A DNA stretch of 64,000 nt from Labilithrix sp. (GTDB lineage Bacteria > Myxococcota_A > Polyangia > Polyangiales > Polyangiaceae): positions 1,448,108 through 1,512,107 of the forward strand of contig JAHCIY010000002.1 of NCBI GenBank assembly GCA_026128965.1. The letters are read 5' to 3'. Of the stretch, positions 1 through 64,000 are shown one piece after another (position 1 is the first letter of the stretch; each line of letters begins with the position of its first letter). The translations under genes and the position numbers were made by a program. The notes under the pieces were generated by a model. It was given only the letters and a program-made list of their open reading frames with translations. It had not been told where the DNA came from and did not search any database.

Positions 1-3000
1 CCGAGCTCTGGGCGGACAAGAAGCAGAAGAACGACCGCGCCGCGCGCGCCTACGAGAAGGCGCTCGAGCTCGATCCGCAGAACCTCCGCGCGGCGGAGGC
101 CCTCATCCCGATCTACTCGCAGGCCGGCAACAGCAAGGCGCTCGCGAACGCGATCGAGGTGAAGCTCGGTCACGAGGAGGACCCGTACTCGAAGCTCGCG
201 CTCCTGCGCGAGGTCGCCTCCCTCTACGAGGGCAAGGTCCGCGATCCGGGCAAGGCGTTCGCGCGCTACCTGTCCGCGTTCGTGCTCGCTCCGTCGGACG
301 AGCAGACGACGGTGGACGTCGAGCGCGCCGCGAAGGCGACCGGGCAGTGGGAGGAGGTCCAGCAGGCCTACCGCCAAGCGATCGACGACGCGATGAACGC
401 CGGCGACGCCCAGCTCGCGATCACGCTCCGCCTCAAGCTCGGTCGCGTCCTCGTCGAGGAGATGAACCAGGTCGACGAGGCGCTCGACGCGTTCCGCGCG
501 GTGTACGACGCCGACAGCGAGAACGCGGAGGCGCTCGCCGCGCTCGAGCGCCTCTACCGCACGACGTCGCGCTACGCCGACCTCCTCGGCATCTACGAGA
601 AGCGCCGCGACCTCTCGACCGAGCACGACGAGAAGAAGCAGATCAGCTACGAGATCGCGAAGCTGTACGAGACCGAGGTGAAGGACCTCGATCGCGCGAT
701 CGACACTTACAACGCCGTCCTCGAGGACGAGCCGACCGACGCGCACGCGCTCCGCGCGCTCGACATCCTCTACGGTCAGCTCGAGCGCTGGGACCCGTAC
801 GTCGACACGCTGCGCCGCCGCATCGAGCTCGACGTGAACGAAGGCGAGATGGTGGACCTCAAGTTCCGCCTCGGCCAGACGCTCGAGCGGTACACCGGCG
901 ACCCCGCCGGCGCGCTCGAGAACTACCGCGAGATCCTCTTCCTCGACTCGCAGCACCAGGGCGCGCGCGAGGCGCTCGAGGCGCTGCTGCAGAACGAGCA
1001 GCTCCGCGGCGAGGCGGCCGCGATCCTCGAGAACATCTACGAGGAGCGGAGCGACTGGCCGAAGCTCCTCGTCGCGCTCGAGATCCTCGCCCAGAGCGAG
1101 GGCGACTCCGACAAGCGCGTCCAGCTCCTGCGCAAGGTCGCGCGCGTCTCCTCCGAGATGCTGAACGACCACGCGCGCGCGTTCAACGCGCTCGCCGCCG
1201 CGCTCCGCGAGCAGCCGCACCACGGCGAGACGCGGGCGGAGATCCAGCACATCGCCGAGGTCTCGAACGCGTGGAAGGCGCTGACCGACCTCTACGAGTC
1301 GATCGCGGAGGGCCTCACCGACGCGCAGCTCGCGCGGAGCTACTGGATGCTCAGCGCGCGGATCGAGGACGAAGCCCTCGGCCTCGTCGACGACGCGGCG
1401 AAGGGCTACCTCCACGTGCTGTCGCTCGACCCCGCCGACGCGGAGGCGCTCGACGCGCTCGAGGCGCTCTTCACGCGCACCGAGCGGTGGACCGATCTCA
1501 TCAGCGTCACCGAGCGCCGCATCGAGCAGACCGCGGAGCCGGAGCTCCGCGAGCAGCTCTACGTCCGCATGGCGCGCATCTACGACGAGCAGCTCTCGCG
1601 TCCCGACGACGCGGTGTCCTGCTACAAGCGCGTCCTCGAGCTCGACCCTGCGTCGCAGACCGCGCTCGCCGCGCTCGACGCGCTCTTCACGCGCCAACAC
1701 ATGTGGAGCGACCTCGCCGAGAACCTCGAGGCGCAGCTCGCCCTCGCGGCCGACGAGGAGCAGCAGATCGCGCTCATGCTCCGCCTCGCGGCGCTGCGCG
1801 AGACGCAGATGGGCCAGATCGAGCAGGCGATCGACGGCTACCGCTCCGTCCTCGAGCGGGACATCCAGAACGCGGAGGCGCTCGGCGCGCTCGAGCGGCT
1901 AGGGCAGGATCCGGCCCACGAGCTCGTCATCGCCGACCTCCTCGAGCCGCTGTACCGCCAGATCGGCGACTACGCGAAGCTCATCGGCGCGCACGAGGTG
2001 CAGGTGCGGCGCTCGGACGATCCGAACCGCCGCGTCGAGCTCCTCCACCAGATCGCGCAGCTCTACGAAGACGCCGCCGCCGATCTGAACAACGCGTTCT
2101 CGACCCTCGCGCGCGCCCTGCGCGAGGACCCCGCGAACGAGCAGACCCAGACCGCGATCGACCGCGTCGCCCGCGCGACCGGCCGCTTCGAAGACCTCGC
2201 CTCGGTGTACCGCCAGCTCGGCGAGGAGGTCGTCGCGAACGATCCCGCGCTCGGCGCGGCGCTCACGATGATGAGCGCGCGCGTCTACGAGGCCGACATC
2301 GGCAACGTCGACACCGCGATCGCGCTCTACACCCGCGTCCTCGAGATCGACCCCGGCCACCTCGCGGCGGCGGAGTCGCTCGAGCGCCTCTACCGCGTGA
2401 CGGAGCGCTACGCGGAGCTGTCGCAGATCCTCCAGCGCAAGGCGCTCATCCTCGTCGAGCCGAACGACCAGAAGGACGCGCTCTTCCAGGCGGCGGCGAT
2501 CGAGGAGGACGTCCTCGAGAAGCCGGAGGACGCGATCGCGGTCTACCAGAAGGTCCTCGCGATCGACGAAGACGACGTCCGCGCGCTCGACGCGCTCATC
2601 AAGCGGTACCTCGGCCTCTCGCGCTGGCAGGACCTCCTCCAGGTCTACGAGCGGAAGGCGGACCTCGTCGGCGATCCCGACGAGAAGAAGCGCATCTACT
2701 ACCAGGTCGGCGCGGTCTACGAGCGCGAGCTCGGCTCCGTCGAGCAGGCGATCGAGACGTACACGAAGATCCTCGAGCTCGATCCCGACGACCTCCAGGC
2801 CCTCTCGCGCCTCGACGTCCTTTACGAGCAAGCGCAGAACTGGCAGGAGCTCCTCGGCATCCTGACGCGCGAGTCGGAGATGTGCGACGACCCGAGCGAG
2901 GCGATCAGCTTCCAGTACCGGATCGCCGAGCTCTACGAGAAGCGGCTCGAGGACGTGGTGCGCTCGGTGGAGCTCTACCGCGAGATCCTCCAGCGCCAGG

Positions 3001-6000
3001 TCGATCACGAGCCGACGCTCCAGGCGCTCGAGGGCCTCAAGGCCGGGACGCAAGATCCGCTCGGCGCGGCCGCCGTCCTCGAGCCGGTCTACGAGGCGTC
3101 GCAGGACTGGCCGAAGCTCATCTCCGTCCACGAGGTGCAGGTCGCGCACGCGGACGATCAGTTCCAGAAGGTGGACCTCCTCCACCGCATCGCGCGCCTC
3201 TACGAGGACGCGCTCGAGAACCACGGCCAGGCGTTCGACACGTACGCGCGCGCGCTCACGCTCGACAACGGCAACGAGGCGACGCTCCAGAACCTCGAGC
3301 GCCTCGCGATGGTGGTGAACCGCTGGCCGCAGGTCGCGCAGCTCTACGACGTCGAGCTCGACAAGCTCGCGGAGGAGCAGCCCGATCGCTTCGTCGAGCT
3401 GGGCCTTCGCTTGGCCCAGATCTACGAGGTGCAGCTCGAGGACGTCGACAACGCGATCGGCCGCTACCGCCGCGTCGTCGAGGTCGAGCCCGAGAACCAG
3501 AACGCGGTCCGCTCGCTCGATCGCCTCTACGTCTTCACCGAGCGCTGGGCCGACCTCGCGGCGATCCTCGAGCGCGAGGCCGAGATCGGGCAGACGCCCG
3601 ACGAGATCCTCGAGTTCAAGTTCCGCCTCGGCCAGGTCCAGCAGGCGAACCTCGGCAACGTCGACGCGGCGATCGCGGCCTACCGCGACGTCCTCTCCGC
3701 CGCGCCCGAGCACGAGAACGCCGCCGGCGCGCTCGAGGGCCTCTTCTCGAACGGCATCAAGCAGGTCGAGATCGCCGAGATCCTCGAGCCGCTCTACCGC
3801 GCCGCCGGGGAGTGGGAGAAGCTCGTCGCGGTTCACGAGGCGCAGCTCAACCACACGCCGCCGAACCCGGAGACGAACAACGAGGAGCGCCTCGCCGCGT
3901 ACTACCGCATCGCGGAGCTCCTCGAAGACAAGCTGATGGATCCGGTGCGCACGCTCGACGTGTACATCCGCGCGCTGAAGGAGTTCCCGCTCGACGAGAA
4001 GTCGAGCGAGGAGGCGCCGCGCCTCGCCGGGTCGATCGACAACGGCTGGGAGACGCTCGCGAACGCGTACGCCGACATCCTCGGCTTGCACAACGACAAG
4101 ACGGTGCAGTGCTCGATCGGCCGCCGCCTCGCGAAGACGTTCGAGGACGATCTCGGCGACGTCGAGAAGGCGGTCGAGACGTACCGCTACGTCCTCAGCG
4201 TCGAGGAGCTCGACCTCGAGGCGCTCGCCAACCTCGATCGCATCTACCTCTCGCTCGAGCAGTGGCCGGACCTCGCCGGCATCCTCGAGATGCGCGTCCG
4301 CGCGCCGGCCGACGAGCTGGACCTCACCGAGCTCTACGCCCGCCTCGGCGAGGTGTACGAGTCGCGGATCGGGGACATCCCGAACGCGACGCGCGCCTTC
4401 CGCCAGATCTTCGACGGCCTCGACAAGACGCACGACCCCGCCATCCAGGCGCTCGCGCGCATCTACGCGGGGCAGGAGAACTGGGTCGAGCTGAACGGCG
4501 TCTACGAGCGCGAGCTCGAGAACGCCTCCGGCGACGTGGCCGAGGCCGAGATCCGCGCGCGGCTCGCGCACCTCGCGTCGGACCGCCTCAACGATCCGCA
4601 CCGCGCGATCGACACGTGGAAGGTCGTCCTCGACCTCCGCGGCGAAGACCCCGAGGCCCTCACCGCGCTCTCGAACCTCTTCGAGGGCCAGCAGATGTGG
4701 CGCGAGCTCGTGGACATCCTCGAGCGCCAATACGACATCGCCGACAGCGACGATGACCGCGTGAACATCCTCACGCGGAAGGCGCGCACGTTCGAGGGCA
4801 AGCTCGAGCGCGACGACCTCGCGCTCGAGGACTGGAACCGCGTCCTCGACATCGACTACGCGAACCTCGCCGCGCTCCGCGCGATCGCCGCGATCCGGCG
4901 GCGCCAGGGCGACGCGCAGGAGCTCGTGACCGCGCTCCACCAGCAGGTGGACCGCGCGGCGCAGATGTTCGATCCCGAGGAGCTGAAGGAGATCTTCCGC
5001 GAGCTCGGGAAGGTCTACGGCGAGCAGCTCTCGCAGCCGTACGACGCGGCCGACGCGTGGCGGAAGCTCCTCGAGGTCGGCCCCGACTTCGAGGCGATGG
5101 ACGCGCTCGAGGCGATCTACCGCGGCCAGGAGCAGTGGCCGGACGTCATCGACGTCAAGATGCAGCGCGCGGCGGCGCTCGAAGACCCCGCGCAGAAGAT
5201 CGAGGAGTACCGTCAGGTCGCCGAGCTGTGGCGCGAGACGGTGGACGAGCCGGACAAGGCGACCACCGCCTGGCAGAAGATCCTCGAGATCGACAACACC
5301 CACGACGAGGCGTTCCTCCAGCTCGAGAAGTTGCACACCAACGCGTCGCGGTGGGAGCCGCTCATCGAGCTCTACCTCGGACGCCTCGACACACGCGCGG
5401 AGGTCGCCGACCAGACCGACCTCCTCCGCCGCATCGCGAAGGTCTTCGAGGAGAAGCTCGACGACAAGAACCAAGCCCTCGACGCGCTCATCAACGCGCT
5501 CGGCCTCGACTTCCACGATCGTGAGACGTCGAAGTACCTCGAGCGCATGGCGCAGGCGACCGGGCGCTGGGGCGAGGTGATCCAGACCGCGAACAACTGG
5601 CTCCAGGCGCAGACGGAGCCGACGCAGAAGATCCGCCTCTGCCTCCACCTCGCGAAGTGGTACGGCGACGACCTCGGCCACCCCGAGTACGCGCAGCCCT
5701 ACTACGCGCAGATCGTCGCGCTCGACCCGAACAACGTCGGCGCGCTGCGCCAGATGGGCCAGCTCTATCGCAAGAACGGCAACTGGCAGCAGCTCGGCGC
5801 GACGCTCACGCGCGCGCTCGACGTCGCGGTCAGCGACGTGGACCGGAAGGAGATCCTCACCGAGCTCGGTGAGCTCCTCGACTCGCAGATGGGCCAGACC
5901 GATCAGGCGGTCACCCACTTCAACCGCGCGCTCGAGGTCGACGGGCTCTTCATCCCGGCGATCGAGAACCTGGAGCGCATCTACGCGTCACGCGGCGAGA

Positions 6001-9000
6001 AGAAGCAGCTCGTCGACATCCTGACGCGCAAGGTCCGCGCGCTCGAAGACGCGGCGGAGATCGCGGCGACGAAGCTGCGGATCGGCGGCCTCAACGAGGA
6101 GATGAACGATCCGCAGAAGGCGGCGCAGACCTTCCGCGAGGTCATCGAGATCGAGCCGCAGAACCTGCAGGGCCTCCGCGGCCTCGCCCGCGTCTACGAG
6201 ATCCTGAACCAGTGGCCCGAGCTCGTGCGCGTGCTCGAGTCGCAGCTCGACGTCGTCACGACCGAGCGTGAGCGCATCGACATCCTGATGCAGCTCGCCA
6301 ACATCCACGAGGAGCACTTCCTCAAGGCCGACATCGCGGCGCAGCGGCTCGAGCAGGTCCTCGAGATCGACCCGAACCACGAGGAGGCCTACTTCGCGCT
6401 CGAGCGCTGCTACCGGAAGCTCCGGCAGTGGGTGGAGCTCATCAACGTCTACGAGCGCCACATCTCGGCGACGCTCGACCGCAAGACGAAGATCGACCTC
6501 TACGCCTCGATCGCGCAGGTCTACGCCGACGAGATCGAGGACACCGAGCGCGCGATCGACGCGTACCGGAACATCGTCGACCTCGACGACGTGAACCTCC
6601 CCGCGCTCGAGGCCCTCTCGAAGCTCTACGACAAGCAGGGCGACGCCTCGCAGGCGATCGACTACATGACGCGCGTCGCCGAGCTGACGCAGGACACGAA
6701 GCAGCGCGTCGAGAGCTACTACAAGATCGGCAAGGCCCTCGACGAGAAGCTCGGAGACCGCGTCTCCGCGCAGGACCGCTTCGAGATGGCGCTCGATCTC
6801 GATCCCTCGCACATCGCGACCCTCGGCGCGCTGCGCCAGATCGCGATGGACAACGCGGACTACGACAAGGCCGCGCGCTACATCGATCAGGAGCAGAGCT
6901 ACACGCCGGCCCCGCGCCAGCGTGCGCGCCTGCTCTGCGAGCTCGGTCGTCTCCGCGAGGAGATGCTCGGCGATCACGACAGCGCCGTCCTCGCCTGGGA
7001 GGCCGCCTTCGAGGCGGACCCCGAGAACGAGGAGGCGGCGATGCCTCTCGTCGACGAGTACATCGTCAAGGAGGAGTGGGAGAAGGCGGAGCCGCTCCTC
7101 GACATGCTGACCCGCAAGGCGGGCAAGCGTGACCGCGGCGAGCAGCACTCGCTCTACAACAAGCTCGGTCAGGTCACCGCCGCGCTCGGTCGCGACGAGA
7201 AGGCGCACAAGGCCTACCAGGCCGCGCACCAGCTCGATCTGACCGATCAGGTCACGATCCGCGGGCTCGCGGAGGTCGCGTTCCGGCTCAAGGACTGGGG
7301 CGCGTCGCTCACGAACTTCCAGAAGGTGCTGACCGCGCTCTCGGAGGACCAGACCGAGGAGCGGGCGGACGTCTACTCGAAGCTCGGCGCGATCAAGCGT
7401 GAGCAGGGGCAGGCGAAGCAGGCGATCAACAACTTCGAGAAGGCGCTCGGCGTCGACGCGTCGCACCGCCCCACCCTCGAGGCGATGGTCGGCATCTACA
7501 CCGACCTGAAGGACTGGAAGCAGGTCGTCCACTACAAGCGCCAGATCCTCGACTCGATCGTCGACGGCGACGAGCGCTTCAAGGTCCTCCAGGACATCGC
7601 CGACATCTGGCAGGACAACGACAAGAACCCGGCGAAGGCGATCGAGGCCCTCGAGGACGCGAAGGATCTCCAGCCGGACAACCGGCCGCTCCTCAACAAG
7701 ATGCTGCCGCTCTACGAGGCGACGCAGAACTGGGCCAAGATGATCGACACGATCCAGGCCATCGCCGACATGGAGAAGGACAACGCCCGCAAGGCGAAGT
7801 TCATCTTCACGATCGCGCAGCTCTACCGCGACAAGATGCAGGACCAGGATCGCGCGGTCGAGCAGTTCAACGAGGCGCTCGATCTGAACCCGAGCTACCT
7901 CGAGGCCTTCGAGCGCATCAACAAGATCCTGACCGCGCAGAAGGACTGGAAGCAGCTCGAGCGGGCGTTCCGCAAGATGCTGCGCCGCCTCTCGACCTCG
8001 AACGCCGGCAACCCCGACCTCGAGTTCAACCTCTGGCACAACCTCGGCCTCATCTACCGAGACCGCCTCTCCGACATCAACAGCGCCATCGAGGCGTTCA
8101 AGATGGCGACGCGGTTCAAGGACGAGCCGGTCGAGCGCCAGATCCTCGCCGAGCTCTACGAGTCGACCGACCAGCTCGAAGCGGCCGTCGGCGAGCACTC
8201 GCAGGTCCTCCAGAAGGACCCGCTCCGCGTCGACCCGTACCGCGCGCTCTACAAGCTCGCCTTGAAGATGCACGACTACGATCGCGCGTGGTGCATGTGC
8301 TCCGCGCTCGCGTTCCTCCACAAGGCGGACGAGGAGGAGCAGCGCTTCTTCGAGGACTATCGCCCGCGCGCGATGATCCAGGTGAAGAGCCGGCTCGACA
8401 ACGAGCAGTGGGTGAAGAACCTCTTCCACAAGGACGAGAACATCTTCATCGGCAAGATCTTCGAGATGGTCACGCCCGCGGCGATCGTCGCGAAGACGCA
8501 GGCCCTCGCGAAGGCGAAGCAGCTGCCGGTGCTCGATCGCCGCTTCAAGCAGGACCCTGCCACGAGCACGGTCACGTTCGCGAAGACGTTCGGCTGGGCG
8601 GCGCAGGTCCTCGGCATCCAGCTCCCGGACCTCTACGTCCGCAACGACGTGGCGGGCGCGCTCCTGGCCGTTCCGTCGCGCCCCCCGGCGTCGGTCGCGG
8701 GTCAGAACGTGCTGACGGGGTACACGCCGCAGGAGCTGACGTTCATCGTCGGCAAGCACCTCAGCTACTACCGCGGCGAGCACTACATCAAGAACCTGTT
8801 CCCCACGCTCGGTGAGCTCAAGGTCGTCTTCTTCTCGGCGATCAAGATCATCCAGCCGGAGTTCAACGTCCCCGCCGAGATGGCGCAGGCGGTGAACATG
8901 ACGGCGGCCGAGTTCGTGAAGTACATGCAGCCGGTCGAGCGCGACTCGCTCCGCCTCGTCGTCCACAAGTTCATCGAGGACGGCGCGAAGGCGGACCTGA

Positions 9001-9209
9001 AGCGCTGGATGCAAGCGGTCGACGTCACGGGCGCGCGGGCGGGCCTCCTGCTCTGCGCGGACCTCGAGATCGCGAAGAAGATCATCGCCGCGGAGCCCCA
9101 ACTCCCCGGCGACCTCCCGCCGCCGGACAAGCTGAAGGAGCTCATCATGTTCTCGGTGAGCGAGCAGTACCTGGCGCTGCGGAAGGCGCTGGGCATCGCG
9201 GTGGGCTGA
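1..9209 (+). CDS. Giant tetratricopeptide-repeat (TPR) protein; 5' end lies outside the window (>3,060 aa); the last ~430 aa form a non-TPR domain
   Basis: Reading frame open from nt 3 to the stop at 9209 (track ORF 159..9209 is only the first in-frame GTG). Hundreds of 34-aa TPR-like units with recurring W..A...Y.K.L..DP.N..AL..L / G.FE.L signatures. Periodicity is lost after ~nt 7900, where the C-terminal domain contains WCMCSALAFLH...YRGEHYIKNLFP. Confidence 0.85.
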   Translation, partial: ELWADKKQKNDRAARAYEKALELDPQNLRAAEALIPIYSQAGNSKALANAIEVKLGHEEDPYSKLALLREVASLYEGKVRDPGKAFARYLSAFVLAPSDEQTTVDVERAAKATGQWEEVQQAYRQAIDDAMNAGDAQLAITLRLKLGRVLVEEMNQVDEALDAFRAVYDADSENAEALAALERLYRTTSRYADLLGIYEKRRDLSTEHDEKKQISYEIAKLYETEVKDLDRAIDTYNAVLEDEPTDAHALRALDILYGQLERWDPYVDTLRRRIELDVNEGEMVDLKFRLGQTLERYTGDPAGALENYREILFLDSQHQGAREALEALLQNEQLRGEAAAILENIYEERSDWPKLLVALEILAQSEGDSDKRVQLLRKVARVSSEMLNDHARAFNALAAALREQPHHGETRAEIQHIAEVSNAWKALTDLYESIAEGLTDAQLARSYWMLSARIEDEALGLVDDAAKGYLHVLSLDPADAEALDALEALFTRTERWTDLISVTERRIEQTAEPELREQLYVRMARIYDEQLSRPDDAVSCYKRVLELDPASQTALAALDALFTRQHMWSDLAENLEAQLALAADEEQQIALMLRLAALRETQMGQIEQAIDGYRSVLERDIQNAEALGALERLGQDPAHELVIADLLEPLYRQIGDYAKLIGAHEVQVRRSDDPNRRVELLHQIAQLYEDAAADLNNAFSTLARALREDPANEQTQTAIDRVARATGRFEDLASVYRQLGEEVVANDPALGAALTMMSARVYEADIGNVDTAIALYTRVLEIDPGHLAAAESLERLYRVTERYAELSQILQRKALILVEPNDQKDALFQAAAIEEDVLEKPEDAIAVYQKVLAIDEDDVRALDALIKRYLGLSRWQDLLQVYERKADLVGDPDEKKRIYYQVGAVYERELGSVEQAIETYTKILELDPDDLQALSRLDVLYEQAQNWQELLGILTRESEMCDDPSEAISFQYRIAELYEKRLEDVVRSVELYREILQRQVDHEPTLQALEGLKAGTQDPLGAAAVLEPVYEASQDWPKLISVHEVQVAHADDQFQKVDLLHRIARLYEDALENHGQAFDTYARALTLDNGNEATLQNLERLAMVVNRWPQVAQLYDVELDKLAEEQPDRFVELGLRLAQIYEVQLEDVDNAIGRYRRVVEVEPENQNAVRSLDRLYVFTERWADLAAILEREAEIGQTPDEILEFKFRLGQVQQANLGNVDAAIAAYRDVLSAAPEHENAAGALEGLFSNGIKQVEIAEILEPLYRAAGEWEKLVAVHEAQLNHTPPNPETNNEERLAAYYRIAELLEDKLMDPVRTLDVYIRALKEFPLDEKSSEEAPRLAGSIDNGWETLANAYADILGLHNDKTVQCSIGRRLAKTFEDDLGDVEKAVETYRYVLSVEELDLEALANLDRIYLSLEQWPDLAGILEMRVRAPADELDLTELYARLGEVYESRIGDIPNATRAFRQIFDGLDKTHDPAIQALARIYAGQENWVELNGVYERELENASGDVAEAEIRARLAHLASDRLNDPHRAIDTWKVVLDLRGEDPEALTALSNLFEGQQMWRELVDILERQYDIADSDDDRVNILTRKARTFEGKLERDDLALEDWNRVLDIDYANLAALRAIAAIRRRQGDAQELVTALHQQVDRAAQMFDPEELKEIFRELGKVYGEQLSQPYDAADAWRKLLEVGPDFEAMDALEAIYRGQEQWPDVIDVKMQRAAALEDPAQKIEEYRQVAELWRETVDEPDKATTAWQKILEIDNTHDEAFLQLEKLHTNASRWEPLIELYLGRLDTRAEVADQTDLLRRIAKVFEEKLDDKNQALDALINALGLDFHDRETSKYLERMAQATGRWGEVIQTANNWLQAQTEPTQKIRLCLHLAKWYGDDLGHPEYAQPYYAQIVALDPNNVGALRQMGQLYRKNGNWQQLGATLTRALDVAVSDVDRKEILTELGELLDSQMGQTDQAVTHFNRALEVDGLFIPAIENLERIYASRGEKKQLVDILTRKVRALEDAAEIAATKLRIGGLNEEMNDPQKAAQTFREVIEIEPQNLQGLRGLARVYEILNQWPELVRVLESQLDVVTTERERIDILMQLANIHEEHFLKADIAAQRLEQVLEIDPNHEEAYFALERCYRKLRQWVELINVYERHISATLDRKTKIDLYASIAQVYADEIEDTERAIDAYRNIVDLDDVNLPALEALSKLYDKQGDASQAIDYMTRVAELTQDTKQRVESYYKIGKALDEKLGDRVSAQDRFEMALDLDPSHIATLGALRQIAMDNADYDKAARYIDQEQSYTPAPRQRARLLCELGRLREEMLGDHDSAVLAWEAAFEADPENEEAAMPLVDEYIVKEEWEKAEPLLDMLTRKAGKRDRGEQHSLYNKLGQVTAALGRDEKAHKAYQAAHQLDLTDQVTIRGLAEVAFRLKDWGASLTNFQKVLTALSEDQTEERADVYSKLGAIKREQGQAKQAINNFEKALGVDASHRPTLEAMVGIYTDLKDWKQVVHYKRQILDSIVDGDERFKVLQDIADIWQDNDKNPAKAIEALEDAKDLQPDNRPLLNKMLPLYEATQNWAKMIDTIQAIADMEKDNARKAKFIFTIAQLYRDKMQDQDRAVEQFNEALDLNPSYLEAFERINKILTAQKDWKQLERAFRKMLRRLSTSNAGNPDLEFNLWHNLGLIYRDRLSDINSAIEAFKMATRFKDEPVERQILAELYESTDQLEAAVGEHSQVLQKDPLRVDPYRALYKLALKMHDYDRAWCMCSALAFLHKADEEEQRFFEDYRPRAMIQVKSRLDNEQWVKNLFHKDENIFIGKIFEMVTPAAIVAKTQALAKAKQLPVLDRRFKQDPATSTVTFAKTFGWAAQVLGIQLPDLYVRNDVAGALLAVPSRPPASVAGQNVLTGYTPQELTFIVGKHLSYYRGEHYIKNLFPTLGELKVVFFSAIKIIQPEFNVPAEMAQAVNMTAAEFVKYMQPVERDSLRLVVHKFIEDGAKADLKRWMQAVDVTGARAGLLLCADLEIAKKIIAAEPQLPGDLPPPDKLKELIMFSVSEQYLALRKALGIAVG

Positions 9210-9383
9210 GGGGCTCGCTCGGCCTCCGTCGCTCTCTTCCATGTGAGCCGCGGGGGCGCGGGCGGCGGGGGCGGCGCCCTCTCGCCCGAGAGTCGCTGTC
9301 CTCTTGACTGGTGGGTTTCGCTTCGGGCTCGCGTTGTCGCTCGCTTCGACGGTGGTCGTGCGGCGCCGACGAGCTGCGCGCGC

Positions 9384-10190
9384 TCAGGAGGCCGTGAAGA
9401 TGTCGTCGATGCTCGTCGCGGTGATGACGCGATCGGTCCAGCGCGTCAGGTCGTCGACCGTGCCGTCGCGGAGTCGTTGGGCGACGGTGGGCGGGAGGTC
9501 GCCGAAGCGGAGGTGCATCTGTCGTAGGAGCACCTCGCGCATGGCCTCCTCGCGCCCCTCTTCGCGCCCCTCCTCTCGACCGTCCTCGCGGCTCTCTTCG
9601 CGAAGAGAGTCCAGGAACGGATGGCCTTTGGCCGCGAGGGCGCGGAGGACGGCTTCGTCGGCGTCGATCGCGCTGAACACCGCGCGGGCGTCGAGGGGGC
9701 GGACGAAACATGGGTCGTCGATGGACTCGAGCGGCGTCGCGGCCCAGGCGTTGGTGCTGGGCGCCCACTCGAGGATCTTTCGCTTCTTCACGATGAGCAC
9801 GAAGATGCGTCGCACGCCGCGGGTGGAGAGCTGGCGCGCCTTCGTCGTCTGCGTGGCCAGCGACTGCTCGTTCACGACCTCGAAGGCGAGCTGTTCGAGG
9901 CGGCGGCCGCCCGTCACCTCGTCGCGCTCGCTCTCGAAGACGCTCGCGTCGGGCGCGAAGTCGTTCGGCACGCTCGTCCGCGTGAGCATGTCGACGGCGA
10001 CGCTGAACCCAGGCTTCACGTGCGCACGCAGCAGGTAGGCGAGGTCGGCGTGAGGAACGGCATGGTTCTCGTCCGACGGCGGCGCGAACACGAGCTGCCC
10101 CTCGAGGATCTCGGCACGCGAGCCCGGCGCGACGATCCGTTCATCGACGGGAGGCGCTCCACGACCGGGGAACCGCTGCATGACGATCAT
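9384..10190 (-). CDS. PD-(D/E)XK-type nuclease-like protein (Uma2-family-like) with a DUF4351-like C-terminal tail
   Basis: ATG at 10190 (atgatcgtcatgcag on minus). Core PDASVFESERDE...GVRRIFVLIVKKRKILEW resembles the Uma2/putative restriction endonuclease signature. An acidic Glu/Gly/Arg low-complexity linker (EESREDGREEGREEGREE) precedes a C-terminal LLRQ..RFGDLP...L motif typical of DUF4351 tails. Family assignment is from memory. Confidence 0.45.
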   Translation of the reverse strand: MIVMQRFPGRGAPPVDERIVAPGSRAEILEGQLVFAPPSDENHAVPHADLAYLLRAHVKPGFSVAVDMLTRTSVPNDFAPDASVFESERDEVTGGRRLEQLAFEVVNEQSLATQTTKARQLSTRGVRRIFVLIVKKRKILEWAPSTNAWAATPLESIDDPCFVRPLDARAVFSAIDADEAVLRALAAKGHPFLDSLREESREDGREEGREEGREEAMREVLLRQMHLRFGDLPPTVAQRLRDGTVDDLTRWTDRVITATSIDDIFTAS

Positions 10191-10260
10191 CGTAGCACTC
10201 GTCGCTCGTCCGCCGTCGTTTCGGGCTCCGCCCGAGCCCTGAAAGGGGTATCACTCGCCC

Positions 10261-13116
10261 ATGCGTCGACTCGTTGCCGTCTCCGCTCTTCTCCTCCTCG
10301 CCGCCTGTGGTGGCAGTCCTCCGCCGGCTGCGCCGGTCGCTTCGCCGCCGGGCGCGAAGGCGGCGCAGGCGGCCGAGCAGAGCGATCCGCCGCTCGCGAT
10401 GGATGCGCGCGTCACGAAGGGGAAGCTCGAGAACGGGCTGACCTATTACATCCTCCCGCACAAGAAGCCCGAGGCGCGCGCGCAGGTGTGGCTCGCGGTG
10501 AACGCCGGGTCGGTGCTGGAAGACGACGACCAGCGCGGGCTCGCGCACTTCGTCGAGCACATGGCTTTCAACGGGACGAAGCGGTTCCCGAAGAGCGAGA
10601 TCGTCGACTTCCTCGAGAAGAGCGGCGTGCGGTTCGGCGCCGACCTCAACGCGTACACGAGCTTCGACGAGACCGTCTACACGCTGCAGGTCCCGACCGA
10701 CAAACCGGAGATCCTCGCGAAGGCCTTCAACGTGCTGCGCGACTGGGCCGGCGACGTGACCTTCGACCCGGTCGAGGTCGACAAGGAGCGCGGCGTCGTC
10801 CTCGAGGAGTGGCGGCTCGGCCGCGGCGCCGGGATGCGCCTCTTCGACAAGCGCGCGCCGGTCCTCTTCCACGGATCGAAGTACGCCGAGCGCATCACGA
10901 TCGGGAAGCCGGAGATCCTGAAGACCGCGTCGCGCGACACGCTCTATCGCTACTACAAAGACTGGTATCGCCCCGACAACATGGCGGTGATCGCGGTCGG
11001 CGACTTCACCGCCGCGGACATCGAGAAGCAGATCAAGGCGGAGTTCTCGAACCTGCCGCCGGCGGCGAAGAACGCGAAGCCGCGCGCGCTCGCGGAGGTG
11101 CCGGCGCACGCGCAGGACCTCTACAGCATCGAGACCGATCCCGAGATGACGGCGACGTCGATCAGCGTGATGACGAAGCTGCCGAAGCGGCCGCACAAGA
11201 GCGCGAAGGACTACCGCCGCGTCCTCACCGAGCAGCTCTACAACAGCATGCTCAACGCGCGCTTCGACGAGATCCGCCGCGCGCCGAACGCGCCGTTCTT
11301 GAGCGCGATGTCGTACGCGGGCGGGGGAGTCCGCTCGCTCGACGTCTTCAGCCAGAACGCGACGGTGAAGGAGGACGGCATCCCCGCCGGCTACGCGGCG
11401 CTCCGGGAGGAGCTCCTCCGCGTCGAGAAGCACGGCTTCGTGAAGAGCGAGCTCGAGCGCGCGAAGGCGTCGACCCTCCGCAACTTCCAGCAGCACGTGA
11501 AGGAGTACGACAAGCGCGACTCGCGCGTCTTCTCCGCCGAGATCGTCCGCAACTTCCTCACCGAAGAGGCGATGCCGGGCCCCGAGAAGGAGCTCGCGCT
11601 CGCGGAGGAGATGCTCCCCACCATCACGCTCGAGGAGCTGAACGTCCTCGGGAAGACGCTCGGGAAGGGGAGCCACGTGCTCGCGGTCGCGGGCGGGCCC
11701 AAGATGGTGAAGCCGACGCCGGAGACGTTCTCCGCGCTCGACAAGGAGCTCGCGGCGAAGGACGTGAAGCCGTACGACGACGGCGGCGAGGGCGTGCCGC
11801 TCATGGCGAAGGCGCCGGCGCCGGGGAAGGTCACCGCGACGAAGTCGATCGCCGAGATCGGCGTCACGGAGTGGACGCTGTCGAACGGCGTGCGGGTCGT
11901 CGTGAAGCCGACGACCTTCGCCAACGACGAGGTGAAGCTCTCCGCGTTCTCGCCGGGCGGCACCTCCCTCGTGAAGGACGCCGACTTCGACACCGCGCGC
12001 GCCGCCGACACGATCGTGAGCCAGGGCGGCATCGGGCCCGTCGACGCGGTCCAGCTCCGGAAGTCGCTCGCGGGGAAGATCGCGTCCCTCAATCCGCGCA
12101 TCAACGAGCTCGAGGAGGGCTTGACCGGCAACGCGTCGCCGAACGACCTCGAGACGCTGATGCAGATGGTGCACCTCACCTTCACCGCCCCGCGCAAGGA
12201 CGAGAGCGCGTTCGCGAGCTGGCGCGCGCGTGAGACCGAGCGCGTGAAGAACCGCCGCCTCTCGCCCGAGAGCACGTTCCTGGAGGACATGTCGCTCTTC
12301 TCGACGCAGAACCACCTCCGCCGTCAGCCGACGACGCCGGAGAGCCTGCTGAAGGTCGACCTCGACAAGGCGCTCGCGATCTACAAGGACCGCTTCGGCG
12401 ACGCCGGCGACTTCACGTTCCTCTTCGTCGGGAACGTCGAGCTCGAGAAGCTGAAGCCGCTCGTGGAGACCTACCTTGGAAGCCTGCCGTCGAGCGGACG
12501 CAAGGAGACGTGGAAGGACCCCAAGGTCGCGCGCCCGTCCGGCGTCGCGAAGAAGGTCATCACCAAGGGGAGCGAGCCGAAGAGCAGGGTGATGCTCACG
12601 TTCCACGGCAACGAGAAGTTCACGCGCGACACCGAGAACGACATGAAGATGCTCGGCGAGGCGCTGCGGATCCGCCTCCGCGAGGTCCTGCGCGAGGACA
12701 TGGGCGGCGTCTACGGCGTCGGCGCGAACGGCGGCATCGCGCGCCGGCCGCGCGCGGAGTACTCGTTCAACGTCAGCTTCGGCTGTTCGCCCGAAAACGT
12801 CGATAAGCTCGAAAAAGCCGTGTTCGACGAGATCCAGTCGGTCCAGGCCCAGGGCGTCAGCGACCTCTACGTCACGAAGATCAAGGAGATGCGCAAGCGC
12901 GCGCACGAGACCGACCTGAAGGAGAACTCCTTCTGGCTCCGCGAGCTCGAGCGCGCGTACGTCTACGGCGACGATCCGAAGCAGATCCAGGACATCTCCG
13001 CGATGACGGAGAAGGTCACGTCCGATCGGATCAAGGCGGCGGCGAAGAAGTACCTCTCGAAGACGCAGTACATCCTCGGCGAGCTGAAGCCGGAGACGAC
13101 GGCCGCCGCGAAGTAG
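10261..13116 (+). CDS. M16-family (pitrilysin/insulinase-like) zinc metallopeptidase, lipoprotein
   Basis: ATG at 10261. Signal peptide with lipobox LLLAAC. Inverted zinc-binding motif HFVEHMAFNGT (HxxEH) plus downstream E in the first half; a second, inactive-like M16 half follows. 951 aa. Confidence 0.9.
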   Translation: MRRLVAVSALLLLAACGGSPPPAAPVASPPGAKAAQAAEQSDPPLAMDARVTKGKLENGLTYYILPHKKPEARAQVWLAVNAGSVLEDDDQRGLAHFVEHMAFNGTKRFPKSEIVDFLEKSGVRFGADLNAYTSFDETVYTLQVPTDKPEILAKAFNVLRDWAGDVTFDPVEVDKERGVVLEEWRLGRGAGMRLFDKRAPVLFHGSKYAERITIGKPEILKTASRDTLYRYYKDWYRPDNMAVIAVGDFTAADIEKQIKAEFSNLPPAAKNAKPRALAEVPAHAQDLYSIETDPEMTATSISVMTKLPKRPHKSAKDYRRVLTEQLYNSMLNARFDEIRRAPNAPFLSAMSYAGGGVRSLDVFSQNATVKEDGIPAGYAALREELLRVEKHGFVKSELERAKASTLRNFQQHVKEYDKRDSRVFSAEIVRNFLTEEAMPGPEKELALAEEMLPTITLEELNVLGKTLGKGSHVLAVAGGPKMVKPTPETFSALDKELAAKDVKPYDDGGEGVPLMAKAPAPGKVTATKSIAEIGVTEWTLSNGVRVVVKPTTFANDEVKLSAFSPGGTSLVKDADFDTARAADTIVSQGGIGPVDAVQLRKSLAGKIASLNPRINELEEGLTGNASPNDLETLMQMVHLTFTAPRKDESAFASWRARETERVKNRRLSPESTFLEDMSLFSTQNHLRRQPTTPESLLKVDLDKALAIYKDRFGDAGDFTFLFVGNVELEKLKPLVETYLGSLPSSGRKETWKDPKVARPSGVAKKVITKGSEPKSRVMLTFHGNEKFTRDTENDMKMLGEALRIRLREVLREDMGGVYGVGANGGIARRPRAEYSFNVSFGCSPENVDKLEKAVFDEIQSVQAQGVSDLYVTKIKEMRKRAHETDLKENSFWLRELERAYVYGDDPKQIQDISAMTEKVTSDRIKAAAKKYLSKTQYILGELKPETTAAAK

Positions 13117-13152
13117 TCGCCGACCGTCGATCTTCCGCTAGAACGGGCCCGC

Positions 13153-14439
13153 GTGCGTGCCTTCGCCTTCGCGGTTCTCGTGTTCGGCGCCGCCCTCGGC
13201 GCGTGCCGCGTCGAAGAGGTCGCGACGGGATCGCCGCGGAGCGTCGCGGGCACGGGCGCGATCCCGCTCGCGACCGCGCGATCGTACCTCGACGAATACG
13301 CCGGGCTCGCCGCGGCCGACGGCGGCAAGCTCTGGGGCCGCTCGCTCGCGGGTCCGTTCCTCTTCGTCGATCCCGGCACGCGGCAGGTCGTCGCGAACGA
13401 GCGCGACGCGCAGGGCAAGCTCGCCGCGCGTGACGGCGTGTTCGTCGGGCGCCTCGGCGACGACGACATGATCGCGAACACCTCCGTCGAGTGGAGCGGG
13501 ACGCGGTGGACGATGGTGATGTGGGACGACGACTTCGCCGAAGACGCCGCGCGTCGGCGCCGCCTCATGTTGCACGAGGCCTTTCACCGCGTGCAGCCGG
13601 CGCTCGGGCTCGTCGCGGCGGGGGAGCCGAACGAGCACCTCGACACCCGCGACGGACGCTACTGGCTGCAGCTCGAATGGAACGCGCTCGAGACCGCGAT
13701 CGCGTCGCCGCCCGTCGCCGCCGCCGCGATCGCGGACGCGCTCGCCTTCCGCGCCGCGCGTCGCCGCGCGTTCCCGGAGGCGGCGGCGCGCGAGAACGCG
13801 CTCGAGATCCACGAAGGGCTCGCGGAGTACACCGGCGCGCGCGCGAGCGGGACGAGCGAGGCCGACGCCGTCGCGGCGGTGCGCGCGCGGCGCCAGGCGA
13901 CCTCGGGCTTCGTCCGCAGCTTCGCGTACGTGAGCGGCCCGCTCTATGGATACCTGCTCGATCGCACCGGCGACGACTGGCGCCGCGGCCTCGGGAAGGA
14001 CTCCGATCTCGGGGCCCTCCTCGCGCGTCGCGCGCGCGTCGACGTCCCCGCGTCCGGCGACGCGGAGCGCTGGGGCGGCATCGCGCTCGGCACCGCCGAG
14101 GACACGCGCGAGGCCGAGCGCCAGGTGCGGCTCCGTGCGTGGCGGGTCGCGCTCGTGGAGGGCCCGGTCCTCGCGATCGACCTCACCACCGTGACCTCGG
14201 GGAGCTTCGATCCGCGGAAGGTGCACGCCTTCGCGTCGAACCAGGTCGTCTACACGAGCCGCACGCTCGTCGCGCCGTGGGGCAAGCTGACGATGGAGGA
14301 CGGCGCGATGCTCGAGGACCGCGCGAGCGCCCGCGCGTTCGTGTCGCTCTCGCGTCGCGACTGGACGCTCCGCCTCGAGCCGGGATGGACGCTCGCGCCG
14401 GGCGAGCGCAGCGGCGATCGACGAATCGTCCGGCGTTGA
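13153..14439 (+). CDS. Secreted/lipoprotein hypothetical protein with HExxH motif (possible metalloprotease)
   Basis: N-terminal signal peptide MRAFAFAVLVFGAALGAC. MLHEAFHRVQP contains HEAFH. No other recognisable family. Confidence 0.55.
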   Translation: MRAFAFAVLVFGAALGACRVEEVATGSPRSVAGTGAIPLATARSYLDEYAGLAAADGGKLWGRSLAGPFLFVDPGTRQVVANERDAQGKLAARDGVFVGRLGDDDMIANTSVEWSGTRWTMVMWDDDFAEDAARRRRLMLHEAFHRVQPALGLVAAGEPNEHLDTRDGRYWLQLEWNALETAIASPPVAAAAIADALAFRAARRRAFPEAAARENALEIHEGLAEYTGARASGTSEADAVAAVRARRQATSGFVRSFAYVSGPLYGYLLDRTGDDWRRGLGKDSDLGALLARRARVDVPASGDAERWGGIALGTAEDTREAERQVRLRAWRVALVEGPVLAIDLTTVTSGSFDPRKVHAFASNQVVYTSRTLVAPWGKLTMEDGAMLEDRASARAFVSLSRRDWTLRLEPGWTLAPGERSGDRRIVRR

Positions 14440-14467
14440 TCCCGGCGCGGCTCTCCGGCGCTCGCGA

Positions 14468-16435
14468 TCAGCGGACCGTCGGCGGGAGGCGGCGGCGCGG
14501 CGGCTCCTCGCGGCCGGGTGTGGGGGTGGGGACCGGCGCGGGCGCGGGCGTGGGGGCTGGCGCGGACTCGAGCTGCGCGACGCGGGCGCGGAGCTTGTCG
14601 CGCTCGTCTTCGACGCGCTTGATGTCGCGGCGGTAGCTCTCGTCGGTCTGCTTCATCGCCGTCGCGTGGTCGGCGTTGAGGCGCGCGATCTCCTTCGCGT
14701 GCTCGCCCTCGATGCGCTGCTTCTCCTTCGCGTGCTCGTCGCGGAGCTGCTGGATCGACTGCGCCTGCTCGGTGTGGAGCTTCGTCGTCTCCTGCTGGTG
14801 CTTCAGCTTCTGCTCGTTGAGCGCCATCTCCCGCTCGAACCGGAGCTGCGCGACCTCGGTCTCGTGCTGCGCGACGAGCTCCTTGCCGTGCTCCTTCTCC
14901 GCCTGGAGGCTCGCCTCCTTCGCGCGGAGGAGGAGCTTCTGGCGCTCCGCCTCCGAGCCCGCCGTCTCGGCCTTCTTCCGCAGGCTGTCGGCGAGCGACT
15001 GCGCGCTCTCTGCCGCCGCTTGCGCCTGCTGGCGCGCGGTCTCCTGGTTCTCGACGATCCGCTTCTGGAGGTCCGTGATCTCCTGCTGCTTGCGCGTCGT
15101 CTCCGCTTCGAGCGCGGCGAGGCGGCGGTCGCCGTCGTCGAGCTCGGCGTCGAGCGCGCGGAGGCGCCAGGTCGACAGCCCGATCGTGAGCGCGAGGAAG
15201 AGCATCGACGCGACGACGGACGCGACGAGGCCGGGGTGGCGGCGGCCGGCGAGGTAGAGCGCGCCGAAGAGGCCGCGTTCTCCGGGGAAGGGGCGATCGT
15301 CGAGGAAGGCGCGGAGCGCCGCCGCCATGTCCTTCGCCGTCGCGAAGCGCTTCGTCGGATCGGTGTCGAGCGCGCGCCGCACGATCGCGCGGAGGCGACG
15401 CGGGACGCGCCGGCGCGCGAGCGCGTCGAACGGGACCTGGTTCGCGGCCGCCTTCGCGACGACGGTCATGACGTCCGCGTCCGGCCCCGCGTCGTGCGGC
15501 GCGTGCCCGGCGAGGAGCTCGAAGAGCACGGCGCCGAGGCCGTACACGTCGATGCCCTGGAGCAGCGCGCGATGCTGCGGGTTGCCGTCGGGATCGAGGC
15601 GCGGCACGCCGCGGGCTTGCTCCGGCGCCATGTACTCCGGCGTTCCGGCGAGGAAGCGACCGGCCGACATGTCGACCGCGACGGTGCGCGCCTTCGCGGG
15701 TCCGGCCTCGTCCGGCCGTGAGATCTCGTACGCCGCGAGCCCGAAGTCGGCGACCTGCGCGCGGCGAGCGGCGTGCGAGACGAGGACGTTGGCCGGCTTG
15801 AGGTCGCGATGGAAGACGTTGCGCGTGTGCGCGGAGTGGACGCCGAGCGCGGCTTCCATCACCCAGCGCGCGGCCTCCCGCACCTCGGCGTGGGTCGGCC
15901 TCGCGCGCGGCACGAGCGCGCCGAGCTCGGTCGCGAAGTGCTCCGCGCCGTCGTCGCCGAACTCGGCGCAGAGCTCCATGTCGATCGCGACGATCCCGAG
16001 CTTCGCGTCGACGCACGCGTTGTGGATGCGGACGACGTGGTCGCTCCGGATCCAGCTCGACGCTTGCGCCTCGGAGCTGACCTCGTTCGCCTTCCGGCCG
16101 TGGACGTCGTCGACGAAGAAGACCTTGAGCGCGACGTCGCGCCGGAGCTGTCGATCGTGGACGCGCCACACCACCGCCGTCGCGCCGGACCCGATCTCGC
16201 GCTCGAGCACGTAGCGATCGGCGACGACGACGCCCGGCGCGAGCACCGACGAGACCGTCTGCGCGGCGGGCCCTTGCGCGATCGTGGCGCCGAGCGGCGC
16301 GGCCGCGATCGTCGCCGGCGGCGCGGGCGTCAGCGCCTGTGCGGCGTACGGCGCGACGGGCGGCGCGGGCGAGGTCTGCTCGTGCGAGTCCGTCACCGTC
16401 TGCGCGACGCCGGACCGCCGCATCGTTCCGCCCAT
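14468..16435 (-). CDS. Membrane-anchored Ser/Thr protein kinase with C-terminal coiled-coil and Pro-rich tail
   Basis: Hanks kinase motifs: VALKVF (VAIK-like), HRDLKPANVLV catalytic loop, DFGLA, APE (YMAPEQ). One TM segment (LVASVVASMLFLALTIGL) is followed by a long heptad/charged region and a PAPTPAPAPVPTPTP tail. Exact start uncertain. Confidence 0.9.
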   Translation of the reverse strand: MGGTMRRSGVAQTVTDSHEQTSPAPPVAPYAAQALTPAPPATIAAAPLGATIAQGPAAQTVSSVLAPGVVVADRYVLEREIGSGATAVVWRVHDRQLRRDVALKVFFVDDVHGRKANEVSSEAQASSWIRSDHVVRIHNACVDAKLGIVAIDMELCAEFGDDGAEHFATELGALVPRARPTHAEVREAARWVMEAALGVHSAHTRNVFHRDLKPANVLVSHAARRAQVADFGLAAYEISRPDEAGPAKARTVAVDMSAGRFLAGTPEYMAPEQARGVPRLDPDGNPQHRALLQGIDVYGLGAVLFELLAGHAPHDAGPDADVMTVVAKAAANQVPFDALARRRVPRRLRAIVRRALDTDPTKRFATAKDMAAALRAFLDDRPFPGERGLFGALYLAGRRHPGLVASVVASMLFLALTIGLSTWRLRALDAELDDGDRRLAALEAETTRKQQEITDLQKRIVENQETARQQAQAAAESAQSLADSLRKKAETAGSEAERQKLLLRAKEASLQAEKEHGKELVAQHETEVAQLRFEREMALNEQKLKHQQETTKLHTEQAQSIQQLRDEHAKEKQRIEGEHAKEIARLNADHATAMKQTDESYRRDIKRVEDERDKLRARVAQLESAPAPTPAPAPVPTPTPGREEPPRRRLPPTVR

Positions 16436-16532
16436 GGTCTTCCATCATACGAAGACCGCGGCGCGGCGTTGCCTCGCTTTGCATGAGTTTACGAACGTTG
16501 CAGAGTGCACTCGTGTGCGACAGCGCCCGAGA

Positions 16533-17555
16533 TCAGAGCCCGTCCTTGCGGATGCGCGCCACGACGTCGCGGAAGAACGCGACCTGATCGAAGCCGCCCT
16601 GGCCGATGACGAACGCGTTGTGATCGGCCGGCACGCAGCGCTGGAACTTCCCCCACTTCGCGTTCTCGACCGTCACGAGGCCGTCGTTCGCCTTGCCCTG
16701 GCCGTCTTCGAGGATCTTCACCGTCGCGAGGAGGTTGGGGCTCACGCGCCGCACGTCGTTCGGATCGTTCGGCTGCTCGCCGTCGTCGCAGACGCCGGCG
16801 CCGGTCTGCTTGTTCGTGCGCCCCGCCCAGCTGAAGTACTTCACGCCGGGATCGTCGGTGTACTTCGGGTTGAACACGTCGCGCATGTGCGGGGTGGAGA
16901 GCTCGGTCACCTGCGCGCGGAGCGCGGGATCGTCGTCGAGATCGGACATCCGCTTCTGCGCGATGCCGAGGAGCACGTCGCTGCCCTTGTCGATGACGCC
17001 GTCCGGCACGCGGGCGGTGATGCCGAGCGCGAAGTCGGCGACGCCGCTCCCGAGGTGCGGCGTCGCGACGGTGGAGATGGAGGCGATCTTCTTTCCGAGG
17101 CCGAGGCCGCCCGGGCTCGCGATGACGCGCGCGTCGAGGCCGCCCTGCGAGTGGCCGATCAGGTTCACCTTCTTCGCGCCGGTGTTCTTCATGATCGTCT
17201 CGAGTTGCTCGACGATCATCTTCGCGCGCTGCTCGCTCGTGTCGTACGGCTGCGAGAGGGTCTGGAAGACCTGGTTGCCGTTCTTGGTGAGGTCCTCGGG
17301 CACGCCCTGGAACATCTTCACCTTGATGAGCCCCTCGGTCTCGACGAACCCACCCATCCCGTGGAGGAGGACGATCGGGAAGGGCCCCTTCGGCTCCTCC
17401 TCCGCCGGCGCGGCGGGATCGTTCGCCGCCGCCGCGGCCTCTTCCGCGTCGTCGCTCCCTTCGACGAGGACACGGGCGGGAGGGCCATCGCCTGCTCCAT
17501 CGCAGGCGGCGAGGGAACCGACGAGGAACGCGAGGAGGAGGACCGGACGGACCAT
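16533..17555 (-). CDS. Secreted lipase/esterase of the alpha/beta-hydrolase fold (triacylglycerol-lipase-like), lipoprotein
   Basis: ATG at 17555. Signal peptide plus lipobox LAAC. LLHGMGGF oxyanion region, nucleophile elbow GHSQGG (GxSxG), downstream D/H candidates. Confidence 0.8.
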   Translation of the reverse strand: MVRPVLLLAFLVGSLAACDGAGDGPPARVLVEGSDDAEEAAAAANDPAAPAEEEPKGPFPIVLLHGMGGFVETEGLIKVKMFQGVPEDLTKNGNQVFQTLSQPYDTSEQRAKMIVEQLETIMKNTGAKKVNLIGHSQGGLDARVIASPGGLGLGKKIASISTVATPHLGSGVADFALGITARVPDGVIDKGSDVLLGIAQKRMSDLDDDPALRAQVTELSTPHMRDVFNPKYTDDPGVKYFSWAGRTNKQTGAGVCDDGEQPNDPNDVRRVSPNLLATVKILEDGQGKANDGLVTVENAKWGKFQRCVPADHNAFVIGQGGFDQVAFFRDVVARIRKDGL

Positions 17556-17874
17556 GCGTCCCCTCCAAGCGAAGAGGATGCCGACCCGATCTTCGATGAT
17601 TCCGCACTTTTACGCCCCTTCCCCCGTCACTCCACCGTTACAGTCCCCCACGCCCGATCCATCGGGTAGCATGTAAACATCTGTGTTTTATTGCTAAGAC
17701 CGCGGCGCCGCAGGCAGCTCGCGAAGCGGCCACGCCAACGGTTGCGAGCGCGAACCGGACCGCGCCCCAGGGGCCCCAGAGCCGGCCGCGCCCGCGGTTG
17801 CGAGCGCGCCCCGGGGCCCCAGAAGCGGCCGCTCCAGCGGTTGCGAAGCAACCCTCGCGCTCCGCGCGAGGGCC

Positions 17875-17970
17875 GTGTCTGGGGTGGGGGTGTCGGGGGC
17901 GAAGCCCCCGACGTTGAAAGAGTGTCTGGGGTGGGGGTGTCGGGGGCGAAGCCCCCGACGTTGAAAGCCT
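17875..17970 (-). terminator. Two tandem GC-rich UUCG-tetraloop hairpins immediately after the receiver-gene stop (candidate factor-independent terminator / RNA-stability element)
   Basis: Two ~48-bp direct copies. On the minus-strand RNA each reads GUCGGGGGC-UUCG-GCCCCCGAC followed by ACCCCCACCCC (C-rich, no U-tract). They lie directly after the stop of the 17969..18370 gene. Confidence 0.4.
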
Positions 17971-18370
17971 AGCGAAGCGCTTTGGGAGCACGCCGTGGCG
18001 TGGCGACGAGCGTGCGGATGCGGGCGGCGAGGTCGGAGCCGGTGACGCTCTTCGAGATGTAGCCGTCGGCTTCGACCTCCTTCGCGAGGTTCCTGAGGAT
18101 CGTCTCGTCCGAGGAGCTGTGGAGGACGAAGCGCGTCATCGGGGGCGCGCTCTTCCGCGCGATGAAGAGGATGCGATCGCCGGAGAGGGCAGGGATGTCG
18201 ACGTCCATCAGGACGACGTGCGGCACGAACGAGCGGACGATGTTCGTGACGCCGATCGGGCTCTCGCAGGTCATCACGTCGAACCCCTCGCCCTTGAGGG
18301 TGCGTTCGAGGAGCTCGAGCTGCATGGCGTCGTCGTCGACGACGAGGACGCGGAGGGAGTCTTCAGCCAT
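17969..18370 (-). CDS. Single-domain response regulator (CheY-like receiver)
   Basis: LRVLVVDDD...VLMDVDIP...KS receiver signature. Overlaps the upstream hybrid kinase by 8 nt (operon). Confidence 0.85.
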   Translation of the reverse strand: MAEDSLRVLVVDDDAMQLELLERTLKGEGFDVMTCESPIGVTNIVRSFVPHVVLMDVDIPALSGDRILFIARKSAPPMTRFVLHSSSDETILRNLAKEVEADGYISKSVTGSDLAARIRTLVATPRRAPKALR

Positions 18371-20480
18371 GGGAATCCTTCGCCCCCTTCGAGTCGCCGA
18401 TCGCCTGTCGGAGCGCGGCGAGGAGGAGCTCCCGCTCGACCGGCTTCGTGAGGTACTCGACGCAGCCCGCGCGCCGCGCGCGGTCGCGGTCTTCCTTCGA
18501 GACGTGCGCCGTCAGCGCGATCACGGGGACGTGCTCGATCTGCGGCGTCGCCTTGATCTTGGCGGTCGTCTCGCAGCCGTCCATGCGCGGCAGCGACAGG
18601 TCCATCAAGATGACGTCGGGCATCTCGCGCTTGGCGCGCTCGTAGCCGTGCTCGCCGTCTTCGGCCTCGAGCACCTCGTAGTCGCCTTGGAGGTAGCGCC
18701 GCACGATGTCGCGGTTCTGCGGCGAGTCCTCGACGTACAGGACGCGCGGCAGCTTCCGCGCGTTCTTGTGCGACTCGCGGAGGAGGAGCTTCGCTTGCGT
18801 GACGACCGAGTCCATCGCGAGCCCTCCTTTCCGGATGACGTGCGCGAGGCCGGCGCGGAGGCTCGCCTCGTCGTTCGCGTCGAGCGTCCGCCCGGTGAGG
18901 ACGATGACGGGCACCGACGATCCTTCGTTCCGCAGGTGGGCGAGGACCTCGAAGCCGTCCATCCGCGGCATCGTCAGGTCGAGGACGAGCAGCGCCGGGC
19001 TCATCACGCGTGTCTTCAGGAGCGCGTCTTCTCCGTCGCGCGCCTCCTGACAGCTGAAGCCGGCCGCGCGGAGGTTGCGGACCACGAGCTCGCGCGCGTG
19101 CGCTTCGTCGTCGACGACGAGGACGGTGCCGCCCGTGTCGCGGATGTTCCGCTTCACGACGTCGACGAGGCGCTCGGGATCGAACGGCTTCACGAGGAAG
19201 TCGCACGCGCCGAACGAGAAGCCGCGTCCGCGCGCCTCTTCGACGGAGATGATGAGGACCGGGATGTGGCTCGTCGCGGGGTCGTTCTTCATCTCCGAGA
19301 GCGCGGACCAGCCGTCGAGGCGCGGGAGATGGATGTCGAGGACGACGGCGGCGGGGCGATGCCGGCGCACGGCCTGGAGCCCGGCGACGCCGTCGGCCTC
19401 GGACATGACGCGGAAGCCCTCTTTTTCGAGCTCGCCCTCGAGCAGCGCGACGATCATCGGGTCGTCGTCGATGATGATGATGAGCGGCGCCTCGCCCGCG
19501 GGCGCGCTGTGGCCGCGGGCCTCGGCGCGGTGGACGACCGGCGTCCCGAGGCCCTCCGCGTCGAAGGCGTTCGGCAGCACGACGGTGAACTTCGAGCCGC
19601 GGCCGAGCGTGCTCACCACGTCGACGCGGCCGCCGAGGATGCGGCTCACCTCGCGGACGATCGCGAGGCCGAGGCCGGTGCCGCCGATCTTGCGCGTGGA
19701 GGTGCCGTCGACCTGGCGGAACTTCTCGAAGATGTGATCGAGCTGGTTCGGCGGGATGCCGGCGCCGGTGTCCTCGACCGCGAGGACGAGCGTGCTGCCC
19801 TGCGCGGTCGCCTCGACGATGATCTCGCCCGAGTCCGTGAACTTCGCCGCGTTCGAGAGCAGGTTGAGGAGGACCTGCCGGATCTTGAGCGAGTCGGTGA
19901 AGATCGTCCGCGCGGCGGGGTCGATGTTGCAGCCGACGGTGACGTCCTTGCCCTTCAGGAGCTCGCGCACCGTCGCGACGCACTCGTCCGCGACGGCGGC
20001 GAGATCGACCTCCTCGCGCACGATGTCGACGCGCCCGGCCTCGATCTTCGACAGGTCGAGGATGTCGTTGATGAGGGCGAGGAGCGTCTTCGCGTTCGAC
20101 TTGATGACGTTCAGATCGCGGCGGCCGTGCGGGGTGAGGCGCGCGCCCTCTTCGCGGAGGACGAGGTCGCAGTAGCCGAGGATGCCGTTCAGCGGCGTGC
20201 GGATCTCGTGCGAGAAGTTGGCGAGGAACTCGCTCTTCAGGCGCGCCGCCTCTTCGAGCTGTCGCGCGCGCTCCTCTTCGACGCGCTTCGAGCGCGCGAG
20301 GTCGTTCGCGAGGCGATCGAGGTCCTCGTTCTGCTGGCGGATGACCTCCATCTGGAGGGCGCGCTGCTGGTAGCTCGCGATGGCGCGGGCGGCGAGCGAC
20401 TTCTGGGCTGCCGCTTCCTGCTTCAGCCGCGCGTTCTCGGCTTCGAGCTGCGCGACCCGTTCTTCGAGGCTGAGGCTCAT
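18363..20480 (-). CDS. Hybrid sensor histidine kinase with N-terminal coiled-coil, HisKA-HATPase core and three receiver domains
   Basis: ATG at 20480 with AGGGA 8 nt upstream. H-box FLANFSHEIRTPLNGILGY, N/G-boxes (LLSNAAKFT, DTGAGIP, GTGLGLAI), then three D-containing REC domains (IIIIDDD.., VLVVDDE.., VLYVEDS..). Confidence 0.9.
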   Translation of the reverse strand: MSLSLEERVAQLEAENARLKQEAAAQKSLAARAIASYQQRALQMEVIRQQNEDLDRLANDLARSKRVEEERARQLEEAARLKSEFLANFSHEIRTPLNGILGYCDLVLREEGARLTPHGRRDLNVIKSNAKTLLALINDILDLSKIEAGRVDIVREEVDLAAVADECVATVRELLKGKDVTVGCNIDPAARTIFTDSLKIRQVLLNLLSNAAKFTDSGEIIVEATAQGSTLVLAVEDTGAGIPPNQLDHIFEKFRQVDGTSTRKIGGTGLGLAIVREVSRILGGRVDVVSTLGRGSKFTVVLPNAFDAEGLGTPVVHRAEARGHSAPAGEAPLIIIIDDDPMIVALLEGELEKEGFRVMSEADGVAGLQAVRRHRPAAVVLDIHLPRLDGWSALSEMKNDPATSHIPVLIISVEEARGRGFSFGACDFLVKPFDPERLVDVVKRNIRDTGGTVLVVDDEAHARELVVRNLRAAGFSCQEARDGEDALLKTRVMSPALLVLDLTMPRMDGFEVLAHLRNEGSSVPVIVLTGRTLDANDEASLRAGLAHVIRKGGLAMDSVVTQAKLLLRESHKNARKLPRVLYVEDSPQNRDIVRRYLQGDYEVLEAEDGEHGYERAKREMPDVILMDLSLPRMDGCETTAKIKATPQIEHVPVIALTAHVSKEDRDRARRAGCVEYLTKPVERELLLAALRQAIGDSKGAKDSHG

Positions 20481-20493
20481 GGCTCGTCCCTGT

Positions 20494-29175: not shown

Positions 29176-29814
29176 GTGGGCGTGATCGGGCGGCGATCGA
29201 ATCGGCCTCCTGCGCTCGTGGAGCCCACGGTGTGGAGCGCCGAGGCGCCGCGCGTGACGGCGGCGTGGATCTCGCGGCCGCGCGTCGGCGAGGTGGAGAG
29301 CGGCGACGATGTGATCGTGCTGGAGCGTCGCGACGCCGTGTTCCTCGTCGTCGTCGATGCGCTCGGGCATGGGCCGAACGCGGCGCGGGTCGCGCGGGCG
29401 GCGACGGAGTGGGTGCGCTCGACGACGGACGCGGCGACGGTGCTGGACATCTCCAATGGCCTCCATCGCGCGCTTCAGGGATCGCGCGGCGCGGCGGCGC
29501 TCGTGGTCGCGGCGTCCGCCGCCGGCGTGGAGGCATGCGGGGTCGGCAACGTCGATCTCCGCTCCGTCAGCGGGCGGCTCCCGTTCGTCCTTACGCCAGG
29601 TGTGCTCGGGGTGCGGCTGCGGAGCCCGCGATCGTGCCGCGTCGATGCGCCGGTCGCGGAGCGGTTCGTCATGTTTAGCGACGGAATCTCGGGGCGGTTC
29701 GACCTGAAAGCGCTCGCCGCCATGTCGCCCGGCGAAGCGGCGACGCACGTCTTCGCGAAGCATCGTCACTCGCACGACGACTCGACCGTCCTCGTCGCCG
29801 ACGTGGCGCTCTGA
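29176..29814 (+). CDS. PP2C/SpoIIE-type serine phosphatase (RsbX-like, no sensor domain)
   Basis: GDDVIVLERRDAVFLVVVDALGHGPNAA and the distal HDDSTVLVADV metal-binding Asp motifs typical of SpoIIE/RsbU-family phosphatases. The true start may lie downstream of 29176. Confidence 0.75.
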   Translation: MGVIGRRSNRPPALVEPTVWSAEAPRVTAAWISRPRVGEVESGDDVIVLERRDAVFLVVVDALGHGPNAARVARAATEWVRSTTDAATVLDISNGLHRALQGSRGAAALVVAASAAGVEACGVGNVDLRSVSGRLPFVLTPGVLGVRLRSPRSCRVDAPVAERFVMFSDGISGRFDLKALAAMSPGEAATHVFAKHRHSHDDSTVLVADVAL

Positions 29815-29841
29815 TTCGATCCGAGCAGAGGAGCGGAGAAG

Positions 29842-29909
29842 CCGAGCATGACCGCGAGCCGAGCATGACCGCGAGCCGAGCATGACCGCGAGCCGAGCAT
29901 GACCGCGCC
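29842..29909 (+). repeat. 17-bp x4 perfect tandem repeat (gccgagcatgaccgcga), each copy carrying an ATG; the last ATG is the start of the downstream gene
   Basis: ATGs at 29848, 29865, 29882 and 29899, exactly 17 nt apart. The first three are followed by an in-frame TGA (MTASRA*). The fourth opens the 157-aa ORF. Confidence 0.8.
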
Positions 29910-30372
29910 GCTGCCTGTCGCTTGCACCGTCGCCGACTTCGACGCCGTGCTCACCGCGCGCGCGCACGTGCGCTCGTTCGCGGGGGCGCTCGGGTTCGAT
30001 CGCGAGGTCGTGGAGGAGCTCGTCGTCGTCGTGTCGGAGCTCGCCTCGAACATCGTGAAGTACGGGCGGCGCGGTCGCATCGAGCTCACCGCGATCGATC
30101 GGCCGGAGGAAGGGATGCGCGGGATCGCGATCGCGGCCGAGGACGAGACCGCGCCCTTCGACCTCGCGGGGAGCCTCCGCGACGGCTACGACGCGCGCGG
30201 CAAGCTCGATCCCGCGAGCGTCTACGGCCGCGGCGGCATCGGCGCCGGGCTCGGCGCGGTCGCGCGCTTCAGCGACGGGCTCGATCTCGTCCCCCTCGCC
30301 GGCGGAGGAAAGCGCATCGTAGCGCGCCGCCTGCTCGGCCGGCCACGCCGCGGCTCGTCGCCGTCGTTCTGA
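29899..30372 (+). CDS. Anti-sigma-factor-type Ser/Thr protein kinase (HATPase_c_2; RsbW/RsbT/SpoIIAB-like)
   Basis: VVVVSELASNIVKYG (N-box-like E..NA..Y) and a Gly-rich ATP lid (GRGGIGAGLG). 157 aa. Confidence 0.8.
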   Translation: MTAPLPVACTVADFDAVLTARAHVRSFAGALGFDREVVEELVVVVSELASNIVKYGRRGRIELTAIDRPEEGMRGIAIAAEDETAPFDLAGSLRDGYDARGKLDPASVYGRGGIGAGLGAVARFSDGLDLVPLAGGGKRIVARRLLGRPRRGSSPSF

Positions 30373-30700
30373 AGCGGTCGCGCCGTCGCCGAAGGTGGCT
30401 GCAAGTTCGTCATCGCTCGGCCGACGGCGTCGCGGCTCGTAGCGCGCCGCCTGCTCAGCCGGCCAAGCCACGCGTCGTTCCGAAGCGGTGGCATCGCTCG
30501 TCGCGCTGCCGGTGCGGCCGCCGGCGGCTCGTCGCCATCGTCTGAAGGCGCGCCCCCGCCGCGTCGCGCGCCGCCGCCCGTCGCCTGCTCGGTACCGTCC
30601 GCGGCTCGTCGCGCTTGCTCGTCGGCTGCCGCTCGTCGCTGTAGTTGAAGCGGGTGCGTCGCGGCTCGTCGCGCGTCGTTCTGGAAGCGGTCGCGTCGCG
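30316..30700. repeat. Direct repeats duplicating the last ~55 bp of the upstream kinase gene, plus further partial copies
   Basis: gtagcgcgccgcctgctcggccggccacgccgcggctcgtcgccgtcgttctga (gene 3' end, 30316-30372) recurs at ~30437-30492 with few changes. Shorter ggcggctcgtcgc...gtcgttctg(a/g)aagcggtcgcg copies run to ~30700. Confidence 0.65.
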
Positions 30701-30727
30701 GCTTGTCGGCGATGGCGCGGGCTTGGG

Positions 30728-31369
30728 TCAGTCGTCGTCGGGGGAGAAGTAGCGGGTGATGTAGCGCTGGAGGGCGGTGCGCATCGTGCGGTGGGTGAGG
30801 ACGCCGCTGAGGTCGACGCCCATGTGGATGATGGTTTGCGCGATGGCCGGGTTGATGCCGGTGAGGAGGCACTCGGCGCCGAGGAGGCGGACCGCGCGTG
30901 CCATGCGGAGGAAGTGATCGGCGGTTCCGGTGTCCATGACCTGGATGCCGGTGATGTCGATGATCGCGCAGTCCGCTTTTTTCTCGACGATCGCGCTGAG
31001 GAGCGCCTCCGTCATCTCGGCGCTGCGGGTGCTGTCCAGCACGCCCACGACCGGGAGACAGAGGACGCCGGCCCAGACCTCGATGATCGGGGTCGACAGC
31101 TCGCGGATCGCCGCGCGCTGGATCTCGATCGTCGCGAGCTTCTCCTCGAGCTCCTTCTGGTACGTCGCGCTCCGCTCCTGCTCCTTCGCGAGCGAGCCGA
31201 TCATCTGGTTGATGCCCTCGTAGAGCGTCGAGAGCGGGTGGTTCTCGGGCAGGTTGCTCTTGAGGCGCGTCGAGTAATCACCGCTTCCCACGTCCGCGAC
31301 GACGATGAGGATGTCAGCGATTCGCTCGAGCATCAGCTCCGACAAGTTCTGGTCGACCGCCTCCGGCAT
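30728..31369 (-). CDS. STAS-domain protein with ~95-aa N-terminal coiled-coil extension (RsbR-like stressosome/partner-switching component)
   Basis: C-terminal STAS (SpoIIAA-like) fold: IIEVWAGVLCLPVVGVLDSTRSAEMTEALL....ADCAIIDITGIQVMDTGTADHFLR...LLGAECLLTGINPAIAQ. AAGGA 9 nt upstream of the ATG at 31369. Confidence 0.8.
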   Translation of the reverse strand: MPEAVDQNLSELMLERIADILIVVADVGSGDYSTRLKSNLPENHPLSTLYEGINQMIGSLAKEQERSATYQKELEEKLATIEIQRAAIRELSTPIIEVWAGVLCLPVVGVLDSTRSAEMTEALLSAIVEKKADCAIIDITGIQVMDTGTADHFLRMARAVRLLGAECLLTGINPAIAQTIIHMGVDLSGVLTHRTMRTALQRYITRYFSPDDD

Positions 31370-31437
31370 TCGTCAGGTCCTTTGCGTCCCGCGCACGATG
31401 GCACGGCATTTCGTGGAAGCAAACTATTCTCGGTAAG

Positions 31438-31872
31438 TCAGCGCGTCTCGCGCGGCGTTCGCGGCCGCGGCCGCTTGTTGGGGCCGCCCTTGGGCGCGTG
31501 CCCGTCGAGGCGGCCGATCCCGAGCGACTTGAACGCCGCCTCGAGCGTGAGCGCCGTCCGGACCACGCCCATGTCTATCCCCATCGTTTGGAGGGTGATC
31601 GCGACTTGCGCGTTCATCCCACAAATGATGCTGTCCGCGCCCATCAGCCGCGCGGAGGCGGCGAGGCGCGAGAGGACGGCGCAGAGGTGGCTGTCGACCA
31701 TCCAGATACCCGTGAGATCGATGATTAACCCTTCCGCCCCGGTATCCCGGATGGTGTCGAGCACCTGATCTACCAGCCGCTCGGCGATGTGGTCGCTCAC
31801 GTCCCCCTGGAGCGGGACGAGCACTTGGTTCCAGAGGTGGATCACCGGGAGGCGATCGAGGCTGTCCGTCAT
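31438..31872 (-). CDS. Single STAS-domain protein (RsbS/anti-sigma-factor-antagonist-like)
   Basis: Start at the internal ATG (MTDSLDRLPVIHLW). STAS signature VIHLWNQVLVPLQGDVSDHIAERL....LIIDLTGIWMVDSHLCAVLSRLA...GADSIICGMNAQVAITL. The longer track ORF upstream is Arg-rich and not protein-like. Confidence 0.8.
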   Translation of the reverse strand: MTDSLDRLPVIHLWNQVLVPLQGDVSDHIAERLVDQVLDTIRDTGAEGLIIDLTGIWMVDSHLCAVLSRLAASARLMGADSIICGMNAQVAITLQTMGIDMGVVRTALTLEAAFKSLGIGRLDGHAPKGGPNKRPRPRTPRETR

Positions 31873-31929
31873 CGCGGCCGAGATTCGCACGAGACGCCGT
31901 GTCCGTCGAGCCTCGGCGCTACATCTGTT

Positions 31930-32235
31930 ATGGGTGATTTCATGGAAATGCGGGAAAGCTTTCGCGCGCCCTTTCTGGAGATGGCGTGGCAACGCCACCG
32001 TCGCATCGCCCAGCTCCTGAGCGAGGCCGGCGGGGAGAGCACGGAGCTCCGCTCCGCGGCGTCGGAGCTGCATTGCCTCTCGGGCGAGGCGAGCATGCTC
32101 GCCTTCGACGGCGTGGCCGACGTCGCGCGCGACGCGGAGGCGGCGGCGCGCAAGGGGGACCGCGTGCGGCTCCGCAACCTCGTCGAGGAGCTGCGCTCGG
32201 AGATCGAGGCCGTCGCCGAGGAGCGCGCGCCGTGA
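31930..32235 (+). CDS. Hpt (histidine phosphotransfer) domain protein
   Basis: Internal ATG at 31930 (MGDFMEMRESF). Phosphoacceptor-like helix ELHCLSGEASMLAFDGVA (H.LKGSA...G pattern). Its stop overlaps the GTG start of the downstream CheB gene. Confidence 0.6.
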   Translation: MGDFMEMRESFRAPFLEMAWQRHRRIAQLLSEAGGESTELRSAASELHCLSGEASMLAFDGVADVARDAEAAARKGDRVRLRNLVEELRSEIEAVAEERAP

Positions 32236-33332
32236 CGATCCGCGTCGTCGTCGTCGACGACTCGTCGATCTCGCGGATGGTCCTCCGCCGCATCCTCGAG
32301 GCGGACGGCGACATCCAGGTCGTCGGGGAGGCGACGAACGGCTTCGAGGCGCTCCCGAAGATCCTCGAGCACAAGCCGAACCTCGTCACGATGGACATCG
32401 ACATGCCGGGCCCGAGCGGGCTCGAGACGATCGGCCGCGTCATGGGGACGAGCCCGGTGCCGATCCTCGTCGTGACCGCCGAGCGCCTCGGACCCGACAG
32501 CGACGTCGGCTTCCGCGCGATCCAGTCCGGCGCGCTCGACTTCATGGCGAAGCCGTCGATCGGCGACGAAGAGAGCATGAAGATGCTGCGCCAGCACGTC
32601 CGCGTCCTCGCCGACGTGCCGGTGTTCCTCCACATGGAAGAGCGGCACGACGCGTCGCGCACGATGCGCGCGGGCCCGATCGAAGAGCCGCCGCCGTTCT
32701 CGCTCATCGCGATCGCGGGCGGCACCGGCGCGCCGAAGTCGGTCGCGACGATCCTCGAGGCGATCCCGCCGGGAATCTCCGCGCCGATCGTGATCGTGCA
32801 GCAGATGCCGGCGAAGTTCGGGGCCGCGTTCGTGAAGTACCTCCAGGGCGCGACCGCGCTCCGCGTGCGCACCGTCTCGGCGACGCCGCACGACTGCATG
32901 CCGGGTGAGGTCATCGTCGGCGAGCCGGGAGCGCACGTGTACTTCCCGCGGCGCGGCGTCGTCGTCTCGCGCGAGGGCGCGCCGTACGCGGGGGCGCTGC
33001 CGTCGATGACGGTCATGTTCCGCTCGATCGCGGAGACCTACGGAAAAGACGCGGTCGGCGTGCTCCTCTCGGGAACGGGGACCGACGGCCTCGAGGGCCT
33101 CGCCGCGATGCGCGAGGCCGGCGCGCTCACGATCGCGGAGAGCCCCGACTCCGCGCCCGTCGCCGAGCTCCCCGCCGCCGCGCTCGCCTCGGGCGCCGCC
33201 ACGCGCGCGCTCCAGGCGCAGATGATCGCGAGCTCGCTCGTGAGCGCGATGACCGACGTCGGCAAGAAGACGACCGCGCCGCCGAGCAGCGACCCCGCGT
33301 TCGCCGCGGAGCTGGACGTGCGAATGCGCTGA
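32232..33332 (+). CDS. cheB: Chemotaxis-type protein-glutamate methylesterase/deamidase CheB (REC + CheB_methylest)
   Basis: GTG at 32232 (VTIRVVVVDDSSISR). Receiver Asp region (VTMDIDMPGPSG), then catalytic domain with IVIVQQMP, GTGTDGLEG and S/H/D triad context. The first ~80 aa of the track ORF 31986..33332 fall in a different, non-protein-like region. Confidence 0.9.
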   Translation: MTIRVVVVDDSSISRMVLRRILEADGDIQVVGEATNGFEALPKILEHKPNLVTMDIDMPGPSGLETIGRVMGTSPVPILVVTAERLGPDSDVGFRAIQSGALDFMAKPSIGDEESMKMLRQHVRVLADVPVFLHMEERHDASRTMRAGPIEEPPPFSLIAIAGGTGAPKSVATILEAIPPGISAPIVIVQQMPAKFGAAFVKYLQGATALRVRTVSATPHDCMPGEVIVGEPGAHVYFPRRGVVVSREGAPYAGALPSMTVMFRSIAETYGKDAVGVLLSGTGTDGLEGLAAMREAGALTIAESPDSAPVAELPAAALASGAATRALQAQMIASSLVSAMTDVGKKTTAPPSSDPAFAAELDVRMR

Positions 33333-33413
33333 CCGCGCCGCCGGTGCGGCCCGGCCTCGAAGGATGCTGCGCCGTGGGAGCGCGGGGCGGAGGCGCCGAG
33401 CAGCGGCCTCGCG

Positions 33414-33779
33414 CTATCCGGCCTCCGAGAAGAACGCGGCGAGGCGGGAGGCGAGGGTGGCGCCGTCCTTGGGGACCGAGCCGCGGGCGCCGATGCGGGA
33501 CGCGAGGGCGTCCACCTCGCAGGGGGGGCGATCCGAGAAGAGGACCACCGGGAGGCGCGCCGCGTGGCGGGAGACCACCTCGACCAGCGCGTCGTCCGTG
33601 ACGCCGGGGTAGCTCGCGTCGACGAGGAGCAAGTCGGGGGTTCCGCCGGCGACCGCATCATCGATTTTTCCAGGGTCTTCGACGCTGGCGACCTCGTGGC
33701 CCGCCGCGGCGAGGGCGTGGGCGACGACGGCCCGGACGAGGGCGCTGTCGTCGACGAGGAGGATCTTCCGGGGAGACAC
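33414..33779 (-). CDS. Single-domain response regulator (CheY-like)
   Basis: Start at GTG (VSPRKILLVDDSALVRAV...). DLLLVDASYPGV...LPVVLFSD receiver signature. Upstream in-frame sequence would overlap the divergent 33859 gene and is not protein-like. Confidence 0.7.
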   Translation of the reverse strand: MSPRKILLVDDSALVRAVVAHALAAAGHEVASVEDPGKIDDAVAGGTPDLLLVDASYPGVTDDALVEVVSRHAARLPVVLFSDRPPCEVDALASRIGARGSVPKDGATLASRLAAFFSEAG

Positions 33780-33858
33780 GAAGCGTGACGATAGTCGAAA
33801 TCTTGGATTTGGTTTTCGTGAGAATAGTGCAAAATCGGACCACCGCTGAGGCGGCGAG

Positions 33859-34260
33859 ATGGGGCCCGAGACGATCGACATCGCGATCAAGATGGAGGGG
33901 GACATCGTGCGCGCCCGCGGGGCGGGGCGCGAGATGTGTCGCGAGCTCGGGCTCAGCGAGATCAACCAGGTCAAGGTCGCGACCGCGATCTCCGAGCTCG
34001 CGCGCAACATCTTCCACTACGCGCAGACCGGGAACATCCACCTCCGGAAGCTCGCGTCGCCGCGCCCCGGCATCGAGATCGTCGCGACCGACCGCGGCCC
34101 CGGCATCTCCGATCTGAAGCTCGTCCTGAGCGGCACGTACCAGTCGCGCACCGGGATGGGGAAGGGCCTCCTCGGCGCCCGCCGGCTCGTCGACTTCTTC
34201 GAGGTCGACACCGGCCCGGAGAAGGGCACGCGCGTCGTCCTCCGCAAGTACGCGCGGTGA
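33859..34260 (+). CDS. Anti-sigma-factor-type Ser/Thr kinase (RsbT-like switch kinase)
   Basis: KVATAISELARNIFHYA plus Gly-rich GMGKGLLGARRL ATP-lid. 133 aa. Followed 4 nt later by the GAF-PP2C gene. Confidence 0.8.
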   Translation: MGPETIDIAIKMEGDIVRARGAGREMCRELGLSEINQVKVATAISELARNIFHYAQTGNIHLRKLASPRPGIEIVATDRGPGISDLKLVLSGTYQSRTGMGKGLLGARRLVDFFEVDTGPEKGTRVVLRKYAR

Positions 34261-34264
34261 CGGC

Positions 34265-35560
34265 GTGAACGGGGAGATCCAACAACACCTCGACCGCCTG
34301 CGCGCCTTCGGCGGGCTCCGCCGCGAGCTGCGCGTGCTCGAGGACCTGGAAGGGATCGCGCGCGTGGCCCTCCGCTTCGCGGTCGACGTGCTCGGCTGCG
34401 CGCGCGCCGCGCTGTATTGCGCCGAGAAAGAGGACGGCGACTACGTCCGCCTCGCCGTCACCGACGAGACGCGCGCGACGCCGGCGTCGATCGAGCGCTC
34501 GTCCCCGCTCGGACAGGCGCTCGCGGACGCGGTGTGGACGACCGCCGATCCGATCGTGACCGCGTTCGGGGAAGGGGAGCCGATGGCCGCCGCCGTCGCG
34601 CTCCGCGGCTCGGCGGGGCAGCCGCTCGGCGCGCTCCTCGTCGCCGGCGCGCGCCTCGACGAGGAGCTCCTCGGCGAGCTCGCCTTCGACGTCGAGAGCG
34701 TCCTCGCGGTGCGCCTCATCGCGCAGCTCCGCGCGGAGGAGCTCGCGGTGCTCGAGATCCAGGAGCGCGAGCTCGTCGGCCTCTTGCGCGACGTCGAGGC
34801 GCGCGACGAGATCATCCAGCGCGATCTCGAAGAAGCGCGCCGCTTCCAGCGCCAGATGCTGGGGACGCCGCCGCGGATCGCGGGGGCGGCGGTCGAGGTC
34901 GTGTACACGCCGCTCGGCCTCGTCGGCGGCGACCTCTACGCCGTGTCGGCGGAGGACCGTCGCGTGCGCATGTTCGTCGCCGACGCGACGGGGCACGGCG
35001 TCCGCGCGTCGCTCACGACGATGTTCATCAAGAGCGGCTACGAGGCGGTCCGCCGCTCGGCGCCGGATCCGGCCTCGCTCCTCGCCGCGCTGAACGAGAC
35101 GATCGCCCACACCTACCGCAGCGCGGAGATGCTCTTCTCCGCGGTGTGCGTCGATCTCGACCTCGACACCGGGCGCCTGTGGATCGCGTCCGCCGCGCAC
35201 CCGCCCGCATGCATCGTCCGCGCCGGCGCGCCGGTCCTCCTCGAGGCCGGCGGCGCGTTCCTCGGGCTCCGGCCCGGCATGAAGTTTGGCCTCCACGAGG
35301 ATCGGATCGCGCCGGGAGATGGGGTCTACCTCTATACCGATGGATTCGTCGAAGCTCGAAAGGGGCAGGAGCAGTTCGGCGACGAGCGCTTCCAGGCCGC
35401 GATCGTGGACGCGCACGTCCGCGGAGAGAAGGCCGGCGCCGCGGTGCTGGCCGCGGTGACGGAGTTCCTCGCCGGTGGTGCGCTCGAGGACGACGGCACC
35501 TTCGTCGGCCTGCGTTTCGGGGTGGAGGACGACAGTGTGCCGAGCGTCCGGAGCGTCTGA
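34265..35560 (+). CDS. GAF-domain PP2C/SpoIIE-type serine phosphatase (RsbU/RsbP-like)
   Basis: GTG start. N-terminal GAF-like region, then GGDLYAV...RMFVADATGHGVRASL...YLYTDGFVEAR...DD.T phosphatase motifs. Confidence 0.85.
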   Translation: MNGEIQQHLDRLRAFGGLRRELRVLEDLEGIARVALRFAVDVLGCARAALYCAEKEDGDYVRLAVTDETRATPASIERSSPLGQALADAVWTTADPIVTAFGEGEPMAAAVALRGSAGQPLGALLVAGARLDEELLGELAFDVESVLAVRLIAQLRAEELAVLEIQERELVGLLRDVEARDEIIQRDLEEARRFQRQMLGTPPRIAGAAVEVVYTPLGLVGGDLYAVSAEDRRVRMFVADATGHGVRASLTTMFIKSGYEAVRRSAPDPASLLAALNETIAHTYRSAEMLFSAVCVDLDLDTGRLWIASAAHPPACIVRAGAPVLLEAGGAFLGLRPGMKFGLHEDRIAPGDGVYLYTDGFVEARKGQEQFGDERFQAAIVDAHVRGEKAGAAVLAAVTEFLAGGALEDDGTFVGLRFGVEDDSVPSVRSV

Positions 35561-35636
35561 GGTGAAATCGTCGAACCAGACGGATTCGTGCGATCGTGTT
35601 GCAGCGGCCGACACGCCGAGTAAGATCGCTGGGCCG

Positions 35637-36155
35637 ATGTCGACGCACGACGATCAGTCGCTCTTCGAGCTGCGCTTCCGGCCGACGGTGGCCCTCGCGT
35701 CGACGGTGCGTCGCTTCGTCGCGGAGTTCTACCGCGAGCTCCTCTCCGACGCCGACGTGAGCCACCGCCTCGCGATGGCGACGCACGAGATGCTCGAGAA
35801 CGCGGTCCACTACTCGATCGATCAGCGCTCCGAGCTCGTCATCTCCGCGCGCCGCGTCGAGGGCGAGCTCGTCGTCGCGATCCGGACGAAGAACCGCGCG
35901 ACGACGGAGCGCCTCGAGAAGGTGCGCCTCCACCTCGACGAGGTGCTCGGCGCGTCCGACGCCTCGGCGATGTACACCCGGCTCATGCATCGCGCCGCGA
36001 AGCGCACCGACGGCGGCAGCGGCCTCGGGCTCGGTCGCATCCGCGCGGAGGCCGACCTCGCGCTCTCGTACGCGATCGACGGCGACACGATCGCCGTCAC
36101 CGCCGAAGGGCATTTCCCACGCGCAGAAGGCGCGCTGCTGACAGGGGCCCCATGA
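35637..36155 (+). CDS. HATPase_c_2-like protein kinase (partner-switch kinase, SiaB/RsbW-like; tentative)
   Basis: Internal ATG at 35637 (MSTHDDQSLF). LAMATHEMLENAVHYS resembles the E..NA..H N-box of anti-sigma kinases. Gly-rich DGGSGLGLGRIR follows. Its stop overlaps the next start (ATGA). Confidence 0.6.
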   Translation: MSTHDDQSLFELRFRPTVALASTVRRFVAEFYRELLSDADVSHRLAMATHEMLENAVHYSIDQRSELVISARRVEGELVVAIRTKNRATTERLEKVRLHLDEVLGASDASAMYTRLMHRAAKRTDGGSGLGLGRIRAEADLALSYAIDGDTIAVTAEGHFPRAEGALLTGAP

Positions 36156-36547
36156 TCGACATCCCGAACATCGACGCGAACGATCTCCGTGCGGCCCCGA
36201 CCTTCACCGACGGGCAGCTCTCGGTCGTGTTCGCGGGCAGCGCCGACTCGCGCTCGCAGGACGCGATCCAGGAGCTGCTCCGTCGCGTCCACGCCGAGGC
36301 GATGCGCCTCCAGCTGCCCGAGGTCGCGATCGACTTCCGCGACTGCGACTTCGTGAACTCGTCGTGCTTCAAGGCGTTCGTCGTCTGGCTCGAGCAGATC
36401 CAGGAGCTCGACGAGAACCAGCAGTACCGCCTCCGCTTCTTCTCCGACGACACGAAGGCCTGGCAGAGGCGGAGCCTCCAAGCGCTCTCGTGCTTTGCGA
36501 TCGAGCTCGTTCATATCGAGTCGAAAGCCCGTCGTGTCGGCAGCTGA
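36152..36547 (+). CDS. Small acidic protein resembling STAS/DUF1987 (SiaC-like) phosphorylatable partner-switch proteins (tentative)
   Basis: 131 aa. Pattern LSVVFAGSADSRS...EVAIDFRDCDFVNSSCFKAFVVWLEQIQ recalls the phospho-Ser/Thr loop plus beta-strand of antagonist-type folds. Family call is from memory only. Confidence 0.5.
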   Translation: MIDIPNIDANDLRAAPTFTDGQLSVVFAGSADSRSQDAIQELLRRVHAEAMRLQLPEVAIDFRDCDFVNSSCFKAFVVWLEQIQELDENQQYRLRFFSDDTKAWQRRSLQALSCFAIELVHIESKARRVGS

Positions 36548-38030
36548 AGCGCTCCCGAACGACATCGTCGCTCAGTTTCGAGCGACGACGGTGGAGCGCC
36601 TCGGACGCATCGAAGAGGCGTGGGGCTCGCTCGCGCACGGCGTCGCGACGGCGGAGAACGAGTCGGAGCTGTTCCACGACGTCCACACGCTGAAGGGCGA
36701 GGCCCGCCTCGTCGGGTTCGCCGACGTCGTCCTGATCATCCAGCGGCTCGAGGACCTCCTCGTCGCCGCGCGCCGCCGCCGCTACCGCGTGAACGAGGAC
36801 GTCGACGTGCTCGTCACGATGGCGATCCAGTTCGCGCGCATGCTCGTGCGGAAGCGCCCCGGCGCGTCGAACGGCGGGATCGACATCGGCGGCTTCCTCA
36901 AGCAGATCGAGGACGTCCTCGCGGAGTGGCCGCGCCAGTCGGAGGGCCCGGAGTCGAACGGCGCCGCGTCGATGCGCCCGGCCGACGGCGGCAAGATCAC
37001 GGTCGCGATCCGGCAGCGCCTCGGCGGCGCGGCGACCCAGATCTTCCTCGAGATGCTCGTCGCGTCCGACCGGATCCGCCTCCGCCGCGCGTGGGACACG
37101 CTCGTCGGCGAGCTCGCCGGCCTCGACGCGGTGCCGCTCATGCCCGTCGCTCGCCACCACGCGGCGTCGGCGAAGGAGCTCGCGGCCGAGCTGGGGAAGG
37201 AGGTCGACGTCATCGTCGAGGGCCCCGATCTGCGCGTCGGCGTCGAGGTCCTCGACACGATCCACACGTCGCTCCTCCACTGCCTGCGCAACGCGGTCGA
37301 TCACGGGATCGAGCCGCCGAGCGCCCGCGTCGCCGCGGGCAAGCCGCGCCGCGGCAACGTCTGCGTGAAGGTCCGCGCCGAGACCGACAGCGTCGCGGTG
37401 ATCGTGCAGGACGACGGCGGCGGCGTCGACCTCGAGTCGATCCGCGATCGCGCGGCGAAGCTCGGGCTCCTCTCGGCCGAAGACGCGCTCGCCGCGCCGG
37501 AGGCGACGCTCCTCGATCTGACGTTCGCGGCCGGCTTCTCCGTGCGCGAGTCCGCGGGCACGGTGTCGGGCCGCGGCATCGGGCTCGACGCCGTGCGCGC
37601 AGGGATCGAGCGGCTCGGCGGGCGGATAGGGATCGCGTCCACGCGCGGCGTGGGGGCGATCGTGTCGTTCGAGGTCCCGAGCACGCGGCGCGTCGTCGAG
37701 GTGCATCGCCTCCCGTCGACGCAGGCCGGCCTCTCCTTCGCGATCCCGACGACGTGGACGGTGCGGAGCGGCAAGAGCGATTCGTACCTCGATCCAGTCA
37801 CCGTGCTCGCGCTCCGGCGCAACGAGCAGACCACGCCGACGGTGGGTCAGATCGTCGTCACGCGCGACGGCGAGGAGCACGGCCTCGTCATCGGCGGCCC
37901 CGTCTCGCGCGTCGCCGCGACGCGCATCGCGCCGACGTCGCCGGACGAGCCGCTCGAGGTCGTCGCGTTCGGCGGCGAGCACCTCCTGCTCCTCCGCCCC
38001 GAGGTGTTCTTCACCGCGCGCGGCCCCTGA
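36528..38030 (+). CDS. CheA-like histidine kinase (Hpt - dimerisation - HATPase - CheW-like), no P2 domain
   Basis: Likely GTG start near 36528-36531, overlapping the end of the 36152..36547 gene. N-terminal Hpt H-box HDVHTLKGEARLVGF; CheA-type N-box HCLRNAVDHGIEP; G-boxes DDGGGVD, GRGIGLDAV; C-terminal ~110-aa CheW-like domain. Confidence 0.85.
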   Translation, partial: PVVSAAEALPNDIVAQFRATTVERLGRIEEAWGSLAHGVATAENESELFHDVHTLKGEARLVGFADVVLIIQRLEDLLVAARRRRYRVNEDVDVLVTMAIQFARMLVRKRPGASNGGIDIGGFLKQIEDVLAEWPRQSEGPESNGAASMRPADGGKITVAIRQRLGGAATQIFLEMLVASDRIRLRRAWDTLVGELAGLDAVPLMPVARHHAASAKELAAELGKEVDVIVEGPDLRVGVEVLDTIHTSLLHCLRNAVDHGIEPPSARVAAGKPRRGNVCVKVRAETDSVAVIVQDDGGGVDLESIRDRAAKLGLLSAEDALAAPEATLLDLTFAAGFSVRESAGTVSGRGIGLDAVRAGIERLGGRIGIASTRGVGAIVSFEVPSTRRVVEVHRLPSTQAGLSFAIPTTWTVRSGKSDSYLDPVTVLALRRNEQTTPTVGQIVVTRDGEEHGLVIGGPVSRVAATRIAPTSPDEPLEVVAFGGEHLLLLRPEVFFTARGP

Positions 38031-38035
38031 TCGGA

Positions 38036-38404
38036 TCACGCCTCGCCGAGGACGCTCTTCACCTTCGCGAGCAGCGCGTCGGGTCCGGCCTTCTTCGTGA
38101 CCCAGCCGTCGACCTCGGCTTCGGCCGCGCGCCGGGCGAGCTCCTCCTCGTCGAGGCTCGAGAGGAGGAGGATCGGCGACGATACTTTGTACGCGCCGCG
38201 GAGCGCGCTCGCGAGGTCGTCGCCGAAGACCTCCGGCATCTGGACGTCGACGATGATGAGGTCGGGCGCGGCGCGCCGGCGCTCCGCTTCGAACGCGGCG
38301 ACCGTCGTCGCGGTCGCGACCTCGTAGCCGGCGCGCTCGAGCACGGCGCGCGTGAAGTCGAGCACGAGCGCGCTGTCGTCGATGAGGAGGATCCTACGCG
38401 GCAC
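38036..38404 (-). CDS. CheY-like single-domain response regulator
   Basis: RILLIDDSALV...LIIVDVQMPEV...SPILLLSS...WVTKK receiver motifs. Confidence 0.85.
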   Translation of the reverse strand: MPRRILLIDDSALVLDFTRAVLERAGYEVATATTVAAFEAERRRAAPDLIIVDVQMPEVFGDDLASALRGAYKVSSPILLLSSLDEEELARRAAEAEVDGWVTKKAGPDALLAKVKSVLGEA

Positions 38405-39143
38405 CGTATTCGCTCCACGGCGGCGCGCCGATCAGGAACTCGAGCGTGCAGAAGAGGTCCTTCAGCGCGATCGGCTTGGCGAGGAAGAGGTCGGCGCCGG
38501 CGTCGAGCATCGCCTGGCGCGCCGCCCTTCCGGCGCCGCTCATCCCGACGATGAAGGCGAGCCCGAGCTGGGTGTCGGCGCGGAGGCGCGAGACGAAGTC
38601 GGTGCCGGAGCTGGCCTTCAGCGTGTGATCGACGAGGAGGAGATCGAGGTCGGGGCGCGCGAGGCGCCACGCCTCCTCCGCCGTCGCCGCCTGCACGAGG
38701 CGGAGGCGGGCGGAGCGTTGCTTGAAGTAGCGCTCGAACGCGTACGCGAACGTGTCGCGAATGAGCTGGTTGTCCTCGACGAGCAAGACCGAGAGCTCGC
38801 GGTTCGCGAGCGCGCCGGGGACCGGGCGGATGCGCCGCGCGACCTCACGCGCGCGCTCTCGCTGCCGCTCGTCGGCGAAGTCGAAGGTCGCGACGAAGCC
38901 GGGCGGCGAGCCGGGACCGTCGGAGACGCGGATCTGCGTGACGGCGGCGGAGAGGCGGAGCGGGCGGAAGATGCGCGGGAACGAGAGCTCGACGCTCACG
39001 CGATGATCGAGAGGCGGGAGAAGCTCGGTGATCACGAAAACCGACTCTTCCGTCATCTCGATGGCACACGTCGTCTCCGCGAAGCCGTCGCGGAAGAGCT
39101 CGGCACGCAAGATCGCGCTGCGCTGTGCGCTCACGGTCGTCAC
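38394..39143 (-). CDS. Response regulator with N-terminal PilZ-like domain (tentative) and C-terminal receiver
   Basis: C-terminal REC (LSVLLVEDNQ...LLLVDHTLK...IVGMSG...AKP). N-terminal ~120 aa have an R(x)4R element and DGPGSPPG loop suggestive of a degenerate PilZ. Overlaps the downstream CheY-like gene by 11 nt. Confidence 0.6.
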   Translation of the reverse strand: MTTVSAQRSAILRAELFRDGFAETTCAIEMTEESVFVITELLPPLDHRVSVELSFPRIFRPLRLSAAVTQIRVSDGPGSPPGFVATFDFADERQRERAREVARRIRPVPGALANRELSVLLVEDNQLIRDTFAYAFERYFKQRSARLRLVQAATAEEAWRLARPDLDLLLVDHTLKASSGTDFVSRLRADTQLGLAFIVGMSGAGRAARQAMLDAGADLFLAKPIALKDLFCTLEFLIGAPPWSEYGAA

Positions 39144-39227
39144 TGCGATCAGGATAACGGTGCGTTCGCGCGCCGCGTAGAGCGTTCCATCGCGCCGGGA
39201 GACGAACGGTGCGATAGGGAGCGAGCA

Positions 39228-39482
39228 TCACTCCTCGGTGATGACGGCGTCGTGCGCGGCGGTGATCTGCGCAGCGACCGTCTTCCGCACCACTTCTTCG
39301 ATCGCGACGTCGACGTTCGTGACCTCGATCACGCCGCGGCCGTCGCTCTCGAGCCGCGCCTGCACGCCGCTCTCCTTCGGCAGGCCGAGCGCGCGGAGGT
39401 TCTCCTCGGTCCGCGCCTGGAGCGTGACCATCTCCGGCGCGCCGAAGGTCCCGCGGAACGTGAAGACGATGCTCTTCCTCAT
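39228..39482 (-). CDS. Small hypothetical protein (~85 aa)
   Basis: Internal ATG (MRKSIVFTFRGTFGAPE...). No recognisable motifs. Confidence 0.35.
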   Translation of the reverse strand: MRKSIVFTFRGTFGAPEMVTLQARTEENLRALGLPKESGVQARLESDGRGVIEVTNVDVAIEEVVRKTVAAQITAAHDAVITEE

Positions 39483-39574
39483 CCGCTGAATAGAGCGCGA
39501 TCCACGCGGCTCTTCAATGCTGCGCGAGGGCGCAGGATTGACTCCGCTCACCTGGGCTGTCATCTTCGTCGTCC

Positions 39575-39648
39575 GAGGCGGTGGAGTCCGCCCTCATCCG
39601 TTCGCTCCCTCGAAGGCAGCGAGCCAATGGCTCCTACGGCAGTGCCAT
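39575..39648 (+). ncRNA. Candidate fluoride riboswitch (crcB motif) aptamer with an RBS-sequestering expression platform
   Basis: GGCGGUGGAGUCCGCC (P1 stem GGCG/CGCC with an 8-nt loop, as in the GGCGAUGGnnnnCGCC consensus), a middle hairpin, then 3' CAAUGGCUCCUAC. Loop GGAGUC can pseudoknot with GGCUCC (one G-U). Downstream hairpin CCUCCG-N12-CGGAGG (39675-39698) buries the GGAGG RBS of the CLC gene. Confidence 0.55.
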
Positions 39649-39705
39649 GACTGGCGCCGTAGGTCATCGATAACCTCCGGCGCTTCACGACGCGGAGGTT
39701 GTGAC

Positions 39706-40998
39706 GTGCGATCGAACATCCTGGCGGCCCTGAAGAGGCGGGCGAACGCGCTCCTCCAGTGGATCGGGCTCGGGGCGGCGGTGGGGCTCGCCTGCGGCGG
39801 CGCGTCGGCGTTCTTCCTCACGCTGCTCGAGCACGCGACGCAGCTCCGCGAGTCGCACGAGCAGCTCGTCTACACGCTGCCGATCGCGGGCCTCGTCATC
39901 GGCTTCCTCTACGACCGCTGGGGGAAGCCGATCAAAGGCGGCAACAACCTCGTCCTCGACACGATGCACGAGAGCGCGCCGCAGATCCCGTTTCGCATGG
40001 CGCCGATGGTGCTCCTCGGCACCGTCCTCACCCACGTCTTCGGCGGCAGCGCGGGACGTGAAGGCACGGCGGTGCAGATGGGCGCGAGCCTCGCCGACGA
40101 GATCGCCCATCGAGCGCGCGTCGGCAAGGAGACGCGTCGCCAGCTCCTGGCGGCGGGGATCGCGGGCGGCTTCGGCTCGGTCTTCGGCACCCCCATCGCC
40201 GGGACGGTCTTCGGAATGGAGGTCGTCTCGGTCGGTCGCATCGAATACGACGCGTTCTTGCCGGCGCTCGTCGCGTCCGTCGTCGGTGACCTCGTCACGC
40301 GCCGGCTCGGGATCGTCCACACGCCGTATCCACGCCTCGCGCACGTCGAGCTCACCGGGATCGTCCTCGGGAAGCTCGCGGTCATGGCGGTGGCGATGGC
40401 CCTCGCGACGATCGCGTTCGTCGAGCTCACGCATCGCCTGAAGCACCTCCTCGAGCGAAAGATCCGTTGGCTCTCGGTCCGCATGTGCGTGGGCGGGATC
40501 TGCGTCGTCGTGATGTGGAAGCTGATCGGGACGAGCGACTACCTCGGGCTCGGCGTGCCGATGATCGTCCGCTCGTTCGACGATCCGAGCCTGCCGTGGT
40601 TCGCGTTCGCGGCGAAGCTCGTGTTCACGTCGGTGACGCTCGCGGCGGGCTTCCTCGGCGGCGAGGTGACCCCCCTCTTCTTCGTCGGCGCCACGCTCGG
40701 GAGCGTGCTGGCGCGTCTCCTTGGTCTGCCGATCGAGCTCGGCGCCGGGGTCGGCCTCGCCGCGGTCTTCGGCGCGGCCGCGAACACGCCGATCGCGCTC
40801 TCGATCATGGCGGTCGAGCTGCTCGGCGCGGAGGCGTTCCCGCACGTCGTGATCGTCTCGGTCATCGCGTACATCTTGACCGGTCACCGCGGGATCTACC
40901 CCGCGCAGCGGATCCAGCTGCGAAAGCACGGCGGGCTCTTGCGCCGTCCCGTCCCGCTCCGCGACTACCGCGACTCGACCGCGCCGCCCGACTCGTGA
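39706..40998 (+). CDS. CLC-family fluoride/proton antiporter (CLC-F, EriC-F type)
   Basis: GTG at 39706, 8 nt after GGAGG. CLC architecture with GNNLV in place of GSGIP and GREGT in place of GREGP (hallmarks recalled for the fluoride-specific CLC-F clade); GxxxGMEV second gating region; GTPIAG. Confidence 0.85.
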   Translation: MRSNILAALKRRANALLQWIGLGAAVGLACGGASAFFLTLLEHATQLRESHEQLVYTLPIAGLVIGFLYDRWGKPIKGGNNLVLDTMHESAPQIPFRMAPMVLLGTVLTHVFGGSAGREGTAVQMGASLADEIAHRARVGKETRRQLLAAGIAGGFGSVFGTPIAGTVFGMEVVSVGRIEYDAFLPALVASVVGDLVTRRLGIVHTPYPRLAHVELTGIVLGKLAVMAVAMALATIAFVELTHRLKHLLERKIRWLSVRMCVGGICVVVMWKLIGTSDYLGLGVPMIVRSFDDPSLPWFAFAAKLVFTSVTLAAGFLGGEVTPLFFVGATLGSVLARLLGLPIELGAGVGLAAVFGAAANTPIALSIMAVELLGAEAFPHVVIVSVIAYILTGHRGIYPAQRIQLRKHGGLLRRPVPLRDYRDSTAPPDS

Positions 40999-41094
40999 GG
41001 AGAGGAGCATGGACCCGATCGCGGACCCGCTGAACGCGCTCGAGCGGCTCGCCGCCGCGCTCCGTCCGCTCGCGATCACGAATCCGATTTGGAT

Positions 41095-42441
41095 TCAGCC
41101 GTAGTGGCTCGCCGGCGCCGGCGCCGGTGCCTTCGGCGAGCGCGGGATCTCGAACCAGAACGTCGCGCCGCGGCCGACCTCCGACTCGACGCCGGCGCGA
41201 CCGCCGTGCGCCTCCGCGAGGCGGCGCACCGTCGCGAGGCCGAGGCCGACGCCGGGCTCCTTCGTGCCCGGCGCGCGGACGTAGGGATCGAAGACGCGGG
41301 CGTGGAGCTCGCGCGCGAGGCCGGGACCGTTGTCGGCGACCTCGACGCGGACGGCGGAGCCGCGCTCGCGGGCGCGGATCTCGATGCGAGGCTCCTCTCC
41401 GTTGCCGTTGCCGTTGCCGTTGCCGATGTACTTGATCGCGTTCCGCGCGAGGTTCGCGATGAGGCTCGTGAGGACGCCCGGATCGCACGCCGCGACGAGG
41501 TCGGCGTCTTGCTTCGTCGTCAGCGCGATGCGCTTCTCCGCGACGGTGGGCTCGAGCTCGGCGACGAGGTCGGCGGTGATGCGCGCGACGTCGGCGCGCG
41601 CCCCGACGGCGGGCCGTCCCCCCGCGCGCGCGAACTCGAGGAGGCCGTTCACGAGGCGCTGGATCCGCTCGAGCGACGAGGTCCCGCGCTCGACGACGCG
41701 CGCGCGTTGCTTCGGATCTTCGGTCCGGCCGAGGATGTCGAGGGCGAAGCCGATCGCGCCGAGCGGGCTCAGGATGTCGTGCGCGACGCGGCCGGCGAAG
41801 CCTTCGAGCTCCGCCGCGCGCTCCTCTTGCAGCTGCCGCCGCCGCTCCGCGATCTCGCGATCGGCGCGGACGAAGCGCTGCACGAGGTACGCGCCGAGGA
41901 GCGCGAGGAGCGCGCACACGACGTCGAGCGCGAGGGCGACGCGGCTCGACTGCGCGCGGAGGTGCCGGATGCGGAGCGCCGACTCGCGCGTTCGCACCGC
42001 GCTCGCCTCGAGCGCCTCCGTGATCGCGTCCGACACGTCGCCGACGATCGGCAGGACGTCGTCCACGTCCGCGTCGTCGCGCTCGAGGCGCCGCAACATG
42101 CCGTCGAGCTCGTCCTTGGAGCGCCGCACGTCGCGCCAGCTCTCCTCCTCCCCGGGCAAGAGCGGGCGCGTGAGGTAGCCGTCGAGCGAGCGATCGAGGA
42201 CGTGGCGCGCGTCGACGAGCGCCGCGTTCTCCACTGGCTCGCGGCGGAGGACGAGGAGGAGGTGCCGCAGATCGCTGCGTGCGGCGGCGAGGTGCTCGAT
42301 GCCGGGCGCGGAGTCGTCGGCGATCTCGAGCGCCGCGTCGTCGATCGCGCGCAATTCCCAGTGCACGAACGCGGTCGCGGTGACGAACGAGAGGACCACG
42401 CCCGCGAAGATCGCGGGCAGGACTACGCGCGAGGTCGGCAT
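41095..42441 (-). CDS. Membrane sensor histidine kinase (HisKA + HATPase_c)
   Basis: Start at the internal ATG (MPTSRVVLPAIFAGVVLSF, TM1); second TM ~aa 190. H-box FAGRVAHDILSPLGAI; N-box LIANLARNAIKY; G-boxes DNGPGL, GVGLGLA. Contains a (GN)4-5 insertion encoded by (gttgcc)4. Confidence 0.85.
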   Translation of the reverse strand: MPTSRVVLPAIFAGVVLSFVTATAFVHWELRAIDDAALEIADDSAPGIEHLAAARSDLRHLLLVLRREPVENAALVDARHVLDRSLDGYLTRPLLPGEEESWRDVRRSKDELDGMLRRLERDDADVDDVLPIVGDVSDAITEALEASAVRTRESALRIRHLRAQSSRVALALDVVCALLALLGAYLVQRFVRADREIAERRRQLQEERAAELEGFAGRVAHDILSPLGAIGFALDILGRTEDPKQRARVVERGTSSLERIQRLVNGLLEFARAGGRPAVGARADVARITADLVAELEPTVAEKRIALTTKQDADLVAACDPGVLTSLIANLARNAIKYIGNGNGNGNGEEPRIEIRARERGSAVRVEVADNGPGLARELHARVFDPYVRAPGTKEPGVGLGLATVRRLAEAHGGRAGVESEVGRGATFWFEIPRSPKAPAPAPASHYG

Positions 42442-42532
42442 GCGTGACACCTCCGGCTGCGGGACTGTGCCCCGACAGCGAAGGCCTGCCATTCATTCCC
42501 GACGAATCGTGGTCGAGGTCGATCGTCGACTC

Positions 42533-43270
42533 TCACCACAGCTCGTGGCTGACGACGCGGAAGCCGCTCGAGAAGAAGGGAGGCATCGGCGAGTCGCCGG
42601 TGAAGCCGCGGCCGTACGTCCCGTCGAGCTGGAGGTGATCGTTGAAGATGATGCGGAACCCGACCTGGTACGCCGCGCCCGCGCCCGCGACGTACGGGTC
42701 GCCGGAGAAGACCTCGCCGATGAGGTGAAAATCGTAGATCGTCTCGACCTGCGTGCCGACGCCCCACGTGAATTTGACGGGGTCGAAGCCCTTCGCCGCG
42801 ATCGCCGATAATCCGATGTTGGCGTGAATGAGGAAGTCGTCTTCTTTGAAGAAGGCCTGCGTCATTGCCAAATAGCTGAACCCCGTCCAGCCCGGAGCGG
42901 AGAAGCCGCCGCGGCCGAGCGGCGGCACGGTGCCGGCGGAGAGCGCGAAGCCGGGCGGCCGGTTCGGGATCGTCTCGCGGAGGAGGACCTTGGCCTGCGC
43001 GACGGGGCCGGCGATGTCGTAGCCCTCCTCCCGCGTGCTGATGTTGCCGATGCCGTGCACGCCGCCGAGGGTGAGCTCGAGCCAGTCGTTGGGGCCGATC
43101 GCGGGGAGGATCCAGTGCTGGAGCGCGAGGTCGTCGCGGCGCCAGTAGGTCTCGAGCTGGAGGTGCCCCTTGCCGACCACGCGCGCGTCGTCGGTGATGA
43201 ACGGACGGATCGCCGCCGCCGGGGCGCTCACGAAGAGCGCGGCGAGCGCGAGGCCGAGGGTCAGCGCGCG
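42533..43270 (-). CDS. Putative outer-membrane beta-barrel protein (MetA-pathway/phenol-degradation-like transporter family; tentative)
   Basis: Signal peptide (LALAALFVSAPAAA), alternating amphipathic beta-strand pattern, C-terminal aromatic residue (…VSHELW). Start codon uncertain. Confidence 0.5.
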   Translation of the reverse strand, partial: RALTLGLALAALFVSAPAAAIRPFITDDARVVGKGHLQLETYWRRDDLALQHWILPAIGPNDWLELTLGGVHGIGNISTREEGYDIAGPVAQAKVLLRETIPNRPPGFALSAGTVPPLGRGGFSAPGWTGFSYLAMTQAFFKEDDFLIHANIGLSAIAAKGFDPVKFTWGVGTQVETIYDFHLIGEVFSGDPYVAGAGAAYQVGFRIIFNDHLQLDGTYGRGFTGDSPMPPFFSSGFRVVSHELW

Positions 43271-45000
43271 GCGCACTTCGGGTTCTTCCAGCGAAAGCGG
43301 TCGACGAGCACGACGGGATCGTCCTTCTTCAGCGGATCGACGCGGCCGAAGACCCACCCGTCGGCGTGACTACCATCCTTCTTGAAGCGCAGCCGGACGA
43401 AGTGCTTGTAGCCGGGGTGCGCGAGCGCGCTGAAGGCCTGATGCTGCTCGATGCCGAGCATCGTGAGCAGCATCAGGTACGCGCCGAGCGCGAGGGTCCC
43501 GACGTACACCGTGCCGGCGAGGCCGAGCGCGAGGAACGTGAGCGCGCGCGCGATGTGGAACCACAACAGCACCTCGAACACCACGAGCGGCAGGAGACCG
43601 ATGACGGAGCCGCACACGAGCGAGAGCGCCGCGACCTTGAGGCGGTTCTTGCGGAAGCCGCCGAGGAAGAAGCAGACGAGGAACGCGGCGAGCGCGACGA
43701 CGACGCTGAGCAAGCCGGCGCCTTCGTGCGTGCGCCACTGGTGCATGAAGATCGGCGCCTGCACGAGCGCGAGCACGGTGTGCACGACGAAGCCGGAGCG
43801 ACCGTGCGCGATCTGCCAGGGGACCTGGAGCGCGAGGACGACCGTCGTCGTCCGGCCGGGGAACTCGGCGTCGGGCTCGGGCAGGCCGCGCCGGTTGATC
43901 GTCGCGGGGTGGAGGAACGCGCCGCCGCCGCCGGCGAGGACCTGCATCCCGGGGCCCATCGTCTGGCGGCAGTAGTGATGCGTGTCGCCGGTGAGGACGA
44001 GGAGGCCGTCCTTCTCGATCCCGAGATCGAGCGCGGCGAGGATCTCCTGCCCCGCGCGGCTCGGCTCGAGGAACGCGTACGGCGGGTCGGCGACGCAGAG
44101 CACGATGCCGCGATCGGGGTCGCGCTCCTCCGCGAAGAACGCGCGCTGGTGGAAGTCGACGAGCCGGAGCTGGCGGTCGGCGCCCCAGAGATCGAGGTTG
44201 GGCGCGACGCGGAAGGTCCAGTAGCTCGCGTCCTGCACCGGCGTGTAGCCCGTCAGCGCGAGGGCGGCGCGCTTCACGACGTTGGTGCCGAGGCGGAAGG
44301 CCTCGACCCACTCGACGAAGTGCCCGATCTGGCCGAAGCGATCGACGGAGAGGTCGTCCTCCTTCTCCGCGCGCCCGAGCATGAGCCGCCGCGCGCGGAA
44401 CATGCGGCCGAAGCCGTCGAGCCCGGCGTACCAGTCGTGGTTGCCGGGGACGCCGAGCAGCGCGCGCTTCTTGTCGTCCGCGACGGTGCGGAGCACGGTG
44501 TTGAACGGCACGCAGACGCGGTTGTGGATCTCGACCTCGGTCGCGACCGGATAGGCGGTGTCGCCGCCGAAGAGGAGGACGTCGCCGCGCGGGAGGACGA
44601 GCTTCTTCGTCGGATCGTCGGGATCGTCGACCTCGTACTCGGACGCGATGAGGCGCGCGACGGCCTTGCTGACGGAGAAGTCGTCGCCGGTGTCGGAGAC
44701 GAAGTCGATCCAGACGTCGCCGTCGAGCGCCTCCGCGAGGCTGTCGGCGTCGGGGCGTGCGGCGCCGATCGTGTCGGCGAGGCGGCGCGTGAGCGCGCGC
44801 GCGGTGGCGGGGTGCATCCAGTCGCGCGAGTCGATGTCCTCCGTCGCGATGACGCTCGCGGCGAGGTGCCAGAGGTGACCCCAGAACGATTTGAAGCCGA
44901 ACCACGCGATCGCGCGCGGCCAGCGGTTGCCGCGGCGGTAGAACAACTTCGGCGCGTCCTCCGGCAGCGGCACGGGGACGACGACGGACGGCTCGGGCAC
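43261..45000 (-). CDS. Calcineurin-like metallophosphoesterase with C-terminal multi-pass membrane domain
   Basis: Metallophosphoesterase motifs GDTGDDF (D-x-H/GD), GDTAYP (GDxxY), GNHDW (GNH[DE]), GDTHHY. The last ~170 aa contain 4-5 hydrophobic helices. Confidence 0.8.
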   Translation of the reverse strand: MPEPSVVVPVPLPEDAPKLFYRRGNRWPRAIAWFGFKSFWGHLWHLAASVIATEDIDSRDWMHPATARALTRRLADTIGAARPDADSLAEALDGDVWIDFVSDTGDDFSVSKAVARLIASEYEVDDPDDPTKKLVLPRGDVLLFGGDTAYPVATEVEIHNRVCVPFNTVLRTVADDKKRALLGVPGNHDWYAGLDGFGRMFRARRLMLGRAEKEDDLSVDRFGQIGHFVEWVEAFRLGTNVVKRAALALTGYTPVQDASYWTFRVAPNLDLWGADRQLRLVDFHQRAFFAEERDPDRGIVLCVADPPYAFLEPSRAGQEILAALDLGIEKDGLLVLTGDTHHYCRQTMGPGMQVLAGGGGAFLHPATINRRGLPEPDAEFPGRTTTVVLALQVPWQIAHGRSGFVVHTVLALVQAPIFMHQWRTHEGAGLLSVVVALAAFLVCFFLGGFRKNRLKVAALSLVCGSVIGLLPLVVFEVLLWFHIARALTFLALGLAGTVYVGTLALGAYLMLLTMLGIEQHQAFSALAHPGYKHFVRLRFKKDGSHADGWVFGRVDPLKKDDPVVLVDRFRWKNPKCAAR

Positions 45001-45077
45001 GACCGCCTCTTACTACATCCCTGTGGAGAAAATCCCGCGCAACCACCGCGAAGGGCGGTCGAACGACGCGCACACAC

Positions 45078-46346
45078 ATGACGCACGAGACGACCGAGAT
45101 CGACGTGGTCACCGCCAAGGCGCCGCCGCGGCTCTTCCTCGAGGTCCAGGACGGCGGCCGCACGCGGCGCGTCCCGCTCGAAGACCGACCGATGACGGTC
45201 GGCAGCGCGTCCGGCGTCGACATCCGGATCGACGATCCGACCGTGAGCGCGCAGCAGTGCACGATCGCGCTGGAGGACAAGGGCGTGCACGTCGCCGACA
45301 CCGGCTCGAAGAACGGGACGTTCATCGGCGGCGCGCGCGTGCGGGACGGTTGGGGCGCGCCGGGGGCGGTCATCGTCGCGGGGCGCGTCACGATCGTCTG
45401 CGCGGCGGCGAGCGGCGATGAGGAGGCCGACGTCGTCACCGGCGCGCCGCTCCCCGGCATCGCGGGGGCGTCGAGCGCGATGCTGCGCGTGGCGCGCCAG
45501 GTGCGCTGGCTCGCGAACCACGCCGCGCCGGTGCTCGTCACCGGTGAGACCGGGGTCGGGAAGGAGCTCGTCGCGCGCGCGCTCCACCGCGAAGGCGCGC
45601 GGAGCGAGGCGGAGTTCGTCGCGCTCAACGTCGCGGCGCTCCCGCGCGAGCTGGTCGAGAGCGAGCTCTTCGGCCACGAGCGCGGGGCGTTCACCGGCGC
45701 GACCGCGCGGCGCGACGGCGCGTTCGTCGAGGCCGAGGGCGGGACGCTGTTCCTCGACGAGATCGGCGAGCTCCCGAGCGACGCGCAGCCGAAGCTCCTC
45801 CGCGCGCTCGACGGCTACGAGGTCCGCCGCGTCGGCGGCGCCGGTTCGGGGAAACGAACCGACGTGCGCGTCGTCGCGGCGACGCACGTGCCGCTCCTCG
45901 AGCACGTCCGCGCGGGCCGCTTCCGGCGGGACCTCTTCCACCGGCTCGAGGTCTTCGTCGTCGAGATCCCGCCGCTGCGCGCGCGTCCGGGCGACATCCT
46001 CCCGATCGCGAGCACGATCCTCCAGCAGCTCGAGCCTCAGATCGGCGAGCGCGATCTCACGCCCGGCGCGAGCGCGCTCCTCACCGCGCACGAGTGGCCC
46101 GGCAACGTCCGCGAGCTGCGCAACGTGCTGCTCCGCGCGGCGGGGCTCTCGAACGAGTCGCGGTGGATCCACGCGCAGGCGATCACGCGCGCGATGGCGC
46201 CGCGGGCCGGGCCGAAGGTCCTCGGCTTCACGCCCGATCGCGCGCGCGACTGGCTCGCGAGCCACGCCGGCAACGTGAGCGCCGCCGCGCGCGCGGCGAA
46301 GATGCCGCGGACTACGTTCCGTAAGCTCTTGGCGAGGACGGGATGA
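45078..46346 (+). CDS. FHA-domain sigma-54-dependent transcriptional activator (FHA - AAA+ sigma54 interaction - HTH)
   Basis: FHA signature (MTVGSASGVDIRIDDPTVSAQQCTI...GSKNGTFIGG); Walker A GETGVGKE; GAFTGA motif in ERGAFTGA; Walker B LFLDEIGEL; arginine finger region; C-terminal Fis-type HTH. Confidence 0.9.
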   Translation: MTHETTEIDVVTAKAPPRLFLEVQDGGRTRRVPLEDRPMTVGSASGVDIRIDDPTVSAQQCTIALEDKGVHVADTGSKNGTFIGGARVRDGWGAPGAVIVAGRVTIVCAAASGDEEADVVTGAPLPGIAGASSAMLRVARQVRWLANHAAPVLVTGETGVGKELVARALHREGARSEAEFVALNVAALPRELVESELFGHERGAFTGATARRDGAFVEAEGGTLFLDEIGELPSDAQPKLLRALDGYEVRRVGGAGSGKRTDVRVVAATHVPLLEHVRAGRFRRDLFHRLEVFVVEIPPLRARPGDILPIASTILQQLEPQIGERDLTPGASALLTAHEWPGNVRELRNVLLRAAGLSNESRWIHAQAITRAMAPRAGPKVLGFTPDRARDWLASHAGNVSAAARAAKMPRTTFRKLLARTG

Positions 46347-46366
46347 CATGCGAAAGGTCGTAGCGG

Positions 46367-47683
46367 ATGCCCGATACGGACGCGCTGAAGCAGTGGGGGC
46401 TCGGCGCCTTCGCCGTCCTCTTGTTGGTGGGGACCGGGGTGAAGGTCTGCGGCGGGGGCCCTCCGCCGAAGCCGGTGCCGGTCGTCGTCGCGCCCGAGCC
46501 GTCGGCGGCGCCGCCCGTCGTCGCGGCGCCGCTGCCGAAATCGAAGGTCGGCCTCAGCGCGCCGATCGCGGCGGCGTGGATGCCGGGCGGAGACGTCGTC
46601 GTCGCGGGGCTCGACGTGCCGACGAGGACGATCCGTGTACAGCGCATCGACAAGCTCGACGCCGTCGTCGCGAACGAGCCCGCGTTCGACGACGTCGCGT
46701 GGTCGACGGACGCCGACCTCAAGGTCGCCGCGTCGGCGGAGGGCGCCTTCGTGACGTGGCGCGGTCTCCGCGGCGGCAAGCTCGTGCGCGAGCTCGCGTT
46801 CTTCGGCCCCGACCTCGCGAAGCGCGGCGCGCCGATCGACGTCGCGGCCGCGTCGTGCGCGACGCGGGCGGGGATCTGGTTCGCCGACGCCGCGCTCGTC
46901 ACGAGCGTCGGGTGGAGCGGCGACCGCGCGACCTTCGCGCTGCCGAAGGACAAGGAGGCCGCGCTCCTCTGCTCCGCGACGCGCGCGTACGCGGTCCTCG
47001 AGGAGGACGAGCAGACGAGCATCCTCCCGCTCCACGACGACGCGGGCGCGCCGGTGGTGATGACGCGTGAGAGCGACTTCGGCGAGGACGATCAGCGCGA
47101 GCTCGCCGAGTACACCGTCGGCGACGAGGTCGGCGTCGTGCGCCTCGCGCTCTCCGGCGCGGTCGCGCTCCGCGAGACGAAGGCGGGCGTGCCCGACGCG
47201 CTGCACAAGCTGGCGACCACGATCGGCCGCGACGACGACGTGGTCGCGGTGGACGCGACGTCGAAGATGGTCGTGATCGTCTACACCCAGGACGCGGCCG
47301 GCTGCAAAGCGGACGAGACGGGCTCGCGCGTCATGGCGCTCCGCGTCGATCGCCGCTCGTTCGAGGAGTCGGTGGTGGAGCTCGCGCCCGCGCGCTGCGG
47401 GGGCGAAAACGGCCCGTTCTTCACCGGCGTCCTCGAGGACCAGCTCTCGGTCGCGTGGGTCGAGCGCACCGCCGGCGTCGGCAAGGCCCGCGCTCCGATC
47501 GCGGGCCTCACGCACACGCACGTCGATCTCCTCGGCGCGCCGATCGCGACCCACCTCGATCAGCCCGCCGACGCGATCGTCGACGCCGGCTGCGACGGCG
47601 CGAAGTGCTTCGCCGTCGCGCTCGTCCGCCACGACGCCGAGGACGCGAAGACGCCCGGCTACGCGCGCGTCATTCGCTGGTGA
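46367..47683 (+). CDS. Hypothetical secreted/membrane-anchored protein
   Basis: N-terminal hydrophobic segment (LGAFAVLLLVGTG) and Pro-rich linker. Protein-like composition for 438 aa. 21 nt downstream of the sigma54 activator on the same strand. Confidence 0.55.
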   Translation: MPDTDALKQWGLGAFAVLLLVGTGVKVCGGGPPPKPVPVVVAPEPSAAPPVVAAPLPKSKVGLSAPIAAAWMPGGDVVVAGLDVPTRTIRVQRIDKLDAVVANEPAFDDVAWSTDADLKVAASAEGAFVTWRGLRGGKLVRELAFFGPDLAKRGAPIDVAAASCATRAGIWFADAALVTSVGWSGDRATFALPKDKEAALLCSATRAYAVLEEDEQTSILPLHDDAGAPVVMTRESDFGEDDQRELAEYTVGDEVGVVRLALSGAVALRETKAGVPDALHKLATTIGRDDDVVAVDATSKMVVIVYTQDAAGCKADETGSRVMALRVDRRSFEESVVELAPARCGGENGPFFTGVLEDQLSVAWVERTAGVGKARAPIAGLTHTHVDLLGAPIATHLDQPADAIVDAGCDGAKCFAVALVRHDAEDAKTPGYARVIRW

Positions 47684-47685
47684 GC

Positions 47686-48040
47686 TCACTCCGCCGAGGA
47701 GCCGCCGCCTTCGTCGAGGCCGCCGGCGCCGACGCGGAGCGTGACGAGCTCGGCGAGGATCGCGGCCACGTCGACGGGCGCGCCGGGTTCGTCGTAGCGG
47801 AGCTCGTTCGTCTCCTCGCGGCCGGCGCGGAAGACGACGACGTCCATCGCGTCGCTCCGGAGCGCCTTCGCCTCGATGAAGTCGCTCATCGTGCGGGTCC
47901 GCTTCCCGTTCACCGAGAGGAGGACGTCGCCGTAGCGGATCCCGGCGCGCGCGGCGGGCGTGCCTCCGAGCGCGCCCAGTACCGGGATCCCCTCGAGCGC
48001 CTTGGCGAGGGCGAAGAGCGACGACTTCGCGATCAGACGT
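47686..48040 (-). CDS. PDZ-domain protein (start codon unresolved)
   Basis: GIPVLGALGGTPAARAGIRYGDVLLSVNGKRTRTMSDFIEA is a PDZ carboxylate-binding loop plus core. The upstream part of the track ORF is Arg-rich junk that overlaps the REC-DUF4388 gene. No canonical start is visible right after that gene's stop. Confidence 0.4.
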
Positions 48041-49146
48041 GGAGCTCCTTCTCGACGTCGGCGAGCGCGATGCGCGCCATCGCGAGGTTCGCGCGCTGGC
48101 GATCGAGCGCGACGTAGAAGAAGAGCGTCGGGCGGGAGCGGAGAGGGCGGATGAGGTGGTACTGCTTGCCGAGGGTGATGAGGATGTCCTCGATTCCGTC
48201 CTTCAGCGCGAGGTTGCTCATCGTCTTTCGCTTCGCGCGGACGACCTCGGTGTTGCCGGCGGCCGCTATTTCGAGGTTCAGGTTCCCTCCGCCTTCGTGC
48301 CCGAGGAGCATGCCGCTCTCGGAGTCGACGATCGCCGCTCCCACGAATCCGTCGACCTGATTGAGCTTGTGGAGGCTTTCTTTGATGTTCATGGACAGAT
48401 CCCTCGCTGCTGCTGATGCGTTGTTGAAGTTGGGTGTCGCGGAATCGAAATGGGTATTGCCCGCGTTCAGCCGCTCGTCGGCCCGGCGCGCGCTCTCCAG
48501 CAGGAGCGCCTGCCACGCCGAGCGCACGGACCGACCGCTCGTCGTCGCGCCGGTCCGCATCGAGAACTCCCCCGCGCTCCAGGTCATGATCTCGTAGAAG
48601 GCCTCGTCACCGACGGCGTGCGGCGTCTGCGCGTGGAGGACGACCCCTTGCGAGAAGAACACGTGCCCCTCCAGCGTCTTGTGGCGGACCGTCAGCTGAC
48701 CGGTGGCGCTCGAGTGGACGTAGAGCTGCACGATGTCCGGGAGCGTCTGCACGAGGACCGCTCCGGAGAAGCCCGACGACGGCGGAGAGAGAGCCTCGTC
48801 GATCTGCTGAAGGAGCAGATCGAGCTTGAACGGCTTCTCCAGGAAGCCGGTGAACGGACCGGAGCGGAGGCTCGTGATGTCGACCGACTTGAAGGCGGTC
48901 ATGACGATGACGGGGAGCTCGGGATGGACGCTGCGCGCAGCGAAGACGAGATCGATGCCGCTCAAGCCCGGCATGTGGACGTCGGTGATGAGGAGATCGA
49001 CCGCTCCTTCGAGGAGCGTGAGCGCCGCCGCGCCGTCGTTCGCCGACTCGATTCGGTGGCGGGGGTACGCGCGCGCGAGGCGGCTCGAGAGCGATCGAGT
49101 GAGCGCCTCCTCGTCGTCGACGAGCACGATCCGACGCGCGGTCATC
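48033..49146 (-). CDS. Response regulator with DUF4388 (PATAN) and C-terminal roadblock/LC7-like domains
   Basis: Start at the internal ATG (MTARRIVLVDDEE...LLITDVHMPGLSG...VIVMTAF...EKP = REC). Then LVQTLPDIVQLYVHSSATGQLTV (DUF4388 signature). The C-terminus resembles MglB/roadblock (VGAAIVDSESGMLLGHEG...LFFYVALD). Confidence 0.7.
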
Positions 49147-49439
49147 GGCGCGCCCTGCTGCAGCGCACATGCCGCCGGCGCAAGCCCGCGTCTTCGCGAA
49201 ATCCGGGCTCCGAACGGGGCGCGACCCGTCCGGCGCTCCGGACGCCACCGTCCGGAGGGCCGGACACCGGCGAGCGAACGCGCGCGCAAAACGAGGAGCT
49301 CTCCGCGGCATGCCGCTTGCGACTTCGGATCGGCTGGCGCGAAGCGACCAAGCGCCGATCACCGAAGGAGAGCCGACATGCCCCATGAGCCCCATCACGT
49401 GTTCGAGCCGCGCGCGGACGACCCTCTCGGCGGGACGTC

Positions 49440-49805
49440 GTGAGCGCCGCCGGTCTCGGCGTGACGATGCGCGAAGAGCTCGCCAGCCGCACCGACGCGG
49501 TCGCGCTCGCTTGCCTGGATACGCGCGCGGGGTTGGTCCTCGGCCTCGAGCTGCGCGTCGACGTCCTCCACGACGACGCGGAGAAGGCGGCGCTCTCCGC
49601 GGTCTGCACGACGTCCCCGACGAAGGAGGAGCTCGCCGACTTCGACGAATCGCTCGTCGCGTCGGGACGTTGGGTCCACGCCTACGCGCGTGTCCCCGAC
49701 CGTCACGACCTCGTCGTCGTCGGCGTCGCTCCCGGCGACGCGAACGTCGCCCTCCTTCGCACCTGGATCCGCACGATCGCGGAGCGAGTGGGCTCGCGAC
49801 GCTAG
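49440..49805 (+). CDS. Hypothetical protein (possibly roadblock/LC7-like)
   Basis: 121-aa ORF of moderate protein-likeness. Weak resemblance to roadblock folds. Followed by (gacgcta)x3. Confidence 0.35.
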   Translation: MSAAGLGVTMREELASRTDAVALACLDTRAGLVLGLELRVDVLHDDAEKAALSAVCTTSPTKEELADFDESLVASGRWVHAYARVPDRHDLVVVGVAPGDANVALLRTWIRTIAERVGSRR

Positions 49806-49815
49806 ACGCTAGACG

Positions 49816-50901
49816 CTAGAGCGAGCCGCCGATCGTGAGGCCGCCGCTCTGCCAGCCGGCCCAGGGGGTGATCGTGGGCAGGCGCGAGGTCTTGGAGTCA
49901 TCCGAGGCGCGCTTGGGGCCGAACAGGTAGTAGGCGCCGGCGCCGACGAAGCCGATGCCCATCACGACGAGGGAGATGTTCGCGACGAGCGCGTCGGCGT
50001 CGACGTCGTCGTTGCTGGAGCGGAGCTTCGCGCACGCGGCGCCGAACTCGGGCGGGAGCCGCGGGTTGTTGCACGCGCCTTGCGCGGGCTCTCCGTACTC
50101 CACCGCCTTCGTGCGGATCTCTTGCGCGGTCCGGTCGGCGTTCGACTGCGCCGTGCCCTTGAGCGCCGCGAAGACGACCGCGTTCACGAGGCCCGCCGCT
50201 CCCACGCCGAGGCCGACCCAGACCGGCCACATCGGATCGGGCGGCGTCGTCAGGCTGGCCTCCGCCTTCTTCGGCGCGGGCGGCGGCTCCGGCGGCGGCG
50301 TGGTCTCCGGCTTCGCGGGCGTGTCCGGCGCCGGCGTCGACGGGGGCGTGAGGTCCGCCTTCGCCTTCTGCCCGACGACCGCGGTCACCGTCACCGTCTG
50401 CGCGCCGCCCTTCACCGTGTGGGTGCCGGCCTCGACGTCGACCGGCTCCACCGGCGCGGCGCCGACCTTCTGATCGTCGACCGTGATCTCCGTGCCCGCC
50501 GGCGCGACGACCTCGATGCGCCCGAGCTGCTTGCGCACCTCCTCGAGGCCCTGCGCCGCGTCCTTCTTCTGCTGCGCGGTCGCGGTCGTCGCCTCCTTCA
50601 AGAACTGCTTGAAGTAGCCCGCCGCCTCGAGCGGGTGGTTCGACTTCGCGCTGCTCTGCGCGAGGTTGAGGAGCACCGCCGGGTGCTTCTTCAACGTGTA
50701 GGCCTGGAGGAACGCGAGCCTCGCCTCCTCGTATTTTCCCTTGTCGAACGCCTCGACGCCCTCCTTGAAGCGCGCGCGCGCCTGGAGCGTGACCGGATCG
50801 TCCGCCTGCTGCGACCACGCGGGCACGGTGACGGTCTGCGCGAGCAGGCTGATGAGCGCCGCGGCGGTGATGCGGCGAGCTGAGTTCGATCGCGTCAGCA
50901 T
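49816..50901 (-). CDS. Secreted TPR-like repeat protein with a TM segment and Pro-rich linker
   Basis: Signal peptide; TPR-like helices (FKEGVEAFDKGKYEEARLAFLQAYTL..., AAGYFKQFLKE); PETTPPPEPPPAPKK linker; hydrophobic VWVGLGVGAAGLVNAVVFAAL. Confidence 0.65.
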   Translation of the reverse strand: MLTRSNSARRITAAALISLLAQTVTVPAWSQQADDPVTLQARARFKEGVEAFDKGKYEEARLAFLQAYTLKKHPAVLLNLAQSSAKSNHPLEAAGYFKQFLKEATTATAQQKKDAAQGLEEVRKQLGRIEVVAPAGTEITVDDQKVGAAPVEPVDVEAGTHTVKGGAQTVTVTAVVGQKAKADLTPPSTPAPDTPAKPETTPPPEPPPAPKKAEASLTTPPDPMWPVWVGLGVGAAGLVNAVVFAALKGTAQSNADRTAQEIRTKAVEYGEPAQGACNNPRLPPEFGAACAKLRSSNDDVDADALVANISLVVMGIGFVGAGAYYLFGPKRASDDSKTSRLPTITPWAGWQSGGLTIGGSL

Positions 50902-50921
50902 GGAGCGACGCGAGGATACGC

Positions 50922-52100
50922 TCAGAACGGGCTGTCGCGCACGATCCCTCCACCGGAGGGCTTGTTCCCCGCCGGCTTGGCGGCAGGGGCCGGCGCCGGT
51001 CGCGGCTTCGCGACGGGAGCAGGAGGCGGCGCGGTCGCGGCCTTCGGCTTGACCTGCGCCGCGACGGGCTCGGGCGCGGGTGCGGCGGGAGCGGGCTCCG
51101 GCGAAGGCGCGGGCGCAGGTTCGGGCTCCGGCTCGGCGCTCTTCGCCGTCTCCGCGGACGCCGCGGCAGCAGCGGCCGCGAGCTCTTCCTTGTCCGGCGG
51201 CGGCGGGATGTCCTCCGCCGTCGGCGGCGGCGCGGCCACCGTCGGCGTCGCGGTCGATACGGGCTCGGGCTTGTCGGCGAGCAATCCGAATTTCACGAAC
51301 GCGCCGGCGCCGGCGAGGAGGCCGAGCCCGACCACCACGAACGCGGCCACCTTTCCGCCCGAGCGCTTCGGAAAGACGATGTCGTCGTCGTCGGGCGCCT
51401 CGATCGGCGGCGCGCTCGGCCCGAACGGATCTACGGCCGCGATCGGGATCGGGATGTCCTTCTTCACCGGCGCCGCCTCGACGATCGGGGGTACCGGCGA
51501 AGGCGGTGAAGCCGGCGAAGGCGGTGAATCCACGGGCGGCGCCGCCGCGACGGGAGGCGGGATCGGCGCGGGGGCCTCCGCGTCGGCGGCGCGAAGCTTC
51601 GCCTGCGCGGCCGCGACCATCGCCGCGACGTCAGGCGCGACCGCTCCACCGATCGCCGTCGACTTCATCGCCGCGACGGAGGGGGTCGCGACGGGAGGGG
51701 AGGCGACCGGCGCGGTGACCGCGGCGGCCGAAGCGACGGCCGGAGCGGTGACCACGGCGATCCCGCCGGCCGGAGTCGCGGCGGTCGGCGTCGAGCCAGG
51801 CGCCGGCGGCGCGACCCCCGGCGAGGTGCTCCCGCTCGCCTTCGCGGCGGCGTTCGCGATATTCGCGATGACCGGCGCGGCGACGTTCGCGACGCCCGGC
51901 GCGGCGACCGCGGGCGCGGCGACCGCGGCGGTGTCGGGGCCGATGGCGATCACGGGGGCGCCGACGATGACCGCGGGGGCGGGCACGATCGGGGGCGCTT
52001 CGAGCTCCGCCGCGGCGTTCTCTCCCGACTCCGCCCATGAGGGGCGGAACGACTCGGCGGCCTCGTCGATCGCGTCGAAGTCAGGGGTTTTCTCGCCCAT
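50922..52100 (-). CDS. Pro/Ala-rich low-complexity membrane protein (hypothetical)
   Basis: Single TM (VAAFVVVGLGLLAGAGAF) flanked by long PAPAP/AAPV tracts. Strand choice is favoured because it sits co-directionally between ybjN-like and TPR genes. The antisense +ORF 50962..52215 shares the same wobble positions, so GC3 cannot discriminate. Confidence 0.45.
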   Translation of the reverse strand: MGEKTPDFDAIDEAAESFRPSWAESGENAAAELEAPPIVPAPAVIVGAPVIAIGPDTAAVAAPAVAAPGVANVAAPVIANIANAAAKASGSTSPGVAPPAPGSTPTAATPAGGIAVVTAPAVASAAAVTAPVASPPVATPSVAAMKSTAIGGAVAPDVAAMVAAAQAKLRAADAEAPAPIPPPVAAAPPVDSPPSPASPPSPVPPIVEAAPVKKDIPIPIAAVDPFGPSAPPIEAPDDDDIVFPKRSGGKVAAFVVVGLGLLAGAGAFVKFGLLADKPEPVSTATPTVAAPPPTAEDIPPPPDKEELAAAAAAASAETAKSAEPEPEPAPAPSPEPAPAAPAPEPVAAQVKPKAATAPPPAPVAKPRPAPAPAAKPAGNKPSGGGIVRDSPF

Positions 52101-52127
52101 GAGCCCTCAGCGTAGCACTCGCGCGCT

Positions 52128-52592
52128 TCACGCCGGAAATTCGCGCTTCAGGACGTCGTCCCACTCGTCGGCGACGCGGCCCACCGTCACGATCAGGTCC
52201 TCGAACTCCTCGTAATCGAGGCCGGAGAGCCGCCGGACCGCCCGCACGTAAATCTCATCCTTGCTCTCGTCGATCGCGAACGACGCGTCCGACGTCGCGA
52301 GGAACGAGAGCTCGAGGACGCGGCGGTACAGCGCTTCGCGTCCGTGCTTGGGCACCGGCATCACGTACGAGACCAAGAAGAGGACGCCGTGGTCCTCGAG
52401 GACGTTCACGCCGATCGTCGCCGACCCGCGCCGCGTCTGCGTGTAGCCGTTCTCGTCGAGCGGCTTCAGCTCGACGCGATCGCGCTCCGCGTAGCGCTCG
52501 AGGTACGCGTCGACCATCGACTTCGCGTCGGGGAAGCGGCGGCCCGTCAACCGGTCGGAGTAGATAGGTGCGTCCTCGCTTCGGGTTTCCAC
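52128..52592 (-). CDS. YbjN-domain protein (putative sensory-transduction regulator/T3SS-chaperone-like fold)
   Basis: 154 aa. Pattern E..RVELKPLDENGYTQTRRGSATIGVNVLED..VLFLVSYVMPVP typical of the YbjN family as I recall it. Confidence 0.65.
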   Translation of the reverse strand: METRSEDAPIYSDRLTGRRFPDAKSMVDAYLERYAERDRVELKPLDENGYTQTRRGSATIGVNVLEDHGVLFLVSYVMPVPKHGREALYRRVLELSFLATSDASFAIDESKDEIYVRAVRRLSGLDYEEFEDLIVTVGRVADEWDDVLKREFPA

Positions 52593-52621
52593 GGCGGCGA
52601 TGATAGCCTCGCTCGCGCGCG

Positions 52622-54277
52622 ATGGGGATCACTCGTGCCGCCCTTGCCCTCGCCGCCCTCGCCGTCCTCGCCGCGTGCAGCGGCGGAGGGTCCGGCGGCG
52701 CCGACGCCGGGGCGGGGGGGGAGGTCGGTCGCGCGACCACGCTCCTCGACCCGCGCACCCCGCTGCCCCCGCGCCCGGAGGTCATCGCGCTCGCGCAGTC
52801 GGTCGAGGCCCTCGCGCTCAAGGAGGGCGCCGGCGCGCGCGCGGTCGAGCTGCACGCCCTCGCCGCCCAGCTCGAGGAGCGCGTCTGGCGCGTCGAGCAC
52901 CGGGAGCAGGACGGGAAGGAGGCGCTCGATCTCTACCGCGCCGCGAGCAAGGACCTCTCCCTCCGCGGCGCGTGCGAGGCCGGCGCGCGCGGCGCGAAGC
53001 TCGCCGGCGAGATCGCGAAGACGGCGGAGACCACCTACGCCGAGCTCTATCGCATCCAGCGGCGCGGCACGGTCCTCGGCCCCGACGACAACGACGCCGG
53101 CGCCGGCGCGAGCGCGTGCGGCCACACCATCGACGAGCCGCTCGCGATGCTCGCGCCGTTCCGCCCCCCCGCCGCCGTGCTCGAGGCGATCGACCGCGGC
53201 CTCGCCGGCGAAGGCGCGATCGCGCTCGCCGTCCTCGACGCCGGACCCGCGCGCGTCCTCGTCGCCCCGCGCATCCAGAAGATCGAGCAGTGGAGCGGCC
53301 CCGAGGCCGCGCGCGTCGTCGTCCACCTCGACAAGTCCTCGCGCTTCCGCGTCGGCGACGTCGGCAGCGCCTCCGGCCAGGGCGCGCGGACGTACGTCGA
53401 CCTCGACGGCGTCGAGCTCGGCACGACCGCGAAGGAGACGCCGATCGGCGGCATCGTGAGCCGCATCGTCGCCGAGCCGACCACGACCGGGTCGCGCGTC
53501 GCGCTCGATCTCGCGGGCCCCGCCTACCGGCGCGTGTTCCATTTGCTCGAGCCGTTCCGCGTCGTCATCGACATCGCGAAGAACCCGCCCGGCGACGCGA
53601 AGGGCGGCCGCGCGGTGGCGCGGGTCGCGATCGACGCCGGGCACGGCGGCAACGACCCCGGCGCGCGCGGGCCGACCGGCGTGCAGGAGAAGGACGTCAC
53701 GCTCGCGGTCGCGCACAAGCTCGCGCCGGTGCTCGCGCGGAACGGCATCCAGGTCACGCTCACGCGCGACGACGATCGCTACGTCACGCTCGAGGAGCGG
53801 ACCGCGCGCGCGAACGCGTTCGGGGCGGATCTGTTCATCTCGATCCACTGCAACGCGGCGGAGCGGAGCGCGAAGCGCGGGGTCGAGACCTACGTCCTCG
53901 ACACGACGACGAGCGACATGGCCGGCCGCGTCGCCGCGCGCGAGAACGCGACGAGCCAGGCCGCGAGCAACGAGGTCGCGCAGCTCCTCGCCTCGATGCG
54001 CCTCGCCGATCAGGCGACGCGCTCGACCCGGCTCGCCGAGCTCCTCCAGCGCGCGGCGGTCGTGTCGCTCTCGTCGCAGTACCCCGACGTCACCGACGGC
54101 GGCCTCCATCGCGCCGCGTTCTACGTCCTCGTCGGCGCGCGGATGCCGGCGGTCCTCTTCGAGACGAGCTACATCTCGAACCCGATCGAGGAGAGCCGCC
54201 TCGCGTCGGCGGGGTACCAGCAGCGCCTCGCCGACGGCATCGCGAACGCGGTGAAGGCCTACCGCGAAGGACGTTGA
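52622..54277 (+). CDS. N-acetylmuramoyl-L-alanine amidase (Amidase_3, AmiC-like) lipoprotein with ~300-aa N-terminal domain
   Basis: Lipobox LAAC. C-terminal catalytic domain VAIDAGHGGNDPGARGPTGVQEKDVTLAVA....GADLFISIHCNA....ETYVLD with the zinc ligands of Amidase_3. Confidence 0.9.
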   Translation: MGITRAALALAALAVLAACSGGGSGGADAGAGGEVGRATTLLDPRTPLPPRPEVIALAQSVEALALKEGAGARAVELHALAAQLEERVWRVEHREQDGKEALDLYRAASKDLSLRGACEAGARGAKLAGEIAKTAETTYAELYRIQRRGTVLGPDDNDAGAGASACGHTIDEPLAMLAPFRPPAAVLEAIDRGLAGEGAIALAVLDAGPARVLVAPRIQKIEQWSGPEAARVVVHLDKSSRFRVGDVGSASGQGARTYVDLDGVELGTTAKETPIGGIVSRIVAEPTTTGSRVALDLAGPAYRRVFHLLEPFRVVIDIAKNPPGDAKGGRAVARVAIDAGHGGNDPGARGPTGVQEKDVTLAVAHKLAPVLARNGIQVTLTRDDDRYVTLEERTARANAFGADLFISIHCNAAERSAKRGVETYVLDTTTSDMAGRVAARENATSQAASNEVAQLLASMRLADQATRSTRLAELLQRAAVVSLSSQYPDVTDGGLHRAAFYVLVGARMPAVLFETSYISNPIEESRLASAGYQQRLADGIANAVKAYREGR

Positions 54278-54281
54278 GCGC

Positions 54282-54719
54282 TCACGCGAGGAGCGCGCGC
54301 CACCACGTCCTCCGCTGGGCGCGGACGCCGAAGTAGACGCCCGCCGCGGCGAGCGGAACGACGAAAGGGAGGATCGTCTTCAGCCGATCCTCGAGCACGT
54401 CGACGCGATCGGCCGCGAGGAGCACGAGCCAGTGGGAGGTGAAGTGCTCCGGGATCCGGTACGCCGCCCTCCGCATCAGCCCCGAGAGGCCGCGCGGCGG
54501 GACGGTGGTGCCGAAGACGGGCGTGAGCTCCTCGAGCCCCGCGCGCTTCTGGATCCAGCCCGGGTCCGGCATGCGCTGCGGCGTGAGCCAGTGCGCGTTG
54601 CCGGCGGGCTCCGGCGTCTCCTTCTCCATCGGCACGCCGGGGCGCGCCTCCTGCGAGCCGTCGACGCCGGCGCCGGGGATGGGTGCGATCTGCATCTGTT
54701 TCTCGACCTGGGAATTCAT
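54282..54719 (-). CDS. Hypothetical membrane-associated protein
   Basis: 145-aa ORF with a C-terminal hydrophobic segment (ILPFVVPLAAAGVYFGV). No family recognised. Confidence 0.4.
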   Translation of the reverse strand: MNSQVEKQMQIAPIPGAGVDGSQEARPGVPMEKETPEPAGNAHWLTPQRMPDPGWIQKRAGLEELTPVFGTTVPPRGLSGLMRRAAYRIPEHFTSHWLVLLAADRVDVLEDRLKTILPFVVPLAAAGVYFGVRAQRRTWWRALLA

Positions 54720-54729
54720 CGTCGTCTCC

Positions 54730-55887
54730 TCACGCGGCCATGGGTGGAACGAGGACGCACTTGATGCAGTTGTCCTTCTTCTTCTCGAACAGCTCGTAGG
54801 CGTCCGCCGCGTGCTCGAGCGGGACGCGGTGGGTGATGATGCCCTCCGCGTCGATGCGGCCCTCGCGGATGTGATCGAGGAGCTTCGGCATGTAGCGCTT
54901 GCAGTTCGCCTGGTTCATCCGGAGCGTGAGGCCCTTGTTCATCGCGCTGCCGATGTCGACCGCGTTGAACGGCGGACCGTAGACGCCGATGAGCACCACG
55001 TTGCCCGCCTTGCGGCACGCCGCGATGCTCCAGTTGATCGCGGTGGCGGAGCCCGCCATGAGCTTCGCCTTCACGCCGAGGAAGCTCTGCGCGACGGAGC
55101 CCTCCGCCTCGCAGCCGACCGCGTCGATGCACACGTCGGCGCCGCGCCCGTCCGTCATCTTCATGAGGAGGGAGACGACGTCGCCGCCGGTGGCGTCCTC
55201 GAAGCCCACCGTCTCGACGTTGTTGTACGCGCGCGCGAAGTCGAGGCGGTAGGCGACGGGATCGACCGCGATGACGCGGCCCGCGCCCATCAGCCACGCC
55301 GACCTCTGGGCGAAGAGCCCGACCGGGCCGCAGCCGAACACGACCACGGTCTCGCCCGGCTTGATCTCGCCCATCTCCGCCGCCTGGTAGCCGGTCGGGA
55401 GGATGTCGCTCAGGAAGAGCACCTGCTCGTCCGTCATGTCGTCCGGGATCTTCATCGGCCCGACGTCGGCGAACGGCACGCGCACGTACTCGGCCTGGCC
55501 GCCGTCGTAGCCGCCGGTCGTGTGCGAGTAGCCGTAGACCCCGGACGCGACGTTCGCGCTCGGGTTCGTGTTCTCGCAGTTGCCGGTGAGCCCGCGCTGG
55601 CAGAAGAAGCAGGTGCCGCACGAGATGTTGAACGGCACGACGACGCGGTCGCCCTTCGTGAGCGAGACGACGCCCGGGCCGACCTCCTCGACGACGCCGG
55701 CGAACTCGTGGCCGAACACGCAGCCGACGCGCGTGTCGGGGATGAGGCCGTGCAGGAGGTGGAGGTCCGAGCCGCAGATCGCGGTGCGGGTGACGCGGAG
55801 GATCACGTCGTTGGGGTGCTCGAGCTTCGGCGCGGGCTTCTTCTCCACGCGGATCCGGTTCGGTCCGCGGTAGGTCAGTGCGAGCAT
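54730..55887 (-). CDS. Zn-dependent alcohol dehydrogenase, glutathione-independent formaldehyde dehydrogenase-like
   Basis: Catalytic Zn ligands (CGSDLH, GHEFAG), structural Zn Cys cluster (CGTCFFCQRGLTGNC), Rossmann GCGPVGL. Confidence 0.9.
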   Translation of the reverse strand: MLALTYRGPNRIRVEKKPAPKLEHPNDVILRVTRTAICGSDLHLLHGLIPDTRVGCVFGHEFAGVVEEVGPGVVSLTKGDRVVVPFNISCGTCFFCQRGLTGNCENTNPSANVASGVYGYSHTTGGYDGGQAEYVRVPFADVGPMKIPDDMTDEQVLFLSDILPTGYQAAEMGEIKPGETVVVFGCGPVGLFAQRSAWLMGAGRVIAVDPVAYRLDFARAYNNVETVGFEDATGGDVVSLLMKMTDGRGADVCIDAVGCEAEGSVAQSFLGVKAKLMAGSATAINWSIAACRKAGNVVLIGVYGPPFNAVDIGSAMNKGLTLRMNQANCKRYMPKLLDHIREGRIDAEGIITHRVPLEHAADAYELFEKKKDNCIKCVLVPPMAA

Positions 55888-55937
55888 GAGTCAGTTCCTT
55901 TCCTTTCGGCCCACGCTCCTTTCAAGGTCCGCGCCGT

Positions 55938-56462
55938 TCACTCGACGTCGAGCGAGCGCGGCAATTCGAGGTGCAAGCGCGAGAGGTCGCTCGTGACGAC
56001 GACGCGCACCCACGAGGTCTCGGGATCGCGCGCGAGCGCCTCCGCCGCCGCCGGGGTCCACGTCGCGTCGCCGTCGAGGACGACGATCGCGTCCGGCTCC
56101 TCCGAGAGCAGCCGCGCCACCGCCGCGAGCGCGTTCTCGAAGCGGACGACGAAGCAGCGCTGCGCGAGCTTCCGCGCGGTCTCGTCCGTGCTCGCGTCCG
56201 TCGTCGCGAGGAACACGGTCGGCTTCGCCTGCGTCAGCTGCGCGGGGAGGGGATAGCCGTGCGCGCGCAGGAACGCGAGCACGTGGTTGCGGCGAAAGCG
56301 GAGGTGGCGCCCCTCCGTGCGGCGGTGCGGGATCTTCCCCGCGTCGCACCAGTGATGGATCGTCTTGAGGTCGACCTCGCAGAAGCGCGCGACGTCCTGC
56401 GCGGTGTAGACGAGCGGCCGCCGCGCCGCCGCCTTCAGCGCGGCGCGTCCGCGGGCACCCAT
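55938..56462 (-). CDS. DNA-binding protein with N-terminal excisionase/MerR-like HTH and C-terminal receiver-like (pseudo-REC) domain
   Basis: YTAQDVARFCEVDLKTIHHWCDAGKIP is an HTH pattern. The C-terminal half resembles an atypical receiver (VVLDGDATW...VVVTSD). Its 5' end overlaps the NUDIX gene by ~28 nt, so the real start may be internal. Confidence 0.5.
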   Translation of the reverse strand: MGARGRAALKAAARRPLVYTAQDVARFCEVDLKTIHHWCDAGKIPHRRTEGRHLRFRRNHVLAFLRAHGYPLPAQLTQAKPTVFLATTDASTDETARKLAQRCFVVRFENALAAVARLLSEEPDAIVVLDGDATWTPAAAEALARDPETSWVRVVVTSDLSRLHLELPRSLDVE

Positions 56463-57253
56463 CGCTCTCCGCGGAGCACGTAGCGCGTCGCGTCCGGCAC
56501 GCGGAGCCTTCGCTCCTTCACCTCGTGCTCGGGATCGCCCGGCAAGACGAGCGCGAGCGTGTCACCTTGCGGCACGAGCTTGGGGCACACCGGCTCGAGC
56601 GACGCCTCTGCGGCCGTGGCGATCGCGTCGGCCGCGCGCGTCACGGTGGCGAGGAGCGCGATCGTCGCGTGGGTCGGCGGCGCCATCTGCACCTCCGCCG
56701 CCTCCCAGCGCCGCAGCACCTCCGCCGGCGTAGCCCAGAAGCTACGCACCGTCTCGTACGCGTCGTGCGCGCCGGCCTGCCCCGGCGGGGCGATCGCGAC
56801 GAAGAAGCGAGCGTCGAAGCGCCGCGCCTCCGCGGTCGGCGTGATCCAGCGCGAGAGCGGGTGGAGCGCGGCGAGGTCGAGCTTCAGCCCGCGCTCGGCG
56901 AGGAAGGCGCGGAGCGCGCCGGGGTCGGCCGCGAGGCGCGCGCGCAGCGCGGCGAGGGTCGCGTCGTCGAGCGGCTCGGAAGTGTGTAAAATGCACGCTT
57001 CTTCGAGCGTCTCGCGGCAGGCGGCGATGCGGTGCGCGTCGGCGTCGCCGCGGACGAGCGGCGCCCAGGCGGCGTCCGCGTCCGCCGCGTCGACCTTCCC
57101 GCCGGGGAAGACGATCGCGCCGCCCATGAACTTGCTCGCCTTGCTCCGCTCGACGATGAAGACCTCGAGCCCCGCCTCCCCGTCGCGCACGAGCACCACC
57201 GTCGCCGCGTCCTTCGGCGCGACGGCGTCGCGGTCCATCTTCAGGTCGAGCAT
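56435..57253 (-). CDS. NUDIX hydrolase
   Basis: NUDIX box GGAIVFPGGKVDAADADAAWAPLVRGDADAHRIAACRETLEEACIL (Gx5Ex7REUxEExGU pattern). Confidence 0.8.
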   Translation of the reverse strand: MLDLKMDRDAVAPKDAATVVLVRDGEAGLEVFIVERSKASKFMGGAIVFPGGKVDAADADAAWAPLVRGDADAHRIAACRETLEEACILHTSEPLDDATLAALRARLAADPGALRAFLAERGLKLDLAALHPLSRWITPTAEARRFDARFFVAIAPPGQAGAHDAYETVRSFWATPAEVLRRWEAAEVQMAPPTHATIALLATVTRAADAIATAAEASLEPVCPKLVPQGDTLALVLPGDPEHEVKERRLRVPDATRYVLRGERWVPADAPR

Positions 57254-57269
57254 CGTCCGCGATCTTACG

Positions 57270-57803
57270 TCAACGGACCGCCTCGGAGCGCATCGCCTCG
57301 CGGCGGCGCTCGTGGGCGCGGCGCTCGATGCGCTCCTTGCCGGTCGTGTCTTCGACGAAGGTGAGGACGTCGCGCTCGTCGTCGCCGATGAGGTCGAGGA
57401 GGACGTCGGCCGCGCGCTCGGCCGTGATCGCGCCGTCGCCGCGGCCGGGGAGCTCGAGGATCGCCTTCTTCGCGTGGAGGCCCGCGACGGAGGTGATCAT
57501 GCGATCGAGCACCTTCTTGAAGGTCGCGTCGCCGAACGAGGCGCGCGGGCCGAGCCCGGCGACGAGGAGCTTGTCGAAGGGGAGGCGCGGGCGCACCGGG
57601 ACGGCGAGGATCTCGCCGACCTCGCCGAGGAGGAAGCCCTGCTTCGCGAGCTTCGAGAGGCGGCCCGCGAGGCGCCAGTCGACGAGGCCGGCGAGGCCGT
57701 TCAGCGGGCGCGTGTCGCGGTAGACGCCGCAGGCGATGAGCTCCGCGCTCGTCTCGTCGAGGCGACGGAGGTCCGGCGCGACGAAGCGGAGGTCGACGAT
57801 CAT
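57270..57803 (-). CDS. Hypothetical protein (178 aa)
   Basis: Start at the internal ATG (MIVDLRFVAP...). The upstream part of the track ORF is Arg-rich and not protein-like. Co-directional with, and 4 nt after, nusB. Confidence 0.5.
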   Translation of the reverse strand: MIVDLRFVAPDLRRLDETSAELIACGVYRDTRPLNGLAGLVDWRLAGRLSKLAKQGFLLGEVGEILAVPVRPRLPFDKLLVAGLGPRASFGDATFKKVLDRMITSVAGLHAKKAILELPGRGDGAITAERAADVLLDLIGDDERDVLTFVEDTTGKERIERRAHERRREAMRSEAVR

Positions 57804-58210
57804 GTCCGGCCGAGATCGGTCGCGATGCGATCGAGCACGCCGTTGACGAACCCGCTCGACTCCTCGGTCCCGTACGACTTCGCGAGCTCGACCGCCTCGT
57901 CGATGACGACCGCGCGCGGGACCTCCTTCTTCGCGATCAGCTCCCAGGTGCTCATCCGGAGGAGGTTCCGGTCGACGCGCCCCATCCGCTCGAGGCGCCA
58001 GTTCTGCGACGCAGCGGTGATGCGCTTGTCGACCTCGGCGAGGCTCGACTCGACGCCGCTCACGAGCTCGTCGGCGTACGGCCGGCCTTCGGGATCGGCC
58101 TCGAACGAGCGCCAGAACAGCTCGATCACGCGCGGCGCCCGCTCGCCCGAGGCCTCGAGCTGGAAGAGCATCTGAAGCGCGGCCTCGCGGCCGGAGCGGC
58201 GCGCACCCAT
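57800..58210 (-). CDS. nusB: Transcription antitermination factor NusB
   Basis: 136 aa. AREAALQMLFQLE....RNLLRMSTWEL......INEAVELAK....SGFVNGVLD is the NusB signature. Conserved position after ribH. Confidence 0.9.
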   Translation of the reverse strand: MGARRSGREAALQMLFQLEASGERAPRVIELFWRSFEADPEGRPYADELVSGVESSLAEVDKRITAASQNWRLERMGRVDRNLLRMSTWELIAKKEVPRAVVIDEAVELAKSYGTEESSGFVNGVLDRIATDLGRT

Positions 58211-58213
58211 CGA

Positions 58214-58702
58214 TCAGAACCCGGCGCCGTCGAGCGCGCGATCGAGCGACACCATCTCGATCGCGGAGACGGCGGCGTCCCAGCCCTTGTTGCCCGCCTT
58301 CGTGCCGGCGCGCTCGATCGCCTGCTCGATCGTGTCGGTCGTGAGCACGCCGAACGCGATCGGGATCCCGGCCTCGAGCGACACCGCCGCGACGCCCTTC
58401 GAGACCTCGCCCGCGACGTAGTCGAAGTGAGGGGTCGACCCGCGGATCACGGCGGACAGCGCGATGATCGCGTCGAGCTTCTGCTTCGCCTTCGCGAGGC
58501 GCCGCACCGCGTGCGGGACCTCCCACGCGCCGGGGACGCGGACGATCGTGATGTTCGCCTCGTTCGCGCCGTGCCGCACCAGCGCGTCGACCGCGCCGCT
58601 CGTGAGGTGGTCGACGATGAAGTGGTTGAAGCGGCTCGCGACGATGCCGAAGCGCGCTCCCTTCGGAACGACGAGGTTACCTTCGACGATGCGCGCGGCC
58701 AT
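58214..58702 (-). CDS. ribH: 6,7-dimethyl-8-ribityllumazine synthase
   Basis: [18 protein letters not shown].....HG......[11 protein letters not shown]........[23 protein letters not shown]....[10 protein letters not shown] canonical RibH motifs. Confidence 0.95.
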
Positions 58703-58704
58703 GA

Positions 58705-59856
58705 TCAGTTGCCTCCGAGGGTGACGCTGTCGACCACCTCGAGCCCGAAGCCCGAGAGGCCGGCGATCTTACGCGGGTTGTTGGTGAGGAGCCGGATGCG
58801 ATGGAGCCCGAGGTCGGCGAGCACCTGCGCGCCGAGGCCGAACTCGCGGAGCGGGTGATCGGACGAGCCCGTCTTCGCCGCGCCGTTCGTGAGCGGCGGC
58901 ATGAGCGCGGCGAGCTCCTCCGCCGGCGACGTGCGCGCGGGGAGGTACACGATGACGCCGCGCTTCTCGGCCTCGATGCGGTGGATCGACTCGCGCAGGT
59001 TCTTCCCGCCCTCGCGCGCGGTCGAGGCGAACACGTCGCCGAGCAGCGAGCCCCCGTGCATGCGGCACAGCACCGGCTCGTTGGGCGGCAGCGTCCCGTG
59101 CACGAGCGCGATGAACTGCCGCCCGTCGGTCGCCGACTCGTAGACGTTGGCCGTCCACTCGGTCCCGGTCTCGTCGAGGCGGAGCTGCCCCTGGCCGACG
59201 CGCTTCACGAGGCGCTCGGTCTGGAGGCGGTACTGGATCATGTCCGCGATCGAGAGGATGCGGAGCCCGTGCTTCGCCGCGAACTGCTCGAGGTCGGGCA
59301 TCCGCGCCATCGTGCCGTCGTCGCGCATGATCTCGCAGATGACGCCGGCGGCGGTGAGCCCGGCGAGGCGCGCGAGGTCGACCGAGCCCTCGGTCTGCCC
59401 CGTGCGCACGAGCACGCCGCCCTTCCGCGCGCGGAGCGGGAAGACGTGGCCGGGGGTGACGAGGTCCTCCGGCTTGCACTCCGGCGACGCGGCGAGGCGC
59501 ATCGTGTGCGCGCGATCGGCCGCGCTGATGCCGGTCGTGACGCCGTGGCGCGCCTCGATGCTCATCGTGAACGCGGTGCCGAGGCTCGGCGTGGAGCGGC
59601 CGGGCTGCGCCATCATCGGCAGGCCGAGCCGGCCGATCGCCTCCTCCGTCAGCGTGAGGCAGATGAGCCCGCGGCCGTGCATGGCCATGAAGTTGACCGC
59701 CTCGGGCGTCACGAACTGCGCCGCCATCGTGAGGTCGCCCTCGTTCTCGCGGTCCTCGTCGTCGACGAGGATGACCATCTTCCCCGCGCGGATGTCGGCG
59801 ATGGCGCCGTTCACGCGCTCGAGGAGCTTCGGCTCGATGTTGAGGGCAGGGGCCAT
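58705..59856 (-). CDS. ribBA: Bifunctional 3,4-dihydroxy-2-butanone-4-phosphate synthase / GTP cyclohydrolase II
   Basis: DHBP synthase motifs ([19 protein letters not shown]) followed by the GTP cyclohydrolase II domain ([11 protein letters not shown]....). Confidence 0.95.
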
Positions 59857-59862
59857 GTTCGC

Positions 59863-60516
59863 TCAGAGGTATCCGGAGGCGCGGAGGCGATCGAGCAGAC
59901 GCGAGTCGGGCGCGGGCTCCTCGCGCTCGGCCTCGAGGAGGCGCGCGACGTACCGCGCGAGCACGTCGACCTCGAGGTTCACGCGCGAGCCGACACAGAG
60001 CGCGGGGAGGGAGGTCTTCTCGAGGGTGTGGGGGATGAGCATCACGTCGAAGCGGCTCCGGTTCACGTGGTTCACGGTGAGGCTAACGCCGCTGACGCAG
60101 ATCGATCCCTTCGCCGCGATGAAGCGCGCGAGGTCGGGCGGCGCCTCGAAGGTGACCCTGAGCGCCGCGCCCGACGGCGTCTTCTCCACGACCGTGCCGA
60201 CGCCGTCGACGTGGCCGCTCACGAGGTGGCCGCCGAGCCGGTCGCCGACCGCGAGCGCGCGCTCGAGGTTCACCGCGCCGCCGATCGCGACGCCGCCGAG
60301 CGTCGTCTTCGCGAGCGTCTCGCTCGAGGCGTCGACCTCGAAGACGTCGGCTTCGACGATCGTGTCCACGGTGAGGCACACGCCGTCGACGCTGATCGAC
60401 TCGCCGAGCACGAGCGGCTCACCGGGGAGCGCGCCGCGGAGGACGAGGCGCGCGTCCGGCCCGCGCTGGGCGCGGCGGACGAGCGAGCCTTTCGCCTGGA
60501 CGAGGCCGGTGAACAT
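59863..60516 (-). CDS. ribE: Riboflavin synthase alpha subunit
   Basis: MFTGLVQ...G....GESISVDGVCLTV....F..D...ETL..T.L........NLE duplicated lumazine-binding repeats. Confidence 0.9.
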   Translation of the reverse strand: MFTGLVQAKGSLVRRAQRGPDARLVLRGALPGEPLVLGESISVDGVCLTVDTIVEADVFEVDASSETLAKTTLGGVAIGGAVNLERALAVGDRLGGHLVSGHVDGVGTVVEKTPSGAALRVTFEAPPDLARFIAAKGSICVSGVSLTVNHVNRSRFDVMLIPHTLEKTSLPALCVGSRVNLEVDVLARYVARLLEAEREEPAPDSRLLDRLRASGYL

Positions 60517-60575
60517 GCCGCTGCTTAGGTAGTGAAGGATCGGTCGAGCGTCAAAGGGGTGGTAGGCTCCGGGCA

Positions 60576-61196
60576 GTGGCGAAGCGGGTGACTTTTCCCA
60601 TACTTGGCCTTGCGTTCGGGCTCGCGGCGTGCGGTCCGAGCTTTCAGGCCGTCTACGAGGGGAACGTGCGGTTCGAGCATTGTTACGCCCTCGAGGAGAA
60701 CCCGCAGAAGCCGATGCCGGAGAAGGCGTCGTGCTGGCGCGACTGGTCGGAGCGCTACACGTTCGGCCAGACGCGCGATCGCGTGCAGTACGCGATCTCG
60801 CGCTACGTCGCGCTCTCGCAGATGTCCACCGCGCCGACGGACGAGGCGATGATGATGGCGGCTCCGGGCGAGGCCTCGCGCACGAGCACGATCACGGCGC
60901 CGACCCCGTCGAACGCGTTCGCGCCTCCGCCGAAGGTCCTCGACTCGGGGGAGCAAAAGAAGACGCTGACGCCGGGGCATCCGATCGAGACGGCGGCGGA
61001 CGTCCCGTACATCGACGCCGGCGCGCCCGCGCCGGTCGTCACCTTCGTCGCGCCGAACCAGAGCTGCGTCGACGGCTGCATGGGCGATTACCGCGCCTGC
61101 GCCCCGACCTGCGAGGGCGACGCAGGGGCGGCGTCGAAGCCGTGCGCGACTTGCAAGAAGAAGTACGCCGCCTGCGGGCGCTCCTGCTTCAAATAG
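60576..61196 (+). CDS. Hypothetical lipoprotein with Cys-rich C-terminus
   Basis: Lipobox LAACG. C-terminal CVDGCMGDYRACAPTCEGD...CATCKKKYAACGRSC (10 Cys in 50 aa). Confidence 0.55.
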   Translation: MAKRVTFPILGLAFGLAACGPSFQAVYEGNVRFEHCYALEENPQKPMPEKASCWRDWSERYTFGQTRDRVQYAISRYVALSQMSTAPTDEAMMMAAPGEASRTSTITAPTPSNAFAPPPKVLDSGEQKKTLTPGHPIETAADVPYIDAGAPAPVVTFVAPNQSCVDGCMGDYRACAPTCEGDAGAASKPCATCKKKYAACGRSCFK

Positions 61197-61199
61197 GCG

Positions 61200-61703
61200 C
61201 TACGGCACGCCGGCGTCGTCGTCGTCCGAGGGCGGATCGAGGACGACGGGGCCGCCGTCGGGCGCCGGCGGGAACGGCGGGACGTGGACGACGACGCGGA
61301 CGTAGTAGTCGGAGCACGTGTCGTTGTAGACGTCGACGCGGTTCGGGCCGACGTTCTGCACGAGCGCGATGTTGCCGGCGCCGGTCGTCTGGTTGCCCGC
61401 GTTCGGGCCGGGGACGTTCGGCTCCGGCGCCGCGGAGAGGAACACGCTCACGTCCGCCGGCGTGCGGCCGCCGAGGGCGCGGATGTCGAAGACGTAGCCG
61501 GACTGCCGCTCGAACGGCAGCCACGGCCCGACCATCGGCGTCGACTCCCACATCGTGTCGGAGACCATCGAGCCCTGCCCGGCGTCGACGCCGAAGAACT
61601 CGATCTGGCCTTCGCACGTGCGCGGGTAGCAGGACGGCGCGGCGAAGATGCCGGCGGCGGCCGCGACCCAGAGACCGACGAAGAGGAAGAGGCGGGCCTT
61701 CAC
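61200..61703 (-). CDS. Hypothetical secreted protein
   Basis: GTG start (cac at 61701-61703), signal peptide MKARLFLFVGLWVAAAAGIFA, four Cys, acidic C-terminus. Confidence 0.5.
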   Translation of the reverse strand: MKARLFLFVGLWVAAAAGIFAAPSCYPRTCEGQIEFFGVDAGQGSMVSDTMWESTPMVGPWLPFERQSGYVFDIRALGGRTPADVSVFLSAAPEPNVPGPNAGNQTTGAGNIALVQNVGPNRVDVYNDTCSDYYVRVVVHVPPFPPAPDGGPVVLDPPSDDDDAGVP

Positions 61704-61715
61704 TCGCCCGCCTCT

Positions 61716-62702
61716 TTACCCCAGAAGCTCCGCCGCGCGAAGGGCGTGGTACGTCAAGATGAAGTCGGCGCCCGCGCGGCGGATCGAGGTCAGGACCTCG
61801 AGGATGGCGCGATCGCGGTCGATCATTCCGCGGTCCGCGGCGGCGTGGAGCATCGAGTACTCGCCCGACACGTTGTACGCGCCGAGCGGGAGGTTCGAGG
61901 CCTTGCGGACGTCGCGGATGACGTCGAGGTAGGAGAGGGCGGGCTTCACCATCAGCATGTCGGCGCCCTCCGCCTCGTCGAGCGCCGCTTCGCGGATCGC
62001 CTCGCGCGCGTTCGCGGGGTCCATCTGGTAGCCCGCGCGATCGCCGAACTTCGGCGCGCAGTCGGCCGCCTCGCGGAACGGACCATAAAAAGAGGAGGCG
62101 TACTTCACCGCGTACGAGAGGAGGGAGGTCGAGGTGAAGCCCTCCGCGTCGAGCGCGGCGCGCATCGCGGCGACGCGGCCGTCCATCATGTCGCTCGGGG
62201 CGACGACATCGGCGCCGGCCTGCGCGAAGAGGACGCCCATCTTCGCGAGCACCTCCACCGTCGCGTCGTTGTCGACCTCCATCGTCCCGTCGGCGCGCTT
62301 CCGGAGGACGCCGCAGTGACCGTGGTCGGTGTACTCGTCGACGCAGACGTCCGCCATCACGACGAGGTCGGGGACCGCGCTCTTCATCTCCTTGATGGCG
62401 CGCGGGACGGGGCCGTCGGGATCGAGGCCGGAGGAGCCGCGCTCGTCCTTCGTCTTCGGGAGGCCGAAGAGGATGACGGAGCTGATGCCGCGCGTCCGGA
62501 TCATGCGCGCCGTCGCGGCGGCCTGCGAGACCGGGAGCTGCTCGACGCCGGGCATCGTGCCGATCGCCTTCGGCTCCTCGATCGCCGCGCTGAAGAAGAG
62601 CGGGTAGACGAAGTCGTTCGGCGCGAGCGTCGTCTCGCGGACGAGCGCGCGGAGCTCGGGGGTCGCACGGAGACGGCGCGGACGGACGACGGGGAATCGC
62701 AT
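61716..62702 (-). CDS. hemB: Porphobilinogen synthase (delta-aminolevulinic acid dehydratase)
   Basis: Active-site and metal-site motifs (VMADVCVDEYTDHGHCG, GADVVAPSDMMDGRV, catalytic K in YQMDPAN..EA and MVKPAL). 328 aa. Start codon position ambiguous by 1 nt in my reading. Confidence 0.95.
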   Translation of the reverse strand: MRFPVVRPRRLRATPELRALVRETTLAPNDFVYPLFFSAAIEEPKAIGTMPGVEQLPVSQAAATARMIRTRGISSVILFGLPKTKDERGSSGLDPDGPVPRAIKEMKSAVPDLVVMADVCVDEYTDHGHCGVLRKRADGTMEVDNDATVEVLAKMGVLFAQAGADVVAPSDMMDGRVAAMRAALDAEGFTSTSLLSYAVKYASSFYGPFREAADCAPKFGDRAGYQMDPANAREAIREAALDEAEGADMLMVKPALSYLDVIRDVRKASNLPLGAYNVSGEYSMLHAAADRGMIDRDRAILEVLTSIRRAGADFILTYHALRAAELLG

Positions 62703-62711
62703 CGCCCCGCA

Positions 62712-63353
62712 CTATACCGCGCGGCCGCCGAGCGCGAGCACGCGCGTCGTGCGCGTCGTCGCCGACTCGAGCTCGAGCGTGGTGGGGACCTCGTAGCGCG
62801 CGAGCTCCCGCGCCGCGGCCGGGACGTAGTGCCGCCCCGGATCGCCGGTCACGACCGCGACCGGCAGCGCCTCGAACCACGCCGCGAACCTCCGCGCGGG
62901 CCCGGCCTCGTACCAGACGTCGCCGGCGAGGAGGAGGTCCTCCTCGACCGCGGCGCCGACGAGGTCCATGCACTGTGCATGGATCGTGACGCCGTTCGCG
63001 GCGGCGTTGATCCGGCACGCCGCGATCGCGAACGCGTCGACGTCGACCGCGCGCACGCTCGCCGCGCCGGCGAGCGCGGCCGCGATCGCGACGAGGCCGC
63101 TGCCGGTCCCGAAGTCGAGGACCCGCTTGCCGCGGACGACCTCCGGGCGATCGAGCACCCAGCGCGCGAGCGCCTGCCCGCCGGCCCACGGCACGCACCA
63201 GAACGGGACGCCGAGGTCGTGCGCGTCGAGCCACGCCGAGGTCGCGCGCCAGATCGGGAGCACCTCCGTCGCGGTGTGGATCCGCACCTCCGGCACGAGC
63301 GGAACGGCCGCGAGCACGGTGTGCTCCCGCACGAAGCCGGCGTGATCGTGCAT
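62712..63353 (-). CDS. Class I SAM-dependent methyltransferase (PrmA/small-MTase-like)
   Basis: Start at the internal ATG (MHDHAGFV). Motif I VLDFGTGSGLVAIAAALAGA; acidic motif II AVDVD. The upstream track-ORF part is Gly/Ala-rich junk. Confidence 0.7.
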   Translation of the reverse strand: MHDHAGFVREHTVLAAVPLVPEVRIHTATEVLPIWRATSAWLDAHDLGVPFWCVPWAGGQALARWVLDRPEVVRGKRVLDFGTGSGLVAIAAALAGAASVRAVDVDAFAIAACRINAAANGVTIHAQCMDLVGAAVEEDLLLAGDVWYEAGPARRFAAWFEALPVAVVTGDPGRHYVPAAARELARYEVPTTLELESATTRTTRVLALGGRAV

Positions 63354-63387
63354 CGCGCGGAACCGTAGCAGGGTGTATCGTGGGCAC

Positions 63388-63936
63388 ATGTTCGTTCGGC
63401 GGACGTCGCTCGCCAGCCTCGCGTTGCTCATCGCGTGCGGGAACGATCCGCCGCCGGAGACCCCCGCCCCGAAGCCGCGCCCGGCCGACACGACCGAGGT
63501 GAAGATGGAGGTCGTCCCGATCGAGAGCGCCGCTCTCGCGCCGCCGCCGCCGCCGGAGACCAGCGCCGCCGCGCCTCCTGCCGAGCCGGCGGACGACGCG
63601 AACATCGGCGGTCCGCAGGAGGCGACGGTGGAGCGCGCGGTCGCGCCGATCAGGCCGCGATTGCGTGCATGTTACAAGAAGGCGCTCGAGGCCACGCCCG
63701 GCGTCGCCGGCAGCGTCACCTTCGACACCACGATCGGCAAGGACGGGAAGGTCACCGCCGCGCGCTTCGTGAAGAAGGACGGCCTCAGCGACGACATGAT
63801 CAGCTGCCTGACGTCGGCGGTGAAGGCGATGGTGTTCGCGCCCGATCGCAAGAGCCAGGTCGTCGCGTTCACGTTCGGCACGCCGTCCGCCGCGCCGGTC
63901 GCGGCGGCCGCGGACGCGGGGCCGCCGAAGAAATGA
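63388..63936 (+). CDS. Lipoprotein with Pro-rich linker and C-terminal AgmX/PglI-like (TonB-C-like) domain (tentative)
   Basis: Start at the internal ATG (MFVRRTSLASLALLIACGN, lipobox). PPPPPETSAAAPPAEP linker. C-terminal RPRLRACYKKALEATPGVAGSVTFDTTIGKDGKVTAARFVK resembles the myxobacterial AgmX/PglI C-terminal domain as I recall it. Confidence 0.55.
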   Translation: MFVRRTSLASLALLIACGNDPPPETPAPKPRPADTTEVKMEVVPIESAALAPPPPPETSAAAPPAEPADDANIGGPQEATVERAVAPIRPRLRACYKKALEATPGVAGSVTFDTTIGKDGKVTAARFVKKDGLSDDMISCLTSAVKAMVFAPDRKSQVVAFTFGTPSAAPVAAAADAGPPKK

Positions 63937-64000
63937 GCCGCCGCCGTCGCGCCGCGGTCCGCCACGTCGCGCTCACGTCGCTCGTGCTCGTCGCGTGCGG
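63935..64000 (+). CDS. 5' end of another lipoprotein gene (runs off window)
   Basis: ATG overlapping the previous stop (aATGa). MSRRRRAAVRHVALTSLVLVAC is a signal peptide plus lipobox. Confidence 0.45.

Follow-up and report, generated by a model that had tools for sequence, protein, structure and literature searches.

In the genome of the myxobacterium Labilithrix sp., the stretch immediately upstream of a CLC-family transporter gene carries two incompatible descriptions. The public record (P0001) translates it as the N-terminal part of a 493-aa protein, whereas an initial annotation of the DNA took it for a fluoride riboswitch. This raises the question of whether the stretch acts as a regulatory RNA, and if so, by which mechanism it would control the transporter. 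We investigated it computationally in a window of 64,000 nt (contig JAHCIY010000002.1, positions 1,448,108–1,512,107), and all coordinates below refer to this window. Our main reading, with a probability of about 0.85, is that an upstream promoter and a fluoride riboswitch control a monocistronic CLC-F gene beginning at GTG 39706, most likely by means of a translational ON switch. Judged by its sequence, the element is an ordinary though genuine RNA switch for sensing fluoride, placed before a gene for fluoride export. The occurrence of fluoride riboswitches before CLC-F genes has been on record since 2012; hence, this instance adds little to the biology, and its value is practical.

The fluoride aptamer and its homologs

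The proposed aptamer comprises the following features:

39577..39637, + strand: fluoride riboswitch aptamer (RF01734 match, homologous leaders and covariation)
39577..39592, + strand: P1, GGCG 39577–80 with CGCC 39589–92 (sequence and RF01734 alignment)
39581–88, + strand: 8-nt loop of P1, GUGGAGUC (sequence and RF01734 alignment)
39600..39624, + strand: extended P3, with 7 bp between GUUCGCU 39600–06 and AGCGAGC 39618–24 (minimum-free-energy fold)
39608–10/39614–16, + strand: inner 3-bp stem of P3 (minimum-free-energy fold)
39626–37, + strand: 3′ tail, AAUGGCUCCUAC (sequence)
39625..39637, + strand: 3′ tail element, CAAUGGCUCCUAC, which includes C39625, the partner of G39581
39583–88 with 39629–34, + strand: pseudoknot between GGAGUC of the P1 loop and GGCUCC of the tail (6/6 complementary, one U–G)

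The P1 stem with its 8-nt loop, the central hairpin and the 3′ tail, as well as the loop–tail pseudoknot, had all been pointed out in the initial annotation, and each of them was recovered here. The covariance-model search that it proposed gave a more divided outcome. In a permissive scan, RF01734 matched 39568–39643 over the whole model (positions 1–64) with 26.1 bits, corresponding to E = 2.9e-5 with the 401-nt leader as search space and E = 0.0047 with the whole window. This full-length match nevertheless falls below the curated Rfam gathering score of 34 bits, and a scan of the window at that level returned no match; default Rfam annotation therefore misses the riboswitch. The window copy has the lowest score of its group, with the orthologous leaders at 28.3–31.6 bits and only the Minicystis copy (L006), at 39.6 bits, exceeding the gathering score. 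Thus, across Labilithrix (type strain L. luteola included) and its relatives, fluoride riboswitches that lie 2–8 bits under the gathering score go unannotated.

The core nucleotides U7, G8, A40, U41, G42, U48, A49 and C50 are all retained in the window aptamer. The cmscan alignment places U39582, G39583, U39628 and G39629 at consensus U7, G8, U41 and G42, whose phosphates, according to the 2012 structure, are said to hold the Mg2+/F− cluster. Like the Thermotoga petrophila aptamer (PDB 4ENC) and the RF01734 consensus, the window RNA combines P1 and its 8-nt loop with P3, joins loop and tail in an H-type pseudoknot of 6 bp, displays U–G at loop positions 7–8 along with A40-U41-G42 and U48-A49-C50, and is part of the 5′ leader of a gene for a fluoride exporter, 69 nt upstream of the start codon and on the same strand. 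Long-range tertiary pairing in the fluoride aptamer involves a reversed Watson–Crick 6–38 pair and a reversed Hoogsteen A40–U48 pair (PMC11586693). A39627 and U39635 correspond to the latter, while G39581 stands where the T. petrophila structure has A6, and C39625 corresponds to nucleotide 38. The window copy hence differs from these references in having G–C in place of the A6–U38 pair and A in place of G39, such that three positions adjoining the pocket (A6G, U38C and G39A) are off consensus. It further shows AUCC in the P1–P3 junction where the consensus has AACC, and a 17-nt insertion that makes P3 a 25-nt hairpin of 7 + 3 bp, as opposed to about 4 bp and a loop. The predicted binding of fluoride could be weaker in the window aptamer, given the AUCC junction and the U–G in the pseudoknot.

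Homologous aptamers were found to precede CLC-F orthologs in five Labilithrix/Minicystis genomes and on 20 metagenome contigs; the loci with such an aptamer include L001, L002, L004, L005, L006, L110 and L111. In contrast, none was detected, even with permissive thresholds, at the other Myxococcota CLC-F loci compared (L003 and L007–L011). We then measured covariation over 93 distinct aptamers aligned as anchored segments of fixed length, with the metagenomic members drawn by a search pattern in which P1, G6 and some of the pseudoknot were preset. Across P1, P3 and the pseudoknot, 98.5% of the cells are paired and 12 of 16 pairs show double-sided changes, values that none of 500 shuffles reached. 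Taken separately, P1 is paired in 99.2% of cells, P3 in 94.6% with all four core pairs covarying, and the pseudoknot in 100% with five of its six pairs covarying, the metagenomic rows having been kept only if their pseudoknot was complementary at 6/6 positions. Compensatory changes in P3 are evident relative to both L005 (GUCCGC/GCGGGC) and L006. RNAalifold, run on an ungapped alignment of 19 sequences, recovered P1 and missed P3 because the register of P3 shifts among the sequences. The covariation, along with the recurrence of homologous leaders before orthologous CLC genes, indicates that the aptamer is more than a chance resemblance; together with the full-length RF01734 match, sub-threshold as it is, it confirms the earlier prediction of a crcB-motif (RF01734) fluoride aptamer at 39577–39637 on the plus strand.

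The CLC-F gene and its candidate promoter

The gene downstream of the aptamer and its diagnostic motifs are as follows:

39706..40998, + strand: predicted CLC-F fluoride/proton antiporter gene, 430 aa, GTG start (6D0J match, Pfam and codon-position GC)
39940–54, + strand: GNNLV motif, residues 79–83
40054–68, + strand: GREGT motif, residues 117–121
40657–74, + strand: GGEVTP motif

The product matches the Pfam Voltage_CLC family (9e-67), and its best relative of solved structure is the CLC-F antiporter 6D0J (238 bits, E = 2e-69, residues 22–404), compared to 32 bits and E = 5.6e-7 for the best ClcA match; it also fails to reach the NCBIfam thresholds of ClcA and ClcB. In CLC-F proteins, Asn or Met stands at the place of the canonical Ser of helix D, and Thr or Val comes after Glu_ex, with the two positions cosegregating (PMC4113899). 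Here GNNLV aligns with GMNLV of CLC-eca and GREGT with GREGV. The Asn of the former and the Thr of the latter place the window protein in the N–T subclade, as in the CLC-F antiporters (eriC-F) CLC-pst, CLC-rpi and CLC-psy, which likewise have Asn for the chloride-coordinating Ser (PMC4113899); it further resembles CLC-F antiporters in the conserved GGEVTP and the riboswitch before the gene. It is unlike CLC-eca (6D0J), a member of the M–V subclade, in its subclade and in coming from the Myxococcota (Labilithrix). The Glu_ex and the second glutamate of CLC-eca are given as E118 and E318 (PMC12035849). The glutamates of GREGT and GGEVTP are identical in the 6D0J alignment, with GGEVTP falling on the stretch expected to hold E318, and the two probably correspond to E118 and E318, respectively. 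These comparisons support a fluoride-type CLC of the N–T subclade, predicted to be a fluoride/proton antiporter, and bear out the identification made in the initial annotation from the same two motifs; the alternative it had named, closer alignment to chloride-type CLCs, was not what we observed.

Conservation among the leaders also points to a promoter:

39538..39543, + strand: candidate −35 box, TTGACT
39561..39566, + strand: candidate −10 box, CATCTT, 17 nt after the −35 box

A scan with the strict sigma-70 consensus found no promoter; the boxes are proposed on the basis of conservation. TTGAC occurs 37–42 nt 5′ of the aptamer in all eight leaders compared, and an nAnnCT hexamer follows at the same 16–17 nt spacing in L001, L002, L004, L005, L110 and L111. 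This putative promoter would imply transcription from about 39572–39575, i.e., directly before P1. The flanking ORFs, one upstream at 39228–39563 on the minus strand and a small one at 41009–41104, yielded neither a family nor any conservation. The unit does adjoin a signaling island, as remarked in the initial annotation; a search for a functional link to the neighboring signaling genes found none.

The expression platform and the mode of control

From the aptamer tail to the SD lie four pairing segments that form the following alternatives:

39633..39663, + strand: hairpin A (minimum-free-energy fold)
39633–40, + strand: 5′ arm of hairpin A, CCUACGGC, overlapping the aptamer tail
39644–47/39652–55, + strand: inner stem of hairpin A (minimum-free-energy fold)
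39656–63, + strand: 3′ arm of hairpin A, GCCGUAGG (minimum-free-energy fold)
39654–63 with 39674–83, + strand: alternative helix, GCGCCGUAGG with CCUCCGGCGC (pairing across leaders)
39670..39702, + strand: SD-sequestering hairpin (fold of −17.3 kcal/mol)

In the minimum-free-energy fold, the anti-SD CCUCC (39674–78) pairs with the SD GGAGG (39694–98), the longer match CCUCCG 39674–79/CGGAGG 39693–98 covering the whole SD; in the window leader with the aptamer unlocked, the probability that the SD is unpaired is 0.04. The initial annotation had drawn this sequestration along with CCUACGG 39633–39/CCGUAGG 39657–63 as an alternative pairing, and both are present on the plus strand. The anti-SD/SD core is conserved among the leaders, CCUACG...CGUAGG is found in 26 of 26 CLC-F leaders, and so are all four platform segments. 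The alternative helix is paired in 94.8% of cells, against 44–46% in slid registers, and three of its pairs covary, at positions that the sequestering hairpin leaves in its loop; this covariation is modest, with five doubly changed cells in an alignment anchored by complementarity and so biased towards pairing. When the transcript stops short of the SD, the alternative helix is the minimum-energy fold.

From this platform we infer the direction and kinetics of switching as follows. Transcription from the promoter just upstream would yield an mRNA that begins with ~60 nt of folded aptamer, comprising P1, a long P3 and the 6-bp pseudoknot of the P1 loop with the 3′ tail. Without fluoride, the tail segment CCUACGGC would pair with GCCGUAGG as hairpin A, leaving the anti-SD free to bind the SD and turning translation off. 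With fluoride, the pseudoknot and the A–U linchpin pair would keep the tail inside the aptamer, and the released GCGCCGUAGG would capture the nascent CCUCCGGCGC while the SD is still to be transcribed; the SD and the start codon would then remain accessible and the exporter would be made.

Leaders of Pseudomonas syringae eriC-F and of Burkholderia pseudomallei serve as translational controls (PMC12667848). As in those riboswitches, the window leader shows no intrinsic terminator, an upstream anti-SD that sequesters the SD and a tail that overlaps the platform. It probably differs from them in having four segments, since a further relay hairpin (tail:arm) separates the aptamer from the anti-SD.

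The foremost alternative accepts the aptamer and places the control in transcription, for example through termination by Rho in the leader or the first part of the coding region while the SD is closed, with the SD hairpin acting only indirectly. Equilibrium folding lends this improbable yet credible view some weight: the SD hairpin of the window is closed in both states, and a purely thermodynamic translational switch is not evident. Nearest-neighbor folding with the aptamer locked does not predict SD release in the window leader, the unpaired probability of the SD going from 0.04 to 0.00 and the cost of opening it rising from 1.4 to 5.2 kcal/mol. Further, riboswitches often couple the repression of translation to termination by Rho. 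Across the leaders, however, the SD becomes cheaper to open once the aptamer is locked (from 6.8 to 5.0 kcal/mol, p = 0.004), and locking helps SD opening in 15 of 26 relatives. Against transcriptional control, we found no intrinsic-terminator-like site in 39300–39800, and the conserved elements are the anti-SD, the SD and the start codon. Moreover, relatives have a leader ORF that begins at the controlled start and runs into the CLC-F start codon (NTGA overlap), an arrangement that makes sense only if translation is the controlled step. Thus, of the switch foreseen in the initial annotation, the pairings stand in 26 leaders, while the window SD stays closed at equilibrium with the aptamer locked; a translational ON switch is most likely the best reading of the platform, even though folding energies for the window do not reproduce it. 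The conserved platform could be tested in the fluoride riboswitch as a model system.

Integrity, ligand and reading frame of the leader

The low RF01734 score, the AUCC junction and the 17-nt insertion in P3 could also mark a decaying, non-functional relic before a CLC-F gene that is constitutive or silent. We consider this quite improbable, as the ligand-core positions are all intact, the pseudoknot is fully complementary, P3 is maintained by the compensatory changes relative to L005 and L006, and conservation extends over the entire leader, promoter boxes and platform included, among genomes with CLC proteins of only 78–85% identity.

The 6–38 pair bears on the identity of the ligand. Over the 93 aptamers, it is G–C in 79, A–U in 12, G–U in two and A–C in none, with A40 and U48 invariant; of 115 pattern matches that were chosen by G6 alone and whose pseudoknot is 6/6 complementary, 113 have C38. 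Soil metagenomes commonly contain the G–C version, which usually scores above the Rfam cut-off, with only the long-P3 Labilithrix-type sub-lineage being missed. In the literature covered, we found no paper on the G–C form, which may nevertheless have been described before. Recognition of another ligand by the G–C/A39 variant, suggested by the three substitutions adjoining the pocket, is very improbable: the 6–38 change is compensatory, most such variants exceed the gathering score, and the genes that follow G-variant aptamers are mostly tied to fluoride export or fluoride sensitivity (34 CrcB, 20 CLC-F, 5 DUF190 and 3 enolase, besides 18 Na+/H+ exchangers, with ORFs downstream of metagenomic aptamers called by third-position GC).

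With fluoride as the predicted ligand, the A–U to G–C change at 6–38 provides a clean natural covariation data set; should it shift the affinity for fluoride or the rate of folding, it would also be a natural means of tuning a very well-studied model riboswitch. Labilithrix-type leaders might even constitute a distinct fluoride riboswitch sub-class, defined by the G–C 6–38 pair with A39, the long P3 and a kinetic relay platform, in which four segments may act in succession (aptamer tail:arm, arm:anti-SD, anti-SD:SD) and which in some species drives a leader ORF with an NTGA overlap onto the CLC-F start; we regard this proposal as tentative and somewhat doubtful.

Finally, that 39517–39705 is coding, as deposited, with the RNA-like features coincidental, has in its favor the open frame running from ATG 39517 into the CLC gene and the use of that ATG in the public record, and is hardly tenable given that RNA covariation occurs there without protein conservation, the conserved TTGAC box is situated 3′ of ATG 39517, and the orthologs have 417–450 aa. 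GC by codon position is flat in this stretch (0.65/0.65/0.63), whereas third-position GC is 0.93–0.97 from 39706 onward. The SD lies 7 nt before GTG 39706, and L002 has the same layout, with an equivalent GTG start after GGAGG. On these compositional and comparative grounds, the true start is GTG 39706 and not ATG 39517; the deposited CLC-F coding sequence runs 63 codons too far upstream, through the riboswitch.

The aptamer and its CLC-F gene

By its sequence, the window unit is a fluoride riboswitch followed by the gene for a CLC-F exporter, as the initial annotation had proposed. The leader elements named there, namely the P1 stem, its 8-nt loop, a central hairpin and a pseudoknot joining tail and loop, are all present in the sequence read from 39200 to 41300, and the pseudoknot is complementary at 6/6 positions.

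Aptamer elements in the window
39577-80 and 39589-92, +: P1, GGCG/CGCC
39581-88, +: P1 loop, 8 nt, GUGGAGUC
39600-39624, +: P3, the central hairpin
39625-37, +: aptamer 3' tail, CAAUGGCUCCUAC
39583-88 and 39629-34, +: pseudoknot, GGAGUC with GGCUCC
G39581/C39625, +: tertiary pair 6-38 (reversed Watson-Crick)
A39627/U39635, +: tertiary pair A40-U48 (reversed Hoogsteen)

At default Rfam settings, the fluoride riboswitch model RF01734 returned no match in the whole window. A permissive scan recovered one fluoride-type match in it, at 39568-39643, with E = 2.9e-5 on the 401-nt leader and 0.0047 on the whole window. The cmsearch check suggested earlier thus gave a full-length match (model positions 1-64) of 26.1 bits, under the gathering score of 34. 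The low score stems from a ~17-nt insertion in P3 relative to RF01734 in the alignment, together with the changes GGCGAUGG to GGCGGUGG, GGCUGAUGA to GAGCCAAUGG and AACC to AUCC from consensus to window.

The downstream frame codes for a CLC protein (Pfam Voltage_CLC, 9e-67) that scores under both the NCBIfam ClcA and ClcB cut-offs. Among all PDB sequences, its top matches were three CLC-F fluoride/proton antiporter entries, with 238 bits for 6D0J (E = 2e-69, residues 22-404) versus only ~30 bits for the chloride-type ClcA. Its GNNLV (79-83) and GREGT (117-121), on which the CLC-F call had been based, align with GMNLV and GREGV of CLC-eca, the protein of 6D0J; GGEVTP (318-323) is likewise conserved. 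CLC-F proteins lack the canonical Ser and instead display Asn or Met, strictly paired with Thr or Val beside Glu_ex, defining N-T and M-V subclades (PMC4113899). This signature upholds the call and places the window protein in the N-T subclade.

An identical public protein (P0001, a 493-aa 'chloride channel protein' from a Labilithrix sp. MAG) starts at ATG 39517, with a reading frame that passes through the promoter and riboswitch. This start is opposed by the flat codon-position GC of 39517-39705 (0.65/0.65/0.63; third-position GC is 0.93-0.97 from 39706 on), the orthologue lengths of 417-450 aa, the equivalent GTG start after GGAGG in the related locus L002, and the position of ATG 39517 upstream of the conserved TTGAC box. 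The true start is GTG 39706 (+), 7 nt after the SD, and the product has 430 aa. That this lineage scores under the Rfam cut-off, with a mis-called start as the consequence, is a modest addition to the initial finding.

The 6-38 pair in related aptamers

A genome scan with the window CLC protein yielded 31 loci. Using regular expressions and alignment, we found the aptamer core GGCGGUGGAGUCCGCC ... GCCAAUGRCUCCUAC upstream of CLC-F in four Labilithrix genomes and Minicystis rosea, with differing P3 sequences. By Rfam, the Labilithrix aptamers, including that of the L. luteola type strain, score 28.3-31.6 bits, under the gathering score, and the Minicystis aptamer 39.6 bits; no aptamer was detected by Rfam in L003 and L007-L011, and CLC-F homologues of other phyla have canonical aptamers upstream.

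A metagenome pattern scan with G fixed at position 6 and positions 38-39 free produced at least 121 matches; among those listed, 115 have a fully complementary pseudoknot, with C38 in 113 (91 CA, 22 CG) and U38 in 2. Where the P3 stem is ordinary, G-variants clear the gathering score with 37-48 bits; lower scores are confined to the long-P3 Labilithrix type (L110, 32.8 bits; L111, 32.3 bits). Thus, the G-C variant already falls within the recognised family. Among the matches listed, G-variant aptamers precede genes for CrcB (34), CLC-F homologues of 60-75% identity (20), Na+/H+ exchangers (18), dynamin-family GTPases (10), DUF190 (5), enolase (3) and a few singletons. As CrcB, Na+/H+ exchangers, DUF190, enolase and the like are typical fluoride riboswitch targets, fluoride is likely still the ligand of the G-variants. 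The GTPase genes (Pfam Dynamin_N, 4e-24) lie directly 3' of the aptamer in L037, L039, L057, L064 and L073, an arrangement repeated with metagenomic G-variants in L076, L084, L118, L144 and L150; fluoride riboswitches are not known to be associated with dynamin GTPases.

We then assessed covariation in 93 distinct aptamers cut to anchored, equal-length segments. Standard pairs occupy 98.5% of cells versus 29-53% in slid registers, 12/16 pairs show double-sided changes, and 0/500 shuffles reached any observed measure, in a set whose metagenome rows were chosen by a pattern that held P1 and G6 fixed along with some of the pseudoknot, whose imperfect-pseudoknot rows were dropped, and whose P3 register was set by complementarity. 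The 6-38 pair is G-C in 79, A-U in 12, G-U in 2 and A-C in 0; the 18 aptamers from CLC-gene searches or Rfam, unselected at position 6, comprise 6 G-C and 12 A-U. In natural sequences this tertiary pair covaries cleanly, from A-U to G-C, which is a second modest addition. Since the Labilithrix MAG locus L001 has both types, the swap is leader-specific rather than genome-wide drift. No description of the G-C form was found in the searchable literature, from which two primary papers were out of reach, and we therefore make no claim of novelty.

The A-U aptamer of L001 (47.5 bits, within 5546-7242, -) is canonical and lies 3 kb from the G-C-type CLC-F aptamer, on the opposite strand. Downstream of it come a 101-aa ORF similar to the enolase N-terminus and then a 435-aa CLC-like paralogue with GLGGPS instead of the GREG motif. 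Two nearby fluoride aptamers, often on opposite strands as divergent fluoride-responsive units, occur on several contigs (L020, L037 and L064).

Expression platform and leader ORFs

Strict consensus scans matched no promoter or terminator. In 8/8 leaders compared, a TTGAC box precedes the aptamer by 37-42 nt, and in the seven Labilithrix-type leaders an nAnnCT hexamer comes 16-17 nt after the box; none was assigned in the Minicystis locus L006.

Platform elements in the window
39633-40 and 39656-63, +: hairpin A (tail:arm helix), CCUACGGC/GCCGUAGG
39670-39702, +: SD-sequestering hairpin, anti-SD CCUCC 39674-78, SD GGAGG 39694-98

Four segments recur in 26/26 CLC-F leaders: aptamer tail CCUACG..., arm ...CCGUAGG, anti-SD CCUCCGGYGC, and a last one made up of SD and start codon. 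The minimum-energy fold includes both the tail:arm and anti-SD:SD helices. Alternatively, arm GCGCCGUAGG (39654-63) can pair with anti-SD CCUCCGGCGC (39674-83) at 9/10 positions, and this helix is the minimum-energy fold of transcripts ending at 39686 or 39690, when the SD is not yet made. The anti-SD region is the exact site of the arm's best complement in 22/26 leaders. In the anchored alignment, the arm:anti-SD helix is paired in 94.8% of cells versus 44-46% when slid; three of its pairs show double-sided changes, and its covariation score was reached by 3/500 shuffles. The covarying positions fall within the SD hairpin's loop, so pairing in that hairpin cannot account for them. The anti-SD:SD core shows conservation but hardly any covariation.

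In equilibrium models, locking the aptamer reduced the mean SD-opening cost over the 26 leaders from 6.8 to 5.0 kcal/mol (lower in 15/26, Wilcoxon p = 0.004); for the window alone it rose from 1.4 to 5.2 kcal/mol, with P(unpaired) going from 0.04 to 0.00. Of the translational switch first proposed, SD sequestration and the CCUACGG/CCGUAGG pairing match a platform kept in the 26 leaders, but equilibrium folding of the window gives no SD release. These models being equivocal, we infer an ON-switch from the architecture, the covariation and the order of folding; the relay-type translational platform, which is conserved, would be a further modest addition.

In the window and L002, the CLC-F start itself is the controlled start. 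In L. luteola (L004, 2926-3004), the controlled start belongs to a leader ORF of 22 codons, the TGA of which shares bases with the CLC-F ATG (ATGA), and in L001 (2755-3004) a 78-codon leader ORF ends as GTGA on the CLC-F GTG, overlaps that fit translation-level control. A 49-codon ORF is present in L006 (2800-2959). These leader ORFs suggest translational coupling.

Genomic surroundings

The unit is monocistronic, with a divergent no-family ORF upstream and a convergent histidine kinase downstream. Its placement beside a signalling island was correctly noted: the dense cluster spans 34265-49289, and no link of these genes to fluoride is evident.

Neighbouring genes
34265-35560: SpoIIE-type phosphatase
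36495-38030: Hpt-HATPase kinase
38036-39143, -: two response regulators
39228-39563, -: divergent ORF of 111 aa (84 aa if begun at ATG 39482); high third-position GC
41009-41104, +: 31-codon ORF (MDPIADPLNALERLAAALRPLAITNPIWIQP), strong SD (GGAGAGGAG)
41095-42492, -: convergent histidine kinase
45078-46346: FHA-sigma54 activator
48033-49289, -: response regulator with DUF4388

The divergent ORF has no Pfam or NCBIfam match, and tblastn found no match to it beside CLC-F in relatives; its long form would overlap the inferred riboswitch promoter. The 31-codon ORF begins 11 nt past the CLC-F stop, overlaps the 3' end of the kinase gene and is conserved in none of the fetched loci. Elsewhere in the window, a sub-threshold Rfam V_AS9 match (59629-59732, +; 36.7 bits, gathering score 50, E = 0.0094) and two microRNA-model matches are probably GC-rich noise.
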